NCBI GenBank assembly: GCA_008632985.1
Contig: QPGO01000080.1
Location: forward strand, 62,001-126,000
Reading direction: 5' to 3'
Source: Psammoneis japonica
Lineage: Eukaryota
Length of the DNA: 64,000 bases
Both the position numbers and the translations under genes were made by a program. Below the pieces are notes generated by a model. That model saw nothing but the letters and a program-made list of their open reading frames with translations, had not been told where the DNA came from and did no database searches. This document shows positions 1 through 64,000 of this stretch, piece after piece; within the stretch, counting starts at the first letter, position 1; each line of letters opens with the position of its first letter.

Positions 1-265
1 CTCAATGTTTTCTTCAAGTAATAGGAAATGGTGAAATTTTTATTTGTCCTCGGGTCTGAAAGACATTATTACTGTACTTTTATTTATTTTTTTAGAGACA
101 AAATATATTTCGAAAGGCGAAGCTCACGATTTGTACCTCCGCATTAGCGCTTCGCTTTGCGCCTCCCACACAATGCAATGTATTTGCTCGTTGTTCTCGT
201 TTTGGACAGCCGGTCTGCATACCGATTGACCACATCATCTCTCAAAAAGTAAGAATCATCCCATC

Positions 266-3034
266 ATGACTCCGTGGCATCCGAGTAGCGGCAACAAGAA
301 GGAGACGAAGTTGTTCAAGTTTTCCCATCATCATGTTGTCTCCATCGTATCGCACGCCATTGTGGCAGTTTGTATTCCCTTGTGGATCATCACTTGCTTT
401 TTATGCGTACTTCGTACACCATCCGTCGTTGACACAAGAATAAATGTTGACTTCGTCCACAGTCCATCAAGAACCTTGGTCAGACGGGAAGCGACGTCTA
501 TCTTTCAACAAAAGGATTCTGGTAGAAAACTCGGTACGGATGTGATAGATTCAGACGCCGTAGTTATGGTTGTCCCATTTAAGGACGAGAATGAGGCAGA
601 GAGCCTGATGAATCACTTGACGAAACTACCAAAAAGTGAAAAGAAGAATCTCCATGTCATGTTTGTTCGTGAGGTGAATTCCACAACTCCATACCTCCGA
701 TTTGCCAGGCTCATGAACATGGGGATCTCCCATGCCTCAAAAGTGTACAACCACAACAACTCGACGTGCATTGTGGCCCACGACGTGAATCTGCTACCAA
801 ATTTGGCTACGATTCAATACGGCGATAGCTGTGAGGCGCCTACGCAGCTGTGCTATGAGCAGTCATGTTATGAGGACGGCCTACCATATCCAGAGTATGC
901 AGGAGGAGTCGTGAGCGCCTCGAGGAAGGACTGGCTTCGAGTAAATGGATACACTGGATCTGCGTACGATTGGGGAGGTGAAGGAGATGACCTCTACTGG
1001 CGTTTCCGCCAAAACAATCTTCTGGACCTCACACACATTGGGGCCTCGAGTGAGTGGATGCTGAGGCAAAACGAAACGGGAAAGGGAAAGTGTGAGTGCT
1101 CTGCGAGCGCTCGCCGACCTTTTGGATCGCACTTGGATCATCACAAGATTGGGGATAGGATAAGGCGGATGTCTGTAAAGAAATCGGCAGAGTGGAAATC
1201 TGATGGACTTAACAGCCTCTCTTACGAGATTCAAACAACGGTTTCGCAGCGTCAGAATGGGATTCTATCCACCGTTTTGAACGTCGTTGAACCAGCACCT
1301 GTCGTTGATGACGGATTACAAGATCACAGAAATAACCCTGATGAAAAGCGCCAGTCTGTGGTTCTTCTTTTTGCCTATCGTGACAGAAAGGCACACTATG
1401 AACGGATGATGGAGCACATTCATCGATTGCGACAGAAAGTCCATAAGGAATTGGACTTGCATGTGTATGTCGTGGAGCAGAAGAACAGCGATCTGTTTCG
1501 AAAAGGCTGGTAAGTCCATGTAGTCTTTGTGGGTGATTCTACATTCTGGCAAGGCAGTCCATACTGTACTATTCCTTGCACGTGATTATAAAGCTCACTG
1601 CAGTATTTTTTAACGCTCTCGTGTCTCCCTATCAGGCTCCTAAATGTCGGATTTCACGAGATAGCCAAACGCTTCGATCCGAACACTACCTGCGTCGTAC
1701 AGCACGATATTGACCTTCTCCCCAATCTCGACACGGTTGACTACAGCCAGTGTGAGATTCCGACACAGATTTGCACCGAAATCCCTTGTCTTGGACGCAA
1801 ATTTCCATACCAGGGTTCTTGTGCTGGTGGTGTCGTCGCAGCTCGACTGGCTGATTGGCAACGCATCAATGGATATACTATTCAGGCATACGGCTGGGGC
1901 GCCGAGGACGATGACATTTATTTCCGCTTTCGAGCAAACTCTTTGCTTCCTGTTCCATCGAAACCAAAGAAATTCCCTCCCATGAAAAGACCTGAGGAGG
2001 ATTTCGGGTACTGCGACTGCGTTCTTGACGATGTGGATCACACTAAGAGAAAGAGACACCCGAATGTGTACAACTCCATGATGCTCAAACTGAGGCGAAT
2101 GAGGAGGAATTCCACTGAGTGGAAGCGTGATGGCTACAGCAATACGAAGTATTCGCTGGTCAAGTCTTTTCGGGATTCCCACGGAAGCTCGTGGATCCAA
2201 GCGAACTACTCGGGCGCGTCCGAGTGGTCACCATCTGTTTTGGAACTCAACCCGGATGGCCCCAAGCCTGTCATTCTGATGTCTGTTGGACGCTCTGGAT
2301 CAACTGGTATCTTCCACGCTCTCGGGAATCTCACAGGTGAGGTAATTTTTGGTGAGGAGTACGTTGGAAGAGGTCCAGCTGAGACCAGTCAGTTCTTCCA
2401 AAAGAATGAATTCAACGATGGACAATGGTTGGTGGATCACTTGGCAGAGCTTCAGAAGAAACACCCGAACGCTGGTATAGTGGGTTTTAAGTGGAAACCT
2501 TACGCGAATTCTTTATCCTTACCTGGAGCCATCCAGGCCTTGAAACGAGCTTCAAAGACAAATCCTCCCATCAAGATCATTCACTCTTATCGAAATCATC
2601 TAGATGTCATGATCTCTGAGGCCAAACATGCTGCAAGTAATCACTCGCTTAACTGGTTTTGTGCGGCTGGAGATAAAGAATGCATCAAGCAACACAAGAG
2701 TCAACATGTCAAGCTGGAAACCAAACCGCTGCTTAGGAAACTCAAAAATGAAATGAAGAGACGCAAAGACCTAGAGGACTTGCTCGCCGAGGCTGAAGCT
2801 CCCCGAATGACCACCACGTATGAGGATCTGTATTATGGAGCTGACGCATCCGCATGGATGGACCTCTTTCGTTTCATTGGTGCTGGGCCTAAGGATGGTT
2901 TGTCTATGGACCGGGTCAAGTCGGTGTTTGAATTTGCCAAGACGAGCTCCATGCAGCATAAAGAACTGCTCGAAAACTACGATGAAGTCAAGCAAGCTCT
3001 TAAAGGAACAGAATTCGAAAGTCTCCTGCACTAG
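266..3034 (+). CDS. Type II membrane protein with two tandem GT7 (beta-1,4-galactosyltransferase-like) domains and a C-terminal sulfotransferase domain; 2 exons (intron 1510-1635)
   Basis: N-terminal TM segment. Domain 1 motifs: RFARLMNMG, HDVNLLP, WGGEGDDL. Splicing GTAAGT(1510)..ATCAG(1635) gives FRKGWLLNVGF...CVVQHDIDLLP...GWGAEDDD, in frame with ORF 1943-3034. The C-terminus has a PAPS-binding-like VILMSVGRSGST plus YRNHLDVMIS and TYEDL. Confidence 0.85.
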
Positions 3035-3269
3035 CACGTGAGAAGTGTTGGGGTTCGTCCGTTGTAGTTTAGCCATTCAAAAGGTGACTTAGGTTGAACT
3101 GTGATGTTTCTCCCCTTTTATGCTGTAATGATTAGTCATTGACCGTCAGAATTGGTTGGCGACCTTCACAGCACCGCATGTTTGATGATGCGGCAATGAA
3201 CCCGCCATCTGTGTTTCGAAAACTTGGGGGCGTCGATTCGCGCATATGATCAAAATTTTTTACACGAAG

Positions 3270-6200
3270 CATCGTGCCCTTCAAGCCTTGCAAAGAGATC
3301 CCAACAACAGCCCAGCAGGTCTAAAAACGTGGGCTAAATGACCATTGCTTTCATGGACAGGTTTGAACATGAGGTTTGCTTGCCAGCTCCAAGCAAGCTG
3401 AACATTGAAGAATCGTTCAATGCTCTTGTGCAGCTCGACTCAGTGCATCGCTTCACACACACACTGGACACATCTCCTTGGCCACTCATGTGGCTCTCTC
3501 ATTGCCAGATCAATCAGCTGCAACACTGGCAGCACAGCACACTTCAAGATCAGAAAACTTAGAATCACTCCTGGAAAAGTGGGCTGCAATGCACAAGCTG
3601 TGCCATCTGCAACACAGCCCCCCCCAGTCACATGACACCCCCAGCCTCTGACACTTTCAACAATTCTGCCCCCCCCACACACACACACCCACCTTGTTCC
3701 TGTGGCAAAGTTTCTGCATCTCTAGAGTTCCCATCATGCTCAGATGGTCATTGTCAGACATTGCTTTGTAGAGCACAACTTGTGGTGTGTCCCAAGCCAG
3801 TCACAAGAATGAACAAAGGCGCTCCCTTTCTGATGTTGTCAGCACAATTTTGAAATTTGCAGAGAAAGACCCAGGCATCAGTCACCAAAGCAGAGCATCA
3901 CTTGGCTTGTGCAGATGAGCTCCAATGTTGTCCCAAAAAACTGGGTCATTGTCTCTGTGCTTTGCACCTCACTTGCCATCAAAAACCACAGCTGCCTCCT
4001 TGCCATGTTGTGTGCATCACCACCCACAAACTCTTTTGAGGAGCAGCAAGAGCTGAGCTCAGTTTGGTGCTAACAACAGTGTCCCCCAGCTGTTTGTTGC
4101 TTCTTGATGCCACATGTTGCCACTGTTGCCCCCAAAGTCTGAGCAGTCAAACACAAACTTAAGATGCCAAAGCCATTTCTCAAATGATGTGTGAGCTTGG
4201 ACACCATCATTTGCTTCATCCTGGCAATGTCCCCACTGCAAAAAAAGCACAAATGAGAGCAGCTCACCAACATCTCAGACTGAAAACAGTGTGCGCCTTG
4301 ACCCACCAGTGTTCAGAGCAGCCATTTGTTTGGAGTGCCATGTCTGGCACTCTCAGTCTCTTCAACCTCTCTTCCGCTGTCTCTGCACTTCAAGAAGCCC
4401 CTGCCTCTTGCTGAGCTGTGTGCCCTTTTGGGGCCACTGGCTTCTGGTGGGTGCTGCCAACACCTCTGCTGGGTCACCTCAGTGGCTCATGCAATGATTT
4501 GTGGCGGGTGGCAAAGAAAGGGAGCTGTGGTGTGTCATTCTAGCATGAGTTGCCAATTTCTGGGAGTGCTTGCTGATGTTCAGAAAAGTGCACACATGTG
4601 ACCAAATTTCTTGAGCAGCACATCACAGTTCTGGACATGCACCTCTTTGGAGATTGTGGCTGGACAAAGATGTGTGCTGGAATGGCAAAATGGGCAGAAT
4701 CCCATGTTGGCAGCAACTTTGATTGTGCTCTGTTGTCATGTCAGAGTCAATGCAGGACACAACCCAGATGTGCCCATTTCTGTGTTTGCTTTGCACTGAT
4801 GCCACAATGTTGCAAATGCAAAAAACAATTGGGTGCAACTCCAAAGCAGCATCACACAAATGCAATGCAGAAAAATGCACTGTGGATGAGGTGAACATTT
4901 CTGGGTCTTGCTCTTCCAGCACATGCACGTCAGCTGCTGTGGGTTGTCAAGAAAGCAAAGCAAATGTGATTGTGCAAAGCACGGATGTGCAAACTCATGT
5001 GACACCATTGGGATGGCACAGCAAAGTGGCTCATTTTCTCAATGACAATGACCCAGCGGCAATGGGAAAAAGGGCCATGAACAGTTGGGTGCATTGTGGC
5101 AGCACTTGTGGCTGATTTTTGTTTGGGGCACTTTTTTTGTCTTAAACAGCAGCAGTCTTTTTGAAAATGTGAACAAGCATGACAAGTGGGCAATGCAGTC
5201 TGTGGCATGTTAGAAAGTGCAAAAACATCATCATCTCAGCAGAATTTGGCTTGTAAAAAAAATGTCTGCTGTTTGAGCGCAGTGCTTGACTTTGAATGTG
5301 GACAAAAAAGGTTGTGTGCCAGGTCATCTGGATTTGTGCACAAAGTCATCCGTTTGGACAAAACATTGAAAATTTCAATGACAATTGCTTGGACTGACCC
5401 TGCTGGTGTGTCTCAAGTCAAGCCCTGTTGGACAAACTCCAAATGAAAGAAAGGCATGGGCGGATGTGCAACTGAGAGGTTTGCAGCAGGAGGCAGCTGA
5501 CAATGCCATCACATGTGAAAGGCAACTCAGCTTGCCTCATTGAATTGCTCACATCATTTTTTTTTAACCACAAACCCAAATTTCTGTGCACACATTTTAG
5601 GGCAAATCTGGTGTTTTGGGGGTGCCCGAAAGCATGCCTTTGACTGCAATCCACAAGCACACCCGAGGCTTTTCAACATGTGTTGTGCAGTGTGTTGATC
5701 AGTGCTCCTTTGTCACATGTGGAATTTTGCAAACCATCATTGTCCCACAGAGCATCACCTGGTGGGTCCCAGAGCTGGGGGGCATGTGTCAAAATCAAGC
5801 TTGTTGGACAGGCAGGCACTGTCCACAAAGGTCTTGTTCTCCTCAGTGCAGGGGCAGAGAACCTTTAGAGAACTTTGAGTGCAACAGTGTTGTGCACTGC
5901 TCTCCATCTCCTTCTCTGCATTTGTGACAGTTTTTTGTTTTTTCCATTGCCGAGCTTTTGAACAAGTTGTTTTGTTCTGCTGTCATCTTGACACTCTGAG
6001 CACTGCCACAACACAAGTCTCATAAAAGCAAAAAATGCTCACAAGCTCCCACTCTCAGCAGATTGACATGAGCGGCTTCCTGACAAATCTGGGCTTGGAC
6101 GTTGTTGTCCACAACTTTGTCAGCTGAAATCTTTGACAAAGGCAAAAGCTTTGTCCACACTGCTTGCTTCAAAAACATGACACAAAGTCAAGGGTGGGTG

Positions 6201-6675
6201 TGACACACTGGGGGCATGCAGGCAAACAAAAGTGGAAAAGAGCAAGCTCAGCAGACAAGCAGCAAGAAAGAAGCAGTTGTGGGCTGACATTTCTGTGGCA
6301 CTGTCATGAGAGATCTGAAAAATGGAAGGTCAGCTCCAGGTGCTGTGCACTTGTTGTGTGCAAAAGATCTGCCACACGGCCCAATTTTCATTTGGAAAAC
6401 AACAAACTCTCCTTCATTTGTTGTTCTTTCCAAAATCAAAGAGCAGTTGTGCACAAAACATTGCATTTTTCATGGGCACCTGCATTGTGATTTTGGAAAA
6501 ACCAAATTTGAAGGAGTTCAATGTGCTGAGAGCAACTCTTGGAAAACTCTGCAAGGAAAGTGGGGTGGTGTGCACACAACTTTTTTTTTTGGAGCTTGTG
6601 TTTGTTCTCTCCCTTGGCTTTGCTGACTTGTGACAAGCTTTGTTGAGTCTTGCCAAGATGAAATGCCAGTCAAAG
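3270..6675. mobile_element. Degenerate unclassified repeat/TE, left part, interrupted by the Gypsy insertion; strongly TpA- and CpG-depleted
   Basis: Abrupt shift to TG/CA-rich sequence with no credible ORF. It continues after the Gypsy element, which is flanked by an AAAG duplication. Borders are approximate. Confidence 0.6.
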
Positions 6676-7107
6676 TGCCCTGTGCATGTGCCAGGCGCTG
6701 AAAAAGAAGATGTGTTACGACTTTGTCGTTGTGAAAATTATGAGCTAGTTTAGAGTAGAGAAAGTGGGATCGTGCGAACAGGGAATCTTGCCAAATCCCC
6801 ATTCGTTCGCATTTGGATCGCATTAAATCGATCGTGCGTTCGCATTGTGGATCGTGCGAATCAAGCCATCACGCGCCATGCATGAGTGATGTCATCATGT
6901 GGAATCACGCTGCCATCGTGGGCCAGACGACGGGCTAGTGTGCTTCACACGGATGCTCTCTTAGCATCCTTCTGGATTTGCCTAAGACCTAGAGCCACGC
7001 CCTCCTGTGGTCGTGCTTCCCAGGCATGTGTCAACAACACTGCGTTGCCACGCACAAGAGGCTTGTGCACGGTCTCGCCGTGTTGTCCAGCAGCGAGGCA
7101 TGCTGCA
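6676..7107 (-). repeat. 3' LTR of Gypsy element 1
   Basis: Colinear with 11528-11959 without indels; about 21 differing sites by hand count, all transitions. Confidence 0.95.
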
Positions 7108-7129
7108 CACTCCCCCATGATCAGGGCCG

Positions 7130-10100
7130 TCAAGTGACAGGATGTCTTGCTGGTGACAGGGTGCAATCTGCCGTAGATTGTGCACATCCATCAGCACTCC
7201 GTTCTGGACACGCAACGTGCCGTTGTCATGTGCACGGACAACTCTGGCGGGTCCTGCATGGCTGTCAGAACCGCACTTAGAGGATTGTTCCTGTTTGACA
7301 AGTGCCAACTGCCCCACGGTGTGTTGATGCTCCTTGCGTTTCTGATTTTCACGCTTGTTGTTTAAGTGGGTGAGCTTCTGCTTTCTGGTTTCTATGCACT
7401 TCCACTTGGCACGATGGGCAACAGATGAAATCGCATCGCGTCCGAAGACCAATTGCACGGGGCTTGCACGCGTGGTCGTGTGCACCGCAGCTCTAGCAGC
7501 GAAGGCCACTGCCGGAGAGGATGCCACTCCATGGGTCATCTTCGTCCAGTTCCACATCCTGCACTGAAAAGGAGCGCACCATGTTGCCAAGTGTCTGGTG
7601 TGCACGTTCCACTGTGGCATTTGCCTGTGGATTCCGTTTGCTTGTGGGTTTCTTCAAAATCCCATGGTCATTTTAAATTCTGCCATAAATTCTGTCCCAC
7701 GGTCATAAACCACCTGGGTTGGCCACGGATGTCTGCACAGCCACGTTTGTTCTACGACGTTTGCTGCAATGTCTGCACGTTTCGCAGACACTTCTTTAAT
7801 CTCGAACCACCCGGTTGCTGGGTCAATCATTGTGACTGCCCACAATTGCAAGGTGTCCTTTCCGCGTCTTTGAATTTTATGTGGCCCCATCACATCTGTG
7901 CACAGAGTCTCCCATGGAATTGTCTCTGCGACCTTTTCTGGCAGCTTCCCATGATGCTGCATTCGGCGTTTTGTCTTCTGGCATCGATCGCACTTGACAC
8001 ACGTAGAATGCACCGTAGACCTCATGCTGGGCCAATGGAAGTGCTGGGCAATGGACATTTCTGCACGTGTCTCACCTGGATGACACAATGTCTCGTGGCG
8101 CCATTCAGCCAGCGGAACCTGCAATGACTGTGGCACTGCGATTTTGTCCTTATGACAGATTGACTGTCGTGATGACCCTCCCCCACGATGCGCGCGAATG
8201 GAGCAGTCGGACGAGTCCTCAGCTCTTGAGAGCAGGCGCTTGTCCTTTTGTTGTGCTTTTTGAATGCGCTTGAAGCTAACAGGCAGAGACAGCTCATCTT
8301 GAGCGTCTGCATCAAAGGCTTCATGCAAAGGACGACTCGATGGAGTGTCTTTTACATCCGGATTGGCCTCGGAAGGCAAGCTGGGTGCTGGTCGAAGGCG
8401 ACTGAGAGCGTCTGCGACCAGGTTGTGGGCACCCTCAACATGGCGTAATTCGGGACCGCATTCTTCGCATGTCAACCGCCAGCGCATGATGCGCTTGGCA
8501 TTGAATGCTTTGCACGTAAGATTTTTGTGATCAGCACACATGATCACACGATGACCAAGGAGAATCGTTCGAAATTCTTTCAACGTCTCCACAATGGCGA
8601 GCAATTCTCTCTCCGTTGTTGCGTGATTTAATTGCGCACTGTTGAGCTTTCTGCTGCAAAAGGCGACAGGTTTGTCATCTTGGGATGCAACTGCTCCCAA
8701 TTGACATTTAGAGGCATCGGCATGCACCTCAAAGGGTTTGTTAAAATCAGGATGTGATGACAAAACATCATCCGACATTGCCCGTTTAACGGTTTCGAAT
8801 GCCTCGTCTTCAACGGACGTCCACTCCCACTTAACAGTCTCGCTCACGAGTCATGTTGGCGGAGCCAAGACTTCAGAACGTCTGATCCACGTGTCGTGGC
8901 AGCAGTTCACCATGCCAACAAATGAACGCAGGTCACGTTTGTTGGTTGGGGTCGCGATTCGCTCAATGGCGTTGACTTCATTGGGCATTGGTCGCATTCC
9001 GTCTCTGTCAACCAGATGACCCAAGTGCTCTAACTGGGTTTGACAGAAGTGAGATTTAGTTGCGTTGACTTTTAGTCCTGCTTTCTGGACCCTCAACAAG
9101 ACTTCTTCAAGTTTGTTGAGGTGATCTTCACAGGTGCCTTTCATCACGACGAGAAGGTCATCTAAGTGCGTTCGAACGAACGACAGATCTTCAAATGAGC
9201 CTGACATGCGTTCTTGGAAAATGTCTGGCGAGTTGCATGATCCCATGGGCAACACCTGCATCTCACACTTGCCCCACGGGAAGATGAGCGTGCAGAGCTT
9301 CTTGCTGTCAGCATCCAATCGGATGTGACAACAGCCCATGTTTAAATCCAGCGATGCAGCCCACACAAAGCCTTCGAGCTTGAGCAGCACATCTTGGACA
9401 TGAGGAATCGGACAAGGCAATCGCTTGATCCGTTTATTCAGCTCTCTGAAATCATTAATAAAGCGCACCGTTAAATCTTTCTTCGGTGTGATAAATGATG
9501 GAGCTGCCCATTGGGATCGGTTAACGCGTTTGAGAACACCGACGCACTAGGCGTTCTACTTCTTTACGTAGCGTAGCTTCGTACGCACGAGGTACTTTAT
9601 ACGGACGAGCGTGGCATGGTTCTACACCCTCCTTGAGTTGGATATGGTAGGGTTCTCCCTTCCATTCTCCTAATGTCCCATCAAATAAGGACTCATGGCG
9701 TTTCAATAGTGCCAAAAGGTCGTTTTGTTGAACTATAGAAAGTTCTATTGCCTCTCGCGTTATGTCCCCGAGGCAGGCCGGCGCGTGCTTAGCGTCTAAA
9801 ATACGCGAAATCCGGTCGGTTTCCGAAGATAAGGCTTCTGGATCTTGAAGATAGAAGGAGGTTTCCACCGTAGCATCTACGTGCCTCATTGGTACTTCTC
9901 CATTGACTAATGGCCACTCTATCATCTGTTTAGAGAAGACAACATCAATGCCTTGTGTCTCCAGAATGTCACGTCCAATAATCATATCGTACTTGCCCAA
10001 CTTTCCGTTGTGTACGTGGACGGTATGCTTAAGTTCTGCAGTTTCGGATAATTCTGGTAACCAAAATTTAACGGTACAGTCGTTAGACGTACTAAACGAG

Positions 10101-10390
10101 CCTGCTACCGTAGTCCAGTTTGTCTCAGCCGTTGAATGGCTTCGCAGACGTTTACAGTATCGACTATCGAGTAGAGTACTGCTGGCGCCACTATCTAGTA
10201 GTGCCTTAATGGTTTGAGTCTTGCCCTTGCCATGTTTAGTATTCATAGCTATAAACAAGATTGGAGTAAGATGAGTCTTTTTAACTCGTTTACGGGATTG
10301 GCCTACAACACGTGTACGATGGTAATTCAGTTGTTCATTTATACATTCATCTAATGTATTAAAACTACCTGTATCGTGTCGGCCCTCTTC
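7130..10390 (-). pseudogene. pol: Gypsy pol (protease, reverse transcriptase, RNase H, integrase), broken by frameshifts, a stop and hypermutation
   Basis: Protease ALLDSGAS and YDMIIGRD. RT LDLNMG, LPMG and VRTHLDD. RNase H DAS, ERELLAIV, DHKNL and VADALSRL. Integrase H..LCHPG..C..C, D and DRGTEF. The 3' end is approximate. Confidence 0.92.
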
Positions 10391-11466
10391 TCAGGCGTCC
10401 GAATCTTCGGAATCACTTAAGTTGAGGTCGCGGAAGTGATTAAGCTCCTCCTCGCGGGCCTTACGCTTTTTCTGAGCGTTGGCAAAGTACTCCTCGACCT
10501 TCGATCCGATGAGAGCATTAACATCTTCCTCATTCCGAGGTTTTGTATTAGGCTTGCCGCTTCCGTTATTGGAATGTCCAGTCTTGACACGTTTCACGTG
10601 GTGCTTGAGCTGACGGCAATCTTCCGCATCATGTCCACAGTTAGTCCCGTGCAGCATGCACGACTTCTGGGTGTTCCGCTGGGTCGTGATCAACGACTCA
10701 GGATTGTCCATTCTACGTCCCGCTTACGTGGAACCTTAGCATGTTGGTCCTGGTTACCTTCGGCAAGCTCGACCTGCTCGATGCGCTCGCAGAACTGCAC
10801 AAATTCGGCGATGGCATGCGCCAACGGGTCAAAATTTTGTAGCGTCATGAACTTCTGCCATGCGTTCGGCACACCGCACTCGAACACATCGCATGGTTCG
10901 TCATTGGGTGATGGTGCCGGTGTTTCTCCATCCTCCGTCACGGGTGGAAACTGAGAGATGTGGCCGTTAATTTCAACAGCCCTCGCGACGCAGTCACGAG
11001 TGGAAACCTCTGCCGGCTTGCGCATGAAGCGCCGCAGATGACGCTTCTGCAATGGTGCCGCCCCATTTGGGAAGATGCTTTTCTTTAGCTTCGTGATGCA
11101 TGCTGCGTGCGCAGCGTTGGTTTGGGATGCCTGCTTGTCAGCAGCATTGTCAAATGACGTCAGAGCATCGCCCTGCAGTGAGTCACGCATGAGGGCAAAT
11201 TTCGCTGGCCCGGTCGTGATGTTTTGTCCTTCGTGCACGCGATCCACGTTGCGTAGAAAGATTGGGAGTGTCTCGCATGTAGCCGCAGAAAGGTGCGGGA
11301 TGCCCATCTCGTGCGTTGGACCATCCGGATCAGCAGGGTTGTTGCGCAACTTGAGCGTCTGGCACTCGCCCTGCTGCAGCTCTTTCTTCTCCGGCCGTGC
11401 GAACGGAGTCGGCGGCTTGGTCCGCTTCTTCATGGTCGTTTTGAGATTTGTCGGTCCTGCCAACAT
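10391..11466 (-). pseudogene. gag: Gypsy gag with a frameshift near 10700
   Basis: Sits directly after the 5' LTR. Contains QKRHLRRFMRKP and a C-terminal CMLHG..H..EDC knuckle-like motif. Confidence 0.75.
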
Positions 11467-11527
11467 TTTGTAGTTTCGTTTCTGTAGATTTCGTTACCTC
11501 GCACAATGTGCGGGAGCAATGTCACTG

Positions 11528-11959
11528 TGCCCCATGCATGCACTGGGCGCTGAAAAAGAAGATGTGTTGCGACTTTGTCGTTGTGAAAATTGTGAGCTAG
11601 TTTAGAGTGGAGAAAGTGGGATCGTGCGAACAGGGAATCTTGCCAAATCCCTGTTCGTTCGCATTTGGATCGCATTAAATCGATCGTGCGTTCGCATTGT
11701 GGATCGTGCGAATCAAGCCATCACGCGCCATGCACGAGTGATGTCATCGTGTGGAATCACGCTGCCATCATGGGCCAGACGACGGGCCAGTGTGCTTCAC
11801 ACGGATGCTCTCTTAGCATCCTTCTGGATTTGCCTGAGACCCAGAGCCACGCCCTCCTGTGGTCGTGCTTCCCAGGTGCGTGTTAACAGCGCTACGTTGC
11901 CACGTGCAAGAGGCTCATGCACGGTCTCGCCGTGTTGTCCAGCAGCGAGGCATGCTGCA
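11528..11959 (-). repeat. 5' LTR of Gypsy element 1
   Basis: 432-bp direct repeat of 6676-7107. Confidence 0.95.
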
Positions 11960-13375
11960 AAAGAGGCAGCTCTTAAAGTGTTGATGCCAGGTTTGCCTGG
12001 AAAGTGCTCCTCAATCTTTGCTTTCTGTTTTTGTGTCACTTTGGCACTCAAGATGCCTGCATTGCTGGTGTTGACACTTTCCCAGGGACACCACAACAAG
12101 CGCCAGCACATGCCAAAGCTGCCTGTCAAAGCTGCACAGGTGCAACAAGATTCCCAAGCAAACAACCATGAGTTGTCTTTGCAACAACTCTTTTTTCCCT
12201 GCAGCTGGATCAAGCAAAAATTTCTGACAGCTCACAAGGGAGCTCCTCTCCCAAATGTGAAAAAAGCAGCCCTGCAACACACTTTCCGTGCCCTTCAGTT
12301 GGCTTGTGTGTTCTGCCTCTTTGTGGTGCTCACTTTGTTTTTGCTGCAAAGAATGAGGGAGCACCACAAATCAGACAAAGAGCAAATTGTAGTTTCTCTC
12401 AAAGCTTTTCACCCAAGAATGAGAGAACACAGCAGGCTGAAAAATGACAGCCACATGCTTTGGCACCTGGGTGGCTTGCACGCCGCAACCAGGTCTGACC
12501 AACAAAGAGTTTTGCACTCTGGCTGACAAAGTCAACAACAGCTTTGTCTCTTTGCCCAGAGTGGTGCAACCAAGCAAACAACAAGCCACACTTGTTGCAC
12601 ACTTGCAGCAACCATGCTGGAGGGCAGGCCAAGGTGGCAAAATCAAGGTTCCACAAAAAAAAACAGCAAGAAGCGCTCCAGCTTCTTCTTGCCCAACTCA
12701 GCATGTCCAATGAGGCCAGCCAGCCATGTTTGTTGTCTGCTTGCATTGCATGGCAGCTGCACCAATGCCAGGAAACTGCAATCTCAAAATGGGTGAGCGG
12801 CAAGGCAGTCTTGCTGTTGGGAGCTCCAGCCAACAGCGCGCAATGCACACACAATTCAAGAGCCTGCAGCTGCACATGGGCGCTGACAACACATCTGCAC
12901 TCCACAAGCTGAGCATCTGTGAGTGATGATGCAACCCTCTGTCTGGCTCTCCCAAGTTGGCTTGGCACACTTTCTGTTGTGACAAAGAAAAACCTTTGCA
13001 CGCTGGGGCAACGTGCTCAAAACTTTTTTGTGCATTGACCAGAACAACAAATGCCAAAAAAGTTTAAAAGTGCAAGCTCTGGCAGGTGATGACAAAAACA
13101 TCCAGTGCTTGAATTTGTGCAGAAAAATGGTGTTCACTGGCCTGAAATGCTGTTTTGATTTTTTTCTTTGTGGCGATGGCTTGGCAGTCACCAGCAGAGC
13201 ACCAGCTCACAGCCAAAGTTGGCAACGCCAAGTTTTGTCTCTCTGTGTTGCTGAGGTGCTTGCCATGAAGCTCAAGATGCCAAGCACTGGTGGCTGTCAC
13301 CCACAAATGCAAAATTGGTTGCTGTGTGAGAGCACGAAGTGACACATGCTGTGTGCCGTGGATCTTGCACTCTTT
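11960..13375. mobile_element. Degenerate unclassified repeat/TE, right part of the sequence interrupted by Gypsy element 1
   Basis: Same TpA/CpG-depleted composition as 3270-6675. Normal TpA content resumes at about 13378. Confidence 0.6.
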
Positions 13376-13655
13376 GCTACAGCAGCTGGCCGCCATTGTT
13401 TACGACCGTTTCCATCGAAACCAAAAACCAAAATGCCATGCCAGCCGGTGTCACTCAAGCCTGAGATTTTACACCATGCATGTTCCAACATACGACTATG
13501 AAGAATAAATTTAAATTAGGGGCTTATTTCTTAACCCAATGGGAAGTCATTGTCGAAAGTCACAGAGAACACTAAATAATCGTGAGCCAGCTAAAATTCA
13601 TTTATTTTTTGGAGCAAATGCAGATTGTGCTCTCATTTCGTGCTGTCTGTTAACC

Positions 13656-16600
13656 ATGAGTCCGATCCAAGGTCTTTCCCTCCTGTTACTTTTTGCAGTC
13701 CGACCGCATGATGTCCTGGGGAGCGATTGTGAGAAACAATACGGCAAAGACATACGAGTGTGTGAAGAAAGTAGGAGAGATTCGGAGTGCACATTTTTCA
13801 TGAAGTTACGGGGTGAGAGCTGCAATCAGTTTTGTGAGAGACAAGGTGGGACATGCCTCTATGCTAATCCCAATAGTAGTGAGCCATGCAAAACTTATGG
13901 AACCAACGATTGTGATGCCGGCTTCTTCGACAACATCTGCACGTGCTCGATATACAGTAACCCTCCTCCGAGACCACCACGTCCATCGACGATTTGCACC
14001 AAGAAATTTAGTGATGATATTCTGATTTGTGACGAGCAAGATTCGCACTGTATTTTTTATGTTGAGTTGGGTGGCACAAGCTGCCGAGAGTATTGTCGCC
14101 GGCGAGGTGAATCATGTGCTAAAACAAGGATCAGCGACGGAGACTACACTTGCATGAATGTTGGAGAAACGGCCTGCGACGAAGTATTTGACAGAGCCAT
14201 TTGCGAGTGTTCGCTGGATGAGACTGATCTCACACCACGACCCACCAGTGAACCGACTCACCAACCGTCACCAGAACCTACTTCATTGCCATGCCGAGAA
14301 AAATACGGAAGAGATGTTCTTGTCTGCGACGAGAATGAATCTGAATGCACCTTTTATGTCGAACTACAAGGGGATAGCTGTGACGAATATTGCGAGGCGC
14401 GTGCAGGAACATGTTTGTCAGCTAAAGCAAATATGGGCGTGGAAAGAACGTGTACCAGCTACGGAACCAACGTCTGTGAGGCCAAGTTTTTTGACAACAT
14501 TTGTACATGTTCCATGGGTAGTGATCCGCCACCAAGACCTCCGACTATGCCGACACCGTGTAGCAACAAATTCGGGGAGGATGTACTCATATGTGACGAG
14601 CAGACTGAAGAGTGTATCTTTTATGCTGAATTGAGTGGCTTGAGCTGCCGAGAGTATTGTGGCCGGCGAGGTGAATCTTGTGTAAGGACAAGGATTAGCG
14701 ACGGCGAAAATACTTGTATGAATGTTGGCGAAACTTCTTGCGACGATATCTTTGACAGAGCAATTTGCCAGTGTACGCTACTGCAAAACAATCCGGTTCC
14801 TACATCACGGCCAAGCAAGGATCCAACGCGACAGCCCACTCGATTTCCAACGCCGAACCCATCCAAATCTCCGACACCACTTCCGACAAGACCCCCAACA
14901 CCGTTACCCACCGCCAATCCAACGCTATCGCCTACTAAAGCGCCAACTGTCCCACCAACAGAGACACCATCTCTGAAGCCATCGCCAAGACCAACATCGG
15001 GACCGACATCTATTCCTACAACAGCCCCAACTAAGTCATCAACTTTGCTACCAACAAGAGCTACGTCAGTACCAACAGCCAAGCCAAGTGCAGAGCCCAC
15101 TAAACCTCCAACAGCCAGCCCAACGGAGACTCCAACGCCGCCACCATCGCCTGATCTGACAAAGCGCCCTACTTCTTTTCCGACTTCTGCACCGACAAAG
15201 TCTCCCACCATCCAACCAACGGTTTCAGGACCAACAACTCCAGAATTCGATGATCGCCTATGTGGCAAATGTGATCGCAACGGATGCTTCTCTAGTGTCA
15301 ATCCCGAAAACGAACAAAAGTGCTTGAAATTTGATTGCTTCAACCGAATAGACTGTCCTGAATATGTTTCCACGTCTGATCCACCAAATGAGTGGGAAGA
15401 ACCTCCGCTAGATCCGTTACCCCCTGAACCCGGCGAGTTTGAGGAAAAGCGAAAAACTGGCCAGGTCTGTCTGATCAATGAACATTGTGAGTCAAACGTT
15501 TGTCGAAATTTTGCTTGCATGGCTTCTGCGGCGTGTTACCCAATCAAGCACAAAAAGGCATCTCCCTTTGACGCCAACAAGATAAACATTGTGTTTGTTG
15601 GCTCTGCCTTTAACAATCACGAAGCATTTCGATCGAAAGCTATTGAGGCATACAACAAAATGAAGGAGCACAAAATGTTTGCTGCGAGCAACGAGAATCT
15701 CAATGTGTTTCTTGTGGATCCTGTCGAGTTGGACCCTTCTTTTTGCGTGTTCAATTGCGCAGGGGTAGAGAGGTTGCTTTGCTGCAATGTCGTCAAGGCT
15801 CAAAAATTGTCGAGCCATTGTTTGCCCGAGGGAGCCAACTTGCAAACTATTGTGATACATAATGACTCGAAATACGGCGGCGGCGGATACACGAGCCAAA
15901 ACCTGGCAACCATGTCGACTCATCCATTGGGTTCTCAAGTGGTGATTCATGAATTAGGTCACTCGCTCTTTGAGCTCGGAGACGAATATTCGTACGGATC
16001 GGGAGCAAACAACGACCCCAACTGCGATGAAGCAGAAGACTGTTCAAAGTGGGCTGACTTGATTGATCGGACACCCCCAGGATATCCTCCGGTCAAGTGT
16101 ATACCTGGATGCCGCAACAACAACTTCTTTGTTTCGGGCGTCACGTACATGAATGTGCTGAATGAACAAGTGGGTGCCGTGAATGATCGCTTTACATGCT
16201 GTACCTATCAAGCTCTCACGAAAAGCATGCCACCCTATTGTCGGGCATTTGATTTTGAGAAAGACTACCTGCTAAACTATTGTTTGAGCAACGATTTCCA
16301 AAACTACGGGCGTTCAAACTACGGGAACAACCCGAAACTCCTAATTACAACTGGCATGGTCCGCAAAGACAAGTCCAAGTATGTTCATGTGTCGGATCCA
16401 ATGCTGGTGGACATTCAATTGAACTACAAAAGACGCGGCCGATTCGCTGTTGCAGATCCCGTCGTCGGTCCATCGGGATTGTACCGAAAAGAACGAGTCG
16501 TTGGCAACTTCAAAAGGCTTGCTCAAGCTGCTGCGGCGGGCTTTGAGAAGGCAGTTCAAGTCAAGGTGACGTATGCCACCAAGGGTAGAGAACGTTTCTT

Positions 16601-16781
16601 CTTCTCGACGAATACAACTATTGAGGTTCCATCGATAGCTGAGAGCTATTCAACCACTGGCGCAAATGATGATGACCTGCAGCAAAGGTCAGAGGAGGCT
16701 CAAGTAATAAACTTAGTCCTTAACGCGCAAGGAAGACGAATAAAGAATATTCGCGCCAAGATAGTTTCCACTGGAATATAG
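13656..16781 (+). CDS. Secreted M64-like (IgA peptidase family) zinc metallopeptidase with duplicated Cys-rich N-terminal modules and a Pro/Thr-rich stalk
   Basis: Signal peptide from Met 13656 (MSPIQGLSLLLLFAV). Two similar ~190-aa Cys-rich units, then PT-rich repeats. Peptidase motifs INIVFVG, YGGGG and HELGHSLFELGDEY (HExxH...DEY). Confidence 0.8.
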   Translation: MSPIQGLSLLLLFAVRPHDVLGSDCEKQYGKDIRVCEESRRDSECTFFMKLRGESCNQFCERQGGTCLYANPNSSEPCKTYGTNDCDAGFFDNICTCSIYSNPPPRPPRPSTICTKKFSDDILICDEQDSHCIFYVELGGTSCREYCRRRGESCAKTRISDGDYTCMNVGETACDEVFDRAICECSLDETDLTPRPTSEPTHQPSPEPTSLPCREKYGRDVLVCDENESECTFYVELQGDSCDEYCEARAGTCLSAKANMGVERTCTSYGTNVCEAKFFDNICTCSMGSDPPPRPPTMPTPCSNKFGEDVLICDEQTEECIFYAELSGLSCREYCGRRGESCVRTRISDGENTCMNVGETSCDDIFDRAICQCTLLQNNPVPTSRPSKDPTRQPTRFPTPNPSKSPTPLPTRPPTPLPTANPTLSPTKAPTVPPTETPSLKPSPRPTSGPTSIPTTAPTKSSTLLPTRATSVPTAKPSAEPTKPPTASPTETPTPPPSPDLTKRPTSFPTSAPTKSPTIQPTVSGPTTPEFDDRLCGKCDRNGCFSSVNPENEQKCLKFDCFNRIDCPEYVSTSDPPNEWEEPPLDPLPPEPGEFEEKRKTGQVCLINEHCESNVCRNFACMASAACYPIKHKKASPFDANKINIVFVGSAFNNHEAFRSKAIEAYNKMKEHKMFAASNENLNVFLVDPVELDPSFCVFNCAGVERLLCCNVVKAQKLSSHCLPEGANLQTIVIHNDSKYGGGGYTSQNLATMSTHPLGSQVVIHELGHSLFELGDEYSYGSGANNDPNCDEAEDCSKWADLIDRTPPGYPPVKCIPGCRNNNFFVSGVTYMNVLNEQVGAVNDRFTCCTYQALTKSMPPYCRAFDFEKDYLLNYCLSNDFQNYGRSNYGNNPKLLITTGMVRKDKSKYVHVSDPMLVDIQLNYKRRGRFAVADPVVGPSGLYRKERVVGNFKRLAQAAAAGFEKAVQVKVTYATKGRERFFFSTNTTIEVPSIAESYSTTGANDDDLQQRSEEAQVINLVLNAQGRRIKNIRAKIVSTGI

Positions 16782-16943
16782 CCAATGCCTAATCAAAGTT
16801 CTTGCTTGTATCAAACATCTAAACGGTGACCAAAGCAATTCGAATACAAAGTTCATTATTTGATAAAAAGGTACCGCTATTTTTCTTCTAAAATGTCGCA
16901 GCGAACAAAGCTGCCAACTTTTGCCAGCTTTTTGCTAAACTTC

Positions 16944-17691
16944 CTAATCGCATTCTTCAATATCCTCATCCTGAGCTGTCGCGTTCATTTCAATCCATTC
17001 TTTGTAACTTGATACGTTTTCTTGAGCTTGATCCACAAGCTGTCTCCAGTTTAAGTTCGGAATTTCTGAAACGGAACTCTTTTCAAACTTGTGCAACAGA
17101 GGCGTCTCAAAAAACAGTCTTCTCGCTGGAGTAGGAAGCGGTTTTTGTGATGCAACCAATCGGTTGGGTGATGGCGAGTACAGAGGCGACATTATGGAAC
17201 ACTTGGACGAACAGAACTCCATCCGGAGCGACCGAACGCTTTGAACAAGTTTACAAACTCTGTAGTATTCACTTGCACCACCCAACGTCTGACACAAAAC
17301 ATCTCGACGTTGACATTTCTCATTGACTTGTAGTCGTTGCTTCTTAGCAACGCGTCTCTGGACAATCTCCTTGATGACTTGACTTATTCTCGTATGGAGC
17401 GTGGTGGAGTCTAAATGTGCTTGTAGATTATTTCCTGAGCGTCGAAACAAATGGGCTTCAAGCGTTTGTGCCATTTTGGGAATGCACGGAAATGCAGCTT
17501 TTGCGTCATTGTCACGTTTCTGCTGCTGCTCCAGGAGATTCTCTCTGCAGAAAAAAGAAAACGGCCACAAAAAGCCTTTACGTGTCAGAGGAGAGGAGAA
17601 TAATAGCCTATGGTTACGATGAAACATCCTTATACTCCCAAAGGAGATTTACAAGCAATATGATGACAACCACTTACATTAGCTGCACCAT
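16944..17691 (-). CDS. Hypothetical protein with a KIX-like helical domain; probable intron 17545-17677
   Basis: IPKMAQTLEAHLFRRS...HLDSTTLHTRI resembles KIX/Med15-type domains. A GTAAGT donor at 17677 and a TGCAG acceptor at 17545 join MVQLI-ENLL in frame. The start is uncertain. Confidence 0.5.
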
Positions 17692-18376
17692 GTACCTTCG
17701 TCCCGTTTCCTCTGTAAGCAAATCCTTCTCCGACGTTCCAGTCGAAATCTTGATGAACCATCCTTGCCCTGTTGTGAATCATTATTGTGTGCAGCTGTTG
17801 TTGTTGGGCGTTCTTTGTGTGTAAGGCTCATGGCTTCAATACAAAGCATACTTTTCTCAGTTTCTTCACGTGTAATAACCCTGGGGAGAGTTGTGGTTGT
17901 GGACGAGTGCCTTGTCAATCGCATCATGGCCTTGGCTTTTGGTGATGTTCCTCCGGCATGTGCGTTGTGCAAAAAAACGCGGGGAATCTTGTGCAGTTTT
18001 GGTGACGGACATTGTCCAAGACATTTCTAAGGAGAAAGTATTTAAGGATAGAATATGTTAAGCATTTAATAGACGAATCTTGTTTTCTGTCAGAATATTG
18101 TCTTTACCCTAATTAGATTTCAAAAGGCAATACATAGACATAGTTTTCCAATCGAAGTTTTCCCGTGCTTTTTTCTCGGAGAAACCGTGTCGCATGACTC
18201 TTCAATGAGTCATAGATAATTTGTCCGGAGTAAAACCATCATGTCCATCGTAGAGCGTCTGTACTTGTTTGACATACTGCATAAAAATGAGAATCTTCTC
18301 AAATCAATCAGAAATAATGACTGTTTTGGATGTCGAAATATTTAGTCCGTGCCACGTCACGTTGGTGTACGGTACC

Positions 18377-18384
18377 TACCGGTA
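18377..18384. promoter_or_regulatory. Palindromic TACCGGTA motif in a GTAC-rich divergent intergenic region
   Basis: The same 8-mer recurs at 24362, 24378 and 26052, each time in intergenic DNA upstream of a gene start. Confidence 0.3.
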
Positions 18385-18661
18385 TGTCACGACTCACGAC
18401 ACGACACGCTGTCCGTTCGTTTTGTCTCCCGGTAGACTAGGTATCATCTACTGTAGTCTACGGTACATCATACGTACTATCATCTATCATGCATCCCTTG
18501 TCTCTCTACTAGTAGGTACAGTACAGTACTCTCACGCCGAATGCATGGAAGCCACTATATGCTCTAGAAGTAGCTATGAATTGCACTGGTGTCACTTTGA
18601 GATTGCTTCCTGCCGTAAGATATACCAGAATGCCGTAGAAAGAGGCCCCAGCCACAGTTAC

Positions 18662-20050
18662 ATGCACAAGAGTCGTCACAAGCAACTGAAAACAGCCACC
18701 TTTTGGAAGAAGGATTTCCTCCAGTCTGACTCCAAAGAGGTGCCTGATTGTGCTGGTAACGCTCCGTGTTCTCATGATCGAGAGACCCACCATGATACCC
18801 ACTCTTAGACTGTTGTTTTCGACAGATGGCCGACAAAGCCATGCCGTCGTGAAACGACCAAACGAGGTTGATGACTACTGTGTGCCACCGCTTGTGCCCG
18901 ACAGACTAATACTTGAAGATCCCATCCTCAACAACACGTCGTCGTTATCCGCCGTGCTGCCAGTTTATTGTCTTCCGGACGTGGACGAGATTGGTTCCGA
19001 AATGGGACACTTTTTGTTACCGGGAATTCAATATTCGTCTCGTTTGACTCGGGTTCGTCATTCACCCTTTCTCCAAGACGATACTAAGATTGCATCATCG
19101 TGGGTAGTGGAAATGGGGGAGCTAGGAAGGAAACACTGGTGTAAAAACATTACGGACTTGGCGAAACGCACCATTCAAGAATACAAGATAAACATGTCTG
19201 CGCAAAATGGAACAACAAATACAATGCCAGGATGGAACATTCACATTTTTGATTGGGATGATTGGGGTGGTCTTGTGTTTTGCAAATCCATCGTAAGAGT
19301 CGTACCGCGCCACAATGTATACTATCACAAGCGATCCATGGTGCATGGCCGAGCCGTGGACCATGAAAGCAAGCACATTATCCTTGGTCATGTGGCAACC
19401 TACAAAAATGGAAGCGCTACAGTGGTCATCCCGTGCAACACTTTCCCTATGCCGTCCGACCCGACATGATTCGGCTAATTGGAGAAATAATTACCAAGGA
19501 CAACCTCTTTGCCAACAAGACATTGCCAACTGAGTCGTGTGGCAATGTCGATCCGAGCCTTTTGGAACGACCATTGGATGTGGCACACTTTTGGGAGGAC
19601 TCGGTAGATGAGAACGCTCGTCTTCGCAATGGTGTCAATAAAGTACTGAGAGAAATAATGTACCACAAGAATATATCAGCTCATGCCGGAAAAGTCGGAC
19701 TTCTTGGAGACGAGGGACGGCTATCGGCCAGTTATGACTATGCCAAGGCCATGCTTCAATACAAGATTGTGGTTGTATGCCAGAGGGATTGGCACGAAGA
19801 CAACTATCGACTCTTTGAAGCACTCACGAGTGGAGCCATGGTCATGGCGGACGTCATGTTGTTACTCCCAGAGGGTCTCCGGGATGAGGAGAGTGTCGTC
19901 TTGTATTCGAGTCTAAACGAGTTGAAGCAAAAGATTCTATACTATCTGGATGATGAGAATAGAGACAGCCGAATTAAGATTGCGAGAGAGGGGAGACGAG
20001 TGGCATTTGACCGGCACCTACCATGGATTCGAATGAAGATGTTATTTTGA
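18662..20050 (+). CDS. Glycosyltransferase (Glyco_trans_1_2/CgeB-like C-terminal domain), frameshifted in this sequence
   Basis: YKIVVVCQRDWHEDNYRLFEALTSGAMV...YSSLNELKQKILYYL..R..IAREG. ORFs 18750-19469 and 19433-20050 join if one base is added at the A5 run 19404-19408. The 5' end is uncertain. Confidence 0.65.
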
Positions 20051-20571
20051 GAGCAGAAGACCCAAGAGAAATACTGCTGGAAAACTGAATTGAATTCTCT
20101 ACTAGTCAAGTTCCAGTGTTTCAGCGAATCACTTCGTTCCCACCAATAATGGCATCGATGAGAACTAGCACCACGGACGACGCAGCTCCACTAGAGGAGC
20201 AAGCCAATGTTGGTGCCCCGCAGGCTTGGTTCAACATATCATTGATTTCGGGGAGAGGTTTACAGAACGCAAAGCAGCAACCGCAGAGCAAGCCACAGCC
20301 AGCAGTGGCTGAAGCTCAAGATGCAAATGCTTTTGTTCGGTGTCCTTCTCCACGTGAAGCGCAAAATGAGAAATGTCGGCGTAGACTAGATGGATTCCGA
20401 CATGAGCTAGGAGCTAGCCGAAGAAGCAATTCCACCAGCGATGGACATGAAAGGAACAAACAACGAACGAGTAGTAGCTAGAGTAGAGAGTAAACTCCAG
20501 CCCTTCTCTAGCAAGCTAGTCACACCACGACTGATTAGGGGCAGCTCGAAGTTTGCGACAAGGAGTGAAGA

Positions 20572-23500
20572 CTACTCTTGTGCAAGTAACTCACGAACAA
20601 CCTGAACCACCTCGCCACATTCTCTCTGCAGCCTTTGTGCATCTTCAAAATCTCTCGATGCGGTAATTCGCTTTAGTATGGCGCTGTCTAGTTCCTTCCG
20701 TAACTCTTGCAGAAGAACTGAAGCAGTCTTTTGCCCTTTATCACCAATTTTGAACTTGAGCCAACCGTCGACAATGACCGCATTGTTGTCTTTAATTTCA
20801 ACCTCTCCGCCAAAGAGTAGAATCGAGTATCTTGAAACAAAATTGATTTCACTCAAGAAACACTCTTCTCGCTGCTTTTTCGACCTATTCAATTCTGCGG
20901 AAGACACTTTGCTTGTACCCACCGTTCGATGCTTGCTATGAAAGACAACATAGGCATCCTTGCCGCTTTCTGACGCATTTCGAATTCTTTTTGCTTGGAA
21001 GGAGCTTGAACTTGGACGACAGGCGCTGCCATCCTTCGTAATGAGACGTCCGCCACGAATACGCTGAGCCTTATTTGGGCGCAGCAGAGTTGCAATGTTT
21101 GGATAAATACCAGCCACAAGGCAACAGCTTGTCAGTAGAGCGTCATCATTGCAGGTAGATGATAATGTGCGACTAGTAGGAGGTAGATCATCACCTTGTC
21201 GTGTCGCTTGGTCTCTCAAGAAACCGGCATGGACAAGAGACTGTCGAAACTGGTTTCGAAGGTTGAACATTTCGCAAAGACAACTATGGTCCAATGCGTG
21301 ATCGCGTGCAAACTGCTTCCTCTCCTTGCTATTACTACATGAGGACCATGCGTTGTACGCAGCAATCACTCCAATAATGTCGCCCTTGACGGTTCCACCT
21401 CTCCATGATTCGCCACCAAATCCCTTTCGTATTATTTCTTCCTGTAAATCCCTTGCTGACGTACTTTCTGTTTCTTTTGTTGATTTGTTGAGACGAATGT
21501 TCAACCAGCACGTCTTGGTAGTACACAAGGCGGCAGCGACGGTCAAGGATGGCTCCAAGCATCCTAAGACACACCCAACGATTAGAACCTTTCCAACCTT
21601 GGCATCCATGGGAAGGTGAGAAAGGTGATAGCCCAGTGGCGTCAGACGAAACAAGGAGTCCTTCCCATCCTTGGAGACCAAGGTCAGAGCACCTGCCTCC
21701 AAGAGGTGTTGGCACGCAAATTGAACCTGCCTTGCGGTCGGTGGTTCAGGGGACTGCTCAAGGAAACGGACCGGCGAAGTTCCATCATGGTTTCACCTTG
21801 ACTTGACGACACCTTTGCTTTTGCGTCTCTAAGACTCTCGTCTAGCAAACATACTTGCAAAATCAATTCATCCAAAGGGGTACGGAAAATCTCGGGAGAC
21901 GTCCGGCGTGGCATGTGTCTCTGGCTAAAGTCGCTCGTGTACAGTTTGTAACAAACGCCCGGCCCGGTCCGTCCCGCCCGGCCCGCACGTTGTGTCGCAG
22001 ACGCTTGGCTCGTCCAAACTGTAGTGAGTTCGTTGATTCTTGTCGACGAATTGAAACGACTTTCCTTGACACGTCCGGTATCGATCACAACGGATACGTC
22101 AGGTATCGTGATGGAGGTTTCCGCAACATTAGTAGCCAAGACAATCTTTGTACCTTCCGCTACGGGTCGGAAGGCAGACAGCTGTTCCGATCGGTGCGTT
22201 TTAGAATGCAGAGAGACAATCCTACATCTGTCTTTGTTTCCGACAACTGGGTCGTTCCTCAAGGTGCTGGCGAGAGATTCAATTTCACCCTTTCCCGGCA
22301 AAAACACTAGAATCGATCCACTCGCTTGGTGTGAACGGTCAGGCTGAGTCGGTTTCGACCTTTGCTTCGAGTCTGTCCCCTTCAGTATCCCCACAATTAA
22401 TTTGCAAATGAAAGGATTGTCAATCTCTGACTGTGCCCGAGGAGACAAGGTGTGATGCGGATCTTGGTCTTGAGCTGATGTTTCAAGGTCGTCATCCGTT
22501 TGGCCACCACCGTTCACGACTGCTCCACTGTTCCATCCTTCAAGTCGTGCACGAGCCACACTCTCACATTCGGGCAGAAAACAGGTTGCTACCGGAAATG
22601 TTCGGCCGGGTATGGAAATCACTTGAGGGGGCGGTTCCTTCATGTCACTATTACACCGAAATAGTCTACAAACAACTGTGGAGATGCAGTAGCCGACATG
22701 AGCACAATCTTGAGGTTCTTTTGTTTTTGAAGAAGAATCTTGAGCAGCGTCAAGCAGAAATCTGTGTTCAAATCTCTTTCATGCACTTCGTCGATCAGCA
22801 AAAACAACAACGAGAAAGAGACAGCCCGTCCCTGTCAGTCTCGTTTGGGTCGTTGACCAGCATACGAACAAGAATCCCAACTGTACAGTACACCAATTTC
22901 GTGGTGGACGGACTCATGGCTCGGTCGAGGCGCACTACATAACCAACTTGTGACTCGGGTTGACCTGGTGCTGGACACGACCGTTCACTCGCGACGCGGT
23001 CTGCCAAGGACATGGCCGCAAGACGCCGCGGCTGAGTCACGAGCACCATGTCGTTGTGGAACTCATCAACATTGGATACCTGCCCTTGTGCTTGTAGGCC
23101 TTCGAGAATAAATTGTGGGACCTGCGTACTTTTACCACAACCTTGTCAATTTTTTTAAAGGAGAAAACCAGACAATCATAGTCATTATTTTGCAATGTTG
23201 GAGTCCAAGAATTCTCGCTCACACTTTACTTACCCGTTTCACCACAAATGATCAAGACGCGTGTCGTATCCAAGGTTGTCAGAATCTTCTCCCGAAAAGC
23301 TGCCGCTGGTAATTCAGCCCGACTGGATGAGAGAGGCTCCAAATTTTGAAGTGAATCAGAGAATTTGATTGGAATTGTCATCTTGTGATTCTTCTGAATG
23401 TCTTTGTCTTTCGCTTTGTTTGCACTGCTGTACCTTTTCTGTTGTGCATAAATTCTCTTGACACCATCAAGCACATCATATGTCGGAGATTCTGAAGGTA

Positions 23501-24170
23501 CTGCGGTCTCATTAGCGTCGAGACCCGTCTTTTCTAGCTCTTTATCACTCGTTTCGTCTTCTTGGTACATAACATACAAGACTGAGCCGTCCTTGATTGC
23601 TTGTAAATCGGAGTCTAGAGTCACCTCTACTTTGTTTTGAACCATAAATATTCGATTCGGTTGTTGTTTGAGACGCAACTTGGACTTGGCTTCCTGCGCC
23701 ACTTGCTCCACGGTGGAGGATCGTTTCATTACCACTACTTTTCGTAGTGAGCCTTCTTTCCAACAAGATGAAGCTCCCATAGATTTTTTCTTGGACTGTT
23801 TCTTTGGAATGGCCTGTACAAGTTGAATTCGGACCTTTTTGCTGTTGTTGCTCGCTTTTTGGCCGCTACTGCTGCTGCTGTTGATCATTTCTTTCTTTTT
23901 CGCAAAAGAGGACGCTGTCTGTTTTTTATTAACTTGTTGAGATAAAGTGCATCGTTCGTGACATTCCAACAAGCGCTTGACAAATTGCTTTTGATTTCGT
24001 TTCGCATCGTGATTGGAAAGTGTGCTATTGTCGCCTTTGTTGTTGTTGTTTTTGGGCAAGAGCGGATTGGTTTCGTCGCGAACATTTTGCAACAGGGTAA
24101 TGATTTTCTCTTGAACTTCATTGCTCATGGATGCTCTGCCTCCGCCTTTGATATTCGATGACGATGACAT
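20572..24170 (-). CDS. DEAH-box RNA helicase (DHX36/DHX57/DHX29-like); intron 23142-23233 and three apparent 1-bp frameshifts
   Basis: Spliced GETGCGKSTQVPQ, then TQPRRLAA, IDEVHER, LMSAT, ILVFLPG, ATNVAETSITI, QRAGRAGR, an HA2 region (LTPLGYHL) and an OB-like C-terminus. Confidence 0.9.
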
Positions 24171-24361
24171 GGTGTGTTTTGTAGCTGTATAGACCCTCTA
24201 GACTTACAATGAGGAACCGGGAGGAAGCGTCATGTTCATGTTGACAAATTGAAAATATGAAAAGCAAATCATGGGAGCGAGAACGCGTGCGACGCGCGGA
24301 CGTTGGTGGCTTTGATGCTCGGCTCGTCCGTCCCGAAAATTTTTAAAACTCATGACGGTAC

Positions 24362-24385
24362 TACCGGTACTCTACTCTACCGGTA
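24362..24385. promoter_or_regulatory. Two TACCGGTA palindromes about 200 bp upstream of the helicase ATG
   Basis: Sequence reads ctaccggtactctactctaccggta. Confidence 0.3.
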
Positions 24386-24721
24386 TTCTAAATGCTATCT
24401 CAAGCAAGAGGCTTATGCTTATCGCATATTGCAGTAATATGGTCGTATTGTAGTTGTCGCCGTCAGAAAACAACTGCACACCTCTGTTTTCTGTTCTCGA
24501 GAAGAGCAGCACCTCAGTTACCTGATGAGGACTGAGGAGTACTCAGAGGTACAGTCATTTGCCCGTGCAAAAGAGTAGGCTATGGACTATTTACTCAAAC
24601 GCTTTGCAGTACCGTAAAATTTACAATTACAAACATTATTTTCACATCTGATCATGCAGCTACTACTGGGAGACCGGAGCGCACAAATCGAAAACATAAG
24701 AGGTCCACAATTGATACGCAT

Positions 24722-25564
24722 TTAAACAACGTCTTCAGAGGCTATAAACACGTCAGAAGAAGGAGTAAGCGGGCGATTGACAGGAGTTGGTCCACTGCCT
24801 CCTCGAGTTGGACCCGGCGTTGGTTCTGGCGTAGGTCCAGGCGTTGGTTCTGGGGTCGGTCCAGGCGTTGGTGCTGGAGTTGGGTCGACTGTAGGTCCAA
24901 GTGTCGGTTCTGGCGTAGGCAACGGAGTTGGTTCTGGAGTTGGTTCGATTGTAGGTCCAGGCGACGGTTCTGGCGTAGGGAACGGAGTTGGTTCTGGAGT
25001 TGGTTCGATTGTAGGTCCAGGCGACGGTTCTGGCGTAGGGAACGGAGTTGGTTCTGGAGTTGGTTCGATTGTAGGTCCAGGCGACGGTTCTGGCGTAGGT
25101 AACGGAGTTGGTTCTGGCGTAGGTCCAGGCGACGGTTCTGGCGTAGGTAACGGAGTTGGTTCTGGAGTTGGTTCGAGTAGGTCCAGGCGACGGTTCTGGC
25201 GTAGGTAACGGAGTTGGTTCTGGAGTTGGTTCTGGCGTAGGTCCAGGCGACGGTGCTGGAGTGGGCGCGGGGGTGGGGTTGGGAGTGGGGTTGGGAGTGG
25301 GCGACGGTGTTGGCGCGTCTGTCTTCTTTCCTTTTTTCCTTTTTTACCTTCCTGTAGAAATCTGTTCTTCTTCTTCTCGGATACGACCGGTTCTTGAACA
25401 TCGAAAGACGGCTCAATGATCAATTCGCCAAATGCGTTGTAGCTGACGACACTCCGTCCTCTCACCGAGTTGTAGGCATCGTACCCGTCGGAAGCCCATG
25501 CCGGGGCCTGAAGGAGTGATAGCACCAAAAGAGATTGCCAGGACGACAAGCACAAGAACTTCAT
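24722..25564 (-). CDS. Secreted Pro/Thr-rich repeat protein (PTPEPT/PSPGPT) with an RXL site and Lys-rich segment; cell-wall/EPS candidate
   Basis: Signal peptide [24 protein letters not shown], then [23 protein letters not shown] and ~60-bp tandem repeats. Two apparently compensating frameshifts at ~25340 and ~25175. Confidence 0.75.
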
Positions 25565-26545
25565 GGCTCTTTTTTTCTTTGGTGCAATGGAAACAACGAA
25601 TTGTGAGAAGGAAGGTTGGAGCGGAGAAGTGCTTGTTGGCGGCACTGTGACTTCCCTCCACAAAAAAAAACGGCCATTTTTTCTATGAAATTGTTGTGAC
25701 TACCACAACGGCATCTTATGTAAGGTTCATACATTAGGATAAAATATTTTGTCATGATCCACAGTATATATTATGAATGTATATAGTGTTAAAGTATATA
25801 TGATAATGTCTATGTGAAGGATTTTCATAGTAAAAATTGTTGTTTAGACGTTTCACATAAATAGCAGGAAACCGTTTCGACAGGAATCAAAATTTTAAAT
25901 TTCATATGCTTATTCATTCATGAATACCATTGTAAAGAAACTGTTGTTGTATAAAACATATGAGTGGTTGAAGGAAAATTATCCACAAATCGCATAGGAA
26001 AAAGCCTCATGTGCTGTGCCACCACACATTTTTCCCGCCCGACCTCTAGACTACCGGTACCCACACGCCCCTATCCGTCCAGCAATGAATTCAAGCCATT
26101 CAATGGCAATACAGTAAATAGACTATTTGGTCAATCAATCAATAAGTAGAGATCGGTGCAACGAACGATAAGAGGTAGCGCCTATCAGCACACAAAATCT
26201 CCCGCGAATCACATGTGTGTGCGGAATGATAGAGAGACAAACACTAGGGCCAATATTGCTGACAAGACTAGTCTACGTCCTAGAGAGTAGAATACAATGA
26301 GCACAATATTTTGGTAAACAATAGGTCAAATAAACTTTAACGTTGCCTTATGAACATAATTTTTTACTTTTGAATTATAACAAAACGTCTTCCTTCTGCA
26401 CTATCCAAGACTGCTTCTCCATATTCCACTGAACCTCAGACAGATTATTTCGAGAGTAAAAGAAGGAGCATACGCAATACTTCCGAGTTGTGCCGTTGCA
26501 AGATGATGCCTCCGCACGCATTTCTTCACGACACTGGGCATATTC

Positions 26546-27247
26546 CTACTCATTCCACTGCTCGGAGCGACGATTCTCTTCACCGTTAGCGGTATACTTT
26601 GGCTCTGAGCGACGATTCCATTCACCGTCAGCGGTATGCATGATCGCCTCACTGACGACACCGATGTACGTATGATCAAAGTCATCACTTGCTTTGAACC
26701 CGTCGCTGTTTTCATCAAAGTCAGCACTTGCTTTGAACCCGTCGCTTTTTTCATCAAAGTCAGCACTTTGGTCGCTGCTGTCACTTTCGCGGCGACCTCG
26801 GTCGCTACTTGGATGTCGGGGACGTCCCGAAGATGGACTTGGACGAGAACGTGTAGGCGCACGAGTTGGTTCTGGTGTTGGTCCCGGCGTTGGTCCTGGC
26901 GTTGGTCCCGGCGTTGGTCCGGGTGTGGGTCCTGGCGTTGGTCCCGGCGTTGGTGCAGCTGTATCTTTCTTCCCTGCCTTTTTCCCGTTTTCCTTCTTCC
27001 CTTCCTTCTTCCCTGCCTTCTTGCCATTTTCTTGCATGCGCCTTTTCTCGTTATATTTTCTTGGAACTTCCCTGCTCGGTGGTAGCTCTTCTTCTTCGTC
27101 CTCAGTGTGTGTATCGACGATCAACTCTCCGAACGCATTGTAGTCAACGACGCCTTTCACCAGTTCTCGTCTCTCCTCAAAAGGTGACGCCTGCAGGAGT
27201 GGCAAGAGAAGAAGAGAGGCCAATTGAGAGCACCGCAAGAGCTTCAT
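26546..27247 (-). CDS. Tandem paralog: secreted protein with RRMQ, (GKKx)n, (PTPG)n and an acidic Ser/Asp tail
   Basis: Signal peptide MKLLRCSQLASLLLLPLLQA, then [35 protein letters not shown] repeats and SADFDE repeats. Confidence 0.8.
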   Translation of the reverse strand: MKLLRCSQLASLLLLPLLQASPFEERRELVKGVVDYNAFGELIVDTHTEDEEEELPPSREVPRKYNEKRRMQENGKKAGKKEGKKENGKKAGKKDTAAPTPGPTPGPTPGPTPGPTPGPTPGPTPEPTRAPTRSRPSPSSGRPRHPSSDRGRRESDSSDQSADFDEKSDGFKASADFDENSDGFKASDDFDHTYIGVVSEAIMHTADGEWNRRSEPKYTANGEENRRSEQWNE

Positions 27248-28283
27248 GGTGTGGTGTATGTCTGATTGGATTGACGTTGGCAAACACACCGGTTGTGTGA
27301 GGTGTGTGATGTTGGGCGGAAGACTCGAGTTTTGGTTTTTGTTTGCTTTCACTCCAACCGCCAGTTTGAAAGTGCTTGAGCTGCTGCCGACCCAAGTAGA
27401 CACGATCTAATATATTATTGTCTGAATATATATATAAAGATCAAATAACGTTAAACCGTAATGAATAACTTTAGCTTTGAATATCATATAAGATTATAGT
27501 AGGAAACGAAAGACTGTGAAGATCCGTTGAAGTGTGGAATTAAAAATTTGAATTAAAAACTACTTAGTCAACGCAGCGTATCTTATATACCGTACAAGTT
27601 AGAGGATAGGATGAAAGATGGAAGATGATCCTTTCTTTTTTTGCTTGCGGATGTAGGTTACTGTATGCTGCTGAATGCTCGGATCTTTCTCTTCGATCTC
27701 TCTCTACGAAGCTATCATAAAGCGCTTTATTATGTTCCCCGTTTATCTCGTGCTACATGCACGTTCCAAGATAGAAAGCTTAGCGGATCCTTTTTTCCCT
27801 CTAGTAGGGCGTGCGCATATCATGCTGGTGTTTCGCAAGATCAGTCGATTGGTGTCGCTGTGATGTTTCTGTAGGACAATAATGATTTCGTCATGCAGGA
27901 GTTCTGAGCTCCCATTGTTGGTCGTCTCTCAAACGAAAACTCGACACCACCAACATACAATCGTGTCAAGAGCAAGATCATCCTCGAAGGACGGCTCGTC
28001 AAATTATTTTGAACAGCCCATGATTGGCAATCATTATTTGGATGATTAAGGTCATTTGGTAGCACAACTAAATAATAGTGGAACGACCGTGGGTAACGAC
28101 GAGAAAGGCCGTGACGGATTCTTGGGATACAAAATTTGGTTTGCAAGAAATGCCAAAGGGGACTACCAAAGAACGAGCGTTCATAGACACAATGAACAGC
28201 CGCCTGTGCCACAAAATCAAATAAAGACTCTAAATTTAGCTTTATTATAATGAAGTAGGACAGTCCGGTCGTGAGACTATTTA

Positions 28284-30842
28284 CTACCGCAACTTTGTAT
28301 TGGATTCTGTCTTACTGGCATTGAAGAATGCATCAAAGTCGTCAGCTTCGAACCGATTGCCAATCCCCAATGGCAGAGAATGATTCCATCCGCCATTACT
28401 TCTTGTCTTGATGATGCATGAGTCATTGCCGCACGTGGCAAACTGGTGAATGTCAAAGTCGTTGTCTTGATAGGCTTTCAAAATGGAGTCGAGTCTTTCA
28501 TCCGTCTCGCTTTTGTAAGCATTCACCATACTTCCAAGTGACTTGACAAAGTACTTTTCGTATGTACGATTCATGTTTTGTTCTGTTAGAATGTTGAGTG
28601 CAAATTCTGTTCCAGCCTTGGCTATTCTCTCAGCCTCCTCAGGGTGCGACTCTGCCCATTGGTACTGTTTGTGCAAATCACTCAGGTCGAGCTTGACGGG
28701 AACATAATGGACCCATGGTTCGATTTCATCAAAGAACCAATCCTTCATGGCTGTGACATGATGAAACAAGAGGCCGGGCATGGCAAGTTTTGTAATGGTT
28801 CCTAACCATGTCGTACCCCCGACGCCACCAAAATCAATGTGGTACTTGTACAGGGACATTTCGTCGCTTCCCATTCGATCCGCTGTCACGTACTTTGTGC
28901 CTGGATGCGATTCTTTGAATGGTTTGGATTTGGTGGATACAAATTTGCAGTCAATCCAAGGTATTCTCGTGTTGCCTCGCTGCCGTTGTGCATCCAACTC
29001 AGCTTCCAGTGACAGTACGACCCCGCGCCATCGAGGCCGGAGGGTATTCCATTTCTCTCGCAACAAACGATGCGCGCTTTCCAAGTCGATATCGTTTCGT
29101 TCTAGTACATCTTTCCCACCTTCGAGTTTATTGAACTTGGCAAAGACGACCGAAAACTTGTAATCAGTGCCCCTCCAAATAATTTGAGGCTTTAGATTCT
29201 TCCATTCGAGAGCCGATGGATCCTTGGGTTGGGCAAGAGACGGCTTGCTTTTGTTGATAAACTTGCACTTTTGTCGACTCTGTAATCTCGGACCAGCCAA
29301 CCAATTGAACATGCACATTCCAAAGAAATGCAACGGAAAGGGTTGTAGAGAAGGCAACAGCTTGGGATCGCTTGGGACTGTGCCGTACGAGATAATGGGA
29401 GCAAATTTTGACGTTCCGCACCTTTCCGGATTGTTGACGCAGGCTGTCAAAATGGAATCATTGGTGGAAAACATAATCTGAAAAGGCGGGGAGCCTTTGG
29501 AGAATCGTGTCGGGAGGTTTGTTCGCAAGGCATGCACCAACATGGGAACAATAGTAGCACAACGACGACACCATGATGTTTGGTAGTCGGGAGATTGATG
29601 ATCTCTACCATTCCTGTCGATAACATTGTAGGTGTTGAAAGTATTCGACTCGCCGTCAAAAACCAAGAGGTGAAGAGGATGACCTGAAAAGTGCGGAACC
29701 GTCCTGTAAATGTCTGGCTGCGAATAACGCGATACGGCTTTTACCTTTTTCAGCTTGTTTGCGCCTTTCACGTCGCTCGTAGCAGCTGCCTCCTTCCGTC
29801 CTTTATTATCGTGTTTCTTGGGAGACTTCTTTCTTGTAGCGCGAAAGTTTGTTGTATTAAGTTGAAGAGCTGTCGGATCGGATTCTGGACACTGAAAGCG
29901 AATGAACGTAAGGTCGGAACTGCAATAAGCACAATCGGTATTGTCATTTCGGTCAGTCAAAGCATATCCCAGTGTGAGCAGGTGCTCAAGTAAATTCTCT
30001 AGTATTCGTCCTGCTTGTTTCGTGTTGTTGGGGTAATGGAGTCTTGTGACAAGTTGCATGGGTTGCACGTTGTTAGAATCCGACAACGATTGAAGCAACG
30101 GCAGCTCGTATCCATTCAAATTCAGTATAAGCAAATCAATACGATCATGTCCCAATTCTTTGGTAATAGCATCCAATGTCAAGGCCTGTGTTGACATCTT
30201 TTCTCCTAAACATTTTGAATGATGTACAAGGAGTCGCCCTTTGCTACCGCGTCTCTCTATACTCTTTGTACCATTGGCGTTTTTGGAGCAGCTGAAAACA
30301 TGGACTTCACATGGCGTCTTGTCCAAGAGGCTCGACTCTAATCTTAAATTGGTAGAGTTCTTGCTGTTTCTGTAGGCATAATAAACTATACACTTTTCCT
30401 TGAGAGCCTTGACGCCACAAATACGCCTACCGTGTTGGTCACGGCCTTTTCCACAACTTCCGCCGAGGCATGTTTCGTCGTTGCATGCAGCGACTGGCTG
30501 AAACGCCACAAAATTGTCTTGTGGTCTCTGCAATTTCACTTCTTTCAAATCCATAGAAACCAACGACTGTAGCAAAGTGTTTACTTTGGAAGCAACGGCG
30601 GTCAGCGGCAAGTCCAAGTAGCTCGCGAACGGGTTTTGTCGGCATGGTGGTCGCCCTAGTAGCGCCCCTTTTACGTCGTTTCTTCGTTTTATTTGCACAG
30701 CTCCATCCTTGTAGTTCTTTGCGGTCACTTGTTCTGACACGACATTAGCGTGCTTTGTAATGTGAAAGTCAACGTAAAGACTGAACAAAGTCAGCGTCAT
30801 GACCAAGGCCACGAACGACACACATTTTCCAATGTAAATCAT
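28284..30842 (-). CDS. Type II membrane fusion of a Methyltransf_22/METTL24-like domain and a GT90 (CAP10/POGLUT-like) glycosyltransferase
   Basis: TM segment after Met 30842. MTase-like CIVY..CEVHVF..TLDAITKELGHDRIDLL. GT90-like IIWRG, YKYHIDFGGVGGTTW, KLAMPGLL and PWVHYVPV. Confidence 0.75.
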   Translation of the reverse strand: MIYIGKCVSFVALVMTLTLFSLYVDFHITKHANVVSEQVTAKNYKDGAVQIKRRNDVKGALLGRPPCRQNPFASYLDLPLTAVASKVNTLLQSLVSMDLKEVKLQRPQDNFVAFQPVAACNDETCLGGSCGKGRDQHGRRICGVKALKEKCIVYYAYRNSKNSTNLRLESSLLDKTPCEVHVFSCSKNANGTKSIERRGSKGRLLVHHSKCLGEKMSTQALTLDAITKELGHDRIDLLILNLNGYELPLLQSLSDSNNVQPMQLVTRLHYPNNTKQAGRILENLLEHLLTLGYALTDRNDNTDCAYCSSDLTFIRFQCPESDPTALQLNTTNFRATRKKSPKKHDNKGRKEAAATSDVKGANKLKKVKAVSRYSQPDIYRTVPHFSGHPLHLLVFDGESNTFNTYNVIDRNGRDHQSPDYQTSWCRRCATIVPMLVHALRTNLPTRFSKGSPPFQIMFSTNDSILTACVNNPERCGTSKFAPIISYGTVPSDPKLLPSLQPFPLHFFGMCMFNWLAGPRLQSRQKCKFINKSKPSLAQPKDPSALEWKNLKPQIIWRGTDYKFSVVFAKFNKLEGGKDVLERNDIDLESAHRLLREKWNTLRPRWRGVVLSLEAELDAQRQRGNTRIPWIDCKFVSTKSKPFKESHPGTKYVTADRMGSDEMSLYKYHIDFGGVGGTTWLGTITKLAMPGLLFHHVTAMKDWFFDEIEPWVHYVPVKLDLSDLHKQYQWAESHPEEAERIAKAGTEFALNILTEQNMNRTYEKYFVKSLGSMVNAYKSETDERLDSILKAYQDNDFDIHQFATCGNDSCIIKTRSNGGWNHSLPLGIGNRFEADDFDAFFNASKTESNTKLR

Positions 30843-31920
30843 GCTGAGACTATGGCTTTCTCTCAAGCAAGGAAAGTATGTGTACTCTGGATTCCACGAA
30901 AGGTTCGAAACAAAAGAAACAAAGAGTGGAGGGACGTTCACGACGTGTTCTTCATGGTCGACGTCAGTTTGGTTGCCCTTAATGTGCATCCATTTTGGAA
31001 TTTCTTTCGGGACACAGAAAAAAGACAGGATCAAAATAGGAGAGTCACAGAGTCATCCTGAGGGTCATTCTTGCTCTAGAGAGGGACATTTCGACATTTT
31101 GGGCCAATTTGAAATTCGATTTTCTTGCATTTCTCTGATTTCTGATTGACTTGCTTGACTGTTGAATGAAGGAAGCTCCAAGTCCACACATTGACAGCGC
31201 TGCCCCTGTCTATGGTGTTGTTGATACTTAGAGCAACAGACACGACCGCTGGCCACAATTTGAGGGAAGCTAATGCTCACAACACCTCTAAATGATTCTG
31301 CATTTTGACTACGAGTAATCTGAGATTGGCGGTCATGTTGTTAAAGAAGGTGTATCTTTCTTCCCGTTTGACCAATATGATGGTTCAGGCATGTTGGCTG
31401 AGCATGCGTCACAAGACTACCAAGCTCTCGTCAAACGAGGCGACTATGGCTTGGAGACGTTGTACTTTGCTCGAGACGGCGACCTTGGCCACTTGGGATC
31501 GGACGGTTCTGCCAGACTTTTTTGCCATCATGTGGGCGACGGTTGATGACAAACAACCCGCCATGAGAAAAAGACTTTTAAGATCCTGCACTACGAGAAT
31601 TATGTTTCATTTATACCTTGACCTCATTGTTTGCAAGTGCCCTCTCTGCTGGAGCTCGTCCACTGTGAACCACCGCCCAGAACTCGTTTTCGCGCCTTGT
31701 GCTTCTTTGCATACATACATAGAGTCGGTCTTTGACTGACTTACTCCATATATCAACTCGCTCGTATTTTGAAGCAAAATGAACAATGCAGAGGGAATTT
31801 ATCGAGTCGGTCTTTGACTGACTTGCTCGCTGGGTACGTATATCTCAGCTCGCTCGAAAGCAAGAGGCGCGATGCAGAGGGGAACTCCTACCACCACCAT
31901 CCAGAAGTCGATTGTATTTA

Positions 31921-33060
31921 TTAAGATTTCAAGAGTTCTTTTGCCACTGCAGCTGTCACTTTGACATTGACGGCATTCCCAATGAGCTTGTATTGATGAT
32001 CAAGATCCATGGTTTCTGGGAATTGGAAATCGTTTGGAAAACACATTAGGTTGCAAATTTCCTTGGGTGAAAATCGACGAACTGGATGATTCTTGTAGTG
32101 CTCTACAAAATCGACATTGTCCCTTTCGTTCCAAATCTTGTCCATTGCAAGAAGGCTTCCGCTGGCTTCGTGGTAGAAACTTCCATAGGACCCTGTAAAG
32201 CAATGAGATATAGTGTCGGTCGGGAGTGCAAAGTGTAGACAGTGTCGAGCAAACGGTTTCTCAAAGACAGCGCTAGGAACTTGAAAGCTAGACACATTTT
32301 GGTCAGATTCCAAAAACTCAGACAATTGTAGTATTGTACTTGGTGGTTGTTTGGAGGAGGATTCCTTCCACAACGCGGTACCGTCGAGCAATAGTTGTAA
32401 TGTTTCGTTCATGTTTTCGTTTCGTGTATTCTGCTCGATAGGCCAACGATTGGATCTTTCACAAATCATGTAGTAACGTGTTCTGTGGTTGGGAATACCA
32501 AACATGGTAGGGCTCAACATGTATTCTTGCCATGTGTAGCCATTGTCGCGAAGCGATTCCTTCCATGCTTCCAACATGCGACTCGATGCAAATCCCTTGA
32601 CATTTTCCAATAGTATCCATTTCGGTCGATGCTTTGGAAGCAAATGGTTTGAAATGTGCTTGAATCCTGCACACCGGTTGTCGTCGATATCGAGATGCTT
32701 CGAATTTGGCTTTTTTGTGAATGGCTGACACGGCGGACTCATGGTCCACAGGTCTGCTGCATCTGGTACCGAATGTAACTGTTCAATTAACTTTGTCGTG
32801 ACTGAAGATCTTACTTTTTCTGAATCATGATTTAAACGATAAACCTCGTTGCAATGCAAGGAAATTTCGTATGCGTGACATTCTTCGACGCGACCAACAG
32901 CTTGCTCGACTCCATAACGCATCCCACCAATGCCACTAAAGAATTCAATCATTTGTAAACTCACAGCAATTTCCATGAGAAAAAAGAATAACATGGGGAT
33001 CAAAAGTGTCGGCATCCTTACAAAGTCACTACTAGAGGAATGAGCGGGGAATATGAACAT
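31921..33060 (-). CDS. DNMT2: DNMT2/TRDMT1-type C5-cytosine (tRNA) methyltransferase
   Basis: Motif I EFFSGIGG, IV SPPCQPF, VI LENVKGF, VIII PNHRTRYY, the DNMT2-type CFT motif (CFTGSYG), IX RRFSPKEI and X LIGNAVNV. Possible starts at 33060, 33015 and 32952. Confidence 0.9.
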   Translation of the reverse strand: MFIFPAHSSSSDFVRMPTLLIPMLFFFLMEIAVSLQMIEFFSGIGGMRYGVEQAVGRVEECHAYEISLHCNEVYRLNHDSEKVRSSVTTKLIEQLHSVPDAADLWTMSPPCQPFTKKPNSKHLDIDDNRCAGFKHISNHLLPKHRPKWILLENVKGFASSRMLEAWKESLRDNGYTWQEYMLSPTMFGIPNHRTRYYMICERSNRWPIEQNTRNENMNETLQLLLDGTALWKESSSKQPPSTILQLSEFLESDQNVSSFQVPSAVFEKPFARHCLHFALPTDTISHCFTGSYGSFYHEASGSLLAMDKIWNERDNVDFVEHYKNHPVRRFSPKEICNLMCFPNDFQFPETMDLDHQYKLIGNAVNVKVTAAVAKELLKS

Positions 33061-33129
33061 GAACTGTGATGGCAGTTCAAAATAGAAGGATCATCTCTCG
33101 TCTCTCCGCTCCGAACATCATCAGAATGC

Positions 33130-36100
33130 GATCATTGATGACTGCGACGTACGACAGACGACAATCTGGAATCGATCACATGTATGTCAATCACATGCCG
33201 CAATGAACAACGCGACGCATGTGTGCGATCCGCCACCATTGTGACCATTGTCTCACATGCGACTGCCAAGACAGCAGATGGTGTGACAACACAACTGCAA
33301 CGCCCGCCCAGCGATGACATTTGGCGGTTCCAGCGGTTTCACTGCTTGAGCTGAATCTCCCTCTCTGTCATTTCCTCACAATTTGGTGGTGTGACAGACC
33401 TTTTTCACGTCTTTGTCTTGTTGCCACATCACTTGCAGGGAGCTTTGGGAAAGCCAGCAGCACCACAATGTCTCTGGCCACAATGTGCAGCTGCACCCTT
33501 TGCATCCTCCCATTGCAGCTGGCTCCAGCACAGAAAGCCAACTCGACAATGCACGCCCTTCCTTGCTGCAGTCATTTCATCCCATGTGGCACACAGACAC
33601 GCCAGCCAGTTGTGGGCTTCATGTGCGCTTGTGACAGAAATGTTTTTGAGGCCCAGGTGCAAGACCCTTTGGGTGTTTAGACAAATCTGCCTTTTTGTTC
33701 GTGCAGTCTGCTCCAGGATGCAACTGCACGTTCTTTGCGGAGCGCCCCTCAGACTGCAAAAGAGAGCATTTGCACTCTTGCTCAATCTCACTGTTGCAAA
33801 TTGCCACCTGCTGCAAGTGTGTTTGGGAGAGAACCACCCAGCATGTTGGTGTTGTTCTGCCACCCCCCAATTTTGTCTGCCACAGAGAACAAACTCTTGC
33901 CACCACACTGGCAGCCAAGGGAACTTGTCAGCAGCAATGGCACAGGCTCAAAAGCACCAGCAGCAGAATTCAACACAACTGTGGTGAAAACACTCAGAAA
34001 CACACCTGCAGAGCTTGAAATGTGGTCATTGGTTGTCTCTTGCTTGTGTTCCTTACAATGGACCCAGCTGTGGCAGCTGCCATTGGCCATGTTGAGTGCT
34101 GGCAAGAGTCTGTGCAAAGTTGGGGCCCTGCACACTGCTCTCATCATCTGCTGCTTCAGGCTGCAACAAAAGGTGGTGAGATCTGTGGCCCAATCTCTGG
34201 GAGGAAAGGTCCCTCAGTCCATGCCAAAATTGCCAGCCAGACTGTTCATGCACAACACTCATGGCAGAGACCTGCCTTCTTTTGAGCTTGGACAAATGCA
34301 AAGTGGCTTGGGAGAGTTTCTTAATTTCTTTTCATCTTGCAATCTGTGAAATTGACCACTGTGGCACAATCATTCCCCTGGCAACCAACCACTCAAGTGG
34401 CCCACAGCATCTGAAGTCAGCAAGCAACAAGGAGCAGCTGCATTGTCACAGCCTGTGGCTGGACAACTTCTTGGTTGAGAGCACATTTTGGAGACTGGTG
34501 TTGCTGCTTTCTGCTTCAAACTCAAAGTGTGAATTTTTTCCATGCAAGTCCGAGCCTCCTTTTTTTTTGTGTTTTCTTGTCCCCTGTGAGCTCGTGTTTG
34601 AGAAGACCAGGACAAAGAGTTTCTTTTGTCTGCCAGTTCACAGGGCACAAAGTGGAAGCAGCAGAGTGTCTGTTGCACCAACAAGACATGGGCAATGTGA
34701 CCACATTTGCCAACCTCCTCTGTGGATCTCATGTGCAGCACACAGAGCATGAATTTTGTTCCATGAGGTGCAGAGCATGCCATTGTTGGTCTGTTGTTCT
34801 CTCTCTAGATTGCAGGAGGTGCTCCCAGCTGCAGCCCATTTGCAAAGAAACTTGAGCAGTGCTGTTGGAAATGCATGCTGCCACTCTTGAAATTGCTTTG
34901 GGCTGTTTGGTCATTGATCATTGGTGCTGTCTGGGTGCAGCGGGGTCACATCATTTTCATTGTCACTTTGGCAAAATTGATTGGTTGATCTTCAAGTGGT
35001 TGTTGCACCATGCATGACAAAATTGCACACATTGAGTGCAAGAAGAAATTTGCTCATTCTTTGCTCAAGGGAATGTCAAACAGTTGCAAGCATGCAATGA
35101 CAGGATGAAGCTGACATGCACTTGTCCCACCTTTGCCAGAGAGCACAGCATTGAGGTGCTGTTGCACATTGAAAATTGTCTCAGGAAAGCAGCTTGCCAG
35201 CTGCAATGCACCACTGGACTGGACTGGACTGGACTGGACTGGACTGGACTGGACTGGACTGGACTGGAGCTATTTGGCCATTTTGAGGATGTTGACAACA
35301 TTGAAGGAAAATGGTTGAACACACCCCAGGCAAGGAACAAGGGCCCCACACCTGAGCACTTTGATGAGGCCATGCAATTGTTTTGTTTGCATCATGTGAA
35401 GCCTGCCACAAAGCTCAAGATGCCACAAAACTTGTTTGTCTCCCCAATTGGTGCAAAAGCCTTGTTCAGTTGAAACTGCAGTGCATGTTGTGTGCTGTCC
35501 ATTTGGCTGGCACCACCCATTCTTTCTGAGCAAGAAATGAATCTCACATTTGAGTGGGCAAGCCACTTGTTGTGGATGCCATTGTGGACCTTCTCAAGCC
35601 TCTTTGGGAATGAGGAAGCACTGACTGATGGCAACAAGAGTGACCAAAAATGGAGCAATAGCATCGGCAGTGGTGGCAGCAATGGAAACACAGCAGCCAT
35701 TGCAAGCATGATGGTGGCAGCAGCTGAGGTGGAAAATGCAAGCAGTCCAGTCCCAACAATCTTTGTCTCCAGCACCACAGCACTTGGGCTCTGCTTTTGC
35801 AAGGCGCCAACATGCTGCAGTGACCCAAGGGAGCTGGGCCTTCCAAATCGCAGCAGCGGCAGACAAGAGTGCTGGAGCTCTGCAGCCAAGGTGGCTGTGG
35901 GAATATGGCAGATGCAGAGGCCAAGGATGTGGTGGAGGCAAGGATGCCTTGGCAGCCATGGCGGCGGCAAAGGAGGCACTGCCGTCACAGCCCTGGTCAT
36001 GGAGAATTAAAGAACAATTCATGGCACCAGCCAAGGTGGTGGCAACCAAGGCAGGAGTGGCCTGTGCACTGCTGCAATGATCAAACCTGCCAAGCCCAGG

Positions 36101-36780
36101 ATGTGAGCTGCAGTTGCCAAGAAGCTTTTGGATGGAGCAGCACTACTCATGGCGGCAACCAAAGCAACCAGGCTCGAGAAGCACCTTGTGAGGGCAGCTC
36201 ACATGCCTCAAAATTCAGCTGGACAAGGCCCTCCAAATGAAGGAGGTGCCCAATGGACAGCGCCCTTGGTGCGGTTGATAATTTAGAGCTGATGGCTCCA
36301 GAGCTGAGTGCCCCCAGCTGTCGTGCTGTGTGTTGACCCCTGCCCAACCTCCTGTGCTGTGTTGTGCTGTGCTGTGCTGAAAAAACTTGTGGTGAGCAAC
36401 GAACAAAACAGCAAAGAAAATTTGCACTGCAAACCTGCCACCAACCCATTGTTTGACATTGAAAACAATGCTTCAGATTGTGTGAATGACAAGGAGGACA
36501 TGTGTTTGACCAAGATTCGCTCCATTTTGATGCTCCTTTCTAAAAGATGGGGCCTCAAATGGCCGGTGGGGCGTGTGATCCAGGACAACAAGAGAGCCAC
36601 ACTGTGAATCGCATGCCTTGATTGACTCCAAGGACTCATCAAAAGGAGCTGTGCAATCTGTCAATGAAGAAGGAACTCATTCCTTCCAAACAGCAGCAGG
36701 AGTGTTCCACTCAGGATGATGGGTGATGCTCAGAAACGACCTCCGCTCCGGAACGCTGGGGAGTGCTTTGCTCCCTAATT
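33130..36780 (+). mobile_element. Degenerate TpA/CpG-depleted retroelement remnant with a gag-like segment and a possible LTR end plus PBS near 33320
   Basis: ...GATGACA followed by TTTGGCGGTTCCAGC (PBS-like). Gag-like CPTF..IEVLLHIE..TTG..ELFGHFE..KW at 35036-35473. Composition matches the other repeats. Confidence 0.5.
35213..35267. repeat. (ACTGG)11 microsatellite inside the gag-like remnant
   Basis: Perfect pentamer array, read directly. Confidence 0.95.
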
Positions 36781-37082
36781 GTCACAGTCACTAAAAATGT
36801 CATTCGTGACGTGTACAAGATCGAGCTATTATGCCTCAACTTCACTGGTCATCATGAAACAATTGTGAAGGACTGTGTCATATGTCATCGGCATAAAAAC
36901 TTGTTAAGGGCGGTGCGGTGCGACGAAGACGCAACTTTTTGTCGTAAATGAACATATTACGAAAGAGAAACTTCTTTGCTCCTTGTAATTAACATGGTTA
37001 CTAAAAATGTCATCAGTGACGTGTACAAGATTGAGCTATTATGCCTTCACGTTCACGGGTCATCAATTAAACAATTATGAAG
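36766..37082. repeat. Imperfect ~105-bp direct repeat (36766-36870 and 36974-37082)
   Basis: Shared core ctaaaaatgtcat..gtgacgtgtacaagat.gagctattatgcct. Confidence 0.8.
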
Positions 37083-37338
37083 TGAACTTCAGAGAATTGA
37101 GGCGACGACGATGATCCTTCCCGTTTTTTGTTGCTGCACGTCGTGGTTGAAAAAAGTGGTTTTGCTCTCGCAAACCACGAAAGGCTACATGAAATGAGAC
37201 ACACAAGTTGACACAAATCAGATCGCACTACTGAATTATGCCAAACTATATTATTCAAGAGAAACCGCGATAGTCTTGGGTGGTAAAAACTCTTGGTTGA
37301 CTTGAGATATCCTTTCAACAGCGAACTGAGGGGCATCC

Positions 37339-37817
37339 CTAATAACCACCCGAGCTGTCGCTTACGCTGTCCGGGCTGTCCTCCATCTTCCTGCGCTGAG
37401 ACTGAAGGACAGAAAGGAAAGAGTGTCAGCGCAATCAACTGTGTAGCACTGCCATTACGAAAAATGCAAAATGCAGAGGATCCAAACTTACGTTATCAAC
37501 TTTAACGTTGAGTTTGCGATCGTCACCACCCGAGCCGTCACCATAACCACCCGAGCTGTCGCTCGCGTCGCCATAACCACCCGAGCCGTCATCCAACTTT
37601 CTCTTTTGAGACTAAAGGACAGAAAGGAAAGAGTGTTAGCGCAATCAATAATTGTGCAACATCACCGGTATGAAAACTGCAACATGCGGCTTACCGTGAG
37701 TTTGCGATCAGGAATCTCTTCAGGGAGCGACTCCTGCTTGCGAAGACCAGGGGCGGTGCGTTCAGCAGAGACACCGAGGGCTAGAAAGGCGGTAATGATA
37801 AGGGACTTGAAGTACAT
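37339..37817 (-). CDS. Small secreted silacidin-like acidic peptide precursor, 101 aa, 3 exons (37695-37817, 37492-37611, 37339-37401); absent from the ORF track
   Basis: Phase-0 GTAAG...AG introns of 83 and 90 nt. Product: MYFKSLIITAFLALGVSAERTAPGLRKQESLPEEIPDRKLT-SQKRKLDDGSGGYGDASDSSGGYGDGSGGDDRKLNVKVDN-SQRRKMEDSPDSVSDSSGGY*. Confidence 0.85.
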
Positions 37818-38327
37818 CGTTGCTTCGTAGAGAGTACGACTGCAAAGTATCTTTTTTTTTTCGGCGGTGAGCGAAAAATGAGAAAAGTTGAGAGAAAAAG
37901 GTGAGAGAGAAAGAGATGTAAAAGATACATACGATGAGCTGGATCTTGCACAGGCTCAAACAGAAACTAGGCGGGAAACTCGAAATATATAGTTAATCTA
38001 TGAAAACAAATTTATATTACGAAACGGGAGACACATCAGTGGTAGATACAGTAGTATAAAGATTAAATGAGAATATCTCTTAGAGAAACAGAAGGCGTCC
38101 TACCTAGATTTATTATTTTGAGCCCTTGGTTCAGACCAATTCTTTCGACGTAGAATCAGTAGGACACTACGCGTATCATATTCTGACACCAACTTGAAGT
38201 GGATAGTGACGATGCCAATTTTGATAGATTTGTATCTTTTCGATGCCAGCTGGCCATTCTTCCTCCCGAGCGATCTTTCTTCCTCTCCCCCCATAATTTC
38301 CATTGCAGACTGGTGCAAAGGGGGTTT

Positions 38328-40160
38328 ATGACCATGCGGCTTCTCACCTGCGTCCTCCCTTTTGTTCTTGCTAGCTTGAGCCTTGCAACCGACGATGCGC
38401 AGCCGGACTACATAATTGTTGGTGCCGGGGGAGCTGGTCTTCAGATGGCTCTTTATCTGGAAAAGTTTGGGCTCTCCTACGCGATTCTCGAAAAGGAGTC
38501 GATAGTTGGCTCTCATTTTAATAAGTTTCCCAGATTCGACGAGTTAATCTCGATCAACAAGTGGCATCGCAATGAGTCACAGAGGCTTCGCTACGACTGG
38601 CATACGTTGCTCGAAGCGCCATTTCCCATGTACGACCTTACTCAAGAATACTTCCCCAAGGGCCAAGACTGGCATCGTTACATGACGCTTGTTGCACAGC
38701 AGGCAGGAATCATGCCCAAGATTGAGTTCGGAGTTGAAGTGGAACAAGTCAGTGGTGATGGGTCTCCTTGCCTGGAACTTACTGATGGAAGCAAGCGCTG
38801 CGCCAACAAGAGAATCTTCATCGGAACTGGGTTGGAGCCCCGGAACGAGTATGTTCTCGAAGCGTTGGGAGGAATCCCCTACTCTCAAGTCACCAAGGAC
38901 ATGGCAAAAGGCCGTAGGGTTTGCATTCTGGGTAACGGGAATTCTGCTTTCGAAGTTGCACAGAACCTCTACCCTGTTGCCGACCGCGTTATCCTTTACG
39001 GCAGAAAAGCGGTTCGTCTCTCCTCGGTCACTCGATACACAGGTGACGTTCGGGTCAAGTACTTGCAAGTTCTCGAAAATCTACATATGAAGCTGTTGGA
39101 TACAGTGGACAGCTTTGCGAAACCCCCGGATGCAATCGAAGGACTTGAAGATATTTTGACGCCACAAGAAATTGAGCACTTTGAAATGGCGACACGCGTT
39201 GCCCTCTGGCTCCAATACGGGAAGTGCGAAACCTTTGTCATTGCAACTGGTTTTCAATCACGAGTTCCGGAAGGTCTTACTCTCACTTCAAAATTCCCTG
39301 CATCCAATGATTGGTATCAGTCTCCCGACAACCCATCGGTCCACTACATTGGGTGGCTCATGCACGAACGTGACTTTCAACGAAGTGCGGGAGGTTTCTT
39401 GAGTGGCTTTCGTTATCTCATTCGGAATCTGGCTCATCACGTTCGTCAAGAGGATGCTGGTGTCCCGTATCCAGTCGAAACGCTTACTCGAGAACAAGTG
39501 ATTTCAAAGACTGTGGCTCGCATGCAGACCGCTTCCGATATTTTCATTTTACAAGACGGTGTCGCGATACGGGATGTGATTTGTCCCATCCCGGAACAAC
39601 CGGGACACTATCTCTACTATGAAGGCATTACCCACGACTTTTACCCCGAACTCATGGCTCGCAAGGATGTCATCTCGGTCTACTTTGCGTGGGGCAACGG
39701 TCGCACGGCCAACGCAGTTTTCGACGGATTGATCAAGTACAATGACACCAATCATTTGATAAACGTGCTGCTTCATCCCGTAGTTGAAGTTGGTGGCATG
39801 GTTCGAGGTGTTATGGAAGATGTGGAACTTGAGTGGGTAGGCAACTTTGAAGCTGCCATTTCCAAGACGGTCTCGGAGGCGCTTAGCAATGATCTATCTA
39901 ACTTTTTGCCCAAAGAAATGTATCCCTACGAGAAGACGACGCTAGACCAAGAAGACGAGCCGGACCAATACGAGCGACCGGATCGAGATTACCCTTCTTT
40001 GAAACTAGATGATCCTCTCGCTCAAGCTCTCTGGAAGGCTGTGTATACCCAAGGAAGAGACAAAGAAGTTGAAACGTTGCGCGAACAAGCAAAGCGTTGG
40101 TTGCCATTCTTGCATGATGGAGGTGATTCTGGGTCGATGGAAGCTGAAGTAGAATTGTAA
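38328..40160 (+). CDS. Secretory-pathway FAD-dependent oxidoreductase, FOXRED2/ERFAD-like
   Basis: Signal peptide, then IIVGAGGAG, FPRFDELISINK..LRYDWHTLL, ILGNGNSAFE and SAGGFLSGFRY. Ends in EVEL, a possible ER-retention-like signal. Confidence 0.8.
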   Translation: MTMRLLTCVLPFVLASLSLATDDAQPDYIIVGAGGAGLQMALYLEKFGLSYAILEKESIVGSHFNKFPRFDELISINKWHRNESQRLRYDWHTLLEAPFPMYDLTQEYFPKGQDWHRYMTLVAQQAGIMPKIEFGVEVEQVSGDGSPCLELTDGSKRCANKRIFIGTGLEPRNEYVLEALGGIPYSQVTKDMAKGRRVCILGNGNSAFEVAQNLYPVADRVILYGRKAVRLSSVTRYTGDVRVKYLQVLENLHMKLLDTVDSFAKPPDAIEGLEDILTPQEIEHFEMATRVALWLQYGKCETFVIATGFQSRVPEGLTLTSKFPASNDWYQSPDNPSVHYIGWLMHERDFQRSAGGFLSGFRYLIRNLAHHVRQEDAGVPYPVETLTREQVISKTVARMQTASDIFILQDGVAIRDVICPIPEQPGHYLYYEGITHDFYPELMARKDVISVYFAWGNGRTANAVFDGLIKYNDTNHLINVLLHPVVEVGGMVRGVMEDVELEWVGNFEAAISKTVSEALSNDLSNFLPKEMYPYEKTTLDQEDEPDQYERPDRDYPSLKLDDPLAQALWKAVYTQGRDKEVETLREQAKRWLPFLHDGGDSGSMEAEVEL

Positions 40161-40391
40161 CGTTATGCCTATTACTGACAGTACCACTTGCCGTTCAATG
40201 TCAATAGATCTATTCGACTTTTTTGATAGCTTGTTATCGGACCAAAATCTTTCGCTTGGCGTGCTGCAACAGGCTGCTGGTCTCTTTTCTTGGGGTATTG
40301 GTATCAATACCACAATATGCACATCGACTGTTGCATTTTAATTTGAAGACCCCCTCATCAGAAATGCTTTACGTCCGCATCTACACACCAC

Positions 40392-42107
40392 TCATTCGCC
40401 TTCATTATCCCCTCTCAAATTCTTCAAACTACGCACAGGTAAAAATGTTGGCTGTGGATCGTCCCAGCCATCTGAAAACTCAAATTCTTTTTTCCCGTGA
40501 GTTGCTGTGAAAAATTCCGTAGTAACTGTTTCATTGTTACGTCGGGTATCAACAAAGAGTGCTCTATAGTCCCTGCCATCGTCGTTTCCTTCCCAGTAAT
40601 GTGAGCTGGCAAACAACGCGTGATACCTCAATTGCACATTCTCAAACCTTTGCTCGTCAATCAAAAAATACACATCGGATCCCTCGAATTTGACGTAACC
40701 CTCAGCAACCGTATCGTTCCCGTCGTACTTGTATCGAAGTTTTATAGACGTGCGTTTGCCATTTTCAATGCCGTCCAGTCGCTGTCGAATAAAGGAAAAC
40801 CGGTTTTCCTCTGTATACCAGTAGGGAAGATTTCGGTGTTGTGTTCGTAAATAGTCGGTGCAAGTTCTCATGACGGCAAAGTATTGTCCCGTTCCAATGG
40901 GATAGTCTGGACTTTCGTTCCGAACCATGATGCCAGCCTTGGCAAATTCATGACAGTGTGAATTGACAAGACTCACGTGGCTGGTATACTCGACCCATTC
41001 ATCCACCGTGTCGTCTCGAATGGCGGCGACATTGAAATCGTCAAACCGTCCCCACGTATCACCCGTATCGGCCGTCATGAACATTATATCTCCTTCATTT
41101 GGACGCAAAAGATTAACATTCACCGACTGGTTCAAGGCCAAAAAGGGGTATCCATAAGCATTGTGAGTTTTGCTAAAGGTGTCGCGGTGATAATTGATTT
41201 TGTCGGTTGTAATGTGATGAAACTTGTTTTGAATGGCATTGTCCCATTTTTCCTTGCTGTTAATGTCGGAAAGATCATAGATTCGACCAACATAACCCGC
41301 CTCTTGAATGGCTGGTCCCAGGAAATCAAAGGTTGAAGCTTGATTGTAAAAGACATGGTAGGTTTTTTTGCCAATATCTCGAGCGCTTTCCACGGATCGG
41401 GGAGCCACAAAGGCACTACGAATCATGCAAGCGGCGTCCGACATGCAGTACGAATCCGTTCCAGAGGCAATCACCCATATAAATTTGCCACGCAACTCTT
41501 CCAAATCGGGCCATCCATTTGCATCAATCCCCGCCTTGATGGTTGTTTTGCCAGCAGCCGCATCGCTTGGAGTCCAGAGCGGCAATTGTTCAATCGTGTC
41601 ATCAAAGTCCCGAGCCGTGTGCCTCGCACCAAGGTCCGCCTTGAAATCGACCCAAATGGTCACCACGTGGTGATTGGGCATGATTGTATGAAACTCTTGC
41701 AGAGTTTTCACGCCATCGTCCAGTGTTTGCAAGCTGCTATACGTTCGAAAGAACCCGCTGTCATGATAAATACCAAACTTGCCCGGAGCTGCGGCAGGGT
41801 GACAATCATACTCGATACTGCGTTGTGCATGGTAAATCAATTGGTCCATGATGCCTTCACGGCGTTCATAAGAATTGTGCGAACTCTTCATTTGTACCTC
41901 ATTGTACTTTAGAGCCAGAGATTTATCAAGCGACAAAAACAAGAGGAGGAAGAGTGGAAGAGCAAAGCCGAGAAAAGCCACATTATTATTGTTACTGATG
42001 CTCCCATTGATCATTTTGCACTTCAATAGCATGCACAGGAGACAGGAGCGTTGCTGCAAGGGAAAGATGAAAGATCGCATCAATCGATCACGGATATAGT
42101 TTCGCAC
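40392..42107 (-). CDS. PLC-like phosphodiesterase (PI-PLC-like) with a C-terminal beta-sandwich (DUF1349/ConA-like) domain; probably secreted
   Basis: Hydrophobic leader, then KSSHNSY, RSIEYDCH, IYH and GWPDLEELRGKFIWV. C-terminal GDTWGRFDDF..AKAGIMVR. The true start is probably downstream of 42107. Confidence 0.65.
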   Translation of the reverse strand: MRNYIRDRLMRSFIFPLQQRSCLLCMLLKCKMINGSISNNNNVAFLGFALPLFLLLFLSLDKSLALKYNEVQMKSSHNSYERREGIMDQLIYHAQRSIEYDCHPAAAPGKFGIYHDSGFFRTYSSLQTLDDGVKTLQEFHTIMPNHHVVTIWVDFKADLGARHTARDFDDTIEQLPLWTPSDAAAGKTTIKAGIDANGWPDLEELRGKFIWVIASGTDSYCMSDAACMIRSAFVAPRSVESARDIGKKTYHVFYNQASTFDFLGPAIQEAGYVGRIYDLSDINSKEKWDNAIQNKFHHITTDKINYHRDTFSKTHNAYGYPFLALNQSVNVNLLRPNEGDIMFMTADTGDTWGRFDDFNVAAIRDDTVDEWVEYTSHVSLVNSHCHEFAKAGIMVRNESPDYPIGTGQYFAVMRTCTDYLRTQHRNLPYWYTEENRFSFIRQRLDGIENGKRTSIKLRYKYDGNDTVAEGYVKFEGSDVYFLIDEQRFENVQLRYHALFASSHYWEGNDDGRDYRALFVDTRRNNETVTTEFFTATHGKKEFEFSDGWDDPQPTFLPVRSLKNLRGDNEGE

Positions 42108-42568
42108 GACCGACCGACCTTCCTGCCTTCCCGCGCGCGCGCCAAAGAAACGGAAGGACTACGTGAGTATCAGAATAGTGTACATTTTCATCTGTAAAGG
42201 CTCATACATATTTTAGTACCTTTCTATTTTCATGAATAATTTATATCACGCCTTGCGCATTTACTAAGTGGTAGGAATCAATACATTTTCTACGTAATGT
42301 ACATTTGTAGCATTTCGGACGTACATACATAGGATGATCCAAGAGCGAGCTCGGAAACCGTCGACTTGTGAAGAAACGGGCAAGACGTGATGGACGTTGC
42401 TTTCACTTCATTCTGCGTCGCGTCGCGTCAGTCGTCACCACCTCTCGTCGGACGCGGGCCGAACGAAAACGAAGACGAAGGCATTGTGATGAAAGTTTCC
42501 TACACCCTTGGCTTTTATTCTCCTTCTACCACGTTGCCTCATTGTCCTTGTTGGCTTCAACTTTAGCC

Positions 42569-43528
42569 ATGCGAAATCACCAAGACAGCCAACAAAAGAC
42601 AGACACCCAAAAGGCAGTTGTTGGAAAGCGCACATCGGTCGGTCCCGTGGAGTTTCACCGTCGCTCGTCATGGATCCCGCTCGATGCAAAAGAGAGACGA
42701 TTCAAATGGCTCGTGTATGATAACAATGGGTCGTACAATGGTTGGTTTGACTGGTTGCCATTGTGGATGAGGGTGGGATACTGGAGTCCCGTGACGGTTG
42801 TGTTTTTAATGTTGTTCTATACAAGCATGTACGTGTACCGACCGAGGCCGCTGTCGTTTGACACGACTGCTACAAATCATGATTGGATCGACAGTGCTAT
42901 TTTTCTGTGGGGCGTGTTTGTGGTTGTGCATGCACGGGTCACCATGGGTTCCATTGCTGGGTTTTTCGTGTCGTATACGGGGTGGAGTTGGATGATTTTG
43001 ACGGCACGAGCAGGTCTTGAGGCTGCATCTCAAGTGTTGGAACCGACTCTTCCAGACCTGGCGCACCATTTGGCTATCTTGGGTTCCTCCTTGCGTTTTC
43101 CTGCCGCAGTGGCAGCTTTTATTACCTTTGTCATTTGGAACTTTTTGCTCTTTCCCCTCTTGTGCTTTTTTGCCATGCCGCCGGGGAAGAAACGAGACGG
43201 TTTTGTCAAGTTCAATTTTAGTTTCTTCATGGTAAATGTTCACATGCTGAATTTACCCATGGCTATCATGAATAATGTTTATGGAAGCAGTGCGCGGCTC
43301 TTTACAAGGTCGGATCTCTACGTGGCATACCTTATTGTGGCAATCTACTCGGCCACGTACCTGTTCATTTTGGACAGACTCGGTGTCCACTTGTATCCCA
43401 TTTTTTGTCCCCGAACAGCCGCCTCAGTCTTGTCGTTTGCAACTGTCCTTGCTCTCTACTACTTCGCCATGATCAAGGGAAATGAATTGATACTCTATCT
43501 CAATCCTCATGTGAGCATTGCAGAATGA
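42569..43528 (+). CDS. Multi-pass membrane protein of unknown function
   Basis: About 7 hydrophobic segments in an intact ORF. Probable start at Met 42569. Confidence 0.7.
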   Translation: MRNHQDSQQKTDTQKAVVGKRTSVGPVEFHRRSSWIPLDAKERRFKWLVYDNNGSYNGWFDWLPLWMRVGYWSPVTVVFLMLFYTSMYVYRPRPLSFDTTATNHDWIDSAIFLWGVFVVVHARVTMGSIAGFFVSYTGWSWMILTARAGLEAASQVLEPTLPDLAHHLAILGSSLRFPAAVAAFITFVIWNFLLFPLLCFFAMPPGKKRDGFVKFNFSFFMVNVHMLNLPMAIMNNVYGSSARLFTRSDLYVAYLIVAIYSATYLFILDRLGVHLYPIFCPRTAASVLSFATVLALYYFAMIKGNELILYLNPHVSIAE

Positions 43529-44217
43529 AACAGCAGGACGCCTTATTGAGTTCTGTGGATTGACATTATTGGGATTTTGATTCTGATGGTTTAGTTTTTG
43601 CTACGTAGCCAATGAATACATTCAGGGCGATTTGACTACTCGCCTGCACCAATAGTTATTCCGCCCACTCTCGCACCTTTCACCGGAATGTACGATGCAA
43701 TATTCAGTTTATGCAAAATGCTCGCCATTGGCACTGCGTCCTCATGCTCTAGAACTACAACGGCGCCTCCTCTCTTTCCACTCAACGACACAGATCGGCC
43801 CAAGATATCAATTACATTTGCCCGGGAATGCGATGTGGTTGACCACAATGTCACCATACTGACGTGGAGTGGCCATTCTCAAACACCAAAAACTTATCGG
43901 AAAATCGCAAAGGATCACCGGCGCCACGACCAGACCACCGTTCAACCGCAAGGGACTGATCGCGTCACCCAGCAGAGCCACCCCGACGATGCAGAATGGC
44001 GCTCAAACACCGCCAGGATTCAAAGTTAAAACGCCATGACTGTGCCATTGCAAGACAAGCGCCTTGTAACATACAGTGAAGTTGCGATTTTGAGAGCGTT
44101 TCCTCGGAAGCTGTCAGTCGCCCCTAGTAAGATCACAGTCTCTTGGCGACCCTTTTCGTTCGACAACTATCCCACGCAATCACAAGTATCTCTGTTATGC
44201 TCAATAAGCGCGTCTGG

Positions 44218-47200
44218 CTAGTCTACCTGTCTCATCCATTCCGATTCCAATGCCTCTTCCGCAGTATGCCGCATCAAAGGATTTACCGTCAACATTCCTC
44301 GAATCAAATCTTTGACTTCTTGAGATGCCGAATCGAAATATTTCGGGTGAAAGGTAAAGGTTCCGTTTCGGGTAAGCTCAGCGAGATGATCTAAATCATC
44401 ATGGTCAAACGGCAGGTAGCCGCCAATCAATAAGAAAAGGATCACACCGACACTCCACATGTCGCAGCTCACGTCGTACGACGGGAAACGCTCAAGGATT
44501 TCCGGCGCAATATAACCTGGTGTTCCGCAGCACGTATGGCACGAATTGGGTGCTGATAGCTTCTTGGCAAAACCAAAGCTGGCAAGCTTCAGAGTCGTGT
44601 CATCGTCACGGCTGACCAACAAGAGATTCTCAGGCTTGAGGTCTCTGTGACAAAGTCTTCGACTGTGCATATAGCTCAAAGCGTTTAGTATGCAACGACA
44701 CGCATTGCGGGCTTCCTTTTCTGAATACTTAATTTTCTCAACGATTCGATCAAACAAGTCGCCGCCTTGCAACAACTCCGTCACCAACAATGTTTTGGGG
44801 CCCTCCTCATAAACTTCAAAGAGCTGCACAATGTTGGGACCATCTCGCAACAATGTCAAAATTTTAATTTCGTCCTCCCACGCATCTCTTTCATTCAAAA
44901 GCTTTTTCTCTCGATCAATCTTCTTGACAGCGTAGTCTATCTTGGAATCTACATGAGTCGCGACACACACAGAAGCAAAGGCGCCACAACCAAGCTGCAA
45001 AAATAGTCGTAACACAGACGTCAGTCGCATGAGTGGCCATTAATAATGACAATAGAGACGCATGTTCTGCTCGACTCACCTGTTTTCCTTCATGGTAGAC
45101 CTCGTCATACCTTAGCTGAATTGTCCGCACCGAAGCCTCGAGACGAGGATCAATGGATTTGAGAGGGTCTTTAGTGCGCAACAGACGAGGCGAGAAGTGT
45201 TCCAACTCTTTAGCATCGTCAAAAGCATCTTCTTCTTCTTTTTCCGCCTCTTTGATCCAAGAAGCATAATTGGGTCGGTAAGTATTCTGGGATCCGTTGC
45301 ACGTTATCTCTTCCCATGATGTCTGCCGGGGTTTCGGCACAACGACTGCTGAGAAGTGTCCCAACTCTTTAGCGTCGTCAAAAGCATCATCTTCTTCTTC
45401 CTCCTCCTCCTCCTCCTCTGTGAGCCGTGAAGCATAATTGGTCGGTAAGCATTCTGGGGTCCGTTGCACGTAATCTCTTCCCATGCCCTCTGCCGGGGTT
45501 TCGGCACAACGACTGCTGTTTTTGTCGTTTTTGGTATGTAGGGTGCTTGATAATGAATACTCGCCCTTCCGCCCCGTCTCTCTTCAGACCCACCGCTTGC
45601 TTCGTGAATTTGACTGTGGGGAAATCTCGGTTCGGGAATCGCAGCGGATGATCCCTTTCTACCAGGAGGAGTATCATAGCTCTTGAGAGTATTAGGAGAC
45701 TTAGCCTCGTTTGCATTCCGTCTCATTTCGACGCGTCCATCATCAGGTGGCTCACGACGATGTGAAGGAGTTGGAGGTGATGTCTCCGCCGGTGATTCGA
45801 ATGCACTCTCCCCCATTTCGTCACTTGTAGCTGGCAAATTAGACCCAATAACGATATTCATTTCGTCGTCAGCAGCACACCCATCCAGTGGTAATTGGAG
45901 CCCAGAAATGGGCGTACTGTCATCACTACCTGCCCGTGCTCTAGGAAACTCGCCTCCGCATGTAAACGCAAAGGCACCCGCTGCCACGTCATTGGCCGAC
46001 GATGTACTTGGAGTAACAGTTGAGCCTTGTTCATTCAGTACTAATGAGTCGTCTTTCTTTCCTTCATCTTGAACATTATGCTGAGGAAATCCGAGAGATG
46101 CTAGACCAGCATCTGCTGGAACAGAAACTTCGCTAGCAAAGGCTGCATCCACCAACTCTTGTTGCGGTATGACTCTTGTTTCGGAAGGGGCGGACGGATC
46201 AACAACGGGGTATTCCAACACAGCAACAAACGAAGTCTTTTCGGAAGCAAGGTTATTTTCCAGTGCAAGTTCCAGCGCCTCTTTCTCCGATTGTATGCCC
46301 GACGGAGGTCTCGCGGATAGAGTAGAACGGTTCGGGTATTTTTGCTTCTCCTCGTACTCAGCAATAGCTGTTCGCGCTGCTAGCTTTCGAGCAACAGAAC
46401 CCTTGAAAACTGCGTCCTCTGAGATTCTCATGCTGACTTCCAAGGGCCCGTCACTTGTATCGCATTTGACAGTTACACCATTGGGCATGATAGCTCCGGA
46501 AGGGAACATTGCAAAGGAGAGATATTTCTCCTTATTGAACATTGGGCGATTGGTTGACGGGAATATCTTGGGTATAATTTCCTGAGGAGAAGTCCGGGCA
46601 TCCTCGATTACGGGGCTCCGGTAGCCAAGCAATGTCTTTTCATTCCTAGATTTCTCGTTACCAGACAGCACAGAAGAAGTTTCCATTTTGTGATTTCCTT
46701 TCTGTTTGCCTCCTCGCTTAGCCCAACGTAAGATACGTATCGGTTTCCGTAAGCGAGAGGACGAAACTTTTGCATCTGGAAAGCTCCACTGAATTGAAAC
46801 GTTCTCTAGTGATGGTTGCAAGGACTGCTTCAGCTGTGCGAGAAGCCCGGCACGCAGTGCATCGCCTGAACTATCCTCTAAAAAGCGAGACGTACCCCGA
46901 CCCGCATGAGACATTCCTGACACAGCGTGACGATTTACTCTTCGTCCGATTCCAATGCTGAATAGACGACAAGCGCGAGGCCATTTCGAGCAATTGTGAT
47001 GGATCAAATTTAACACTTCTCTGTACCCGGAGAAATGCCCATCGGTCAAGACGAAAATTTGTCGCTGGAATCCAGCAAAAAGCGGCTCACTGAAAATGTT
47101 GCGTAGCGTTGAATGAACATCAGAGCCTCCCTTGTTGCTTTTTAATAGCAATGGCATGGACGACACAAACTTCAATGCTTCATCCCGTGTTTCCTCCTTG

Positions 47201-48457
47201 TACAGAATACTGGACTGGAAAAGTCCATGCTTGGCATGGCTTCCAATTACGGCAACATTAAATAAGCAAGACGGTGGGAGCTCTTGTAGAAATAGTGCGA
47301 GGATATCATAAGCCTGCGCCATGTGTAATTCTCCGTCATGCGTGGCGCTAAGTTCAGCAACAAAGATGAGTTCTTGTCGCTGATCGGGGAATTCAATTTG
47401 TGGATAGAAGGTTACAAATCCCGTCATCGAACCGTTGTCAGACATCTCGATGCTAGCTCGAGGTTGGTGGCAATACTCCTCCTTGATGAGGATAACTATA
47501 TTGCGATCCATGATAACACCAGACATATCAATATGTCCAATTTTGCCTTTACTTGTAGCACGAAGTTTTGGAACATGTGTTGGACAAGAAATCGATTGTA
47601 TCGTCGACTGACAAGTGACGTTGGCAGAAATGTCCAACCCAGAGATCTGGAAGGTTGAATTGGAGACCGCAGACGTCTTGGTAGGCTCGTAGTATGCTGC
47701 TGCCGAAGTTGGTAGGATTAACGCAGCTGCATCATCCCTGGCTTCCAGGATTGTCACGTAAGTAACATGGATCTTGATGTACTCACCAGCAGGAAGGTTA
47801 CCAACACTCATTGTAAACACATTTTCACGGTGCGTTTCCAGCAAATTAGCTTGCTTACCAGCTGCTTTTGCCGATTCATATTCCTTCCTGGCCGCTTTCT
47901 TTTCCTTGACGACACCCTTGAGTTTACTTCCATCTTGGTATTCTGCTTCGAATCCACAAACAGCGGCTCCGTCCTGGATAGGAAAGTGGTATATTGCTTC
48001 AATGGCGTTGTCGGAATTATTATGAAAACACTGACTGAGCTTGATCTCCGCCACAAAGTCCACCACATGCGCTGATACTTTTACACCAACAAGAGGCACC
48101 GGTTCTTGTTGCCGTGAGATGGTATCAGGTTTGCCATTTTTATGCGGAAAAAGGCAAAACAGGCCCATGAGCACATTTCGCTTCTGAAAGGTCAAACCTA
48201 GCCTTAGCTCGTGTTGCCTCTCCAGTTCTTCTATACGCCTTGTCTTTTCCTCAACCAGTCGCTTTTGTGCTGATAGCTGCCTTCTCATCATGTCTTCAGA
48301 CTCTTCATCAACACGATATCCTTCGGGAAGCGGAACCTCGTCCTCATCCCCGATAATTATCGTGGTATCGTCATGAGACTCCCCATCTCCAAAACCAGGT
48401 ACGGCCACAGCACCTGGATATATTTCTTCGTTATTATCCTCATCTTGTTGTTGATGC

Positions 48458-48509
<52 letters not shown>

Positions 48510-48873
48510 CTCGATGCTTCTTGTCAGCAAGCTTCTGACTATGCGGCACACGGGTAGACCGCGGAGTCTCCGCTTCTTCTTGTTGTTGTTGGTGGTGGTG
48601 GTGCTGCTGCTGCAAATTCTTCTTGCCGGCCAGTTTCCGACTATGTGGTACCGGAGGAAACCGTTTCGGCACAGGAGGTGGCTCATCGCCACTGTCGGTG
48701 GAGAAACAACGATGGCGTGCTTCATCAGGACGGCGGTGTCCATTGTTGCGTTCCCTTGTTGTCACAACTGACTCGTGAGTCTGACTTTCATCCGCTCTGT
48801 CGATTGCGTCGTTCTTTTGTGTCGCGGTCTCGAAACCAACATGCCTGCCACAAGTCATGTGCTCATTGTTCAT
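44218..48873 (-). CDS. VIT + vWA domain protein fused to a C-terminal CAMK-like kinase domain; polyQ N-terminus, intron 44995-45079, one apparent frameshift at 45440
   Basis: VIT: IEAIYHFP..AAVCGFEA..F.MSVGNLP. vWA: FVLTDG, LFSIGIG. A ~55-aa tandem repeat follows. Splicing CAG|GTGAGT..TTGCAG|CTT joins it to the kinase (LGCGAFASV, YAVK, HRDLKPEN, GTPGYIAPE, DMWSVG). Confidence 0.75.
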
Positions 48874-49119
48874 ATCGTCTTAATTCTCCTTATTCGATGA
48901 CAACACTTTTCACGCTAACACCAAGTGCTAAAACGATACCTTCCTATGAATACACTCAGTGTGCGAGTTTCTTTACGATGTTGTAGGAGGAAATCGAACG
49001 AGCTCGGATTCGAGTTTTTCTGGTCGGGTCGACATGCGGTGTGTGTGGGATCTAAAGAAGGATGTCGTATGTTGCGAGAAGCGAACCCATCTCCAAGTGA
49101 GCGCAGAGTTCGTCAACCG

Positions 49120-52100
49120 AAACATCGGATCCCCGACTCAAGGAACGCGGTTCGCGGCACGACCGACTGAGATGAAACATTTGACAGCCTGGCAGAAGCT
49201 CTTGAGAGATGCCTTGTCATGGAGACCCACAAGAAGCAAAACCTTTTTGACACATGCACCCCCATTGTTGCTTGGAGCACTGCCCATTTGCTCCTTGCAC
49301 CAAGTCTCATTTTGAGCTGGCAAGCTGCGGACATTCTCCCATGCAGGGGCACCCACTTGCCCCTCATGGCTTCCGGTCTGGTGCAGAAGGTCCCAAATGT
49401 TCTTTCCGGCAAGCAATCACTGCCTCATCAACCATGCCAAGTGCTTTCTCAACAGGTGACAACAGCTCTGGTCCCACAGTTGTGGGTTTGTTGTGACCAA
49501 GGCGGAGTCACCTTGGTGTGCTGATCAATTTTTTTTGCTGTTTTCTCACCAAGCCCCTGGCTTGAGAGCTCTTCCAGAGCAGCAGCAGGCGGAAGGTCCA
49601 AGGTCAGCAGATCATTGGAAATGTTGCAGCTGGGCAAAGATGCAGGAGCAATTTGCAAATCTTGTGCCAATTGTGTGAGAGCTCTCCAGTTTGTGATTTT
49701 GTGGCTGATCATTGAAGGACGAGACATCTCCGCTGTGTCTGTCTTTCTGCCATCAGAGTTGTCAAAATTCAAAACTTTCATGCCACTTTGATCCCATGGT
49801 TGTTGAGCTAATTGCTTTGAGGCAGATGCAGGCCTGTCAATGGTGGGTGGATTGTTGGGGAGATGTCATCCCATGTGAAGCACTGGTTTCTGGCAGGTTG
49901 AGCTGATTGCTTTGAGGCAGATGCAGAAATGTCAATGGTGGGTGGGTGGGTGGGTGGGGAAATGTCATCCCCATGTGAATCACTGGTTTCTGGCAGAGAT
50001 GTGCATGGAATGATGGCTTTTTTGTGGCACTCACCATCTTTGCCTCTCAGACAGCTCTTCCAATTGTGTTCAGCACAGTTGTGCAAAGAGCAGCTGTTGA
50101 AAATGTGGTTTGCTGCTTGCTGGAAGATCATCTCCAGATCTCCAGCAGCAGTTGATCTTGTTTTGCTAGACAAACATTCCTGCTGGACAAGACATCTGGC
50201 AAGTGGTCTGCAGCAGGCAGCCAAGGCATGTGCCGTGCAAGTCTCTGGGGGGCTGGCACAGCAGAGACCATCATTTCTTTTGTCTCACACAAATGGAGTC
50301 CCATCAGCTGGACCCACGTTTGCTGTTGCTCAATTTGCCCCCTCAGAAGTCAGCAACATTGTCTTGCATGTCAGCTTGAAGAAAAAAGTGCAACATGTTT
50401 GGCAACTGCAGGGTGTGCCGCTGCTTGCAATGACATTTCTTGATTGCAAATTGCCCTCCAGCCATCAACAACTCAGCACATTCATCCACATTGAAATGCA
50501 ACTGCTGTGAAAACACTTGTTGAGCTGATGGACAAGTTTGAAGCTCAGCACAGAAGCCAAGATGGATGAGCCAGCAAAATTTCACCAACCCACTTGCACC
50601 CTTCTCTGGACAAAACTGCTGTTGTCTCTTTTTGTGGCTGTCAATGAAAGTGATGGCATCAGAAGCATTTGCCACTTTAGATTCTCTCCCATTTTGCTCC
50701 AAGAGCTTGTGGAAGTTGTCACAAAGTGCAAGACTTTTGAGGGAGAGAACCCCAATTGCATGCTGGGCTCAAGCCTTGATGTTGATGGGACCTGGCAAAC
50801 TCATGCTTGCTAATCATCCAAAATGGAAGCAAATGACAATGAACAAGAAGATGCTGGACAAGTTAATTTTGGGAGGAGGACCTGTGCAACTCCAAGGCTT
50901 TCCTTTTCTAGAAGAAGTCAGCAGTCATTGCACTCCAAAACACATTCTTGTGCCCAGCTGTGTCCCAATTGTGCCCCAAAATCTGGGTTTCTCTTTGGCA
51001 CATTTCTGCGCAACATGTTGCAGACTTGTGTCCTTGTTTGAGGCATGTGCAGAGCAAATGTGATTGGTCACAAGGATTTTTGCATGTGCAATTCTAAAAG
51101 AAAACAATCAGGAGCTTGTTGCCAATGAACTTGGAGTTCTCCTGGACACAAGGATGAGACACATTTGGTCAATTGTTGTTTCATGCACACCTGTCTTTTC
51201 CCATGTTTCTTGTCATGACTCTTTCCTCTGGCATGCATGTCCCTTGCAACAGGGCTTTTTCCTTGGACAATCAATTTCATGTTGGGACACAAAAATCTTG
51301 ATGCTTTTTTCAACAGCTTTGTCTGTGCCTTTTTGATTTAATGGCCTGTTGCAGGCTGGATGGTGCATCACAATGACAAAAATGAGCAAGATCACTTGAA
51401 ACAACCATTTTGGCAAAGGGGTCCATTGCACACAAGTCAGGAGCCTGTGCACAACCTCAATCAGTGGAGTTGTCTCTCCTTGCATTGAAAGCAAATGCTT
51501 GATTTGTGAAATGTTTCATTTCAAACAGCGCTCCACAGATGATGAAGCCAAAAATCCATTGAAGTTGTGTGAGACATTCATTCAGGCAATCACATGCCAC
51601 TGAATCAGCAAGGTTCCCAAGACAATGAAATGAAGTTTCATCACTCCAATTCTCTTGGGTGCCTTGGTGCCAAACAAAGCCCCCAAGAATCCTGATTTGA
51701 AGCACTCCAAGTGGTTGCATTCAAGGCACCCCAATGCTTCTTCCCAAAGCCTGGGCAGAAATCACATGGTGTGTTTTGCTTCCTCCCACGGCCACCTTGT
51801 GCAATTCAAAGTCCTGAGTGAAAGTTGGCTTGGCAGCCAATGCATGAGAAAACATGAATTCATGCCCAAAGGAATTGCCACAGTTTGCACCCCAATTGAC
51901 AGCTCTTTGTTTAAAGTGCTGCATTTGGGGTTAGAGAAAGGGCAACTTGCCTGTGCCAGGGGTGTTTTGAGGTTGTCAACAAACCTGCCATGACACAATT
52001 CCGTCATTGATTTGGTTTCAAGAGCTGCTTGATCCATCAGAACACATTGTTGACTTTCCACTGCATCTTGGATGCAATCATGCAGCAACTCCTCCTTTGA

Positions 52101-55100
52101 CACGTCATTCATTCTCTGATTCATTAAAATGTCAAAGACATCTAGAAAGAGAGTGTTCAATGCTTTGCTCTGGATGTGACTGCTTTTTGCCTCTGCTGAA
52201 AATGCTGCAAGAGCAATGTTGAGATCTTCAAGAAGAAAAGCACAATGCTGACAACAGATTGCCTGCTGTGCTGCCTGGCTTTTAAGCTGCTGAGCTTCCA
52301 GCACATGCCAAGCACACACTGCAAAAGATTTTTTGTCAGAACAAGCAATTGCAGAAGTGTTTTGTGTGGCTGTGTTTCTGAGTCCTCCACTCCCAAGCAA
52401 AAGCTTGCATGCACCAGCAACTTGTCTTGTCAAGTGCCTTTGTCTTGACGGCATTTTCATTGCTGGCTCTGCTTGGCCAACAAAAACAGCAAATGTTCAA
52501 CCACTTGTCATCAAATGTTGAGCTGCACCACAAAAGCACTGCTGTTGCTGTCAACACAGGCAAGAAGGCCATGGCTGCAAGCGAGCTTTAGTGCACAACA
52601 AAAGCTGTTGCTGCAGGCACCCTTGTTTTTGGCTCTTGAAGCTCCTTCTTTGTCCTCCATGCTCTCCTGAAGTTTGGCCCAGCCAGCATGTCATTCTGTG
52701 CAGCATGGTTTGTTTGCTCTGTGGTGGGCTCTCTTCTTCTTTGATGCAGCAGATGCTGTTGGTTGAAGTCAGGGTGCCAAACACAGTTGCTTCCTGCCTG
52801 GAACACATCATGTGGATTATCAACAGCACAGCACAGTGGAAAGGGGGGTCAGCGCATGTTGCAAATCTTGGCCCCCGGCAGGGGCATGACTTCACTTTTT
52901 TCTTGTGCCACTCCACTGCAGAGGACGCAGGTGGCAGGGCCATTGGGAGAACAAAAACTCTTTTGCCAGATCCAGGACATGATTGGTTGTGGATGGAAAA
53001 ACTGGCGCATGTGCACCCAGTCATTTGACACCTGACTTGGCGGTTGTGTGCAGTGTCAAACAACCTGAGGTGGCTTTCACAAGACAGCCAGCAAGATGGA
53101 GGCACACATGCCATTTGGTCCCAAAAAATGTCATGTTGCAGAAAAGCACAACCAGGTTTGCACTGGAACAGATCAATGCAGAATTCCACAGGGCCACTTG
53201 GTTCAGCAAAAGTCAATTGCCTCAAAGACGCTGGTTCAGCAAAAAAACGTTTTGGCTTGCCACTTCATTGCTTGTGGGTTTTGGTCTGTGGTGATTTCAT
53301 TCTTTTGTTGTTGGGAGACAATGTCACTTGTCAATGTGCTGGCCAAAGTTGTTTGCCAATTGAACTCATTTCAATTGCCAACCCTGTTCATTTTGATTGC
53401 CAACAACTGGTGGTTGAAATGAGCACTTTTGAGCACATTTGAGCATGCATGAGCAATTTGTGCACATTTGAGCCATGCAGCTCCTTCAGAACAGCATCAT
53501 GAACTCCACAGCATCTGTCATGGCACATGTTTTGTGCGCAATTGTGACACTTTCCAGAGGCACTCTCTGAGAGCATCTGGGGCATGTGCAGGGACATCTT
53601 AGCATGTGTGTGTCATGCGCACATGACAAGTCATTTCCAACAACTGAGTTTCTGTTGTGCTGCTTGGGTCCAACAAGCAAGCATGTTCACATTCATGACC
53701 ACACCAAATGGCAGCAAACATCACATTTGCACAAGCAGCAACCATGGACCTGCAGCACTCACAGCAAAAATTGATGAAAATGGCCACCAAACCATTGCCC
53801 GCTCCAGGCTTCAGAACAAAAAGAGACACCAGTTGCTCTAACAAAGTGGGCAAATCATGCCACAGTCACTAAGAAATTGACAAGATGTGACAGAAAAGTG
53901 TTGTTCAGCAACCCACAGGACTCTAGAAATTGGTGCGAGGGTTGCTCTGCACCATTTCCACTGAACTCCAAGCTGTTGATGGACCTGATGGCAATGAGGT
54001 CCATGGGATTTTTGGTCTCTGCGCTGCAGTCATTTTTCACATCATGATGTCTTTTTTGGAAGCTGGTCATTGTGAGTGTGTCATTTGCCAACAAGAGCAC
54101 CTTTTTGGGGAGTGTCTGGTGCTCAACAACACTGCCTTCCTTCATGCTCACTTGACTTGCTTTCACCAATTCCTCCAATGTGAATTGTGCTCCCAGGACA
54201 ACTCAGTTCAGCAGGTCATTGAGCAAGACTGTTGGGTTCATTGAGAATGACAGTCAAGGTCTCAACAATCTTCTCAGCAATGAATTTGTGAGCCTGTGCC
54301 TTGCAGTCACATGCATCAGAAGTTTTATGATGGAGGTGTTCATTGGCATGCTTGGCATTTTGCCAATGAAGTTGTCCATCTTACCAACATCATCTGACGC
54401 AGAGTCAACATGTCAGCAACACAAACTTGAATGAAATCCTTCATCAAGGACAAGTGGCCAACCAACATTAAGTTGTTCTGATGTGGACAGTCATGAATGA
54501 GGTTGAAGGGACGTTTTGCCCAAACTGAATGGAAATCAAAGAGGAGAACAGTCTTCAAAGCCTCACATTCCTGGCCATCACATTGGCAAACAATGCCAGG
54601 GAACTTGGAGTCAGCAGGAAATTCAGTCTTCTAAAGGTGCAAGAAGATTGTGAAAACCATCTGCTTGAGGGGTGAAAGAAGTTGCAGTGGGAGGTTGTCA
54701 GCAGTGTCCAAGCCACACGCAAAACCCCAATCACCACTGTCCTTGACAAAACACCACAGAGGGTGAACACAGATCCCACGGGTGAAAGCATGTTGCACAA
54801 CAGCTGTGCACCATGTTCAAACACCTTGGGGGAAATGTCATCACATGGGAGTGGATCATGTGGGATGGCTTTAGCATCCAGAGTGGTCTGATGAATGTAG
54901 AGTGTCATTGCATGAGATGATGCATTCTGTGCCATTTTCACAGCAAAGACGACCATTTGACAGATGTGGAGCCAACAATTGGCCAGAGTGTTTTTGACCA
55001 CATCACTCAGGCACGTTGAAGTGAGGTCAGATTGAAAATTTGGCTGGCACTGGACTGACCAGAGTCAGATGATGAACCCACAGCATTGCCAGAAGAACTG

Positions 55101-55900
55101 GAAGACACAGACGCCTGAGCCGCAGCAAAGGCCTTCGTGACAGCAAGTTCATGCTGGTCTGGACCAGGGGTGCACTTGGCAGCAGCATCAGGGTCTGCAG
55201 CAGATGAAGAAGTCATTGAGGCAGGTGCCAGTTTTGAAGAGGTAGAAGCAGGGAACCATTTGTTGGAGATGTTGTTTCAGCCCACATGTGCTTCAATTCT
55301 GGCTCAAAAGAAGAGACCAACAAGTGCACCACCAACATGAACAAAGATGGCATTGGTCTTGCGCCAGATCACTGGATTCATTTCCTCTTAGAGAGACTTG
55401 ATTTCAAGGCACTTCCAGTGGTCCCCAGAGACATTGACAAAGAGAGGAACCTCTTGGAAGATGTCTTTGATGATGCTTCTGTCCACCGTGTGAATGGCGC
55501 TGGGGTTCTGAGAGTTTTTGAAGGATCGTCTTACGGACAGTCACAACAATGGCATCACCACATGAGCCTCTGGGGACACAATCATTCAGAAGATCTGCAG
55601 GAACAGCAATTTTGTCCAAACAAAGCTGGTCAAGGAAGACATGAGCATCTCAGACAATGGGATGCTGGTTGAATTCAACCAGAATCATCGTTGCCTCATC
55701 GGGGGGTTTGTTGCTCTGTTTCATCATGGCGGCACTTGAAAAAAGTGAGCATAGAAGCCAGCACTAATTCCACAGAAAAGTTGTTCCCAACAATTTCAGA
55801 AATTGGTGGCAAAAAATGGCAGTCCTGAAGCTGACGATTCTGCAACGGATGGGAGCGCCGTGGGTCTGAAAACACAAGAAACGGGTGTTCTGATGACAGA
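49120..55900 (-). mobile_element. Large degenerate unclassified repeat/TE, TpA- and CpG-depleted, with remnants of minus-strand coding sequence
   Basis: Sharp compositional borders and fragmented Tyr-poor reading frames. Internal ~95-bp tandem duplication at ~49803-49996. Confidence 0.55.
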
Positions 55901-56502
55901 AGAATAACGTGTGGGCATTCACAACCCATCGGAATCCCGATAAGCTATCCGACCTAACAAGATACTAGGACAATGATAAACGTGGCACTAGTGATGAAAG
56001 AAAGGAAAAGTGAGAGAAAGAGATCCGATGAGATCTCTCGTCCTCTACGGTATCTACTAGATGCCCAAATGTCTCACTCATCGGGTGTGCCAACAGCACA
56101 CATGACCCAATCACATCCACCACTGAATCGGATGTCCAACATACTACTGCATCAAAGCATTTTATGTCGGTGAAATCCAGCACATCTAAGAGCAAGAAAA
56201 GAACAACAAATAGCTTGTGGAGAAATAAAAATTACAGTAGTCAACACGAAATAATGTCCAAAATGTAGCTTGCTGGGAGCTTCTTGAGAAGTGCCTTGTG
56301 CACTCAGAGAACGTCTTTGGAGCGAAAGTCGTGCTGACTATACTCATCGTGCTTCATTCAAGGAAACAGCATGGATGAAAACATCGGTGCTTCTCAATTG
56401 CTACGGTATAAGGACAATGTACCGACGCATGTGGATTGATATCTTTATATACGTACTGCACGACTAGACCTACCGCATTGATTCCGAGCGCAATTATTAA
56501 TA

Positions 56503-57855
56503 TCACCCGAGTTTCTCCACCAAGGATTGCAATTGCGGCACATTCATTCCAAACGTAATGACTTTGACCGCCGTCTGCGTCGTGCTCAATACTGACTGTT
56601 GCAAATCTGCGTGCATGTCTTGGAAATCCTGCAACACTTGTGTTTGTATTTCTAGCAAAGTCATGCCCTGCTTGCGCTTTTCATGAATCTCCGAGAGCGA
56701 TTCCAATAGTGAGTCCATGCCTTGAATGAGTTTGACGAATAGTCCATTCATTTGTCCAAGTACCAAATTTTGAATGATTCCCGCCAATCTCGACACAATT
56801 TGATCTCCCATGGCATTTTTATCTGCCAAAGTTTCCTTGGTTTCCTTTCCCTTGTTGGAAAGTGCTTGACGAATCTTGTTGGTTGTATCGCATCCAGTTT
56901 TGGCTACCTTGTTAGTGACAGCACCATTTGTATCCATGGTTTGATTCAATTGCTGTTCCGCAGTATCAAGCATTTCATCGGTTGCCGTTAGTGCTCCGTC
57001 CAAGGCTTGGTCGGCGGCTTGCGTCACGCGCTCGTCCATGAGTTGTACGACCACCTCCTTGGCGGAAGCCTTGTGTGAGTCGACCAAGTCCCAGGCTTGT
57101 TTGCGAAGTTCAAATAGAGTGTCGGCGGTCTGTGTTGATTCTTTGTCCTTGTCCAATTTTTCGACAATTTGTTGAATCACATGCGCCACCTGATTTGCCA
57201 CCAACCGACGAATGTACAAGAATTTTGATGGATGAAATCGTTCAAAACGAAAGGTCAATACGGCGGCATTGAGACAATTCAATACGTGAAATGTCGTAAC
57301 TGCTACCAAGAGATAATCTTGCTGTGTAGTTGCTGTCAACTTATCGTTGTCGTCTTGTTCATTCTCGTTTGCTACCGGAGTGCCATCTACATCTCCGTTA
57401 CGACTCGCGGCAGGAGTAGGGACGAGCTCAGTAGTATCACTATTACTTGCAGTCAAAGCAACAGTTCGATTCTCTAACCACTTTGTCAACGACTCGGTTT
57501 CCTTCGTTTGCGAGTAATCCGTGACGTAACTCTGTGCCAAGTCCTCAGCCATGCCCATGACTCTAGCGATAACCTCCAGCATAACATCCGTTACTTTGCA
57601 AGAAATTCCATTTTGAAGTTGCTGAATCAACACCGCACGATTTTTTTCAATCAATACATCCCTACTAGTAGTAGCAGAATTGCTAAAACACTGCTCCCAT
57701 TCTGCAAGCTGTCTCCAGTAATAATGAATGGAGTCATCATCATTGAGCGATGCGGCCTCGTAGCAAACCTCACGACGCCACTCCACTTCCCAGAGCTCAT
57801 CCTCCTCCTCATTTTTTTCAAGGCATGGTTCTTGTGCTGCTGCTGTGGCTGTCAT
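56503..57855 (-). CDS. Hypothetical helical/coiled-coil protein, 450 aa
   Basis: Long intact ORF with normal dinucleotide composition. No family recognised. Confidence 0.7.
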   Translation of the reverse strand: MTATAAAQEPCLEKNEEEDELWEVEWRREVCYEAASLNDDDSIHYYWRQLAEWEQCFSNSATTSRDVLIEKNRAVLIQQLQNGISCKVTDVMLEVIARVMGMAEDLAQSYVTDYSQTKETESLTKWLENRTVALTASNSDTTELVPTPAASRNGDVDGTPVANENEQDDNDKLTATTQQDYLLVAVTTFHVLNCLNAAVLTFRFERFHPSKFLYIRRLVANQVAHVIQQIVEKLDKDKESTQTADTLFELRKQAWDLVDSHKASAKEVVVQLMDERVTQAADQALDGALTATDEMLDTAEQQLNQTMDTNGAVTNKVAKTGCDTTNKIRQALSNKGKETKETLADKNAMGDQIVSRLAGIIQNLVLGQMNGLFVKLIQGMDSLLESLSEIHEKRKQGMTLLEIQTQVLQDFQDMHADLQQSVLSTTQTAVKVITFGMNVPQLQSLVEKLG

Positions 57856-58010
57856 TTTTTGATTTATGGTATTAGGCCTCTGTTGAATAATGGTCTTCAG
57901 TGCGCAGGGTCGGTCATTGCCTACACAGTACCTGGAGTGAGTCAGTCGAGTGGAGGTGGTGGTGGAAAAGACACAACGGCATTCTGCTTCGATCGAGGGT
58001 ACAGGAAGTG

Positions 58011-58063
58011 GTCAGTCCCGCATTCTCGTGACTCAGTACTTTCCTACGGTGAAAATTGCGTAG
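58011..58063 (+). repeat. 53-bp inverted copy of the 5' terminus of the element-2 LTR
   Basis: 45/53 identical to the reverse complement of 63920-63972. Confidence 0.8.
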
Positions 58064-58320
58064 AGATCCGAAGATGACAAAAACGGTCCGCTAACTTCCG
58101 CTAACAATAACATTAAGGATGGATCTACGTGCTGCGGTCTGTTTTTTGGGAGCTCGTAATTTTATAAAAATAACCCGGATGCATCGTAGTAAATGCGCGC
58201 GCGTTCGCAAAAAAAAAATTCAGCGATGGGTCGAACTTTGTCCGTTCGCCAGACACCCTAGAAACAGGTATGACCATGCGCGACTTTTACCTTAACGACT
58301 GTAGATATGTCTATAGCCAG

Positions 58321-58446
58321 TCAAATGCCACTTGTCGGCCTTTCCCGGAAAGCCACCGCCAATCTCCCATAAGAAGCCCGATTTTGGCGAAAATTGGCGG
58401 TTTTTTCGACCTGACAACAGGGCACAGGTCGACAAGTGGCATTTGA
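58321..58446. repeat. 21-bp inverted repeat pair (58321-58341 / 58426-58446) at the edge of a TE block
   Basis: tcaaatgccacttgtcggcct versus aggtcgacaagtggcatttga, one mismatch. Confidence 0.75.
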
Positions 58447-58908
58447 AGCGCCAAATGTGCAGCTCTTGTAGCCGTCTGACAGCCCTCACGGGGTTTGACG
58501 AATGCATGAGTGTTCGGGGATGTTCCGAGGCAGGTCAAAATGATGCGGTGAAGTGCGGGAAAAATGCGAGCTGTTCCAAATTAGACCGCAGCACGCAGAT
58601 CCATCCTCAACTGCATGTGGCGCACATTGCATGTTCTTTGACATGTGAATGAACCACTTTAAGTGTTGGGTGCAGTTGCTTTGACGAACTTTGCCAAAAT
58701 GATGCTTGGCACTGCTTTGCACACAAAGCCACGGTGCTCCGTGCGACTCGTCTTTCGTTCGGAGCACCTTCCAATTCATCAAAATGACTGCATGCAATGC
58801 CCAAAATTTTTAATTCAAGCATTGACAAACAAAGAATGCATGTTGCATGCAGTTGACATTGTTGACAGCGGAAGTCATCTGACAGTTTTTGTCATCGTCG
58901 GATTCCTG

Positions 58909-59310
58909 TGCACTGTGCTCGAAGAACGAGCACAAACGAAAGTAGAACCAAGCATGAAAAGTGAAAATTGTGAGGTTGAATTTTGCTCTGTGATTTTTGG
59001 TTTCTCCGAATGAGTTCTCAATGGCCTAAAGCTTCTGCACTGCTTCTGCAGACAAAAGGCCTTTCGGAGAATGCATTCGCGACAACAGATTGTCCGGGTG
59101 CGATTGCCATTGACACGTGAGATGTCAACATCGTCAATCAATCGCACTTGCAATTTTTGACATCCGATCAACTCTGTGTGATCGTTCTGTCCTTTGCACG
59201 CATCCACGACTGTGGCGCGATTGACACACAAACAACACACAATTCTGAACATGTGTGCAACAGTCGCATGCTGCACCTGTGCAATTTTCACCGTGGGGAA
59301 GCACTGAGTC
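58909..59310 (-). repeat. 3' LTR of element 2, missing ~20 terminal bp; TpA-converted
   Basis: Colinear with 63552-63953 at offset 4643. Confidence 0.9.
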
Positions 59311-62300
59311 GATTTCCGAATGTCTTTTGAGAGTGACATTGTTTGTTTCTCACTTGACATGTGTGCATGGCATTGCGTCGAGTGTTCTCATTGACGTTCT
59401 TTGTTGATGTGAGCGCCAGGACCAATTGTCCCGCAGTGTCTTTCATTGTGTCGATTGCACACAGCATTGTGCCCAGCACTTGGTGTGCACTCTTTTAATT
59501 GCCATGGCATTCACTTTTACTTGCTTGTGGATTTCGTGTAGTTCTGGCTGGCTTCACATGCCATGTTGCTCTGCTGCACTTCCACGCATCGTAAGCAATT
59601 GACGATGTTCAAGAATGTTTTCTAACCATTTCGTCTTGGACAATCCTGGGATGGTTGTGAATTCCTTCATGGATTTTTTTGCACTTCAACCATCCATCAG
59701 TTGGATTTTAATCGTCATTTGGACATTTCTTTTTGACATGCCGGTGTCATTTTGTCATTCCGAAGGCACTTCTTTCGTGCACTGTGTGGACAAATGTCCA
59801 TTTTTGTGTTTTATTTCTGAATCTTTGGCACATCTCGTGTGACATTGTTTGTGTCTTGCCTCGCACATCGTACGTTGCAATCGTGCGGGTGCTGTGAGAT
59901 TGTTTTTTGCCAGTGTGAAGTGGATGCTGCAATGTCGTGCACCAGTCTGTCACAGAGTTTTTTTTCCAACCATCCTTTGACAAGGCAGTTTTGTCCTTGT
60001 GGCATGAGCATTTTTCGATTTTCGATCTCCCTCGCCTCCACGAAAAGTGTTCGTGTGACATGTCGCGTCCGACAAGTTGGAGGGAAATGTCTTCATCCCG
60101 TTTTAACGGCAGGACATTGTCGCAGGATTGAATTTTCTGTGGCAAGTCGGCTGATCGCGTCTGTTGCGACGATGTTCGCCTTGCCCTCGACGCATTTTAA
60201 TGCGGGGCTGAAGTTTTCCATTGTAAGTCGTCAATGCATGACCTTGTCCGTTGTGTCTTACAATCCGTGTGTGTGTGAATCTGTTGGCCAAACAGCACAT
60301 TTTGGAATTTTACAAGTGTTTTCGCCATGGCAGAAGTTCTTTTTTCCGTTGCAATGCATGATGTTGAAATGTCATGTGTGACAACAACACAGTTTGTGAT
60401 TTGATGCGCTCCATGTTTTCGGAGACTTTTCATTCTGTACTTGTCGTTTTGCCGTTTGACCCTTGTTGAGGTGGATTTGGCTGGAAGTGTGCAGGAGACG
60501 CGTTCCAGACGCAGGTGGGAATCCGTGTGACATTGGGCCCGCAGAATTCTACGTGCGAGCTCTGCATTAAAATTGTCAGGTAATTAAAATGTCAATGTTC
60601 GCCAACAGAAAATGAGGCAATTTTGCGAACGCACAAACTCGTCCATGATTGAAGAACATCATTTGTCACTTGGCTGGGTGCATTCTTCAGACATTGAAGA
60701 ATGCAACTGGCGCATTGTTGTTTCCACAAATTTGTCATGTAAAACGTCTGGGGCTTCGCAAAACAGCGAGTCTGGACAATTTTTTTGAAATGTTGCACGT
60801 AGAAATGCCGCACGAAACATGCGACGGATGATAAAAATTTTTTGTGTCACACGTCAGCACTGCGAGCTCCCACCTGGGGCTGGAACGCGTCAGGAGATCA
60901 TTGAGAGTGCATGTCTCGACAGCACCAACATGTGGCGACGAGATGTCGCAGTGTTCTTTGCGTTTTTCTCGTGTTGCGATTGCTTGAATCACCTCCATTT
61001 TCTTTGCAATCAATTTCACATCGTTGTGTGTGGAAGTCTTGACAATTTATTTCAAGTCAAATGGTGAAGAACCTTTGTTGTTGACCTTCCAAGTGACTGT
61101 TCCAGTCGTTTGAATGCCGTGCTGAGCTGTCACTTGTGCAGGTGACATTTTGAAGTCACTTTTTGTCGGGCACAAATGATCATTTGCAGTCGTTCTGACA
61201 ACTTCAAACCTGCCATGAGTTCGCTCATGTGTGGCACAAAAATGTCTGGGGCTCTGTGGCTTCTCGTTGGAAGTCCACAGTGCTCATTTTTTTCCCACGA
61301 CATGATTTTCGTGTGAGCACGACGTGTGCTTTTTTTATTTGACATGGTGGCACTCCACATTTGAATCAAATAGATTGCATGTGTGAAACGTTCTTGCTTC
61401 AACAGCATTTCCTGAACATTGGGCAAAGGACACACCACGTGTGCGAACCTTTTGCCAAGCTTCTGAGTGTCGGGCGCGGTCAACTCGACCTGTTTTCTTT
61501 GGACAATGAGTCTCAGAGCGACTCATTCAGAGCAGCTTCATTTTTAAGACTTCAATCTTTCACAACAGGTCAAATTCCTTTTAATTGGACGCCTCCAAAG
61601 GCCATGATGGGAGAAGGTTCTCACGCGTCGTGGAATCGCGTCAGATTTTCCACGATGAGATCCACTGGTTCTTCCCATGCATTCGTCTGAGGAACTTTTC
61701 AAAAAGATTTCAACCTCTTAAGAAGAAGATTGAGTTGGTTGTGTTCATTTGGGTTAGATGCATCGCCGTAGTTGTCACTTGATTAGGATCGATGGCGTGT
61801 TAATGTGAGTCGAGGACCATTGGTTCCGTTGTTAACTCTATTCACGGCATCATATTTTTCAATGTGATCGGTTTTCAGCTTGAAAACATCGGCATCGAAG
61901 AGGGTATGAACATTCTTCATAGGGTAATTGCTTCTTCCCATTTGATTTCTTCAATTACGTAGTCTAATATGATTACAAGACTGGACATTAAGTCGCGTCC
62001 CATGATCACATTAGTCGACCTTCAAGAAGATTTCGTGTTATCGACATATACTGTTTGAATATCAGTATGTCTTAAATTTGCATAGTGAGAACTGAATTCG
62101 GTTTCTACTATCAGTCGTAAAGAGCTCACCCTTGGTTTCCCAAGTTTTTTGGTGGCGGATATTTGGTTCTCAACTTTGCACGATTTGCGTAAAATCATGG
62201 GTGACGATGTTCTTTATCGAGAGAACACGTAGAAGCTTATTTTTTGCTTTTCTCAGAGAAGTAGTCATATAGACGGCGAGAATAGAACTCGTATAACATA

Positions 62301-63551
62301 CTATGATGTTTTTTCTGGGTTTCCAGACGTCCTGTAACGCTGTATACTCCTCGATCGGTGTAAATTTTTGATCGGACTCGATCGGGTCAATTTTTCTAAA
62401 TTGATAGTTTCATTCTCTAAGTGTTTTAGAGTCGTAATTTTCGCTCTTATTTTTTCGCTCCTTTGCTGAGGAACTCATTTTAATTTTTTTGTGAACTACC
62501 CAGTTCATTATGGGGTTCAATTCCTCTTTCACAGAGGTATTTCCTGCTATCGCCACGCCGCGTGCGATTGCTGTTAGAGTGTCATATTTTTGGGTCTCTT
62601 TTAGAGCCACCCTTGCACTCTTTTGCTAGTTCATTTTCAGAATAGCTTTAATCCGTGATGTAGGTATTCTTTTTTCAAAGATTGGACCTTGCATTCACTT
62701 TGGATTGTTCAGGTACCATATAGGAGACCATTTTGGGAACCAAATTTGGAACCTTTTTTATTTTGGAACCAACTGCGCTATCAGAGCCTGAGTTGATATG
62801 TTTTTTCGTCATGGACGTCATGAACGACCTCTTGACTACTCAAACCTCAATCAGCTCGTCAAGGGTATGATCCAGTAGTTCAATATTTTGGACAGTAGGC
62901 TGATGCTGCCATCCTTGCGGTGCGAGTGATAGCTGATAGCTCACGGCTCGGTTTCCCGCTAGATTCAACTTAGAATCGATTGAAGGGTCGTATAGAGACT
63001 CTTCATTGACCTCTTGGGTCGAATAGGCACTCTCTTGCTGCTGAGAGCCTTTGGTTTCTTCAGATCATCTCGAAAAAAATAATTCTGATTCTGAAGTGCA
63101 ATTCCTGGAAAGACATGAGATAAGAGACTCTTGACGTACTTTCCAATGGTTCCTTCTTGCTCTTTGGACTCGAGACTCGTCGATTCGGTCTGAAAAACTC
63201 TCCAATAGTCTCTCCTTGCAAAGTAAATGTATTTCTCGGATCTGATCGACTCGGGACTTGCATTCTCTGCAACCATGACTTGGTGTAGATTTTTTGATAA
63301 TGCGGTGTACTTGTAGAGTCCTTGATCCTTGGATGCTTGGAATAGACCGTATTAGAACGAATCTTGTCATTTGCTAGACGAAAAACAGCGTTCCATCTTG
63401 AGGTACTGCTCGGATTGAGCTCCTTCCGCTCGGAAATCGATTCTAGCATAACTGATGCGATTCGTCCCTGTTTATAGAAGAATTTACAAAGGCACATTAG
63501 TTAAAATTTTCATTTTCCGTGCTTTTTACCTTCTGTGGTGTGTATACACAA

Positions 63552-63973
63552 TGCACCATGCTCGAAGAACGAGTATAAACGAAAGTAGAATCAAGTATGA
63601 AAAGTGAAAATTATGAGATTAAATTTTACTCTGTGATTTTTGGTTTCTCCGAACGAGTTCTCAATGGCCTAAAGCTTCTATACTGCTTCTACAGACAAAA
63701 GGCCTTTCGGAGAATATATTCGTGACAACAGATTGTCCGGATACGATTGCCATTGACACGTAAGATGTCAACATCGTCAATCGATCGTATTTGCAATTTT
63801 CGACATCCGATCAACTCTGTGTGATCGTTCTGTCCTTTGTACGCATCCACGACTGTGGTACGATTGACATATAAATAACATATAATTCTGAATATGTGTG
63901 TAACAGTCGCATGCTGCACCTGTGCAATTTTCACCGTGGGGAAGCACTGAGTCACGAGTGGGCGGGACTGACA
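63552..63973 (-). repeat. 5' LTR of element 2; mostly TpA-intact
   Basis: Begins TGTCAGTCCC on the minus strand and ends ...TGCA. Confidence 0.9.
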
Positions 63974-64000
63974 ACTTCACATTTACATGTGCTTGCCTCA

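Follow-up and report, generated by a model that had tools for sequence, protein, structure and literature searches.

Why do a few TpA dinucleotides survive in DNA from which nearly all others have been erased, and what do the bases around them say about the process responsible? The window, i.e. the whole stretch of 64,000 nucleotides analysed here, contains five TpA-poor blocks (22.6 kb), and an earlier note, made from the letters alone, had held that the survivors are mostly YTAR, that the preferred target is 5'-TAY-3' on either strand, and that this looks like an enzyme footprint. The low-TA blocks contain two gypsy elements and decayed DNA, and the host ORFs with Pfam matches sit in TA-normal DNA (Table 1). 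All 34 ORFs scanned from the converted blocks and element 2 lack a Pfam match, as does the one ORF scanned in the 3336..6668 block, and the old blocks are putatively mobile or foreign DNA. The largely unconverted island of element 1 provides an internal control because the element 1 family is equally high-copy there.

Table 1. Converted blocks and neighboring features of the window.
Feature	Position	Strand	Remarks
Old converted block, single-copy	3336..6668	.	TA and CG both depleted; depth 65-85
Ty3/gypsy element 1 LTR (left on + strand)	6669..7107	-	TA erased, CpG largely intact
Element 1 converted pol (RT, RNase H, integrase)	7108..9434	-	
Element 1 largely unconverted island, protease region	9435..10755	-	TA 68/kb; depth 12,000-14,800
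Element 1 converted gag region and second LTR	10756..11959	-	
Element 1 second LTR	11521-11959	-	within converted gag/LTR segment 10756..11959
Old converted block, single-copy	11960..13377	.	ends ~140 nt ahead of 1088-aa host ORF
Old converted block	33184..36775	.	TA 3.3/kb, CG 12.5/kb
Old converted block	49069..55904	.	TA 4.4/kb, CG 9.4/kb
Young converted tract	58315..61718	.	CpG intact; small inverted-repeat element (one arm); left LTR (58909-59310) and RNase H/integrase part of element 2
Element 2 unconverted part	61719..63905	-	right LTR copy (63552-63953), near-ancestral reference

Flanking context of the surviving TpA sites

A marked excess of YTAR is evident among the survivors. The blocks were delimited by TA density alone, the flanking bases not being used, and 84 of the 143 TA that remain in them (59%) are YTAR; the share is 50/219 (23%) in unconverted transposon DNA (p = 6e-12), 106/582 (18%) outside ORFs and 13.7% in ORF DNA, baselines that serve as proxies for the ancestral sequences of the four old blocks. 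Within 3270..13375, the range to which the earlier note referred, the 68 remaining TA divide into 42 YTAR, 17 RTAR, 9 YTAY and no RTAY, a YTAR share well above that of unconverted TE DNA (p = 6e-9) and of non-ORF DNA (p = 2e-13). The survivors are thus mostly YTAR both there and window-wide, as had been proposed, and all five motifs quoted as examples are present (ACTTAGAA at 3557, TCTAGAG at 3721, GCTAAC at 4069, CTTAAG at 4158 and TTTAGG at 5596). The accompanying statement that GTA is nearly absent does not hold, since GTA accounts for 14 of the 68 (GTAG 11, GTAA 3), many of them as CGTA. As a control, nine further dinucleotides were counted within these blocks, and they carry Y..R flanks in just 15-27% of their occurrences.

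A four-rate model that treats hits on the two strands as independent and lets the base 3' of A determine the rate describes the losses with a deviance of 8.3 on 6 df; loss that is uniform across flanks, the outcome named beforehand as speaking against the proposal, is rejected (deviance 185 on 9 df). With a baseline of 84 foreign gypsy loci the rates are 2.45 (2.09-3.10) for T, 1.68 (1.43-2.03) for C, 0.78 (0.63-0.97) for G and 0.58 (0.44-0.72) for A, and the Y:R rate ratio at +1 is ~3-7, the 7 falling to 3 with the TE baseline. The A of each strand has been changed independently and 3-7 times faster before C or T, so YTAR persists longest and RTAY disappears first. The +1 preference is graded rather than a strict rule, and YTAR sites are lost too. 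Strong depletion is confined to TAN trinucleotides, so that T at -1 is nearly obligatory; AAA, AAC and AAG show no depletion, standing at 0.98-1.17 of their baseline in the old blocks.

Retroelement contigs of an unrelated assembly (L086/L117, L130) show the YTAR bias again, with YTAR making up 62/115 of the TA in L130 (RTAY 3) and 154/421 in L117; the 84-locus gypsy baseline is 23%, and the highest of 108 loci reaches 33%. The excess is found in all age classes of the window and also in L130, L117 and L158. The four-rate fit is imperfect in these contigs (deviance 21 for L130 and 34 for L117, 6 df each), and the order T, C > G, A holds in the window and L130, whereas in L117 the TAT rate (0.41) is not above that of TAG (0.45). 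The combination of erased TpA and abundant YTAR is absent in 108 of 109 related gypsy loci, in searches that favor intact copies. L150, considered as a further case, is TA-poor with no excess of YTAR (57/265) and was not counted. Short low-TA stretches occur in three loci (L054, L088 and L099).

The base at +2 was also considered. In element 1 a G there protects (15 of 22 TAY survivors, p = 0.003; simulated factor 0.16, LRT 24), and pooled direction data give p = 0.03, post hoc; however, the factor is 0.97 in element 2, and the LRT is at most 1 in the old blocks, L130 and L117. A general +2 rule, itself post hoc, was not adopted.

Direction of change in paired copies and codons

The two LTRs of element 2 have 33 differences, all of them transitions, with 23 of 25 TA but only 3 of 20 CG changed; the element 1 LTRs (93% identity) differ by 28 transitions and 2 transversions. 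In run X1, 454 of 470 change places are transitions and 16 transversions, although X1 and a second run, X2, are contigs of one sample, possibly the same source as the window, and so do not count as independent support. What had been read from the element 2 pair is confirmed in detail: YTAY went to TG at 4 of 4 sites, RTAR mostly to CA (CA 5, TG 1, kept 1), one GTAC to GCGC at 59216, and the exceptions TTAA>TTGA and GTAA>GTGA are as described. The few A>G changes outside TpA do fall at GAT/AAT (3 of 18 GAT/ATC and 1 of 24 AAT/ATT sites, plus one ambiguous CAC/GTG), and those at GAT/AAT again carry T at +1.

Across paired repeat copies, the flanks predict the direction at 13 of 16 sites (p = 0.02; YTAY>TG 8/9, RTAR>CA 5/7); for the small inverted-repeat arms, in which global alignment is uninformative, short ungapped arms were used. 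Codon junctions of element 1 agree, T|A(Y) having become T|G in 10 of 11 cases and T|A(R) in 1 of 4 (p = 0.03). Conserved Tyr codons of element 1 preceded by a pyrimidine became Cys (TG) 6 times and His (CA) 5 times, which lends no support for direction, and the TG : CA counts for such codons are 1 : 3 in L130 and 5 : 2 in L086; for element 2 there is no sufficiently close homologue for a codon test. A composition test of direction in the young blocks gives 381/313 vs 1649/1480 in all normal DNA (p = 0.31), and p = 0.008 and 0.04 vs unconverted TE only. Of the claim that TAY is the target on either strand and YTAR escapes, the preference for TAY is upheld by the model fit and the paired copies, but the escape is partial, the preference being graded, and the direction at Tyr codons is mixed in element 1 and L130.

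Coding-strand YTAY/RTAR survivor ratios vs baseline reveal no strand bias in four converted elements (p 0.09-1.0). Together, these results show that the A:T to G:C change is a DNA-level, transition-only process that acts on both strands after insertion, is limited to tracts and outpaces CpG decay.

Alternative explanations

One alternative, which we regard as unlikely, is error-prone repair: T:G mismatches left where 5mC is deaminated in transposons would recruit MMR and a low-fidelity, Pol eta-like polymerase; at TA steps this polymerase would place G opposite a template T, and the flank rule would be its error spectrum. This would account for both strands and for tracts, and the converted blocks do coincide with CpG decay. 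In the sections available, diatom TEs are described as CG-methylated by DNMT5a (PMC9998398) and MMR-recruited Pol eta as mutating A at WA motifs, the non-canonical AID/Pol eta signature sharing with our data A>G at TA, clustered tracts and both strands (PMC4686820). That signature, however, comprises A>C/G and extends to AA as well as TA, and here AA sites are spared (AAA/AAC/AAG 0.98-1.17), A>C is not seen (0/33), and transversions number 0/33 in the LTR pair and 16/470 in X1. Moreover, TA loss in the pair is near complete and CpG almost intact, so that the supposed 5mC trigger would be far rarer than its product.

It is likewise improbable that T is the target, i.e. that thymine modification, a T:G/T:I-type glycosylase or very-short-patch repair at 5'-RTA turns T to C in silent chromatin. 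At the level of the base pair, A>G at TAY and T>C at RTA are one event, so all counts fit equally and the sequence cannot separate A from T as the damaged base; a comparable case would be the CTAG loss that Vsr causes in E. coli. Rare TA>CG doubles would be easiest to explain by replication-independent fixation, but there are just 2 in ~44 events (GTAC>GCGC at 59216 and a Tyr codon at 8100), a rate not clearly above background CA>CG. Over-repair, furthermore, needs prior mismatches, which bounds its rate by polymerase errors, and no other substitution class piles up comparably; we know of no enzyme that converts T to C.

RNA- or cDNA-level editing of ADAR or ADAT type, inherited via retrotransposition and made mosaic by recombination of edited with unedited copies, is very improbable. 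The young converted blocks are indeed retroelements of a high-copy, diverse family, and U at -1 is common to RNA editors, but the both-strand, post-insertion pattern already contradicts this reading: TG and CA are interleaved within one LTR without strand bias, two LTRs of one element differ, and tracts extend beyond the borders of elements, reaching single-copy flanking DNA and one inverted-repeat arm. At +1, moreover, ADAR and fungal Tad2/3 have the reverse preference, and B. natans, in the sections available (bioRxiv 10.64898/2026.01.13.699255), undergoes this change de novo in single-copy DNA that is silent.

Finally, it is hardly credible that the YTAR excess stems from the baseline or from composition (through stop-codon avoidance, AT-rich runs or selection on some sites) and that there is no true +1 preference. 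ORF DNA, being poor in YTAR, does exaggerate the difference from genes, the Y:R ratio is lower with the TE baseline, and certain direction tests are weak. Yet the excess persists when the reference is the unconverted remainder of these elements, non-ORF DNA or the 84 foreign gypsy loci; every age class shows it, as do L130, L117 and L158, and it has no counterpart in the flanks of control dinucleotides.

A proposed adenine deaminase and known systems

We favor, as somewhat more probable than its negation, a DNA adenine deaminase of TadA/ADAT type that would act where chromatin is silent. A host process would rewrite TpA in chromosomal DNA, in place, along tracts that span kilobases of silent, transposon-rich chromatin. 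The base hit would be A; a TadA/ADAT2-type enzyme that requires T at -1 and prefers a pyrimidine at +1 would turn it into hypoxanthine by deamination. The silent-chromatin state, rather than pairing of repeat copies, would recruit or expose the deaminase, and replication would fix hypoxanthine as G. In the converted pol of element 1 none of 25 conserved Tyr is retained (11 His, 9 Cys, 1 Arg, 4 other). With all conserved Tyr codons destroyed, retroelement function would be lost, so the process may work as genome defence. The description of the pattern as an enzyme footprint is supported as far as the flank preference goes; the enzyme itself is a deduction, and no deaminase gene (HxE/PCxxC) is present among the 18 and 34 window ORFs scanned. 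A DNA methylase gene adjoining a converted block (31921-33090) was rejected as a candidate because it is DNMT2-like (tRNA C38 methyltransferase names).

In RIP of fungi, heritable dinucleotide-specific transitions kill chromosomal transposons, TpA being made from CpA, and both paired copies are hit. The process described here is likewise a heritable, dinucleotide-specific transition mutagenesis of transposons in the chromosome. Unlike in RIP, TpA is lost and TG and CA are gained, and sparing is seen, both in the right LTR of element 2 and in the high-copy middle segment of element 1 (9435-10755). In the sections available of PMC9998398, RID is linked to diatom DNMT4. The literature consulted yielded no diatom report of TpA depletion or RIP-like adenine mutation.

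Engineered TadA editors, as described in the available sections of PMC12528748, offer a likeness: ABE3.1 favors YAC and ABE8e-YA YAY over YAR, and they share with the window A>G on DNA, a pyrimidine at -1 and the YAY > YAR hierarchy (window and L130; in L117 TAT is not above TAG). These editors are Cas9-guided, act on R-loop ssDNA and accept C at -1, whereas the window shows a nearly obligatory T at -1 and its putative agent is natural; a strand bias, which an R-loop ssDNA model might predict, is not seen in the survivor ratios of the four converted elements. According to the sections available of PMC11156358, ADATs need U at -1, fungal Tad2-Tad3-Ame1 mRNA editing favors A or G at +1 and animal ADAR slightly G. 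Fungal ADAT thus shares the preference for U/T at -1, but fungal Tad2/3 and ADAR editing is RNA-level, one-stranded, non-inherited and directed to a +1 purine, in contrast to both strands and a +1 pyrimidine here, which bears out the distinction from ADAR drawn in the earlier note.

A close parallel comes from Bigelowiella natans, in which integrated NCLDV/virophage DNA undergoes TpA hypermutation (Mettrop et al., bioRxiv 10.64898/2026.01.13.699255). The sections available describe TpA-only A:T>G:C changes arising de novo, in some lines only, at ~1000-fold above background, with an ADAT2 candidate present and TpA-poor CDS enriched for RT and DDE domains; the main text states no +1 flank rule. 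Shared features are confinement of A:T>G:C to TpA, yielding TpG or CpA by strand (here 23 of 25 TA changed and 4-5 non-TpA A>G), and a regional action aimed at foreign or mobile DNA that spares genes. B. natans is a rhizarian in which the change was measured de novo; here, in a probable pennate diatom, it is fossil and near saturation.

The process in the window thus appears to match that of B. natans, to which the flank rule would be an addition. TpA-erasing hypermutation is apparently in print for that one rhizarian alga only, without an enzyme shown or context beyond the dinucleotide in the sections available. The quantitative rule (TAY 3-7 times TAR) offers a signature for assaying candidate enzymes and screening genomes, leaves a protein-level trace (Tyr to Cys/His, Thr to Ala, Ile to Val) and is relevant to the dating and annotation of diatom transposons; it speaks against preferences of the Pol eta, ADAR or fungal Tad2/3 kind and is similar to that of TadA on DNA. 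It is a serious possibility, if one just short of an even chance, that diatoms, and more widely SAR algae, use a natural TadA/ADAT-family DNA adenine deaminase as a chromatin-guided, RIP-like defence whose T-A-Y footprint on either strand is lineage-tuned (TAT > TAC here, TAC > TAT in L130/L117), maybe damped by +2 G or methylated CpG. If a deaminase is indeed responsible, genome defence would gain a new branch and natural adenine editors would have a source; the enzyme would be a naturally evolved editor of adenine in dsDNA regions, a chemistry so far known mainly from protein engineering.

Flanks of the surviving TpA sites

Two-state segmentation of the whole window on TA density alone yields five TA-poor blocks, which hold 143 TA in 22,553 nt and are elevated in TG and CA; the rest of the window holds 1,784 TA in 41,447 nt. 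Two Ty3/gypsy elements, both on the minus strand, make up the "young" converted DNA (TA rewritten to TG or CA), in which CpG is kept (56/kb); in the remaining, "old", converted DNA CpG is also gone (9/kb). Block edges are graded: past the cut at 61718, five of the next six TA are YTAR (Y, pyrimidine; R, purine), and near 63905 another converted tract seems to start. A small element carries short inverted repeats (58005-58163, 58560-58912, 63924-63978) with TA-normal left arms and right arms in converted DNA, and 12-nt-period tandem repeats within ORFs (24745-25325 and 26817-26977) are TA-normal. At 4222-4223 and 5945-5946 a single-copy contig of sequencing run X1 has CA for TG and TG for CA; these swaps point to two haplotypes or lines in which a single ancestral CG or TA was converted independently, and so to recent decay.

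TA-poor blocks and a methyltransferase gene in the window
Feature	Position	Strand	Remark
TA-poor block	3336-9434		segmentation on TA density
TA-poor block	10756-13377		segmentation on TA density
TA-poor block	33184-36775		segmentation on TA density
TA-poor block	49069-55904		segmentation on TA density
TA-poor block	58315-61718		segmentation on TA density
DNMT2-like tRNA C38 methyltransferase gene	31921-33090	(-)	~100 nt from converted block; apparently intact, unconverted

The earlier note had held that the few remaining TpA are mostly YTAR, and this is borne out: YTAR accounts for 42 of the 68 survivors at 3270-13375 and 84 of the 143 in the five blocks, exceeding every baseline, i.e. the unconverted parts of elements 1 and 2 (50/219; p = 6e-12), DNA outside ORFs (106/582), ORF DNA (134/980) and 84 foreign gypsy loci (23%; the highest among 108 loci is 33%). 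YTAR is scarce in genes, presumably through stop-codon avoidance; since genes under-represent it, the transposable-element baseline is the fair one. TAT/TAC and GTA/ATA were also said to be nearly absent, which agrees with RTAY (0/68 in the range, 3/143 overall) but overstates the case for GTA, present in 14 of the 68. The excess is found in young (43/85) and old (41/58) blocks, and no flank shift was seen at nine control dinucleotides in the same blocks; the survivor bias is real.

Strand model and direction of change

TpA is palindromic, so each site offers two adenines, and we modelled survival as exp(-k(top +1) - k(bottom +1)), where +1 is the base 3' of the target A. Loss is not uniform over the flanking bases: the uniform model, with a deviance of 185 (9 df), is rejected, and the deviance falls to 22.6 (8 df) with two rates and to 8.3 (6 df) with four. 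Under the window baseline the fit gives T 2.39, C 1.74, G 0.53 and A 0.13; with the 84-locus baseline they are T 2.45 (2.09-3.10), C 1.68 (1.43-2.03), G 0.78 (0.63-0.97) and A 0.58 (0.44-0.72), intervals that assume a fixed baseline and independent sites, the two LTR copies being non-independent. The Y:R rate ratio is 3 to 7 across both baselines. In survival alone "A then Y" is equivalent to "A with R at -2"; the direction of change can split them.

Across five pairs of repeat copies, YTAY became TG eight times and CA once, and RTAR became CA five times and TG twice, so that 13 of 16 sites follow the flank-predicted direction (p = 0.02; Fisher 0.035; several of them overlap one another in TATA). 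Where T|A spans a codon boundary in element 1, it became T|G in 10/11 cases before Y and 1/4 before R (p = 0.03). These results and the rates agree with the proposed 5'-TAY-3' target on either strand; the conserved, pyrimidine-preceded Tyr codons are mixed and speak against the simple rule, with 6 Cys and 5 His in element 1, and Cys 5, His 2 and Cys 1, His 3 in two retroelement loci of another assembly (L086 and L130). A composition test of direction reaches significance in each of the four old blocks, with CpG decay as a confounder there; for the young blocks taken together, with all normal DNA as reference, it does not (p = 0.31). In the element-2 pair, A>G changes away from TpA fall, as had been noted, at GAT/ATC (3/18) and AAT/ATT (1/24), the +1 base again being T. 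Two TA>CG doubles, both in RTAY, were seen: GTAC>GCGC at 59215-59218 in the LTR pair and a Tyr>Arg codon, CGC, at 8098-8101; GCGC is the best-retained CpG context of the old blocks (0.70).

Most of the His exceptions have G at +2, and in element 1 the pyrimidine-preceded Tyr codons with +2 G become His. In that element (6670-9434, 10756-11960) 15 of 22 surviving TAY have +2 G (TACG/TATG; p = 0.003; LRT 24), and pooled direction data give p = 0.03; the effect was absent from element 2, the old blocks, L130 and L117. This post hoc hint is unexplained; methylated CpG possibly gives the protection. The window is eukaryotic, and since named homologues of its DNMT2-like gene include those of Cylindrotheca, Nitzschia and Amphora (about 40-42% identity), a pennate diatom is the probable host.

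Level of action and mechanism

Within a single element-2 LTR, TG and CA outcomes are interleaved; all 33 differences between the pair are transitions, with TA changed at 23/25 and CG at 3/20 sites, and the sister LTR is mostly spared. The converted tract spans one inverted-repeat arm, the LTR and part of pol and ends within element 2, and single-copy flanks are also converted. The converted elements show no strand bias. Together these features place the change in the chromosome, once the element has inserted, and in tracts set by position. Segment 9435-10755 of element 1 is mostly spared despite equal family abundance there (summed contig depth, not copy number, in X1, possibly the window's own source: 12,000-14,800 vs 65 in the flanks), so, with single-copy flanks converted as well, the presence of a homologue is not by itself what decides conversion. 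In the converted pol of element 1 all 25 conserved Tyr codons have been lost, so this element is dead.

We somewhat favour a TadA/ADAT-type enzyme, which would deaminate adenine at TpA. ADATs need U at -1 (PMC11156358), an engineered TadA editor prefers YAY over YAR (PMC12528748), and an ADAT2 candidate is reported from B. natans (bioRxiv 10.64898/2026.01.13.699255); however, the +1 preference of natural fungal Tad2/3 is for purines, against TAY here (PMC11156358). No enzyme was seen in this analysis. A thymine-side change, T>C at RTA, is the identical base-pair event to A>G at TAY, and we consider it unlikely; repair of the Pol eta type is similarly doubtful, predicting AA targets and transversions (PMC4686820), both absent here. 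RNA-level editing fits poorly and is very improbable, an artefact fits poorly and is hardly credible, and mechanisms outside this list take the remaining probability.

The same bias in another assembly, and Tyr loss in proteins

Of the related gypsy loci, 109 in all (77 from metagenomes, 4 from IMG/VR and 28 from prokaryotic MAGs), one, L086 (G001:C23), has the pattern, a lower bound because searches favour intact copies; its contig resembles eukaryotic DNA and belongs to a bacterial bin (pol identity 52%, YTAR 132/358). With 36 small contigs of that bin also examined, the TpA-erased, YTAR-rich pattern occurs in three small contigs. The copia locus L130, which has repeats in common with the L086 contig, gives YTAR 62/115 and RTAY 3, and L158 gives 17/32. 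L150 (G001:C30), TA-poor (o/e 0.34) with tandem repeats, has no excess (57/265); its TA loss is of another kind. Rates fit imperfectly in L130 (C 1.95, T 1.13, A 0.29, G 0.14) and L117 (C 0.91, G 0.45, T 0.41, A 0.02), and the different C/T order hints that the L086/L130 host may be a species other than that of the window. In the bin, numerous small contigs (L113, L117-L119, L127-L158) are rich in repeats (gypsy, copia, tandem arrays) and have a eukaryotic look; these are bin contamination.

What is seen here matches the TpA hypermutation described for viruses integrated in B. natans (bioRxiv 10.64898/2026.01.13.699255); the main text of that preprint makes no mention of context, flanking, trinucleotide or diatom, and its supplements may hold flank data. 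No diatom report was found in the literature searched, which covers a minority of subscription papers. This kind of process was only recently described and the flank rule is real; new here are a strand model fitted to the surviving sites, three direction tests that are partly independent and partly at odds, and the recurrence of the bias in contigs of a separate assembly. In retroelement proteins from JGI/ENA (P0108, P0256, P0341, P0273) conserved Tyr is replaced by Cys or His, at 9/13 positions in P0108, one of 120 gypsy matches, and 10/14 in P0256, one of two Tyr-poor proteins among 150 copia matches; such replacement offers a way to screen other organisms for the mutator at the level of protein.

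Follow-up and report, generated by a model that had tools for sequence, protein, structure and literature searches.

Why does a Gypsy retrotransposon encode a reverse transcriptase with no tyrosine, and in which direction did the mutations run that left it so? The window (the whole 64-kb stretch of DNA analysed) contains, on the minus strand at 6669-11959, a degenerate and dead Ty3/Gypsy LTR retrotransposon. Between its LTRs, Pfam domains follow in the order RVP, RVT_1, RT_RNaseH(_2) and Integrase_H2C2, as in Ty3/Gypsy elements, and 1432 Ty3/Gypsy relatives match at E ≤ 1e-10, the best being 63% identical. We took ORFs as stop-to-stop frames and counted tyrosines over each whole frame.

6669..7107, minus strand: 3′ LTR of the Gypsy element, 439 bp, 93.2% identical to 11521-11959
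6982..7653, minus strand: degenerate integrase C-terminal frame running into the LTR; 0 Tyr in 223 aa
7654..8850, minus strand: RNase H and integrase zinc-domain ORF (Pfam RT_RNaseH_2, RT_RNaseH, Integrase_H2C2); 1 Tyr in 398 aa
8851..9546, minus strand: reverse transcriptase ORF (Pfam RVT_1, 2.8e-18); 0 Tyr in 231 aa; YxDD changed to HLDD
9521..10390, minus strand: protease ORF (Pfam RVP) in an unmutated patch; 73 TA in 870 nt; 7 Tyr in 289 aa
10690..11493, minus strand: gag ORF; 11 TA in 804 nt; 1 Tyr in 267 aa, none after the first Met
11521..11959, minus strand: 5′ LTR of the Gypsy element, from the LTR-pair comparison

These counts agree with the sequence-only reading, which had described a reverse transcriptase (205 aa) and a gag product (258 aa) free of tyrosine and an RNase H/integrase ORF (397 aa) with one. 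The sole tyrosine of the gag frame sits upstream of its first Met and so outside the 258-aa product, which starts at 11466. The reverse transcriptase and RNase H/integrase ORFs terminate in in-frame TGA codons (8851-8853 and 7654-7656), the second of which adjoins a deletion relative to relatives. The protease and reverse transcriptase frames are offset by a small indel near 9541-9546, where some other copies have 2 extra bases. The 6982..7653 frame can be aligned to the C-terminal part of relatives only with indels. Pfam searches returned no match for this frame or for the gag ORF, and the rve core that is present in relatives was undetected in the window.

We compared the RT-RNaseH-integrase region with 60 intact relatives, defining a consensus-Tyr column as one with Tyr in at least half of them. 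At the 24 such columns the window reads Cys at 11, His at 9, another residue at 4 and Tyr at none. In the relatives, the same columns hold Tyr in 1244 of 1440 cells, with 17-24 Tyr and no more than two His plus Cys in each sequence; active relatives thus do not naturally read His or Cys there. The motif changes proposed from the sequence hold against these relatives. The window has HLDD for YxDD (Tyr in 100%), MGCCH for MGYYH (100% in both columns), EHLGH for EYLGY (100% and 93%), VNCC for VNYY (95% and 100%), GKCE for GKYE (93%), AFCSRKL for AFYSRKL (87%) and HPDF for YPDF (70%). The predicted replacements of other residues are also borne out: Leu, found in 100% of relatives at both places, became Ser in MGLxN (MGSCN, codon TCA) and Pro in LAPLT (LAPPT, codon CCA); Thr, found in 98%, became Ala after a preceding T in HTDAS (HADAS); and YTDHKNL became CADHKNL.

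Tyrosine makes up 2.9-4.8% of residues in 120 relatives, and at 3.83% the chance of finding at most one in 630 aa is 5e-10. At columns conserved at 80% or more, the element kept Tyr at 0/17, Thr at 8/16, Ile at 14/26, Val at 10/15 and Lys at 17/24, and all (100%) of its Gly, Pro, Cys, His, Ser and Ala. The protease patch, with normal TA, served as an internal control and kept 4 of 7 conserved Tyr. Five intact relatives score 10-35 bits higher in Pfam for the reverse transcriptase, RNase H and integrase zinc domain; with the loss of Tyr from the catalytic YxDD, the element's lower scores uphold the claim that the changes damaged the element. These data support erasure of tyrosine by TA to CA or TG change, with its direction from conserved Tyr to His or Cys.

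Ancestral states were inferred from relatives 53-63% identical, from two LTR pairs and from summary tables of other copies. In RT-RH-IN, single-step replacements are enriched at ancestral TpA as claimed, with 44 of TA type and 7 of CpG type. The former comprise 25 TA>TG and 19 TA>CA, so the two orientations are about equally used, and they occur without strand-coordinated runs (z = 0.13 over the 44 events). From the presence of both His and Cys outcomes the sequence-only reading had argued that both strands were hit, which holds if a single chemistry was at work. The lack of runs lends no support to a deaminase that works processively on a single strand. The change is restricted to TpA and graded by its flanks, with RTAY preferred over mixed sites and YTAR/TTAA spared. 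Counts of RTAY, YTAR and all TA were 60/42/205 in unmutated parts of the transposable elements, 2/45/91 in depleted tracts, 2/38/55 in old blocks and 463/226/1515 in genic DNA; sorted by favourable half-sites, 66 inferred events had two in 29 cases, one in 32 and none in 5. TAY, the Tyr codon, is the hottest in-frame target because RTAY is the preferred context. A TA to CA/TG process cannot create stop codons and instead removes TAA and TAG, which fell from 29.4 per kb of strand to 9.0 and 3.4; RT-RH-IN has just two in-frame stops, both of them TGA.

TA loss is confined to sharp, kb-scale tracts, interrupted by the protease patch of about 1 kb and flanked by older blocks.

3200..6600, no strand: older flanking block, hardly any TA or CG left, TG/CA at twice the level, from dinucleotide composition
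6669..9480, no strand: TA-depleted tract 1, CpG kept; TA o/e 0.10-0.49 per 250 bp, CG about 0.5-1.2
10750..11959, no strand: TA-depleted tract 2, with a graded edge at 10372-10755
12000..13200, no strand: block of the older type on the element's opposite flank, from dinucleotide composition

From TA positions, tract 1 has a sharp edge at about 9435-9522. The protease patch could instead be a later gene conversion, its edge coinciding with the small indel. Across tracts and blocks TA o/e is 0.02-0.3 and TG/CA o/e 1.4-2.1; in TA-rich parts TA o/e has an ordinary value of 0.9-1.3. TA per kb drops from 64 to 12 and GC rises from 0.42 in unmutated transposable-element parts to 0.495 in tracts. Added together, TA, CG, TG and CA come to 240 per kb in genic DNA, and fully depleted blocks have 242. 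CG o/e in the old blocks is 0.05-0.15, consistent with CpG decay, and Pfam matched none of their 51 ORFs, leaving no recognisable coding content by that search. Across the 64 kb, 13 large ORFs keep RTAY sites, most with 3-4.8% Tyr, and two LTR elements, the Gypsy element among them, are affected. The window's genes lie on both strands, and a dcm-type C5 methyltransferase ORF is present.

The LTR pairs date the change. Retroviral replication copies a single template into the two LTRs of a new insertion, which are hence identical at integration. In the Gypsy element (6669-7107 against 11521-11959) they differ at 30 sites, of which 28 are transitions and 27 lie at YR steps (TA/TG/CA/CG); these include 8 TA-versus-TG/CA sites, 5 CpG-type sites and 7 TG-versus-CA sites, which could in principle derive from CG instead of TA. 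The affected companion element is a second informative case.

58909..63953, no strand: second LTR element, LTRs 58909-59310 and 63552-63953, 91.5% identical
about 58320-61720, no strand: TA-depleted tract of the second element, covering one LTR only, from TA positions

A Pfam search of this second element gave no match and hence no recognisable pol. Its LTRs differ by 34 transitions and nothing else, 30 falling on YR steps. Where one copy has TA and the other CA or TG, 22 sites in all, the TA is always in the 63552 copy; the 58909 copy reads CA at 14 of these sites and TG at 8. In all, 26 of the 34 differences read A:T>G:C in the depleted copy and 5 sites involve CpG; the four that fall away from YR steps would, under the same polarity, be three ATC>ACC and one ATT>ACT. 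Since LTRs identical at insertion now differ at TA steps, the change acted after integration, at the DNA level and with both outcomes.

Related Gypsy copies in metagenomes carry the same signature, and other copies in the genome differ almost only by transitions. For the latter, we placed 5965 contig pieces from sequencing run X1 and found 399 sites with another letter at 10% of depth or more, of which 388 are transitions and 11 transversions. Among 75 loci of relatives from metagenomes, L048, L059 and L045 have TA o/e of 0.26-0.34, and the Tyr positions of relative P0001 read Y1/H10/C12 of 36, Y2/H9/C6 of 22 and Y2/H6/C6 of 18, respectively; RTAY sites number 0, 0 and 3 against 36, 18 and 43 YTAR sites. 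A metagenome family of 17 copies has 62 three-state TA/TG/CA sites, 67 sites with TA and one derived state and 12 invariant TA sites; loss rises with favourable half-sites (0.13, 0.33, 0.51). CG with TG/CA patterns are invariant CG at 4 sites and variable at 91. TA loss per copy ranges over 0.17-0.75 and CpG loss over 0.30-0.47 (r = -0.28): TA loss is not clock-like and does not track CpG loss across these copies. Within them, the lost sites show no strand runs (pooled z = -0.2) and no clustering (pooled z = +1.4), unlike the sharp tracts of the window. The signature's presence in metagenome contigs suggests a process that extends beyond a single culture.

The reading that we consider very probable is that this dead Ty3/Gypsy element was hypermutated after integration, TpA becoming CpA or TpG through A:T>G:C change on either strand. 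Such a process would turn every Tyr codon (TAY), which fits the preferred motif, into His or Cys, and would also strike ATA, TTA, CTA and GTA codons and T/A codon junctions. As TAA and TAG triplets vanish, the element would be disabled by missense changes including YxDD>HLDD, its frames staying open. A slower, separate CpG>TpG/CpA decay would add damage and, in the older blocks, strip CpG as well. The chemistry may be adenine deamination on DNA, and the hypermutation may serve as an active, targeted defence against foreign or mobile DNA.

A process of this type is already known, being described in a 2026 preprint (bioRxiv 10.64898/2026.01.13.699255), so far the only report of TpA-only A:T>G:C hypermutation of foreign DNA, concerning two viral insertions in one alga. 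In mutation-accumulation lines of Bigelowiella natans followed by Illumina reads, its authors observed A:T>G:C hypermutation arising de novo in integrated viral DNA, always at TpA: among 231 single-nucleotide changes in the two viral insertions, 230 were A>G or T>C, every one of these on TpA. The rate, in a subset of the lines, was about 6e-7 per site and generation, an elevation of about 1000-fold. It also reports 124 clusters depleted of TpA and enriched in CpA plus TpG, finds RT and DDE Pfam families enriched among TpA-depleted CDS and names an ADAT2-like enzyme as candidate. The element resembles that system in TpA-confined A:T>G:C change giving TpG/CpA, in kb-scale clusters, in episodic action, in what seems to be a foreign or mobile target and in RT-containing CDS among the TpA-depleted genes. 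Change here is almost exclusively A:T>G:C (34/34 transitions in LTR pair 2, 388 versus 11 elsewhere, CpG-type sites a minority); TpA gave TpG/CpA in RT-RH-IN (44 versus 7), at the 22 sites of LTR pair 2 and at the 62 three-state metagenome sites; and the tracts and blocks are themselves clusters depleted of TpA and enriched in CpA plus TpG. It differs in that the target is an LTR retrotransposon and the evidence comparative, from LTR pairs and relatives, rather than de novo mutations. Judged by this signature, the hypermutation may be the one measured de novo in the B. natans lines. Nowhere does the preprint's main text mention tyrosine, LTR, Gypsy, CpG or stop codon, nor do its abstract, Results and Discussion give a motif that extends beyond TpA. 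New findings of the present analysis are the erasure of Tyr, the proof from LTR pairs, the preferred RTAY context, the co-decay of CpG in older blocks and the occurrence in environmental samples.

Could TA loss instead be a passive by-product of a mutagenic TpA base modification in silenced chromatin, and no dedicated defence, for example oxidised thymine (5hmU or 5fU) mispairing with G much as 5mC decays at CpG? In dinoflagellate DNA, 5hmU is reported to take the place of T mainly in TA and TC, to mark transposable elements, to be enriched on repeats and to be linked to silencing of transposable elements (PMC11572971, PMC11071213). The passages describing it report no mutational signature, and dinoflagellates have unidirectional gene arrays whereas genes in the window lie on both strands. 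Equal orientations without strand runs are what a palindromic site, marked symmetrically and hit independently, would give, and CpG decay in the same blocks, the dcm-type methyltransferase ORF and, given the same polarity, the ATC>ACC and ATT>ACT differences of LTR pair 2 point the same way. We nevertheless consider a by-product unlikely: one LTR lost 22 TA sites while its same-age twin lost none, an extreme contrast in rate, only 5 sites of that pair involve CpG, TA and CpG loss are uncorrelated over the 17 copies, and the bursts of the preprint arose in only a subset of lines. Decay of 5-methylcytosine at CpG by itself shares with the element CG>TG/CA changes among LTR differences, near-complete in older blocks, and converges on the same TG/CA; it differs in being a minority in the element (7 versus 44 in RT-RH-IN) and uncorrelated with TA loss across copies.

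Editing of RNA or cDNA before integration, of ADAR or APOBEC type and inherited at insertion, is very improbable. The 5′ U preference of ADAR agrees with TA, hyper-edited stretches are clustered, and the deaminase-type transitions of APOBEC3 (G>A) and ADAR (A>G) do disable retroelements. These enzymes act on cDNA or RNA, before integration and on one strand, leaving LTRs alike, whereas the element's LTRs diverged afterwards and in both orientations. Pre-integration editing is contradicted by the LTR differences at TA/CG steps (27/30 in pair 1, 30/34 in pair 2); moreover, all 22 TA changes of pair 2 lie in one LTR, A>G and T>C are about equal on the coding strand (25 versus 19), and a reverse transcriptase with HLDD would be unable to copy itself.

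Equally hard to credit is an artefact of assembly or base calling, in which a long-read assembly would have read modified heterochromatin bases as transitions. Sharp-edged domains, near-complete conversion and random strand choice would be expected of it. Run X1, however, contains 0.55 of the element's sampled 31-mers, although nearly every 31-mer of a tract would hold a changed site, and in it the letter of the window retains a residual depth of about 40-126 at many places. The signature also recurs in metagenome contigs from several records, and the preprint's de novo measurement is from Illumina reads.

Fungal RIP, the best-known repeat-directed transition process, which relies on duplicated sequence and on RID/DIM-2-type enzymes, likewise makes DNA-level, dinucleotide-specific transitions at a YR dinucleotide, on both strands of mobile or repeated DNA after integration, and can saturate a tract; it differs in changing C:G to T:A at CpA, so that TpA rises, GC falls and stops are made (CAA/CAG/TGG to TAA/TAG/TGA), whereas in the element TpA is destroyed and GC is up. 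That RIP (CA/TG>TA) made the TA-rich patch, or that the family naturally lacks Tyr and TA, can scarcely be entertained: the fall in TA, the rise in GC and the Tyr>His/Cys direction rule out RIP, the fall in TAA/TAG with only two TGA rules out stop creation of its type, Tyr is conserved in relatives and kept only in the TA-rich patch, where TA o/e is ordinary, and the 120 relatives have normal Tyr.

With post-integration hypermutation preferred, we put forward tentatively, at a little under even chances, that a TpA editor is a general and conserved genome defence in some protist lineages and no mere oddity of two viral insertions in one strain. It would act roughly at RTAY on double-stranded DNA, on either strand independently, in kb tracts on integrated LTR retrotransposons, erasing Tyr with frames open, side by side with CpG methylation decay yet independently of it, and be active in uncultured eukaryotes of environmental metagenomes. 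Its enzyme would then be one that naturally edits A:T to G:C in double-stranded DNA, of interest also to the base-editing field. The preference for RTAY, with YTAR/TTAA spared, is a motif that any candidate enzyme must reproduce. The element is a clean natural experiment that fixes direction through its conserved tyrosines, the LTR pairs prove DNA-level action after integration, and the element gives evidence that retrotransposons are targets. Loss of Tyr without stop codons is a distinctive way of killing genes; as dead elements retain long open stretches in all six frames, gene callers can be misled.

Tyrosine is almost absent from the coding frames, other than protease, of the minus-strand Ty3/Gypsy copy, which is laid out as follows, together with a second LTR element.

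6669-7107 and 11521-11959, LTRs of the minus-strand Gypsy element, 439 bp, 93.2% identity
10690-11493, minus strand, gag, stop-to-stop frame
9521-10390, minus strand, aspartic protease (PR), stop-to-stop frame; Pfam RVP
8851-9546, minus strand, reverse transcriptase (RT), stop-to-stop frame; Pfam RVT_1 (2.8e-18)
7654-8850, minus strand, RNase H and integrase zinc domain (RH/IN); Pfam RT_RNaseH_2, RT_RNaseH, Integrase_H2C2
6982-7653, minus strand, degenerate integrase C terminus, stop-to-stop frame
58909-63953, second LTR element, no recognisable pol

Tyrosine counts were 0/231 residues in RT, 1/398 in RH/IN, 0/223 in the integrase C terminus, 1/267 in gag, and 7/289 in PR. The sequence-only reading had reported this near-absence, and it stands: the single gag tyrosine precedes the first methionine, leaving none in the 258-aa gag. 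A search of a large protein collection with a cutoff of E ≤ 1e-10 gave 1432 relatives. Intact pol proteins, mostly of ~900-1100 aa, made up the best 120, which were 53-63% identical and had 2.9-4.8% tyrosine. At the tyrosine frequency of the relatives, the probability of at most one tyrosine in 630 residues is 5e-10. We aligned the best 60 of the 1432 with the window pieces, using RT-RH-IN and PR for the column-wise analysis and leaving out the integrase C-terminal piece. Tyrosine occupied at least half of the relatives in 24 RT-RH-IN columns; there the window carried Cys at 11, His at 9, Trp, Met, Phe, and Arg at one each, and Tyr at none. The 1440 cells of the 60 relatives at these columns comprised 1244 Tyr, 27 His, and 2 Cys. 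Individual relatives kept Tyr at 17-24 of the 24 columns, and none of the 60 had more than two His and Cys residues combined; His and Cys are not native to these positions in active relatives. Every motif change quoted earlier (Tyr to His or Cys, Leu to Ser or Pro, and Thr to Ala) was recovered column by column.

This is a dead Gypsy copy. A frame offset separates PR from RT at ~9541-9546, where some other copies have two extra bases, two in-frame TGA codons break RT-RH-IN, and part of the integrase is missing through a deletion. Pfam domains follow the order RVP, RVT_1, RT_RNaseH_2, RT_RNaseH, Integrase_H2C2; the rve core domain, present in relatives, was not detected in the element by Pfam. 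The claim that the mutation damages the element is borne out by three domain scores that lie below those of five intact relatives: 63.9 versus 88.8-99.4 bits for RVT_1, 88.8 versus 110-114 bits for RT_RNaseH, and 41.3 versus 51-64 bits for Integrase_H2C2.

The residues lost are exactly those with TA-containing codons or those able to follow a T-ending codon. At columns at least 80% conserved, the window retained Tyr at 0/17, Thr at 8/16, Ile at 14/26, Val at 10/15, and Lys at 17/24, and it retained Gly, Pro, Cys, His, Ser, and Ala at 100%. Replacements in RT-RH-IN that need a single step comprised 25 TA>TG and 19 TA>CA changes, 44 in all, versus 7 with a CpG step. Both the direction of change and its dinucleotide are therefore as the sequence-only reading had them: substitutions are enriched at ancestral TpA, and A→G and T→C outcomes both occur, appearing at the tyrosine columns as the 11 Cys and 9 His. 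Its interpretation that TpA targeting erases tyrosine is supported, and the observation behind it is confirmed. The element is hit in both orientations, and the 44 events formed no same-orientation runs within it (strand-run test, z = 0.13).

The depletion is confined to tracts, that is, TA-depleted stretches of LTR elements. Per 250 bp, the TA observed/expected ratio (o/e) was 0.09-0.49 over most of the Gypsy element and 0.91-1.34 at 9501-10500, with CpG close to expected along the whole element. The TA-rich patch is the protease, with 73 TA in 870 nt and 4 of 7 conserved tyrosines kept; in TA positions its edge is sharp near 9435-9522 and graded at 10372-10755. It may reflect an effect that sets the tracts, or later conversion from an unmutated copy. 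In the flanks, at 3200-6600 and 12000-13200, TA and CG are both lost, to o/e 0.02-0.15, with a doubling of TG and CA; further blocks depleted of both lie at 33200-36300 and 49200-55300. These old blocks total ~14 kb of complex, non-repetitive DNA, and one of them encloses the Gypsy element. The sum of TA, CG, TG, and CA (the YR steps) is 240 per kb in genic DNA and 242 in old blocks, as predicted by conversion through transitions. Pfam gave no match on 51 ORFs from the old blocks (ORFs of at least 110 aa) and the second LTR element. The old blocks look like old, wholly converted foreign or mobile DNA.

A wider context surrounds the target dinucleotide. The TAs left in tracts are chiefly TTAA, CTAA/TTAG, and CTAC/GTAG; ATAT, ATAC/GTAT, ATAG/CTAT, and GTAC are nearly absent. 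Counts of the favored context RTAY, the spared context YTAR, and all TA were 60/42/205 in unmutated TE parts, 463/226/1515 in genic DNA, 2/45/91 in tracts, and 2/38/55 in old blocks. An ancestral state was inferred for 66 events: the TA was flanked by a 5' purine and a 3' pyrimidine in 29, by one of the two in 32, and by neither in 5. Tyrosine was erased because TAY is the preferred motif read in frame. At positions with a single favorable half-site, TAY>TGY outnumbered TAY>CAY (22 versus 10), which is no more than suggestive of a bias for one base of TAY. Stop codons cannot arise from TA>CA or TA>TG changes. TAA and TAG together number 29.4 per kb of strand in unmutated TE parts, 9.0 in tracts, and 3.4 in old blocks, and TGA stays at 20-23 across the same three classes. 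Because the process makes no stops and TAA and TAG fall, TA-depleted DNA has long open frames on all six frames.

In a new insertion one template gives rise to both LTRs, so the differences between them arose in the chromosome. The first pair, that of the Gypsy copy, differs at 30 sites. Transitions account for 28 of these and YR steps for 27: TA opposes TG or CA at 8 sites, TG opposes CA at 7, and CG is involved at 5. Identical in both copies are 4 TA sites and 28 CG sites. The 7 sites with TG against CA mean that both copies changed, but differently. All 34 differences in the second pair are transitions, and at 22 of them the copy at 63552 has TA where the copy at 58909 has CA (14) or TG (8), with no case of the reverse. 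The depleted tract of this second element, which is possibly non-autonomous, spans ~58320-61720; it starts ~590 bp outside the LTR and ends inside the element, covering a single LTR plus the 2.8 kb next to it. The process can thus nearly saturate one 400-bp LTR and leave its equal-age twin untouched. Both LTR pairs place the mutation after integration and exclude RNA or cDNA editing before integration as the main source.

Differences from other copies are mostly transitions. In sequencing run X1, 0.55 of the element's sampled 31-mers were present. Contigs from this run, aligned to the element at 80% likeness, gave 5965 pieces and 399 variant places (another letter at ≥10% of depth): A>G 115, T>C 114, C>T 83, G>A 76, and transversions 11. 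Among the 40 best supported of these 399, CA/TG in the window stood against CG at 13 and against TA at 8, TA in the window stood against TG/CA at 3, and 16 were in other contexts.

Scanning metagenome contigs with a 21-protein alignment yielded 75 related Gypsy loci, with TA o/e mostly 0.6-1.0 and 0.26-0.34 in L048, L045, and L059. At the tyrosine positions of the intact relative P0001, L048 had 1 Tyr, 10 His, and 12 Cys of 36; L059 had 2, 9, and 6 of 22; and L045 had 2, 6, and 6 of 18. At least 5 Cys also occurred at these positions in L049, L058, and L052. Seven loci (L009, L032, L043, L044, L051, L053, and L056) were partly depleted with at most 3 Cys, and the remaining 62 had at most 2. 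RTAY/YTAR counts were 0/36 in L048, 0/18 in L059, and 3/43 in L045, and 83/75 in L040. Because the signature recurs in independent metagenome assemblies, an assembly artifact is unlikely. The loci also show the TpA process at work in at least one further Gypsy family.

Seventeen of the 75 loci form one family (82-92% DNA identity), in which we counted only sites with a YR step in all copies. Of these sites, 62 had TA, TG, and CA, 37 had TA and TG, 30 had TA and CA, 12 were invariant TA, and 11 had TG and CA only. CpG sites were as hypervariable: 39 with CG, TG, and CA, 36 with CG and TG, and 16 with CG and CA (91 variable), and 4 invariant. TA loss rose from 0.13 to 0.33 to 0.51 with increasing numbers of favorable half-sites. 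It is independent of CpG decay: per-copy TA loss lay at 0.17-0.39 for 14 copies and at 0.63-0.75 for the other three, and CpG loss was 0.30-0.47 in all 17 and did not track it (r = -0.28). Neither orientation runs in this family (pooled z = -0.2) nor clustering of lost sites within the metagenome copies (pooled z = +1.4) was found.

Such a process is already known, from a single recent preprint (bioRxiv 10.64898/2026.01.13.699255). According to its main text, two viral regions integrated in the Bigelowiella natans genome, one a giant-virus insertion and the other a virophage, received 231 of 302 nuclear single-nucleotide mutations in 15 mutation-accumulation lines; A>G or T>C changes made up 230 of them, every one at TpA, at ~6e-7 per site per generation and in some lines only. 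The B. natans genome holds 124 clusters of 1-kb windows depleted of TpA and enriched in CpA and TpG, and reverse-transcriptase and DDE domains are over-represented in its TpA-depleted CDS. Its authors propose that an ADAT2-like enzyme deaminates DNA adenine as a defense. The main text does not mention tyrosine, LTRs, Gypsy, CpG, or stop codons; a wider motif may appear in the supplements. Literature searches on TpA-directed repeat mutation otherwise yielded only fungal RIP and unrelated work. The window agrees with the B. natans hypermutation in mutational signature, by which we assign it to that process. New here are the erasure of tyrosine as an outcome, proof from LTR pairs that the process strikes LTR retrotransposons after integration and in tracts, the preference for RTAY, a pattern of two stages in which CpG decay takes part, and the signature in environmental contigs.

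We favor an episodic, active process because the LTR twins of the second element contrast so strongly, TA loss is uncorrelated with CpG loss, and the preprint reports bursts. It would be a targeted editing defense acting by deamination of A. Given that no strand runs were found, independent events at palindromic sites in double-stranded DNA are a better fit than a processive deaminase acting on single strands. For the same reason a rival account stays in play, in which thymine at TpA would carry a mutagenic modification such as 5hmU, which in a dinoflagellate takes the place of T with a preference for TA and TC (PMC11572971). A TpA mutational signature is unmentioned in the available text of the dinoflagellate 5hmU and ichthyosporean giant-virus sources.

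Elsewhere in the window, which had no Rfam matches or tRNAs, long intron-less ORFs lie on both strands at 230-3034, 13515-16781, 20572-22778, 28284-31052, and 38187-48879, with TA o/e of ~0.5 and mostly normal tyrosine content. Among their products are a GT7 galactosyltransferase-like protein, a GT90 and FkbM methyltransferase fusion, a DEAH-type helicase, and flavin monooxygenase, PI-PLC-like, and VIT-VWA proteins. This make-up recalls integrated giant-virus DNA, although no viral hallmark genes were seen among these ORFs. An intron-less ORF at 31921-33090 (minus strand), directly adjoining a CpG-depleted block, is a predicted stand-alone dcm-type C5 cytosine DNA methyltransferase (Pfam DNA_methylase 1.5e-44; TIGR00675 130.9 bits). 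The helicase C-terminal and HA2 domains occupy two overlapping minus-strand frames, 20572-21792 and 21684-22778, which suggests a frameshift or an intron. Arrays of 12-base period lie in long open frames at 24745-25325 (17 copies) and 26817-26977 (24 copies), with at least 60% identity, and probably encode a tetrapeptide repeat.

Follow-up and report, generated by a model that had tools for sequence, protein, structure and literature searches.

Probable Post-Integration Conversion of TpA to CpA and TpG in Transposon Tracts of the Diatom Psammoneis japonica

Within the 64-kb stretch of Psammoneis japonica DNA analyzed here (the window), discrete tracts have lost nearly all of their TpA dinucleotides and are enriched in CpA and TpG. 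We consider it quite probable that this reflects a DNA-level process that acts after integration, treats both strands alike, approaches saturation within sharp-edged tracts of transposon DNA and spares genes. Such targeted erasure of TpA is a rarely described kind of mutation, reported so far only in an unrelated alga. Its direction is read from coding DNA, where tyrosine positions have turned into cysteine and histidine.

TpA-Depleted Tracts in the Window

Profiles of observed over expected (O/E) TpA and CpG along the window, a check proposed in the initial annotation of this DNA, resolve discrete TpA-poor tracts, with the host genes spared (Table 1). Seven tracts (22.2 kb) contain 140 TpA, against 1797 in the remaining 41.8 kb; their TpA O/E is 0.04–0.2, their CA/TG O/E 1.7–1.9 and their GC content 0.46–0.55. 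Ten host ORFs have a TpA O/E of 0.48–0.58 and 7–15 RTAY per kb, which bears out the earlier claim that neighboring genes escape.

Table 1. Coordinates of elements, tracts and islands in the window.
Feature	Position	Strand	Remarks
Old island, left part	3400–6668	.	split by element 1; 13 TA and 19 CG in 3269 bp
Element 1 target-site duplication	6672–6675 and 11960–11963		4 bp, AAAG
Element 1, Ty3/gypsy retrotransposon	6676–11959	-	gag, PR, RT, RNase H, integrase in order
Element 1 LTRs	6676–7107 and 11528–11959	-	TG...CA
Old island, right part	11960–13399	.	4 TA and 16 CG in 1440 bp
Old island	33200–36799	.	14 TA and 44 CG in 3600 bp
Old island	49100–55899	.	30 TA and 62 CG in 6800 bp
Upstream flank of element 2	58055–58908	.	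itself a genome repeat; contig depth 1000–4000 vs. 65 for unique sequence
TpA-depleted tract, CpG intact	58400–61699	.	32 TpA in 3300 bp
Element 2 3′ LTR (copy A)	58909–59311	-	TpA-poor, 2 TpA; inside depleted tract
Element 2 internal region	59312–63551	-	degraded, Ty3/gypsy-like, without long ORF
Element 2 RNase H remnant	about 60144–60349	-	by homology
Element 2 RT remnant	about 61202–61648	-	by homology
Element 2 protease match	about 61938–62090	-	weak (E = 0.04)
Element 2 5′ LTR (copy B)	63552–63954	-	TpA-normal, 25 TpA

The loss depends on the flanking bases. Among the 140 TpA surviving in tracts, 81 are YTAR, 56 mixed and 3 RTAY, whereas the 1797 outside divide into 296, 965 and 536, respectively (chi-square p = 3e-34); about 277 RTAY would be expected in 22.2 kb of tracts. 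By context, about 99% of RTAY, about 90% of mixed sites and about 50% of YTAR have been lost. With the two LTR pairs pooled, 25 of 39 TAY half-sites have changed versus 7 of 35 TAR half-sites (p = 1.6e-4). The initial annotation was right that TpA is hit, but not every TpA is, RTAY being affected far more than YTAR. Its claim of loss on both strands agrees with the products, RCAY and RTGY occurring in balance in each of the tracts.

In four old islands TpA and CpG are both nearly erased. CpG O/E there is 0.05–0.2, a CpG decay in its own right that very likely results from deamination of 5-methylcytosine (5mC). CpG loss has a flank preference opposite to that of TpA, RCGY surviving and YCGR being lost. 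No protein family is recognizable in the islands at 33200–36799 and 49100–55899.

Element 2 and Its LTR Pair

Element 2 has the features of a Ty3/gypsy element, namely TG...CA LTRs and remnants of RT and RNase H in order, with a weak protease match; no integrase was detected in it. The RT and RNase H remnants place it on the minus strand, so that the copy at 63552 is its 5′ LTR, as annotated initially. The direct repeats (58909–59310 and 63552–63953) align over 402 bp with 0 gaps; one further base in each copy (G at 59311, A at 63954) would give TG...CA termini, and the LTRs probably end there.

All 34 differences between the two copies are transitions, and at 30 of them the 58909 copy has C or G and the 63552 copy T or A (binomial p = 6e-6). 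The 25 TpA of the 63552 LTR read CA (14), TG (8), CG (1) or TA (2) in the 58909 LTR, which has 2 TpA in total. Taking the TA-rich LTR as the start, A/T has changed at 24 of 50 positions inside TpA versus 6 of 191 elsewhere (Fisher p = 4.7e-14). ApA has changed at 1 of 71 sites and GpA-equivalent sites at 3 of 60, the few non-TpA changes showing no TpC preference, and 3 of 21 CpG differ. An alignment free of indels and a hand count of 23 of 25 TpA converted to TG, CA or CG had been reported; the former is borne out, the latter is exact on recount, and the example strings quoted are found in the LTRs. The "about 9" other differing sites are indeed all transitions, yet they number 10 positions outside TpA.

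What did not survive is the assertion that this pair directly reveals the direction of change. Element 2 has no target-site duplication (TCCTG on the left, CGAGT/ACGAG on the right), so its two LTRs may derive from different insertions. Moreover, among the matches listed only 3 of the 34 sites can be polarized, and they split 2:1: at 58975 and 59080 the contigs of the family agree with the TA-rich copy, favoring TpA loss, whereas at 63680 they agree with the TA-poor copy, the 20 other-copy contigs there carrying G without exception.

The TA-poor LTR lies in a tract (58400–61699) in which TpA density is about 0.7 per 100 bp, against 5–6 per 100 bp on both sides, with edges that are sharp within 100 bp. 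The tract starts 500 bp beyond the LTR in a different upstream repeat, takes in the 3′ LTR together with the pol half of the element and ends within element 2; its CpG O/E is 0.8–1.1. Unique sequence is close by, the unique contig adjoining the upstream flank stopping at 58054. The remainder of the same high-copy element (61700–63954), matched by thousands of sample contigs, is untouched. That the process is repeat-targeted, as had been supposed, does not follow from these data: half of an element present in many copies escapes, and the tract edges ignore repeat borders. The edge at 61700 could itself be a recombination joint. We suggest that the TA-poor LTR is the portion of element 2 that falls inside a tract; most differences between the LTRs would then be TpA losses in the 58909 copy, and a few would be ordinary G/C to A/T changes in the 63552 copy.

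Other Copies in the Sample Contigs

The contigs compared stem from runs of one sample with an unrecorded library type, which is probably the assembly's own sample, so that the base support they lend is not independent. Polarization from other copies covers the 40 sites listed, 985 more rows being unlisted. Among the best-supported sites listed in the tract half of element 2, the window has G/C against A/T in the family at 13 and the reverse at 6; the corresponding numbers in the spared half are 0 and 6 (Fisher p = 0.005). Contig depth is 26–52 thousand for the TA-rich LTR versus 16–18 thousand for the TA-poor LTR. Run X1, with contigs of up to 315 kb, contains exact matches to 62% of the 31-letter words sampled from 56500–63990. 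At many private tract sites the depth in support of the window's letter is 50–100, close to the unique-copy value of 65; at 14 of the 40 listed sites, the letter of the window is matched by no contig.

Tyrosine Positions in Element 1

In element 1, TpA is depleted at 7000–9399 and 10600–11959 and spared at 9400–10599. The 28 differences between its LTRs, again all transitions, include 8 sites with TA in one copy and TG or CA in the other, plus 7 TG-versus-CA doublets; 28 CpG are common to both LTRs, and 5 single CpG changes occur. CpG decay would yield 0.11 such doublets (P = 4e-11), and even a simple model of independent TpA loss would yield 2 (P = 0.005).

When the TA-poor pol of element 1 is aligned to P0121, the closest homolog bearing Tyr, the 36 Tyr positions of the latter read Tyr in no case, Cys in 12, His in 12 and other residues in 12. 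In the other direction, none of the Cys (0/10) or His (0/14) positions of P0121 reads Tyr in element 1. Twelve further homologs give the same picture, with 0–1 Tyr kept. RT has HLDD in place of the catalytic YxDD, and the six columns in which at least 50% of 124 homologs have Tyr read C, W, C, C, H and H. Eight homolog Tyr positions in the TA-normal protease part read Tyr (4), Cys (1), His (2) or another residue (1); the protease ORF is open across 289 codons, without stops of the type expected from repeat-induced point mutation (RIP). The RT remnant of element 2 keeps the homolog Tyr at 0 of 9 positions.

Gypsy relatives derived from metagenomes have a TpA O/E of 0.52–1.06 in 79 of 79 loci, in a search that is biased against hypermutated relatives because its peptide patterns contain Tyr. 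Among 150 representative RT homologs from public assemblies, 5 are without any Tyr and the remaining 145 have at least 1.9% Tyr. The three Tyr-free homologs present in the RT alignment all have C/H at its conserved Tyr columns, with differing choices between C and H.

Discussion

We propose a model in which TpA would be rewritten to CpA or TpG after integration, in discrete tracts of transposon-derived DNA that is presumably silenced, and much faster than CpG decays. Young elements would accordingly lose TpA and keep CpG, old islands would lose both, and the endpoint would be DNA with YpR steps that are almost all CA or TG. The tracts may represent chromatin domains, and the process that erases TpA may serve as a genome defense. 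The initial proposal of an A:T to G:C conversion at TpA, after integration and at the DNA level, is supported by the replacement of Tyr by Cys or His inside the tracts but not outside them, by the tract that crosses into the flank, by the TpA-normal state of related elements elsewhere and by the strand symmetry of the products.

The reverse direction appears highly improbable. Here the TA-poor state would be ancestral, and RIP-like C to T changes at RCA/TGY would have made the TpA of the 63552 LTR and of the TA-normal half. Read this way, the LTR pair likewise gives a context effect (23 of 84 CpA/TpG changed versus 7 of 103 other C/G), the 20 of 20 other-copy contigs at 63680 share the G of the TA-poor LTR, and 6 of 6 best-supported private transitions listed in the spared half run from G/C to A/T. 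However, the ancestral pol would need His or Cys at catalytic and conserved Tyr positions and zero Tyr codons, and the native TpA O/E would be near 0.1, whereas all 79 relatives lie at 0.52–1.06. The "mutated" state would match the composition of host genes, the oldest and deadest islands would carry the fewest mutations, and the open protease frame of element 1 carries no RIP-type stops. An ancestral TG/CA state, which the initial annotation had named as its refutation, is thus disfavored by the conserved Tyr positions and the TpA-normal relatives. Very unlikely, too, is an artifact in which a long-read base caller miscalls modified TpA as CA/TG in DNA that is not mutated. In its favor, neither the assembly nor the runs have their sequencing technology on record, 14 of the 40 listed sites have no agreeing contig, and domain-wide modification would suit near-total loss with sharp edges. 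Yet the exact 31-letter words and the 315-kb contigs are unlike noisy reads, private tract sites are supported at near unique-copy depth, and other public assemblies contain homologs that lack Tyr and show this C/H pattern. The same changes are also described as arising de novo in NovaSeq-sequenced lines of Bigelowiella natans (bioRxiv 10.64898/2026.01.13.699255).

Editing before integration, either ADAR-like A-to-I editing of RNA or editing of cDNA, with element 2 as a recombinant of edited and unedited copies, would be compatible with the missing target-site duplication and with a crossover at the inner edge about 61700; we give it very little credence. The tract does not stop at the LTR but reaches 500 bp beyond it, where the DNA belongs to another repeat, and old islands, unrelated in sequence, are in the same state. 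Element 1, which is one insertion with a target-site duplication, has lost different TpA from each of its LTRs. A-to-I hyperediting of RNA should put A to G on the sense strand alone, stay within the element and be shared by both LTRs where R/U5/U3 are copied; with RCAY and RTGY in balance throughout the tracts, it was rejected, and the earlier judgment that ADAR-type editing is unlikely is upheld. ADAR favors a 3′ G, and TAR is refractory here. In favor of editing, U is described as the 5′ neighbor that ADAR prefers (bioRxiv 10.64898/2026.01.13.699255). Error-prone patch repair by a Y-family polymerase in methylated chromatin (Pol eta, WA to WG), one of the mechanisms put forward initially, fares no better and is scarcely credible. 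Pol eta is known from somatic hypermutation for A:T to G:C changes with a TA hot spot, and the tract half shows a mild excess of non-TpA changes from A/T to G/C (13 vs. 6 among the sites listed). But WA includes AA, and ApA changed at 1 of 71 sites as opposed to 24 of 50 for TpA; about 99% loss of RTAY calls for directed, repeated attack rather than copying errors, and strand bias is absent. As for the chemistry of post-integration TpA loss, TpA is self-complementary, so attack on A and attack on T leave the same sequence, and an adenine deaminase and a thymine modification fit the palindromic target equally well. Deamination of adenine to hypoxanthine in 5′-TAY-3′ by a DNA deaminase of the TadA/ADAT2 type is a candidate that we put forward tentatively, at a little short of even confidence. 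If the phenomenon is real, attack on the thymine of 5′-RTA-3′ is conceivable though rather unlikely: TET/JBP-type marks (5hmU, 5fU or J-like) in silenced repeats would be read or repaired as C, and every count fits either base. 5-Formyluracil mispairs with G, and the SAR group includes dinoflagellates as well as diatoms and Bigelowiella. A dinoflagellate TET/JBP homolog is described as making repeat-enriched 5hmU, the blocking of which activates transposons, and older work cited there reports T to be replaced preferentially in TA and TC (PMC11572971). Against this reading, a TpC preference is not visible among the few non-TpA changes, and we found no literature support for T to C change at such rates from 5hmU or its kin.

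Several known systems resemble the diatom tracts in part. Fungal RIP also produces dense, context-specific, post-integration transitions that wreck transposons on both strands and leave genes alone. It turns C into T at CpA, however, creating TpA and AT-rich DNA, whereas the diatom process destroys TpA and leaves GC about unchanged. Membership in RIP was rejected on the opposite direction in coding DNA and on tracts of intermediate GC with almost no TpA, in agreement with the distinction drawn initially. RIP further needs duplication and a sexual cycle, and a duplication trigger was discarded as well, given the untouched 61700–63954 part of a high-copy element and a tract that starts in a different repeat. 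CpG decay by 5mC shares with TpA erasure a self-complementary YpR target and the products TG and CA, but it cannot remove TpA, lags far behind TpA loss in the window and has the opposite flank preference. With CpG kept in the element 2 tract and at most of the LTR sites, it was dismissed as the source of the element 2 signature, again as anticipated. The 5hmU of dinoflagellates, as described, is a mark on T in the transposon DNA of a SAR alga, connected with silencing and with an old report of TA/TC preference; it is a modification, whereas the diatom change is a mutation, and the parts of that source covered here report no TpA loss with 5hmU (PMC11572971). The diatom tracts also share with APOBEC/ADAR footprints clusters of transitions fixed in retrotransposon copies, made by deaminases in the animal case, but the diatom changes postdate integration, affect both strands alike and run across element borders. 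In animal retroelements, APOBEC and ADAR act on cDNA or RNA that is yet to be integrated, and their footprints are strand-specific and reach no further than the element.

The closest counterpart is the process that the preprint of Mettrop et al. (2026) describes for B. natans (bioRxiv 10.64898/2026.01.13.699255). According to this source, 230 of 231 mutations in mutation-accumulation lines were TpA to TpG/CpA in integrated viral regions, at a de novo rate about 1000-fold over background. Over the long term the footprint consists of clusters that are depleted in TpA and enriched in CpA and TpG, with RT and DDE domains overrepresented; as the enzyme, the authors propose an ADAT2-like deaminase. 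By this description, B. natans resembles the diatom in showing almost only A to G and T to C changes, always at TpA and on both strands, with foreign or mobile DNA hit beside a normally mutating genome. The three hallmarks recur in the diatom: A:T to G:C transitions (34 of 34 and 28 of 28 LTR differences; Tyr codons to Cys/His), confinement to TpA (24/50 vs. 6/191), to which the diatom adds RTAY far above YTAR, and locality (140 TpA in 22.2 kb of tracts vs. 1797 in 41.8 kb). The main targets described differ, being an integrated giant virus and virophage in B. natans and LTR retrotransposons and unidentifiable islands in the diatom, as does saturation, with a TpA Rho of 0.45 in the virophage, far from saturated, versus an O/E of about 0.05 here. 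Tetranucleotide context, tract edges and the relation to CpG loss are described from the diatom, and a term search of the preprint found no B. natans counterpart. In B. natans the process was watched happening, whereas the diatom is known from the footprint alone. The initial annotation took the system to be undescribed; the signature is in print for B. natans, but our literature searches found no report of it in diatoms.

Psammoneis japonica is a pennate diatom, hence a stramenopile, and B. natans a rhizarian alga. It is possible, though we regard it as rather doubtful, that diatoms and chlorarachniophytes share an old, chromatin-guided defense that erases RTAY by enzymatic conversion on double-stranded DNA, alongside CpG methylation. 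If this were true, the conversion would fall either to a natural DNA adenine deaminase with sequence specificity or to a mutagenic system that marks thymine and is related to dinoflagellate 5hmU; to our knowledge, neither is an established eukaryotic genome-defense enzyme. Invaders would then end up free of TA and CG as "CA/TG-only" DNA, without Tyr codons or TAA/TAG stops.

TpA-depleted tracts in the window

The observed/expected ratio (O/E) of TpA is 0.43 over the whole window, but its distribution is bimodal. Host ORFs have a TpA O/E of 0.48-0.58 and a CpG O/E of 0.85-1.10, in agreement with the initial annotation, in which the neighbouring genes were spared. Seven tracts nearly emptied of TpA (22.2 kb in total) hold 140 TpA, against 1797 in the other 41.8 kb, and on 100-bp maps their edges are sharp to one bin. 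In the old islands the O/E of both TpA and CpG is about 0.05-0.2 and CA plus TG amount to ~24 per 100 bp, with GC unchanged at 0.47-0.50. The young tracts sit in recognisable retrotransposons.

Depleted tracts and remnants of element 2, with what each has lost or matches
Feature	Position	Strand	Description
Old island	3400-6668		TpA and CpG both lost
Old island	11960-13399		TpA and CpG both lost
Old island	about 33200-36799		TpA and CpG both lost
Old island	about 49100-55899		TpA and CpG both lost
Young tract	7000-9399		TpA lost, CpG kept; in element 1
Young tract	10600-11959		TpA lost, CpG kept; in element 1
Young tract	58400-61699		TpA lost, CpG kept; in and beside element 2
Element 2 RT remnant	61202-61648	minus	protein match
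Element 2 RNase H remnant	60144-60349	minus	protein match
Element 2 protease		minus	weak protein match

BLASTN among the old islands and the elements found no DNA common to them, and tblastn of the islands against the element 1 proteins and 14 long homologs gave nothing below E = 1e-3. Since TA-free DNA is devoid of TAA and TAG stops, numerous ORFs of 90-240 codons overlap across the six frames of the tracts (including 33200-36799 and 49100-55899), and gene finders would probably predict false genes from them. These tract ORFs have no protein-family match; with Pfam, 92 ORFs taken from element 2 and the islands had matches at chance level only (E 0.009-0.03).

Element 2 and its LTR pair

Repeat search and BLAST recover the LTRs of element 2, a degraded retrotransposon, as a single gap-free direct repeat pair of 402 bp (58909-59310, LTR A; 63552-63953, LTR B), with TG...CA ends once extended by one base (59311 G, 63954 A). 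All 34 positions at which they differ are transitions. LTR A has C/G where LTR B has T/A at 30 positions and the opposite at four (binomial p = 6e-6), three of these four being CpG in B versus TpG/CpA in A and the fourth part of a TG-vs-CA doublet at 58914-58915. The 25 TpA of LTR B, compared to two in LTR A, read in the latter as CA (14), TG (8), CG (1) or TA (2), and the hand count of 23 changed sites in the initial annotation was exact. From B to A, changes affect 24 of 50 A/T positions inside TpA, but only 1/71 in ApA, 2/60 in CpA and 3/60 in GpA context (TpA versus the others, Fisher p = 4.7e-14).

Element 2 has no long ORF. Its matches to proteins of element 1 and of public homologs, all on the minus strand, succeed each other as protease, RT and RNase H. 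This identifies it as a degraded Ty3/gypsy-like element, with LTR B as the 5' LTR, as had been assumed. A tRNA-like primer site (PBS/PPT) was not obvious by eye beside the LTRs. There is no target-site duplication (TSD; flanks TCCTG versus CGAGT or ACGAG), so that the identity of the two LTRs at insertion, a premise of the earlier reading, is not secured for this pair. Its left flank (850 bp, 58055-58908) is itself repeated. An inverted match of 55 bp and 87% identity (58005-58059 versus 63924-63978) comprises the last 30 bp of the LTR and 25 bp of flank beyond LTR B, and contigs link 58908 to about 63942 via a short LTR-end-like piece. Copies of the LTR-end/flank junction thus exist at other places too, a hint of nesting or of a preferred target and a possible reason for the lack of a TSD. 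These contigs stem from a public run, probably of the same sample as the assembly, in which the element 2 family is very abundant (6459 contigs placed, with a summed depth in the thousands versus 65 for unique DNA).

The 3.3-kb tract at element 2 has one edge in a different repeat, 500 bp beyond the end of the element, and the other within pol. LTR A is TA-poor simply as a piece of element 2 that this tract covers. The 61700-63954 half of this high-copy element is untouched. Repetition by itself is consequently not enough to trigger the process, and the targeting of repeats as such, proposed earlier, is not shown. At the right end of the window (63900-64000) TpA falls to 2 per 100 bp and CA plus TG rise to 23; a further depleted tract may start just past LTR B.

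Element 1

Element 1 (6676-11959) is a Ty3/gypsy retrotransposon with protease, RT, RNase H and integrase domains and a 4-bp TSD (AAAG). It is inserted in an old island and has a spared, TA-normal middle (9400-10599). The RT ORF (8854-9546, minus strand) contains no Tyr in 231 residues and the next ORFs contain 1/398 and 0/223, versus 7/289 in the TA-normal protease ORF. The LTRs of this one insertion have 28 differences, transitions, among them 8 sites with TA versus TG/CA, 7 TG-vs-CA doublets, 5 CpG-related differences and 1 other. A TG-vs-CA doublet requires a TA or CG ancestor. CpG decay predicts 0.11 doublets (28 shared CpG, 5 single CpG changes; P = 4e-11) and TpA loss in both LTRs predicts 2 (P = 0.005). 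The latter fits far better, though imperfectly, and the remaining excess suggests that the action on these LTRs was patchy.

Target context, strand symmetry and order of loss

The process acts on DNA that is already integrated: one tract extends across the edge of an element, and two LTRs from one insertion are unlike each other. Its products are balanced between the strands in every tract (RCAY versus RTGY; 176 versus 174 in the largest, with R purine and Y pyrimidine). A strand bias at the RTAY sites within the LTR (9 CA, 2 TG) was dropped, as it is absent over whole tracts.

The target is wider than the TpA dinucleotide. Among the 140 TpA surviving in tracts 81 are YTAR, 56 mixed and 3 RTAY, whereas the 1797 outside comprise 296, 965 and 536, respectively (chi-square p = 3e-34). 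Based on the outside density ~277 RTAY would be expected in the tracts, and length-scaled context counts give a survival of roughly 11% for mixed sites and roughly 50% for YTAR. In the two LTR pairs the product is predicted by a half-site rule in which the A changes if a pyrimidine follows: YTAY became TG in 7/7 cases and RTAR became CA in 5/7 mutated cases, and changed half-sites number 25/39 for TAY versus 7/35 for TAR (p = 1.6e-4).

TpA is lost faster than CpG decays. The element 2 tract retains a CpG O/E of 0.8-1.05 after losing >80% of its TpA. At the island edges 33100-33400 and 49100-49200, the absence of TpA extends beyond that of CpG by 100-300 bp, a zone with 0 TA but 5-11 CG per 100 bp. 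The surviving CpG of the old islands are enriched 1.78-fold in RCGY and depleted to 0.47-fold in YCGR. This flank preference is opposite to that of TpA and argues for a separate process; at ~0.05-0.2 the CpG O/E is extremely low for 5mC decay alone, and a second, YCG-directed hypermutation may be involved.

Direction of change

An LTR pair cannot polarise itself, hence outgroups were used. The initial annotation had regarded the conversion as shown directly by the LTR pair; that pair, without a TSD, is no proof of direction on its own, and it is the outgroups that provide the direction. The GYH, GKYE, YLDD, LGY and NYY motifs of the Ty3 RT (4ol8) read GCC, GKCE, HLDD, LGH and NCC in element 1, and where at least half of 124 aligned Tyr-bearing homologs have Tyr (six columns), element 1 has C, W, C, C, H and H. 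Over 9543-7150 the 36 Tyr positions of the closest homolog, P0121, became 12 C, 12 H, 12 other and no Y, and none of its 10 Cys and 14 His positions is Y in element 1. In the TA-normal part 4 of 8 Tyr positions are kept (1 C, 2 H, 1 other), and twelve further homologs agree with this picture. At the codon level TAY to TGY corresponds exactly to TpA to TpG, and TAY to CAY to TpA to CpA. Judged from these motifs, an HLDD box together with a complete lack of Tyr could not have been the starting state of a working RT. The element 2 RT remnant likewise keeps the homolog Tyr at 0/9 positions.

Related gypsy loci from metagenomes have a TpA O/E of 0.52-1.06 in 79/79 cases, and one single 400-bp window in one of the 79 qualifies as a tract, although the search patterns contained Tyr and thus disfavoured hypermutated relatives. 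Other copies of element 2 were compared at the best 40 of 1025 places with another letter than the window's; at these 40, nearly all of the copies differ from the window. At these best 40 places the tract half has G/C in the window versus A/T in the family at 13 and the opposite at 6, compared to 0 and 6 in the spared half (Fisher p = 0.005). Contigs of other copies map to the LTR they resemble, which masks the states at TpA sites, and only 3 of the 34 LTR differences are polarised among the best 40 places: 58975 and 59080 go with copy B and 63680 with copy A. LTR B has the greater contig depth of the two LTRs, and at 61603 the window's CA stands against TA in the family. Places 60794/60795, considered as a further family TA, were rejected, being a TG-vs-CA doublet between window and family that is uninformative on direction. 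The few G/C to A/T changes of the spared half, including 63680, are read as ordinary mutation.

Mechanism and alternative explanations

The conversion of A:T to G:C is TpA-specific with a preference for RTAY, strand-symmetric and limited to tracts of integrated DNA. A RIP-like gain of TpA, with the TA-poor state being ancestral, is highly improbable, as host genes would then be in the mutated state and the most decayed islands would be the unmutated ones. Miscalled bases at modified TpA are also very unlikely: exact 31-mers of the stretch are present in a run with contigs up to 315 kb (probably of the assembly's own sample, library type not on record), and at private tract sites the depth agreeing with the window is near single-copy level. 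Tyr-free homologs also occur in other assemblies. No Tyr occurs in five (P0127, P0168, P0208, P0231, P0242) out of 150 RT homologs chosen as representatives from public assemblies (ENA, NCBI); in the other 145 it makes up at least 1.9%. Of the five, P0127, P0208 and P0231 are part of the RT alignment and show Cys/His in columns of conserved Tyr, so that the same hypermutation is visible in other data sets. ADAR-type RNA editing, already deemed unlikely in the initial annotation, is excluded by the strand symmetry of the products and the spread into flanking DNA. Overall, genuine TpA-erasing hypermutation of the DNA is likely in this window; the core of the earlier reading, a DNA-level change after integration, is supported with the amendments described.

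TpA being self-complementary, the sequence cannot reveal the underlying chemistry. TadA/ADAT2-type enzymes target the A after U33 in tRNA. Adenine deamination in TAY by such an enzyme acting on DNA is the route we tentatively favour, and it is also proposed by the authors of a preprint on Bigelowiella natans (bioRxiv 10.64898/2026.01.13.699255). A thymine-marking route is less probable; in its favour, the dinoflagellate literature describes a TET/JBP homolog that places 5hmU on repeats, with transposons silenced, and cites earlier work in which TA/TC was preferred (PMC11572971). Pol eta-type repair, another earlier candidate, fits poorly since ApA is not hit. The tracts would represent chromatin domains, presumably silenced, with methylation in the old islands. 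The effect would be defensive, given that every Tyr codon is removed and coding capacity is scrambled.

Relation to known systems

Fungal RIP and animal APOBEC/ADAR are, to our knowledge, the only textbook cases of targeted hypermutation in genome defence, and all of them work on cytosine or on RNA. The defence system supposed to be undescribed does have a recent precedent. TpA-aimed A:T to G:C conversion at the DNA level is the subject of one report, a 2026 preprint on a single rhizarian alga (bioRxiv 10.64898/2026.01.13.699255). In its B. natans mutation-accumulation lines 230/231 new mutations were TpA to TpG/CpA, in integrated giant-virus and virophage regions, at about 6e-7 per site per generation, and clusters depleted in TpA and enriched in CpA and TpG were enriched in RT and DDE domains. 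The signature is the same as in this window of a pennate diatom, whose host flavoprotein gene has its best match in Seminavis robusta (58% identity). The main text of the preprint mentions neither diatoms or stramenopiles nor trinucleotide or flanking context. A full-text literature search turned up no account of diatom transposons losing TpA. For Phaeodactylum tricornutum mutation accumulation, the mutational contexts described are a GC to AT bias and mutable CG, CC and TG, with no TpA hot spot among them (PMC6604790), and the available text of a diatom DNMT paper names RIP only via DNMT4 homology (PMC9998398). Given the shared signature and the lack of a diatom report, we file the finding under a very recently described kind. 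Relative to B. natans it adds a second eukaryotic lineage and, as targets, LTR retrotransposons; also new are near-saturation, sharp tracts, the RTAY rule and the loss of TpA ahead of CpG.

With a footprint near saturation on diatom LTR retrotransposons, the process would be no one-species curiosity and may date far back in the SAR group; the question would also shift to a group having genetic tools. Handles for finding the enzyme are the tetranucleotide rule (RTAY hit, YTAR spared), the sharp tract edges, which suggest chromatin domains, and the order of events, TpA first and CpG later. A natural sequence-specific DNA adenine deaminase would matter to base-editing research as well. In practice, TA-free DNA yields long false ORFs in all frames, protein-domain searches miss hypermutated transposons, and LTR-divergence dating is badly inflated (24/34 LTR differences of element 2 are TpA-related).

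Other features of the window

Two adjacent ORFs at 230-3031, each with a galactosyltransferase family 7 domain, are likely a tandem gene pair. Diverged tandem or dispersed repeats of 74-84% identity lie in or near minus-strand ORFs at 24805-25289 and 26853-26956.
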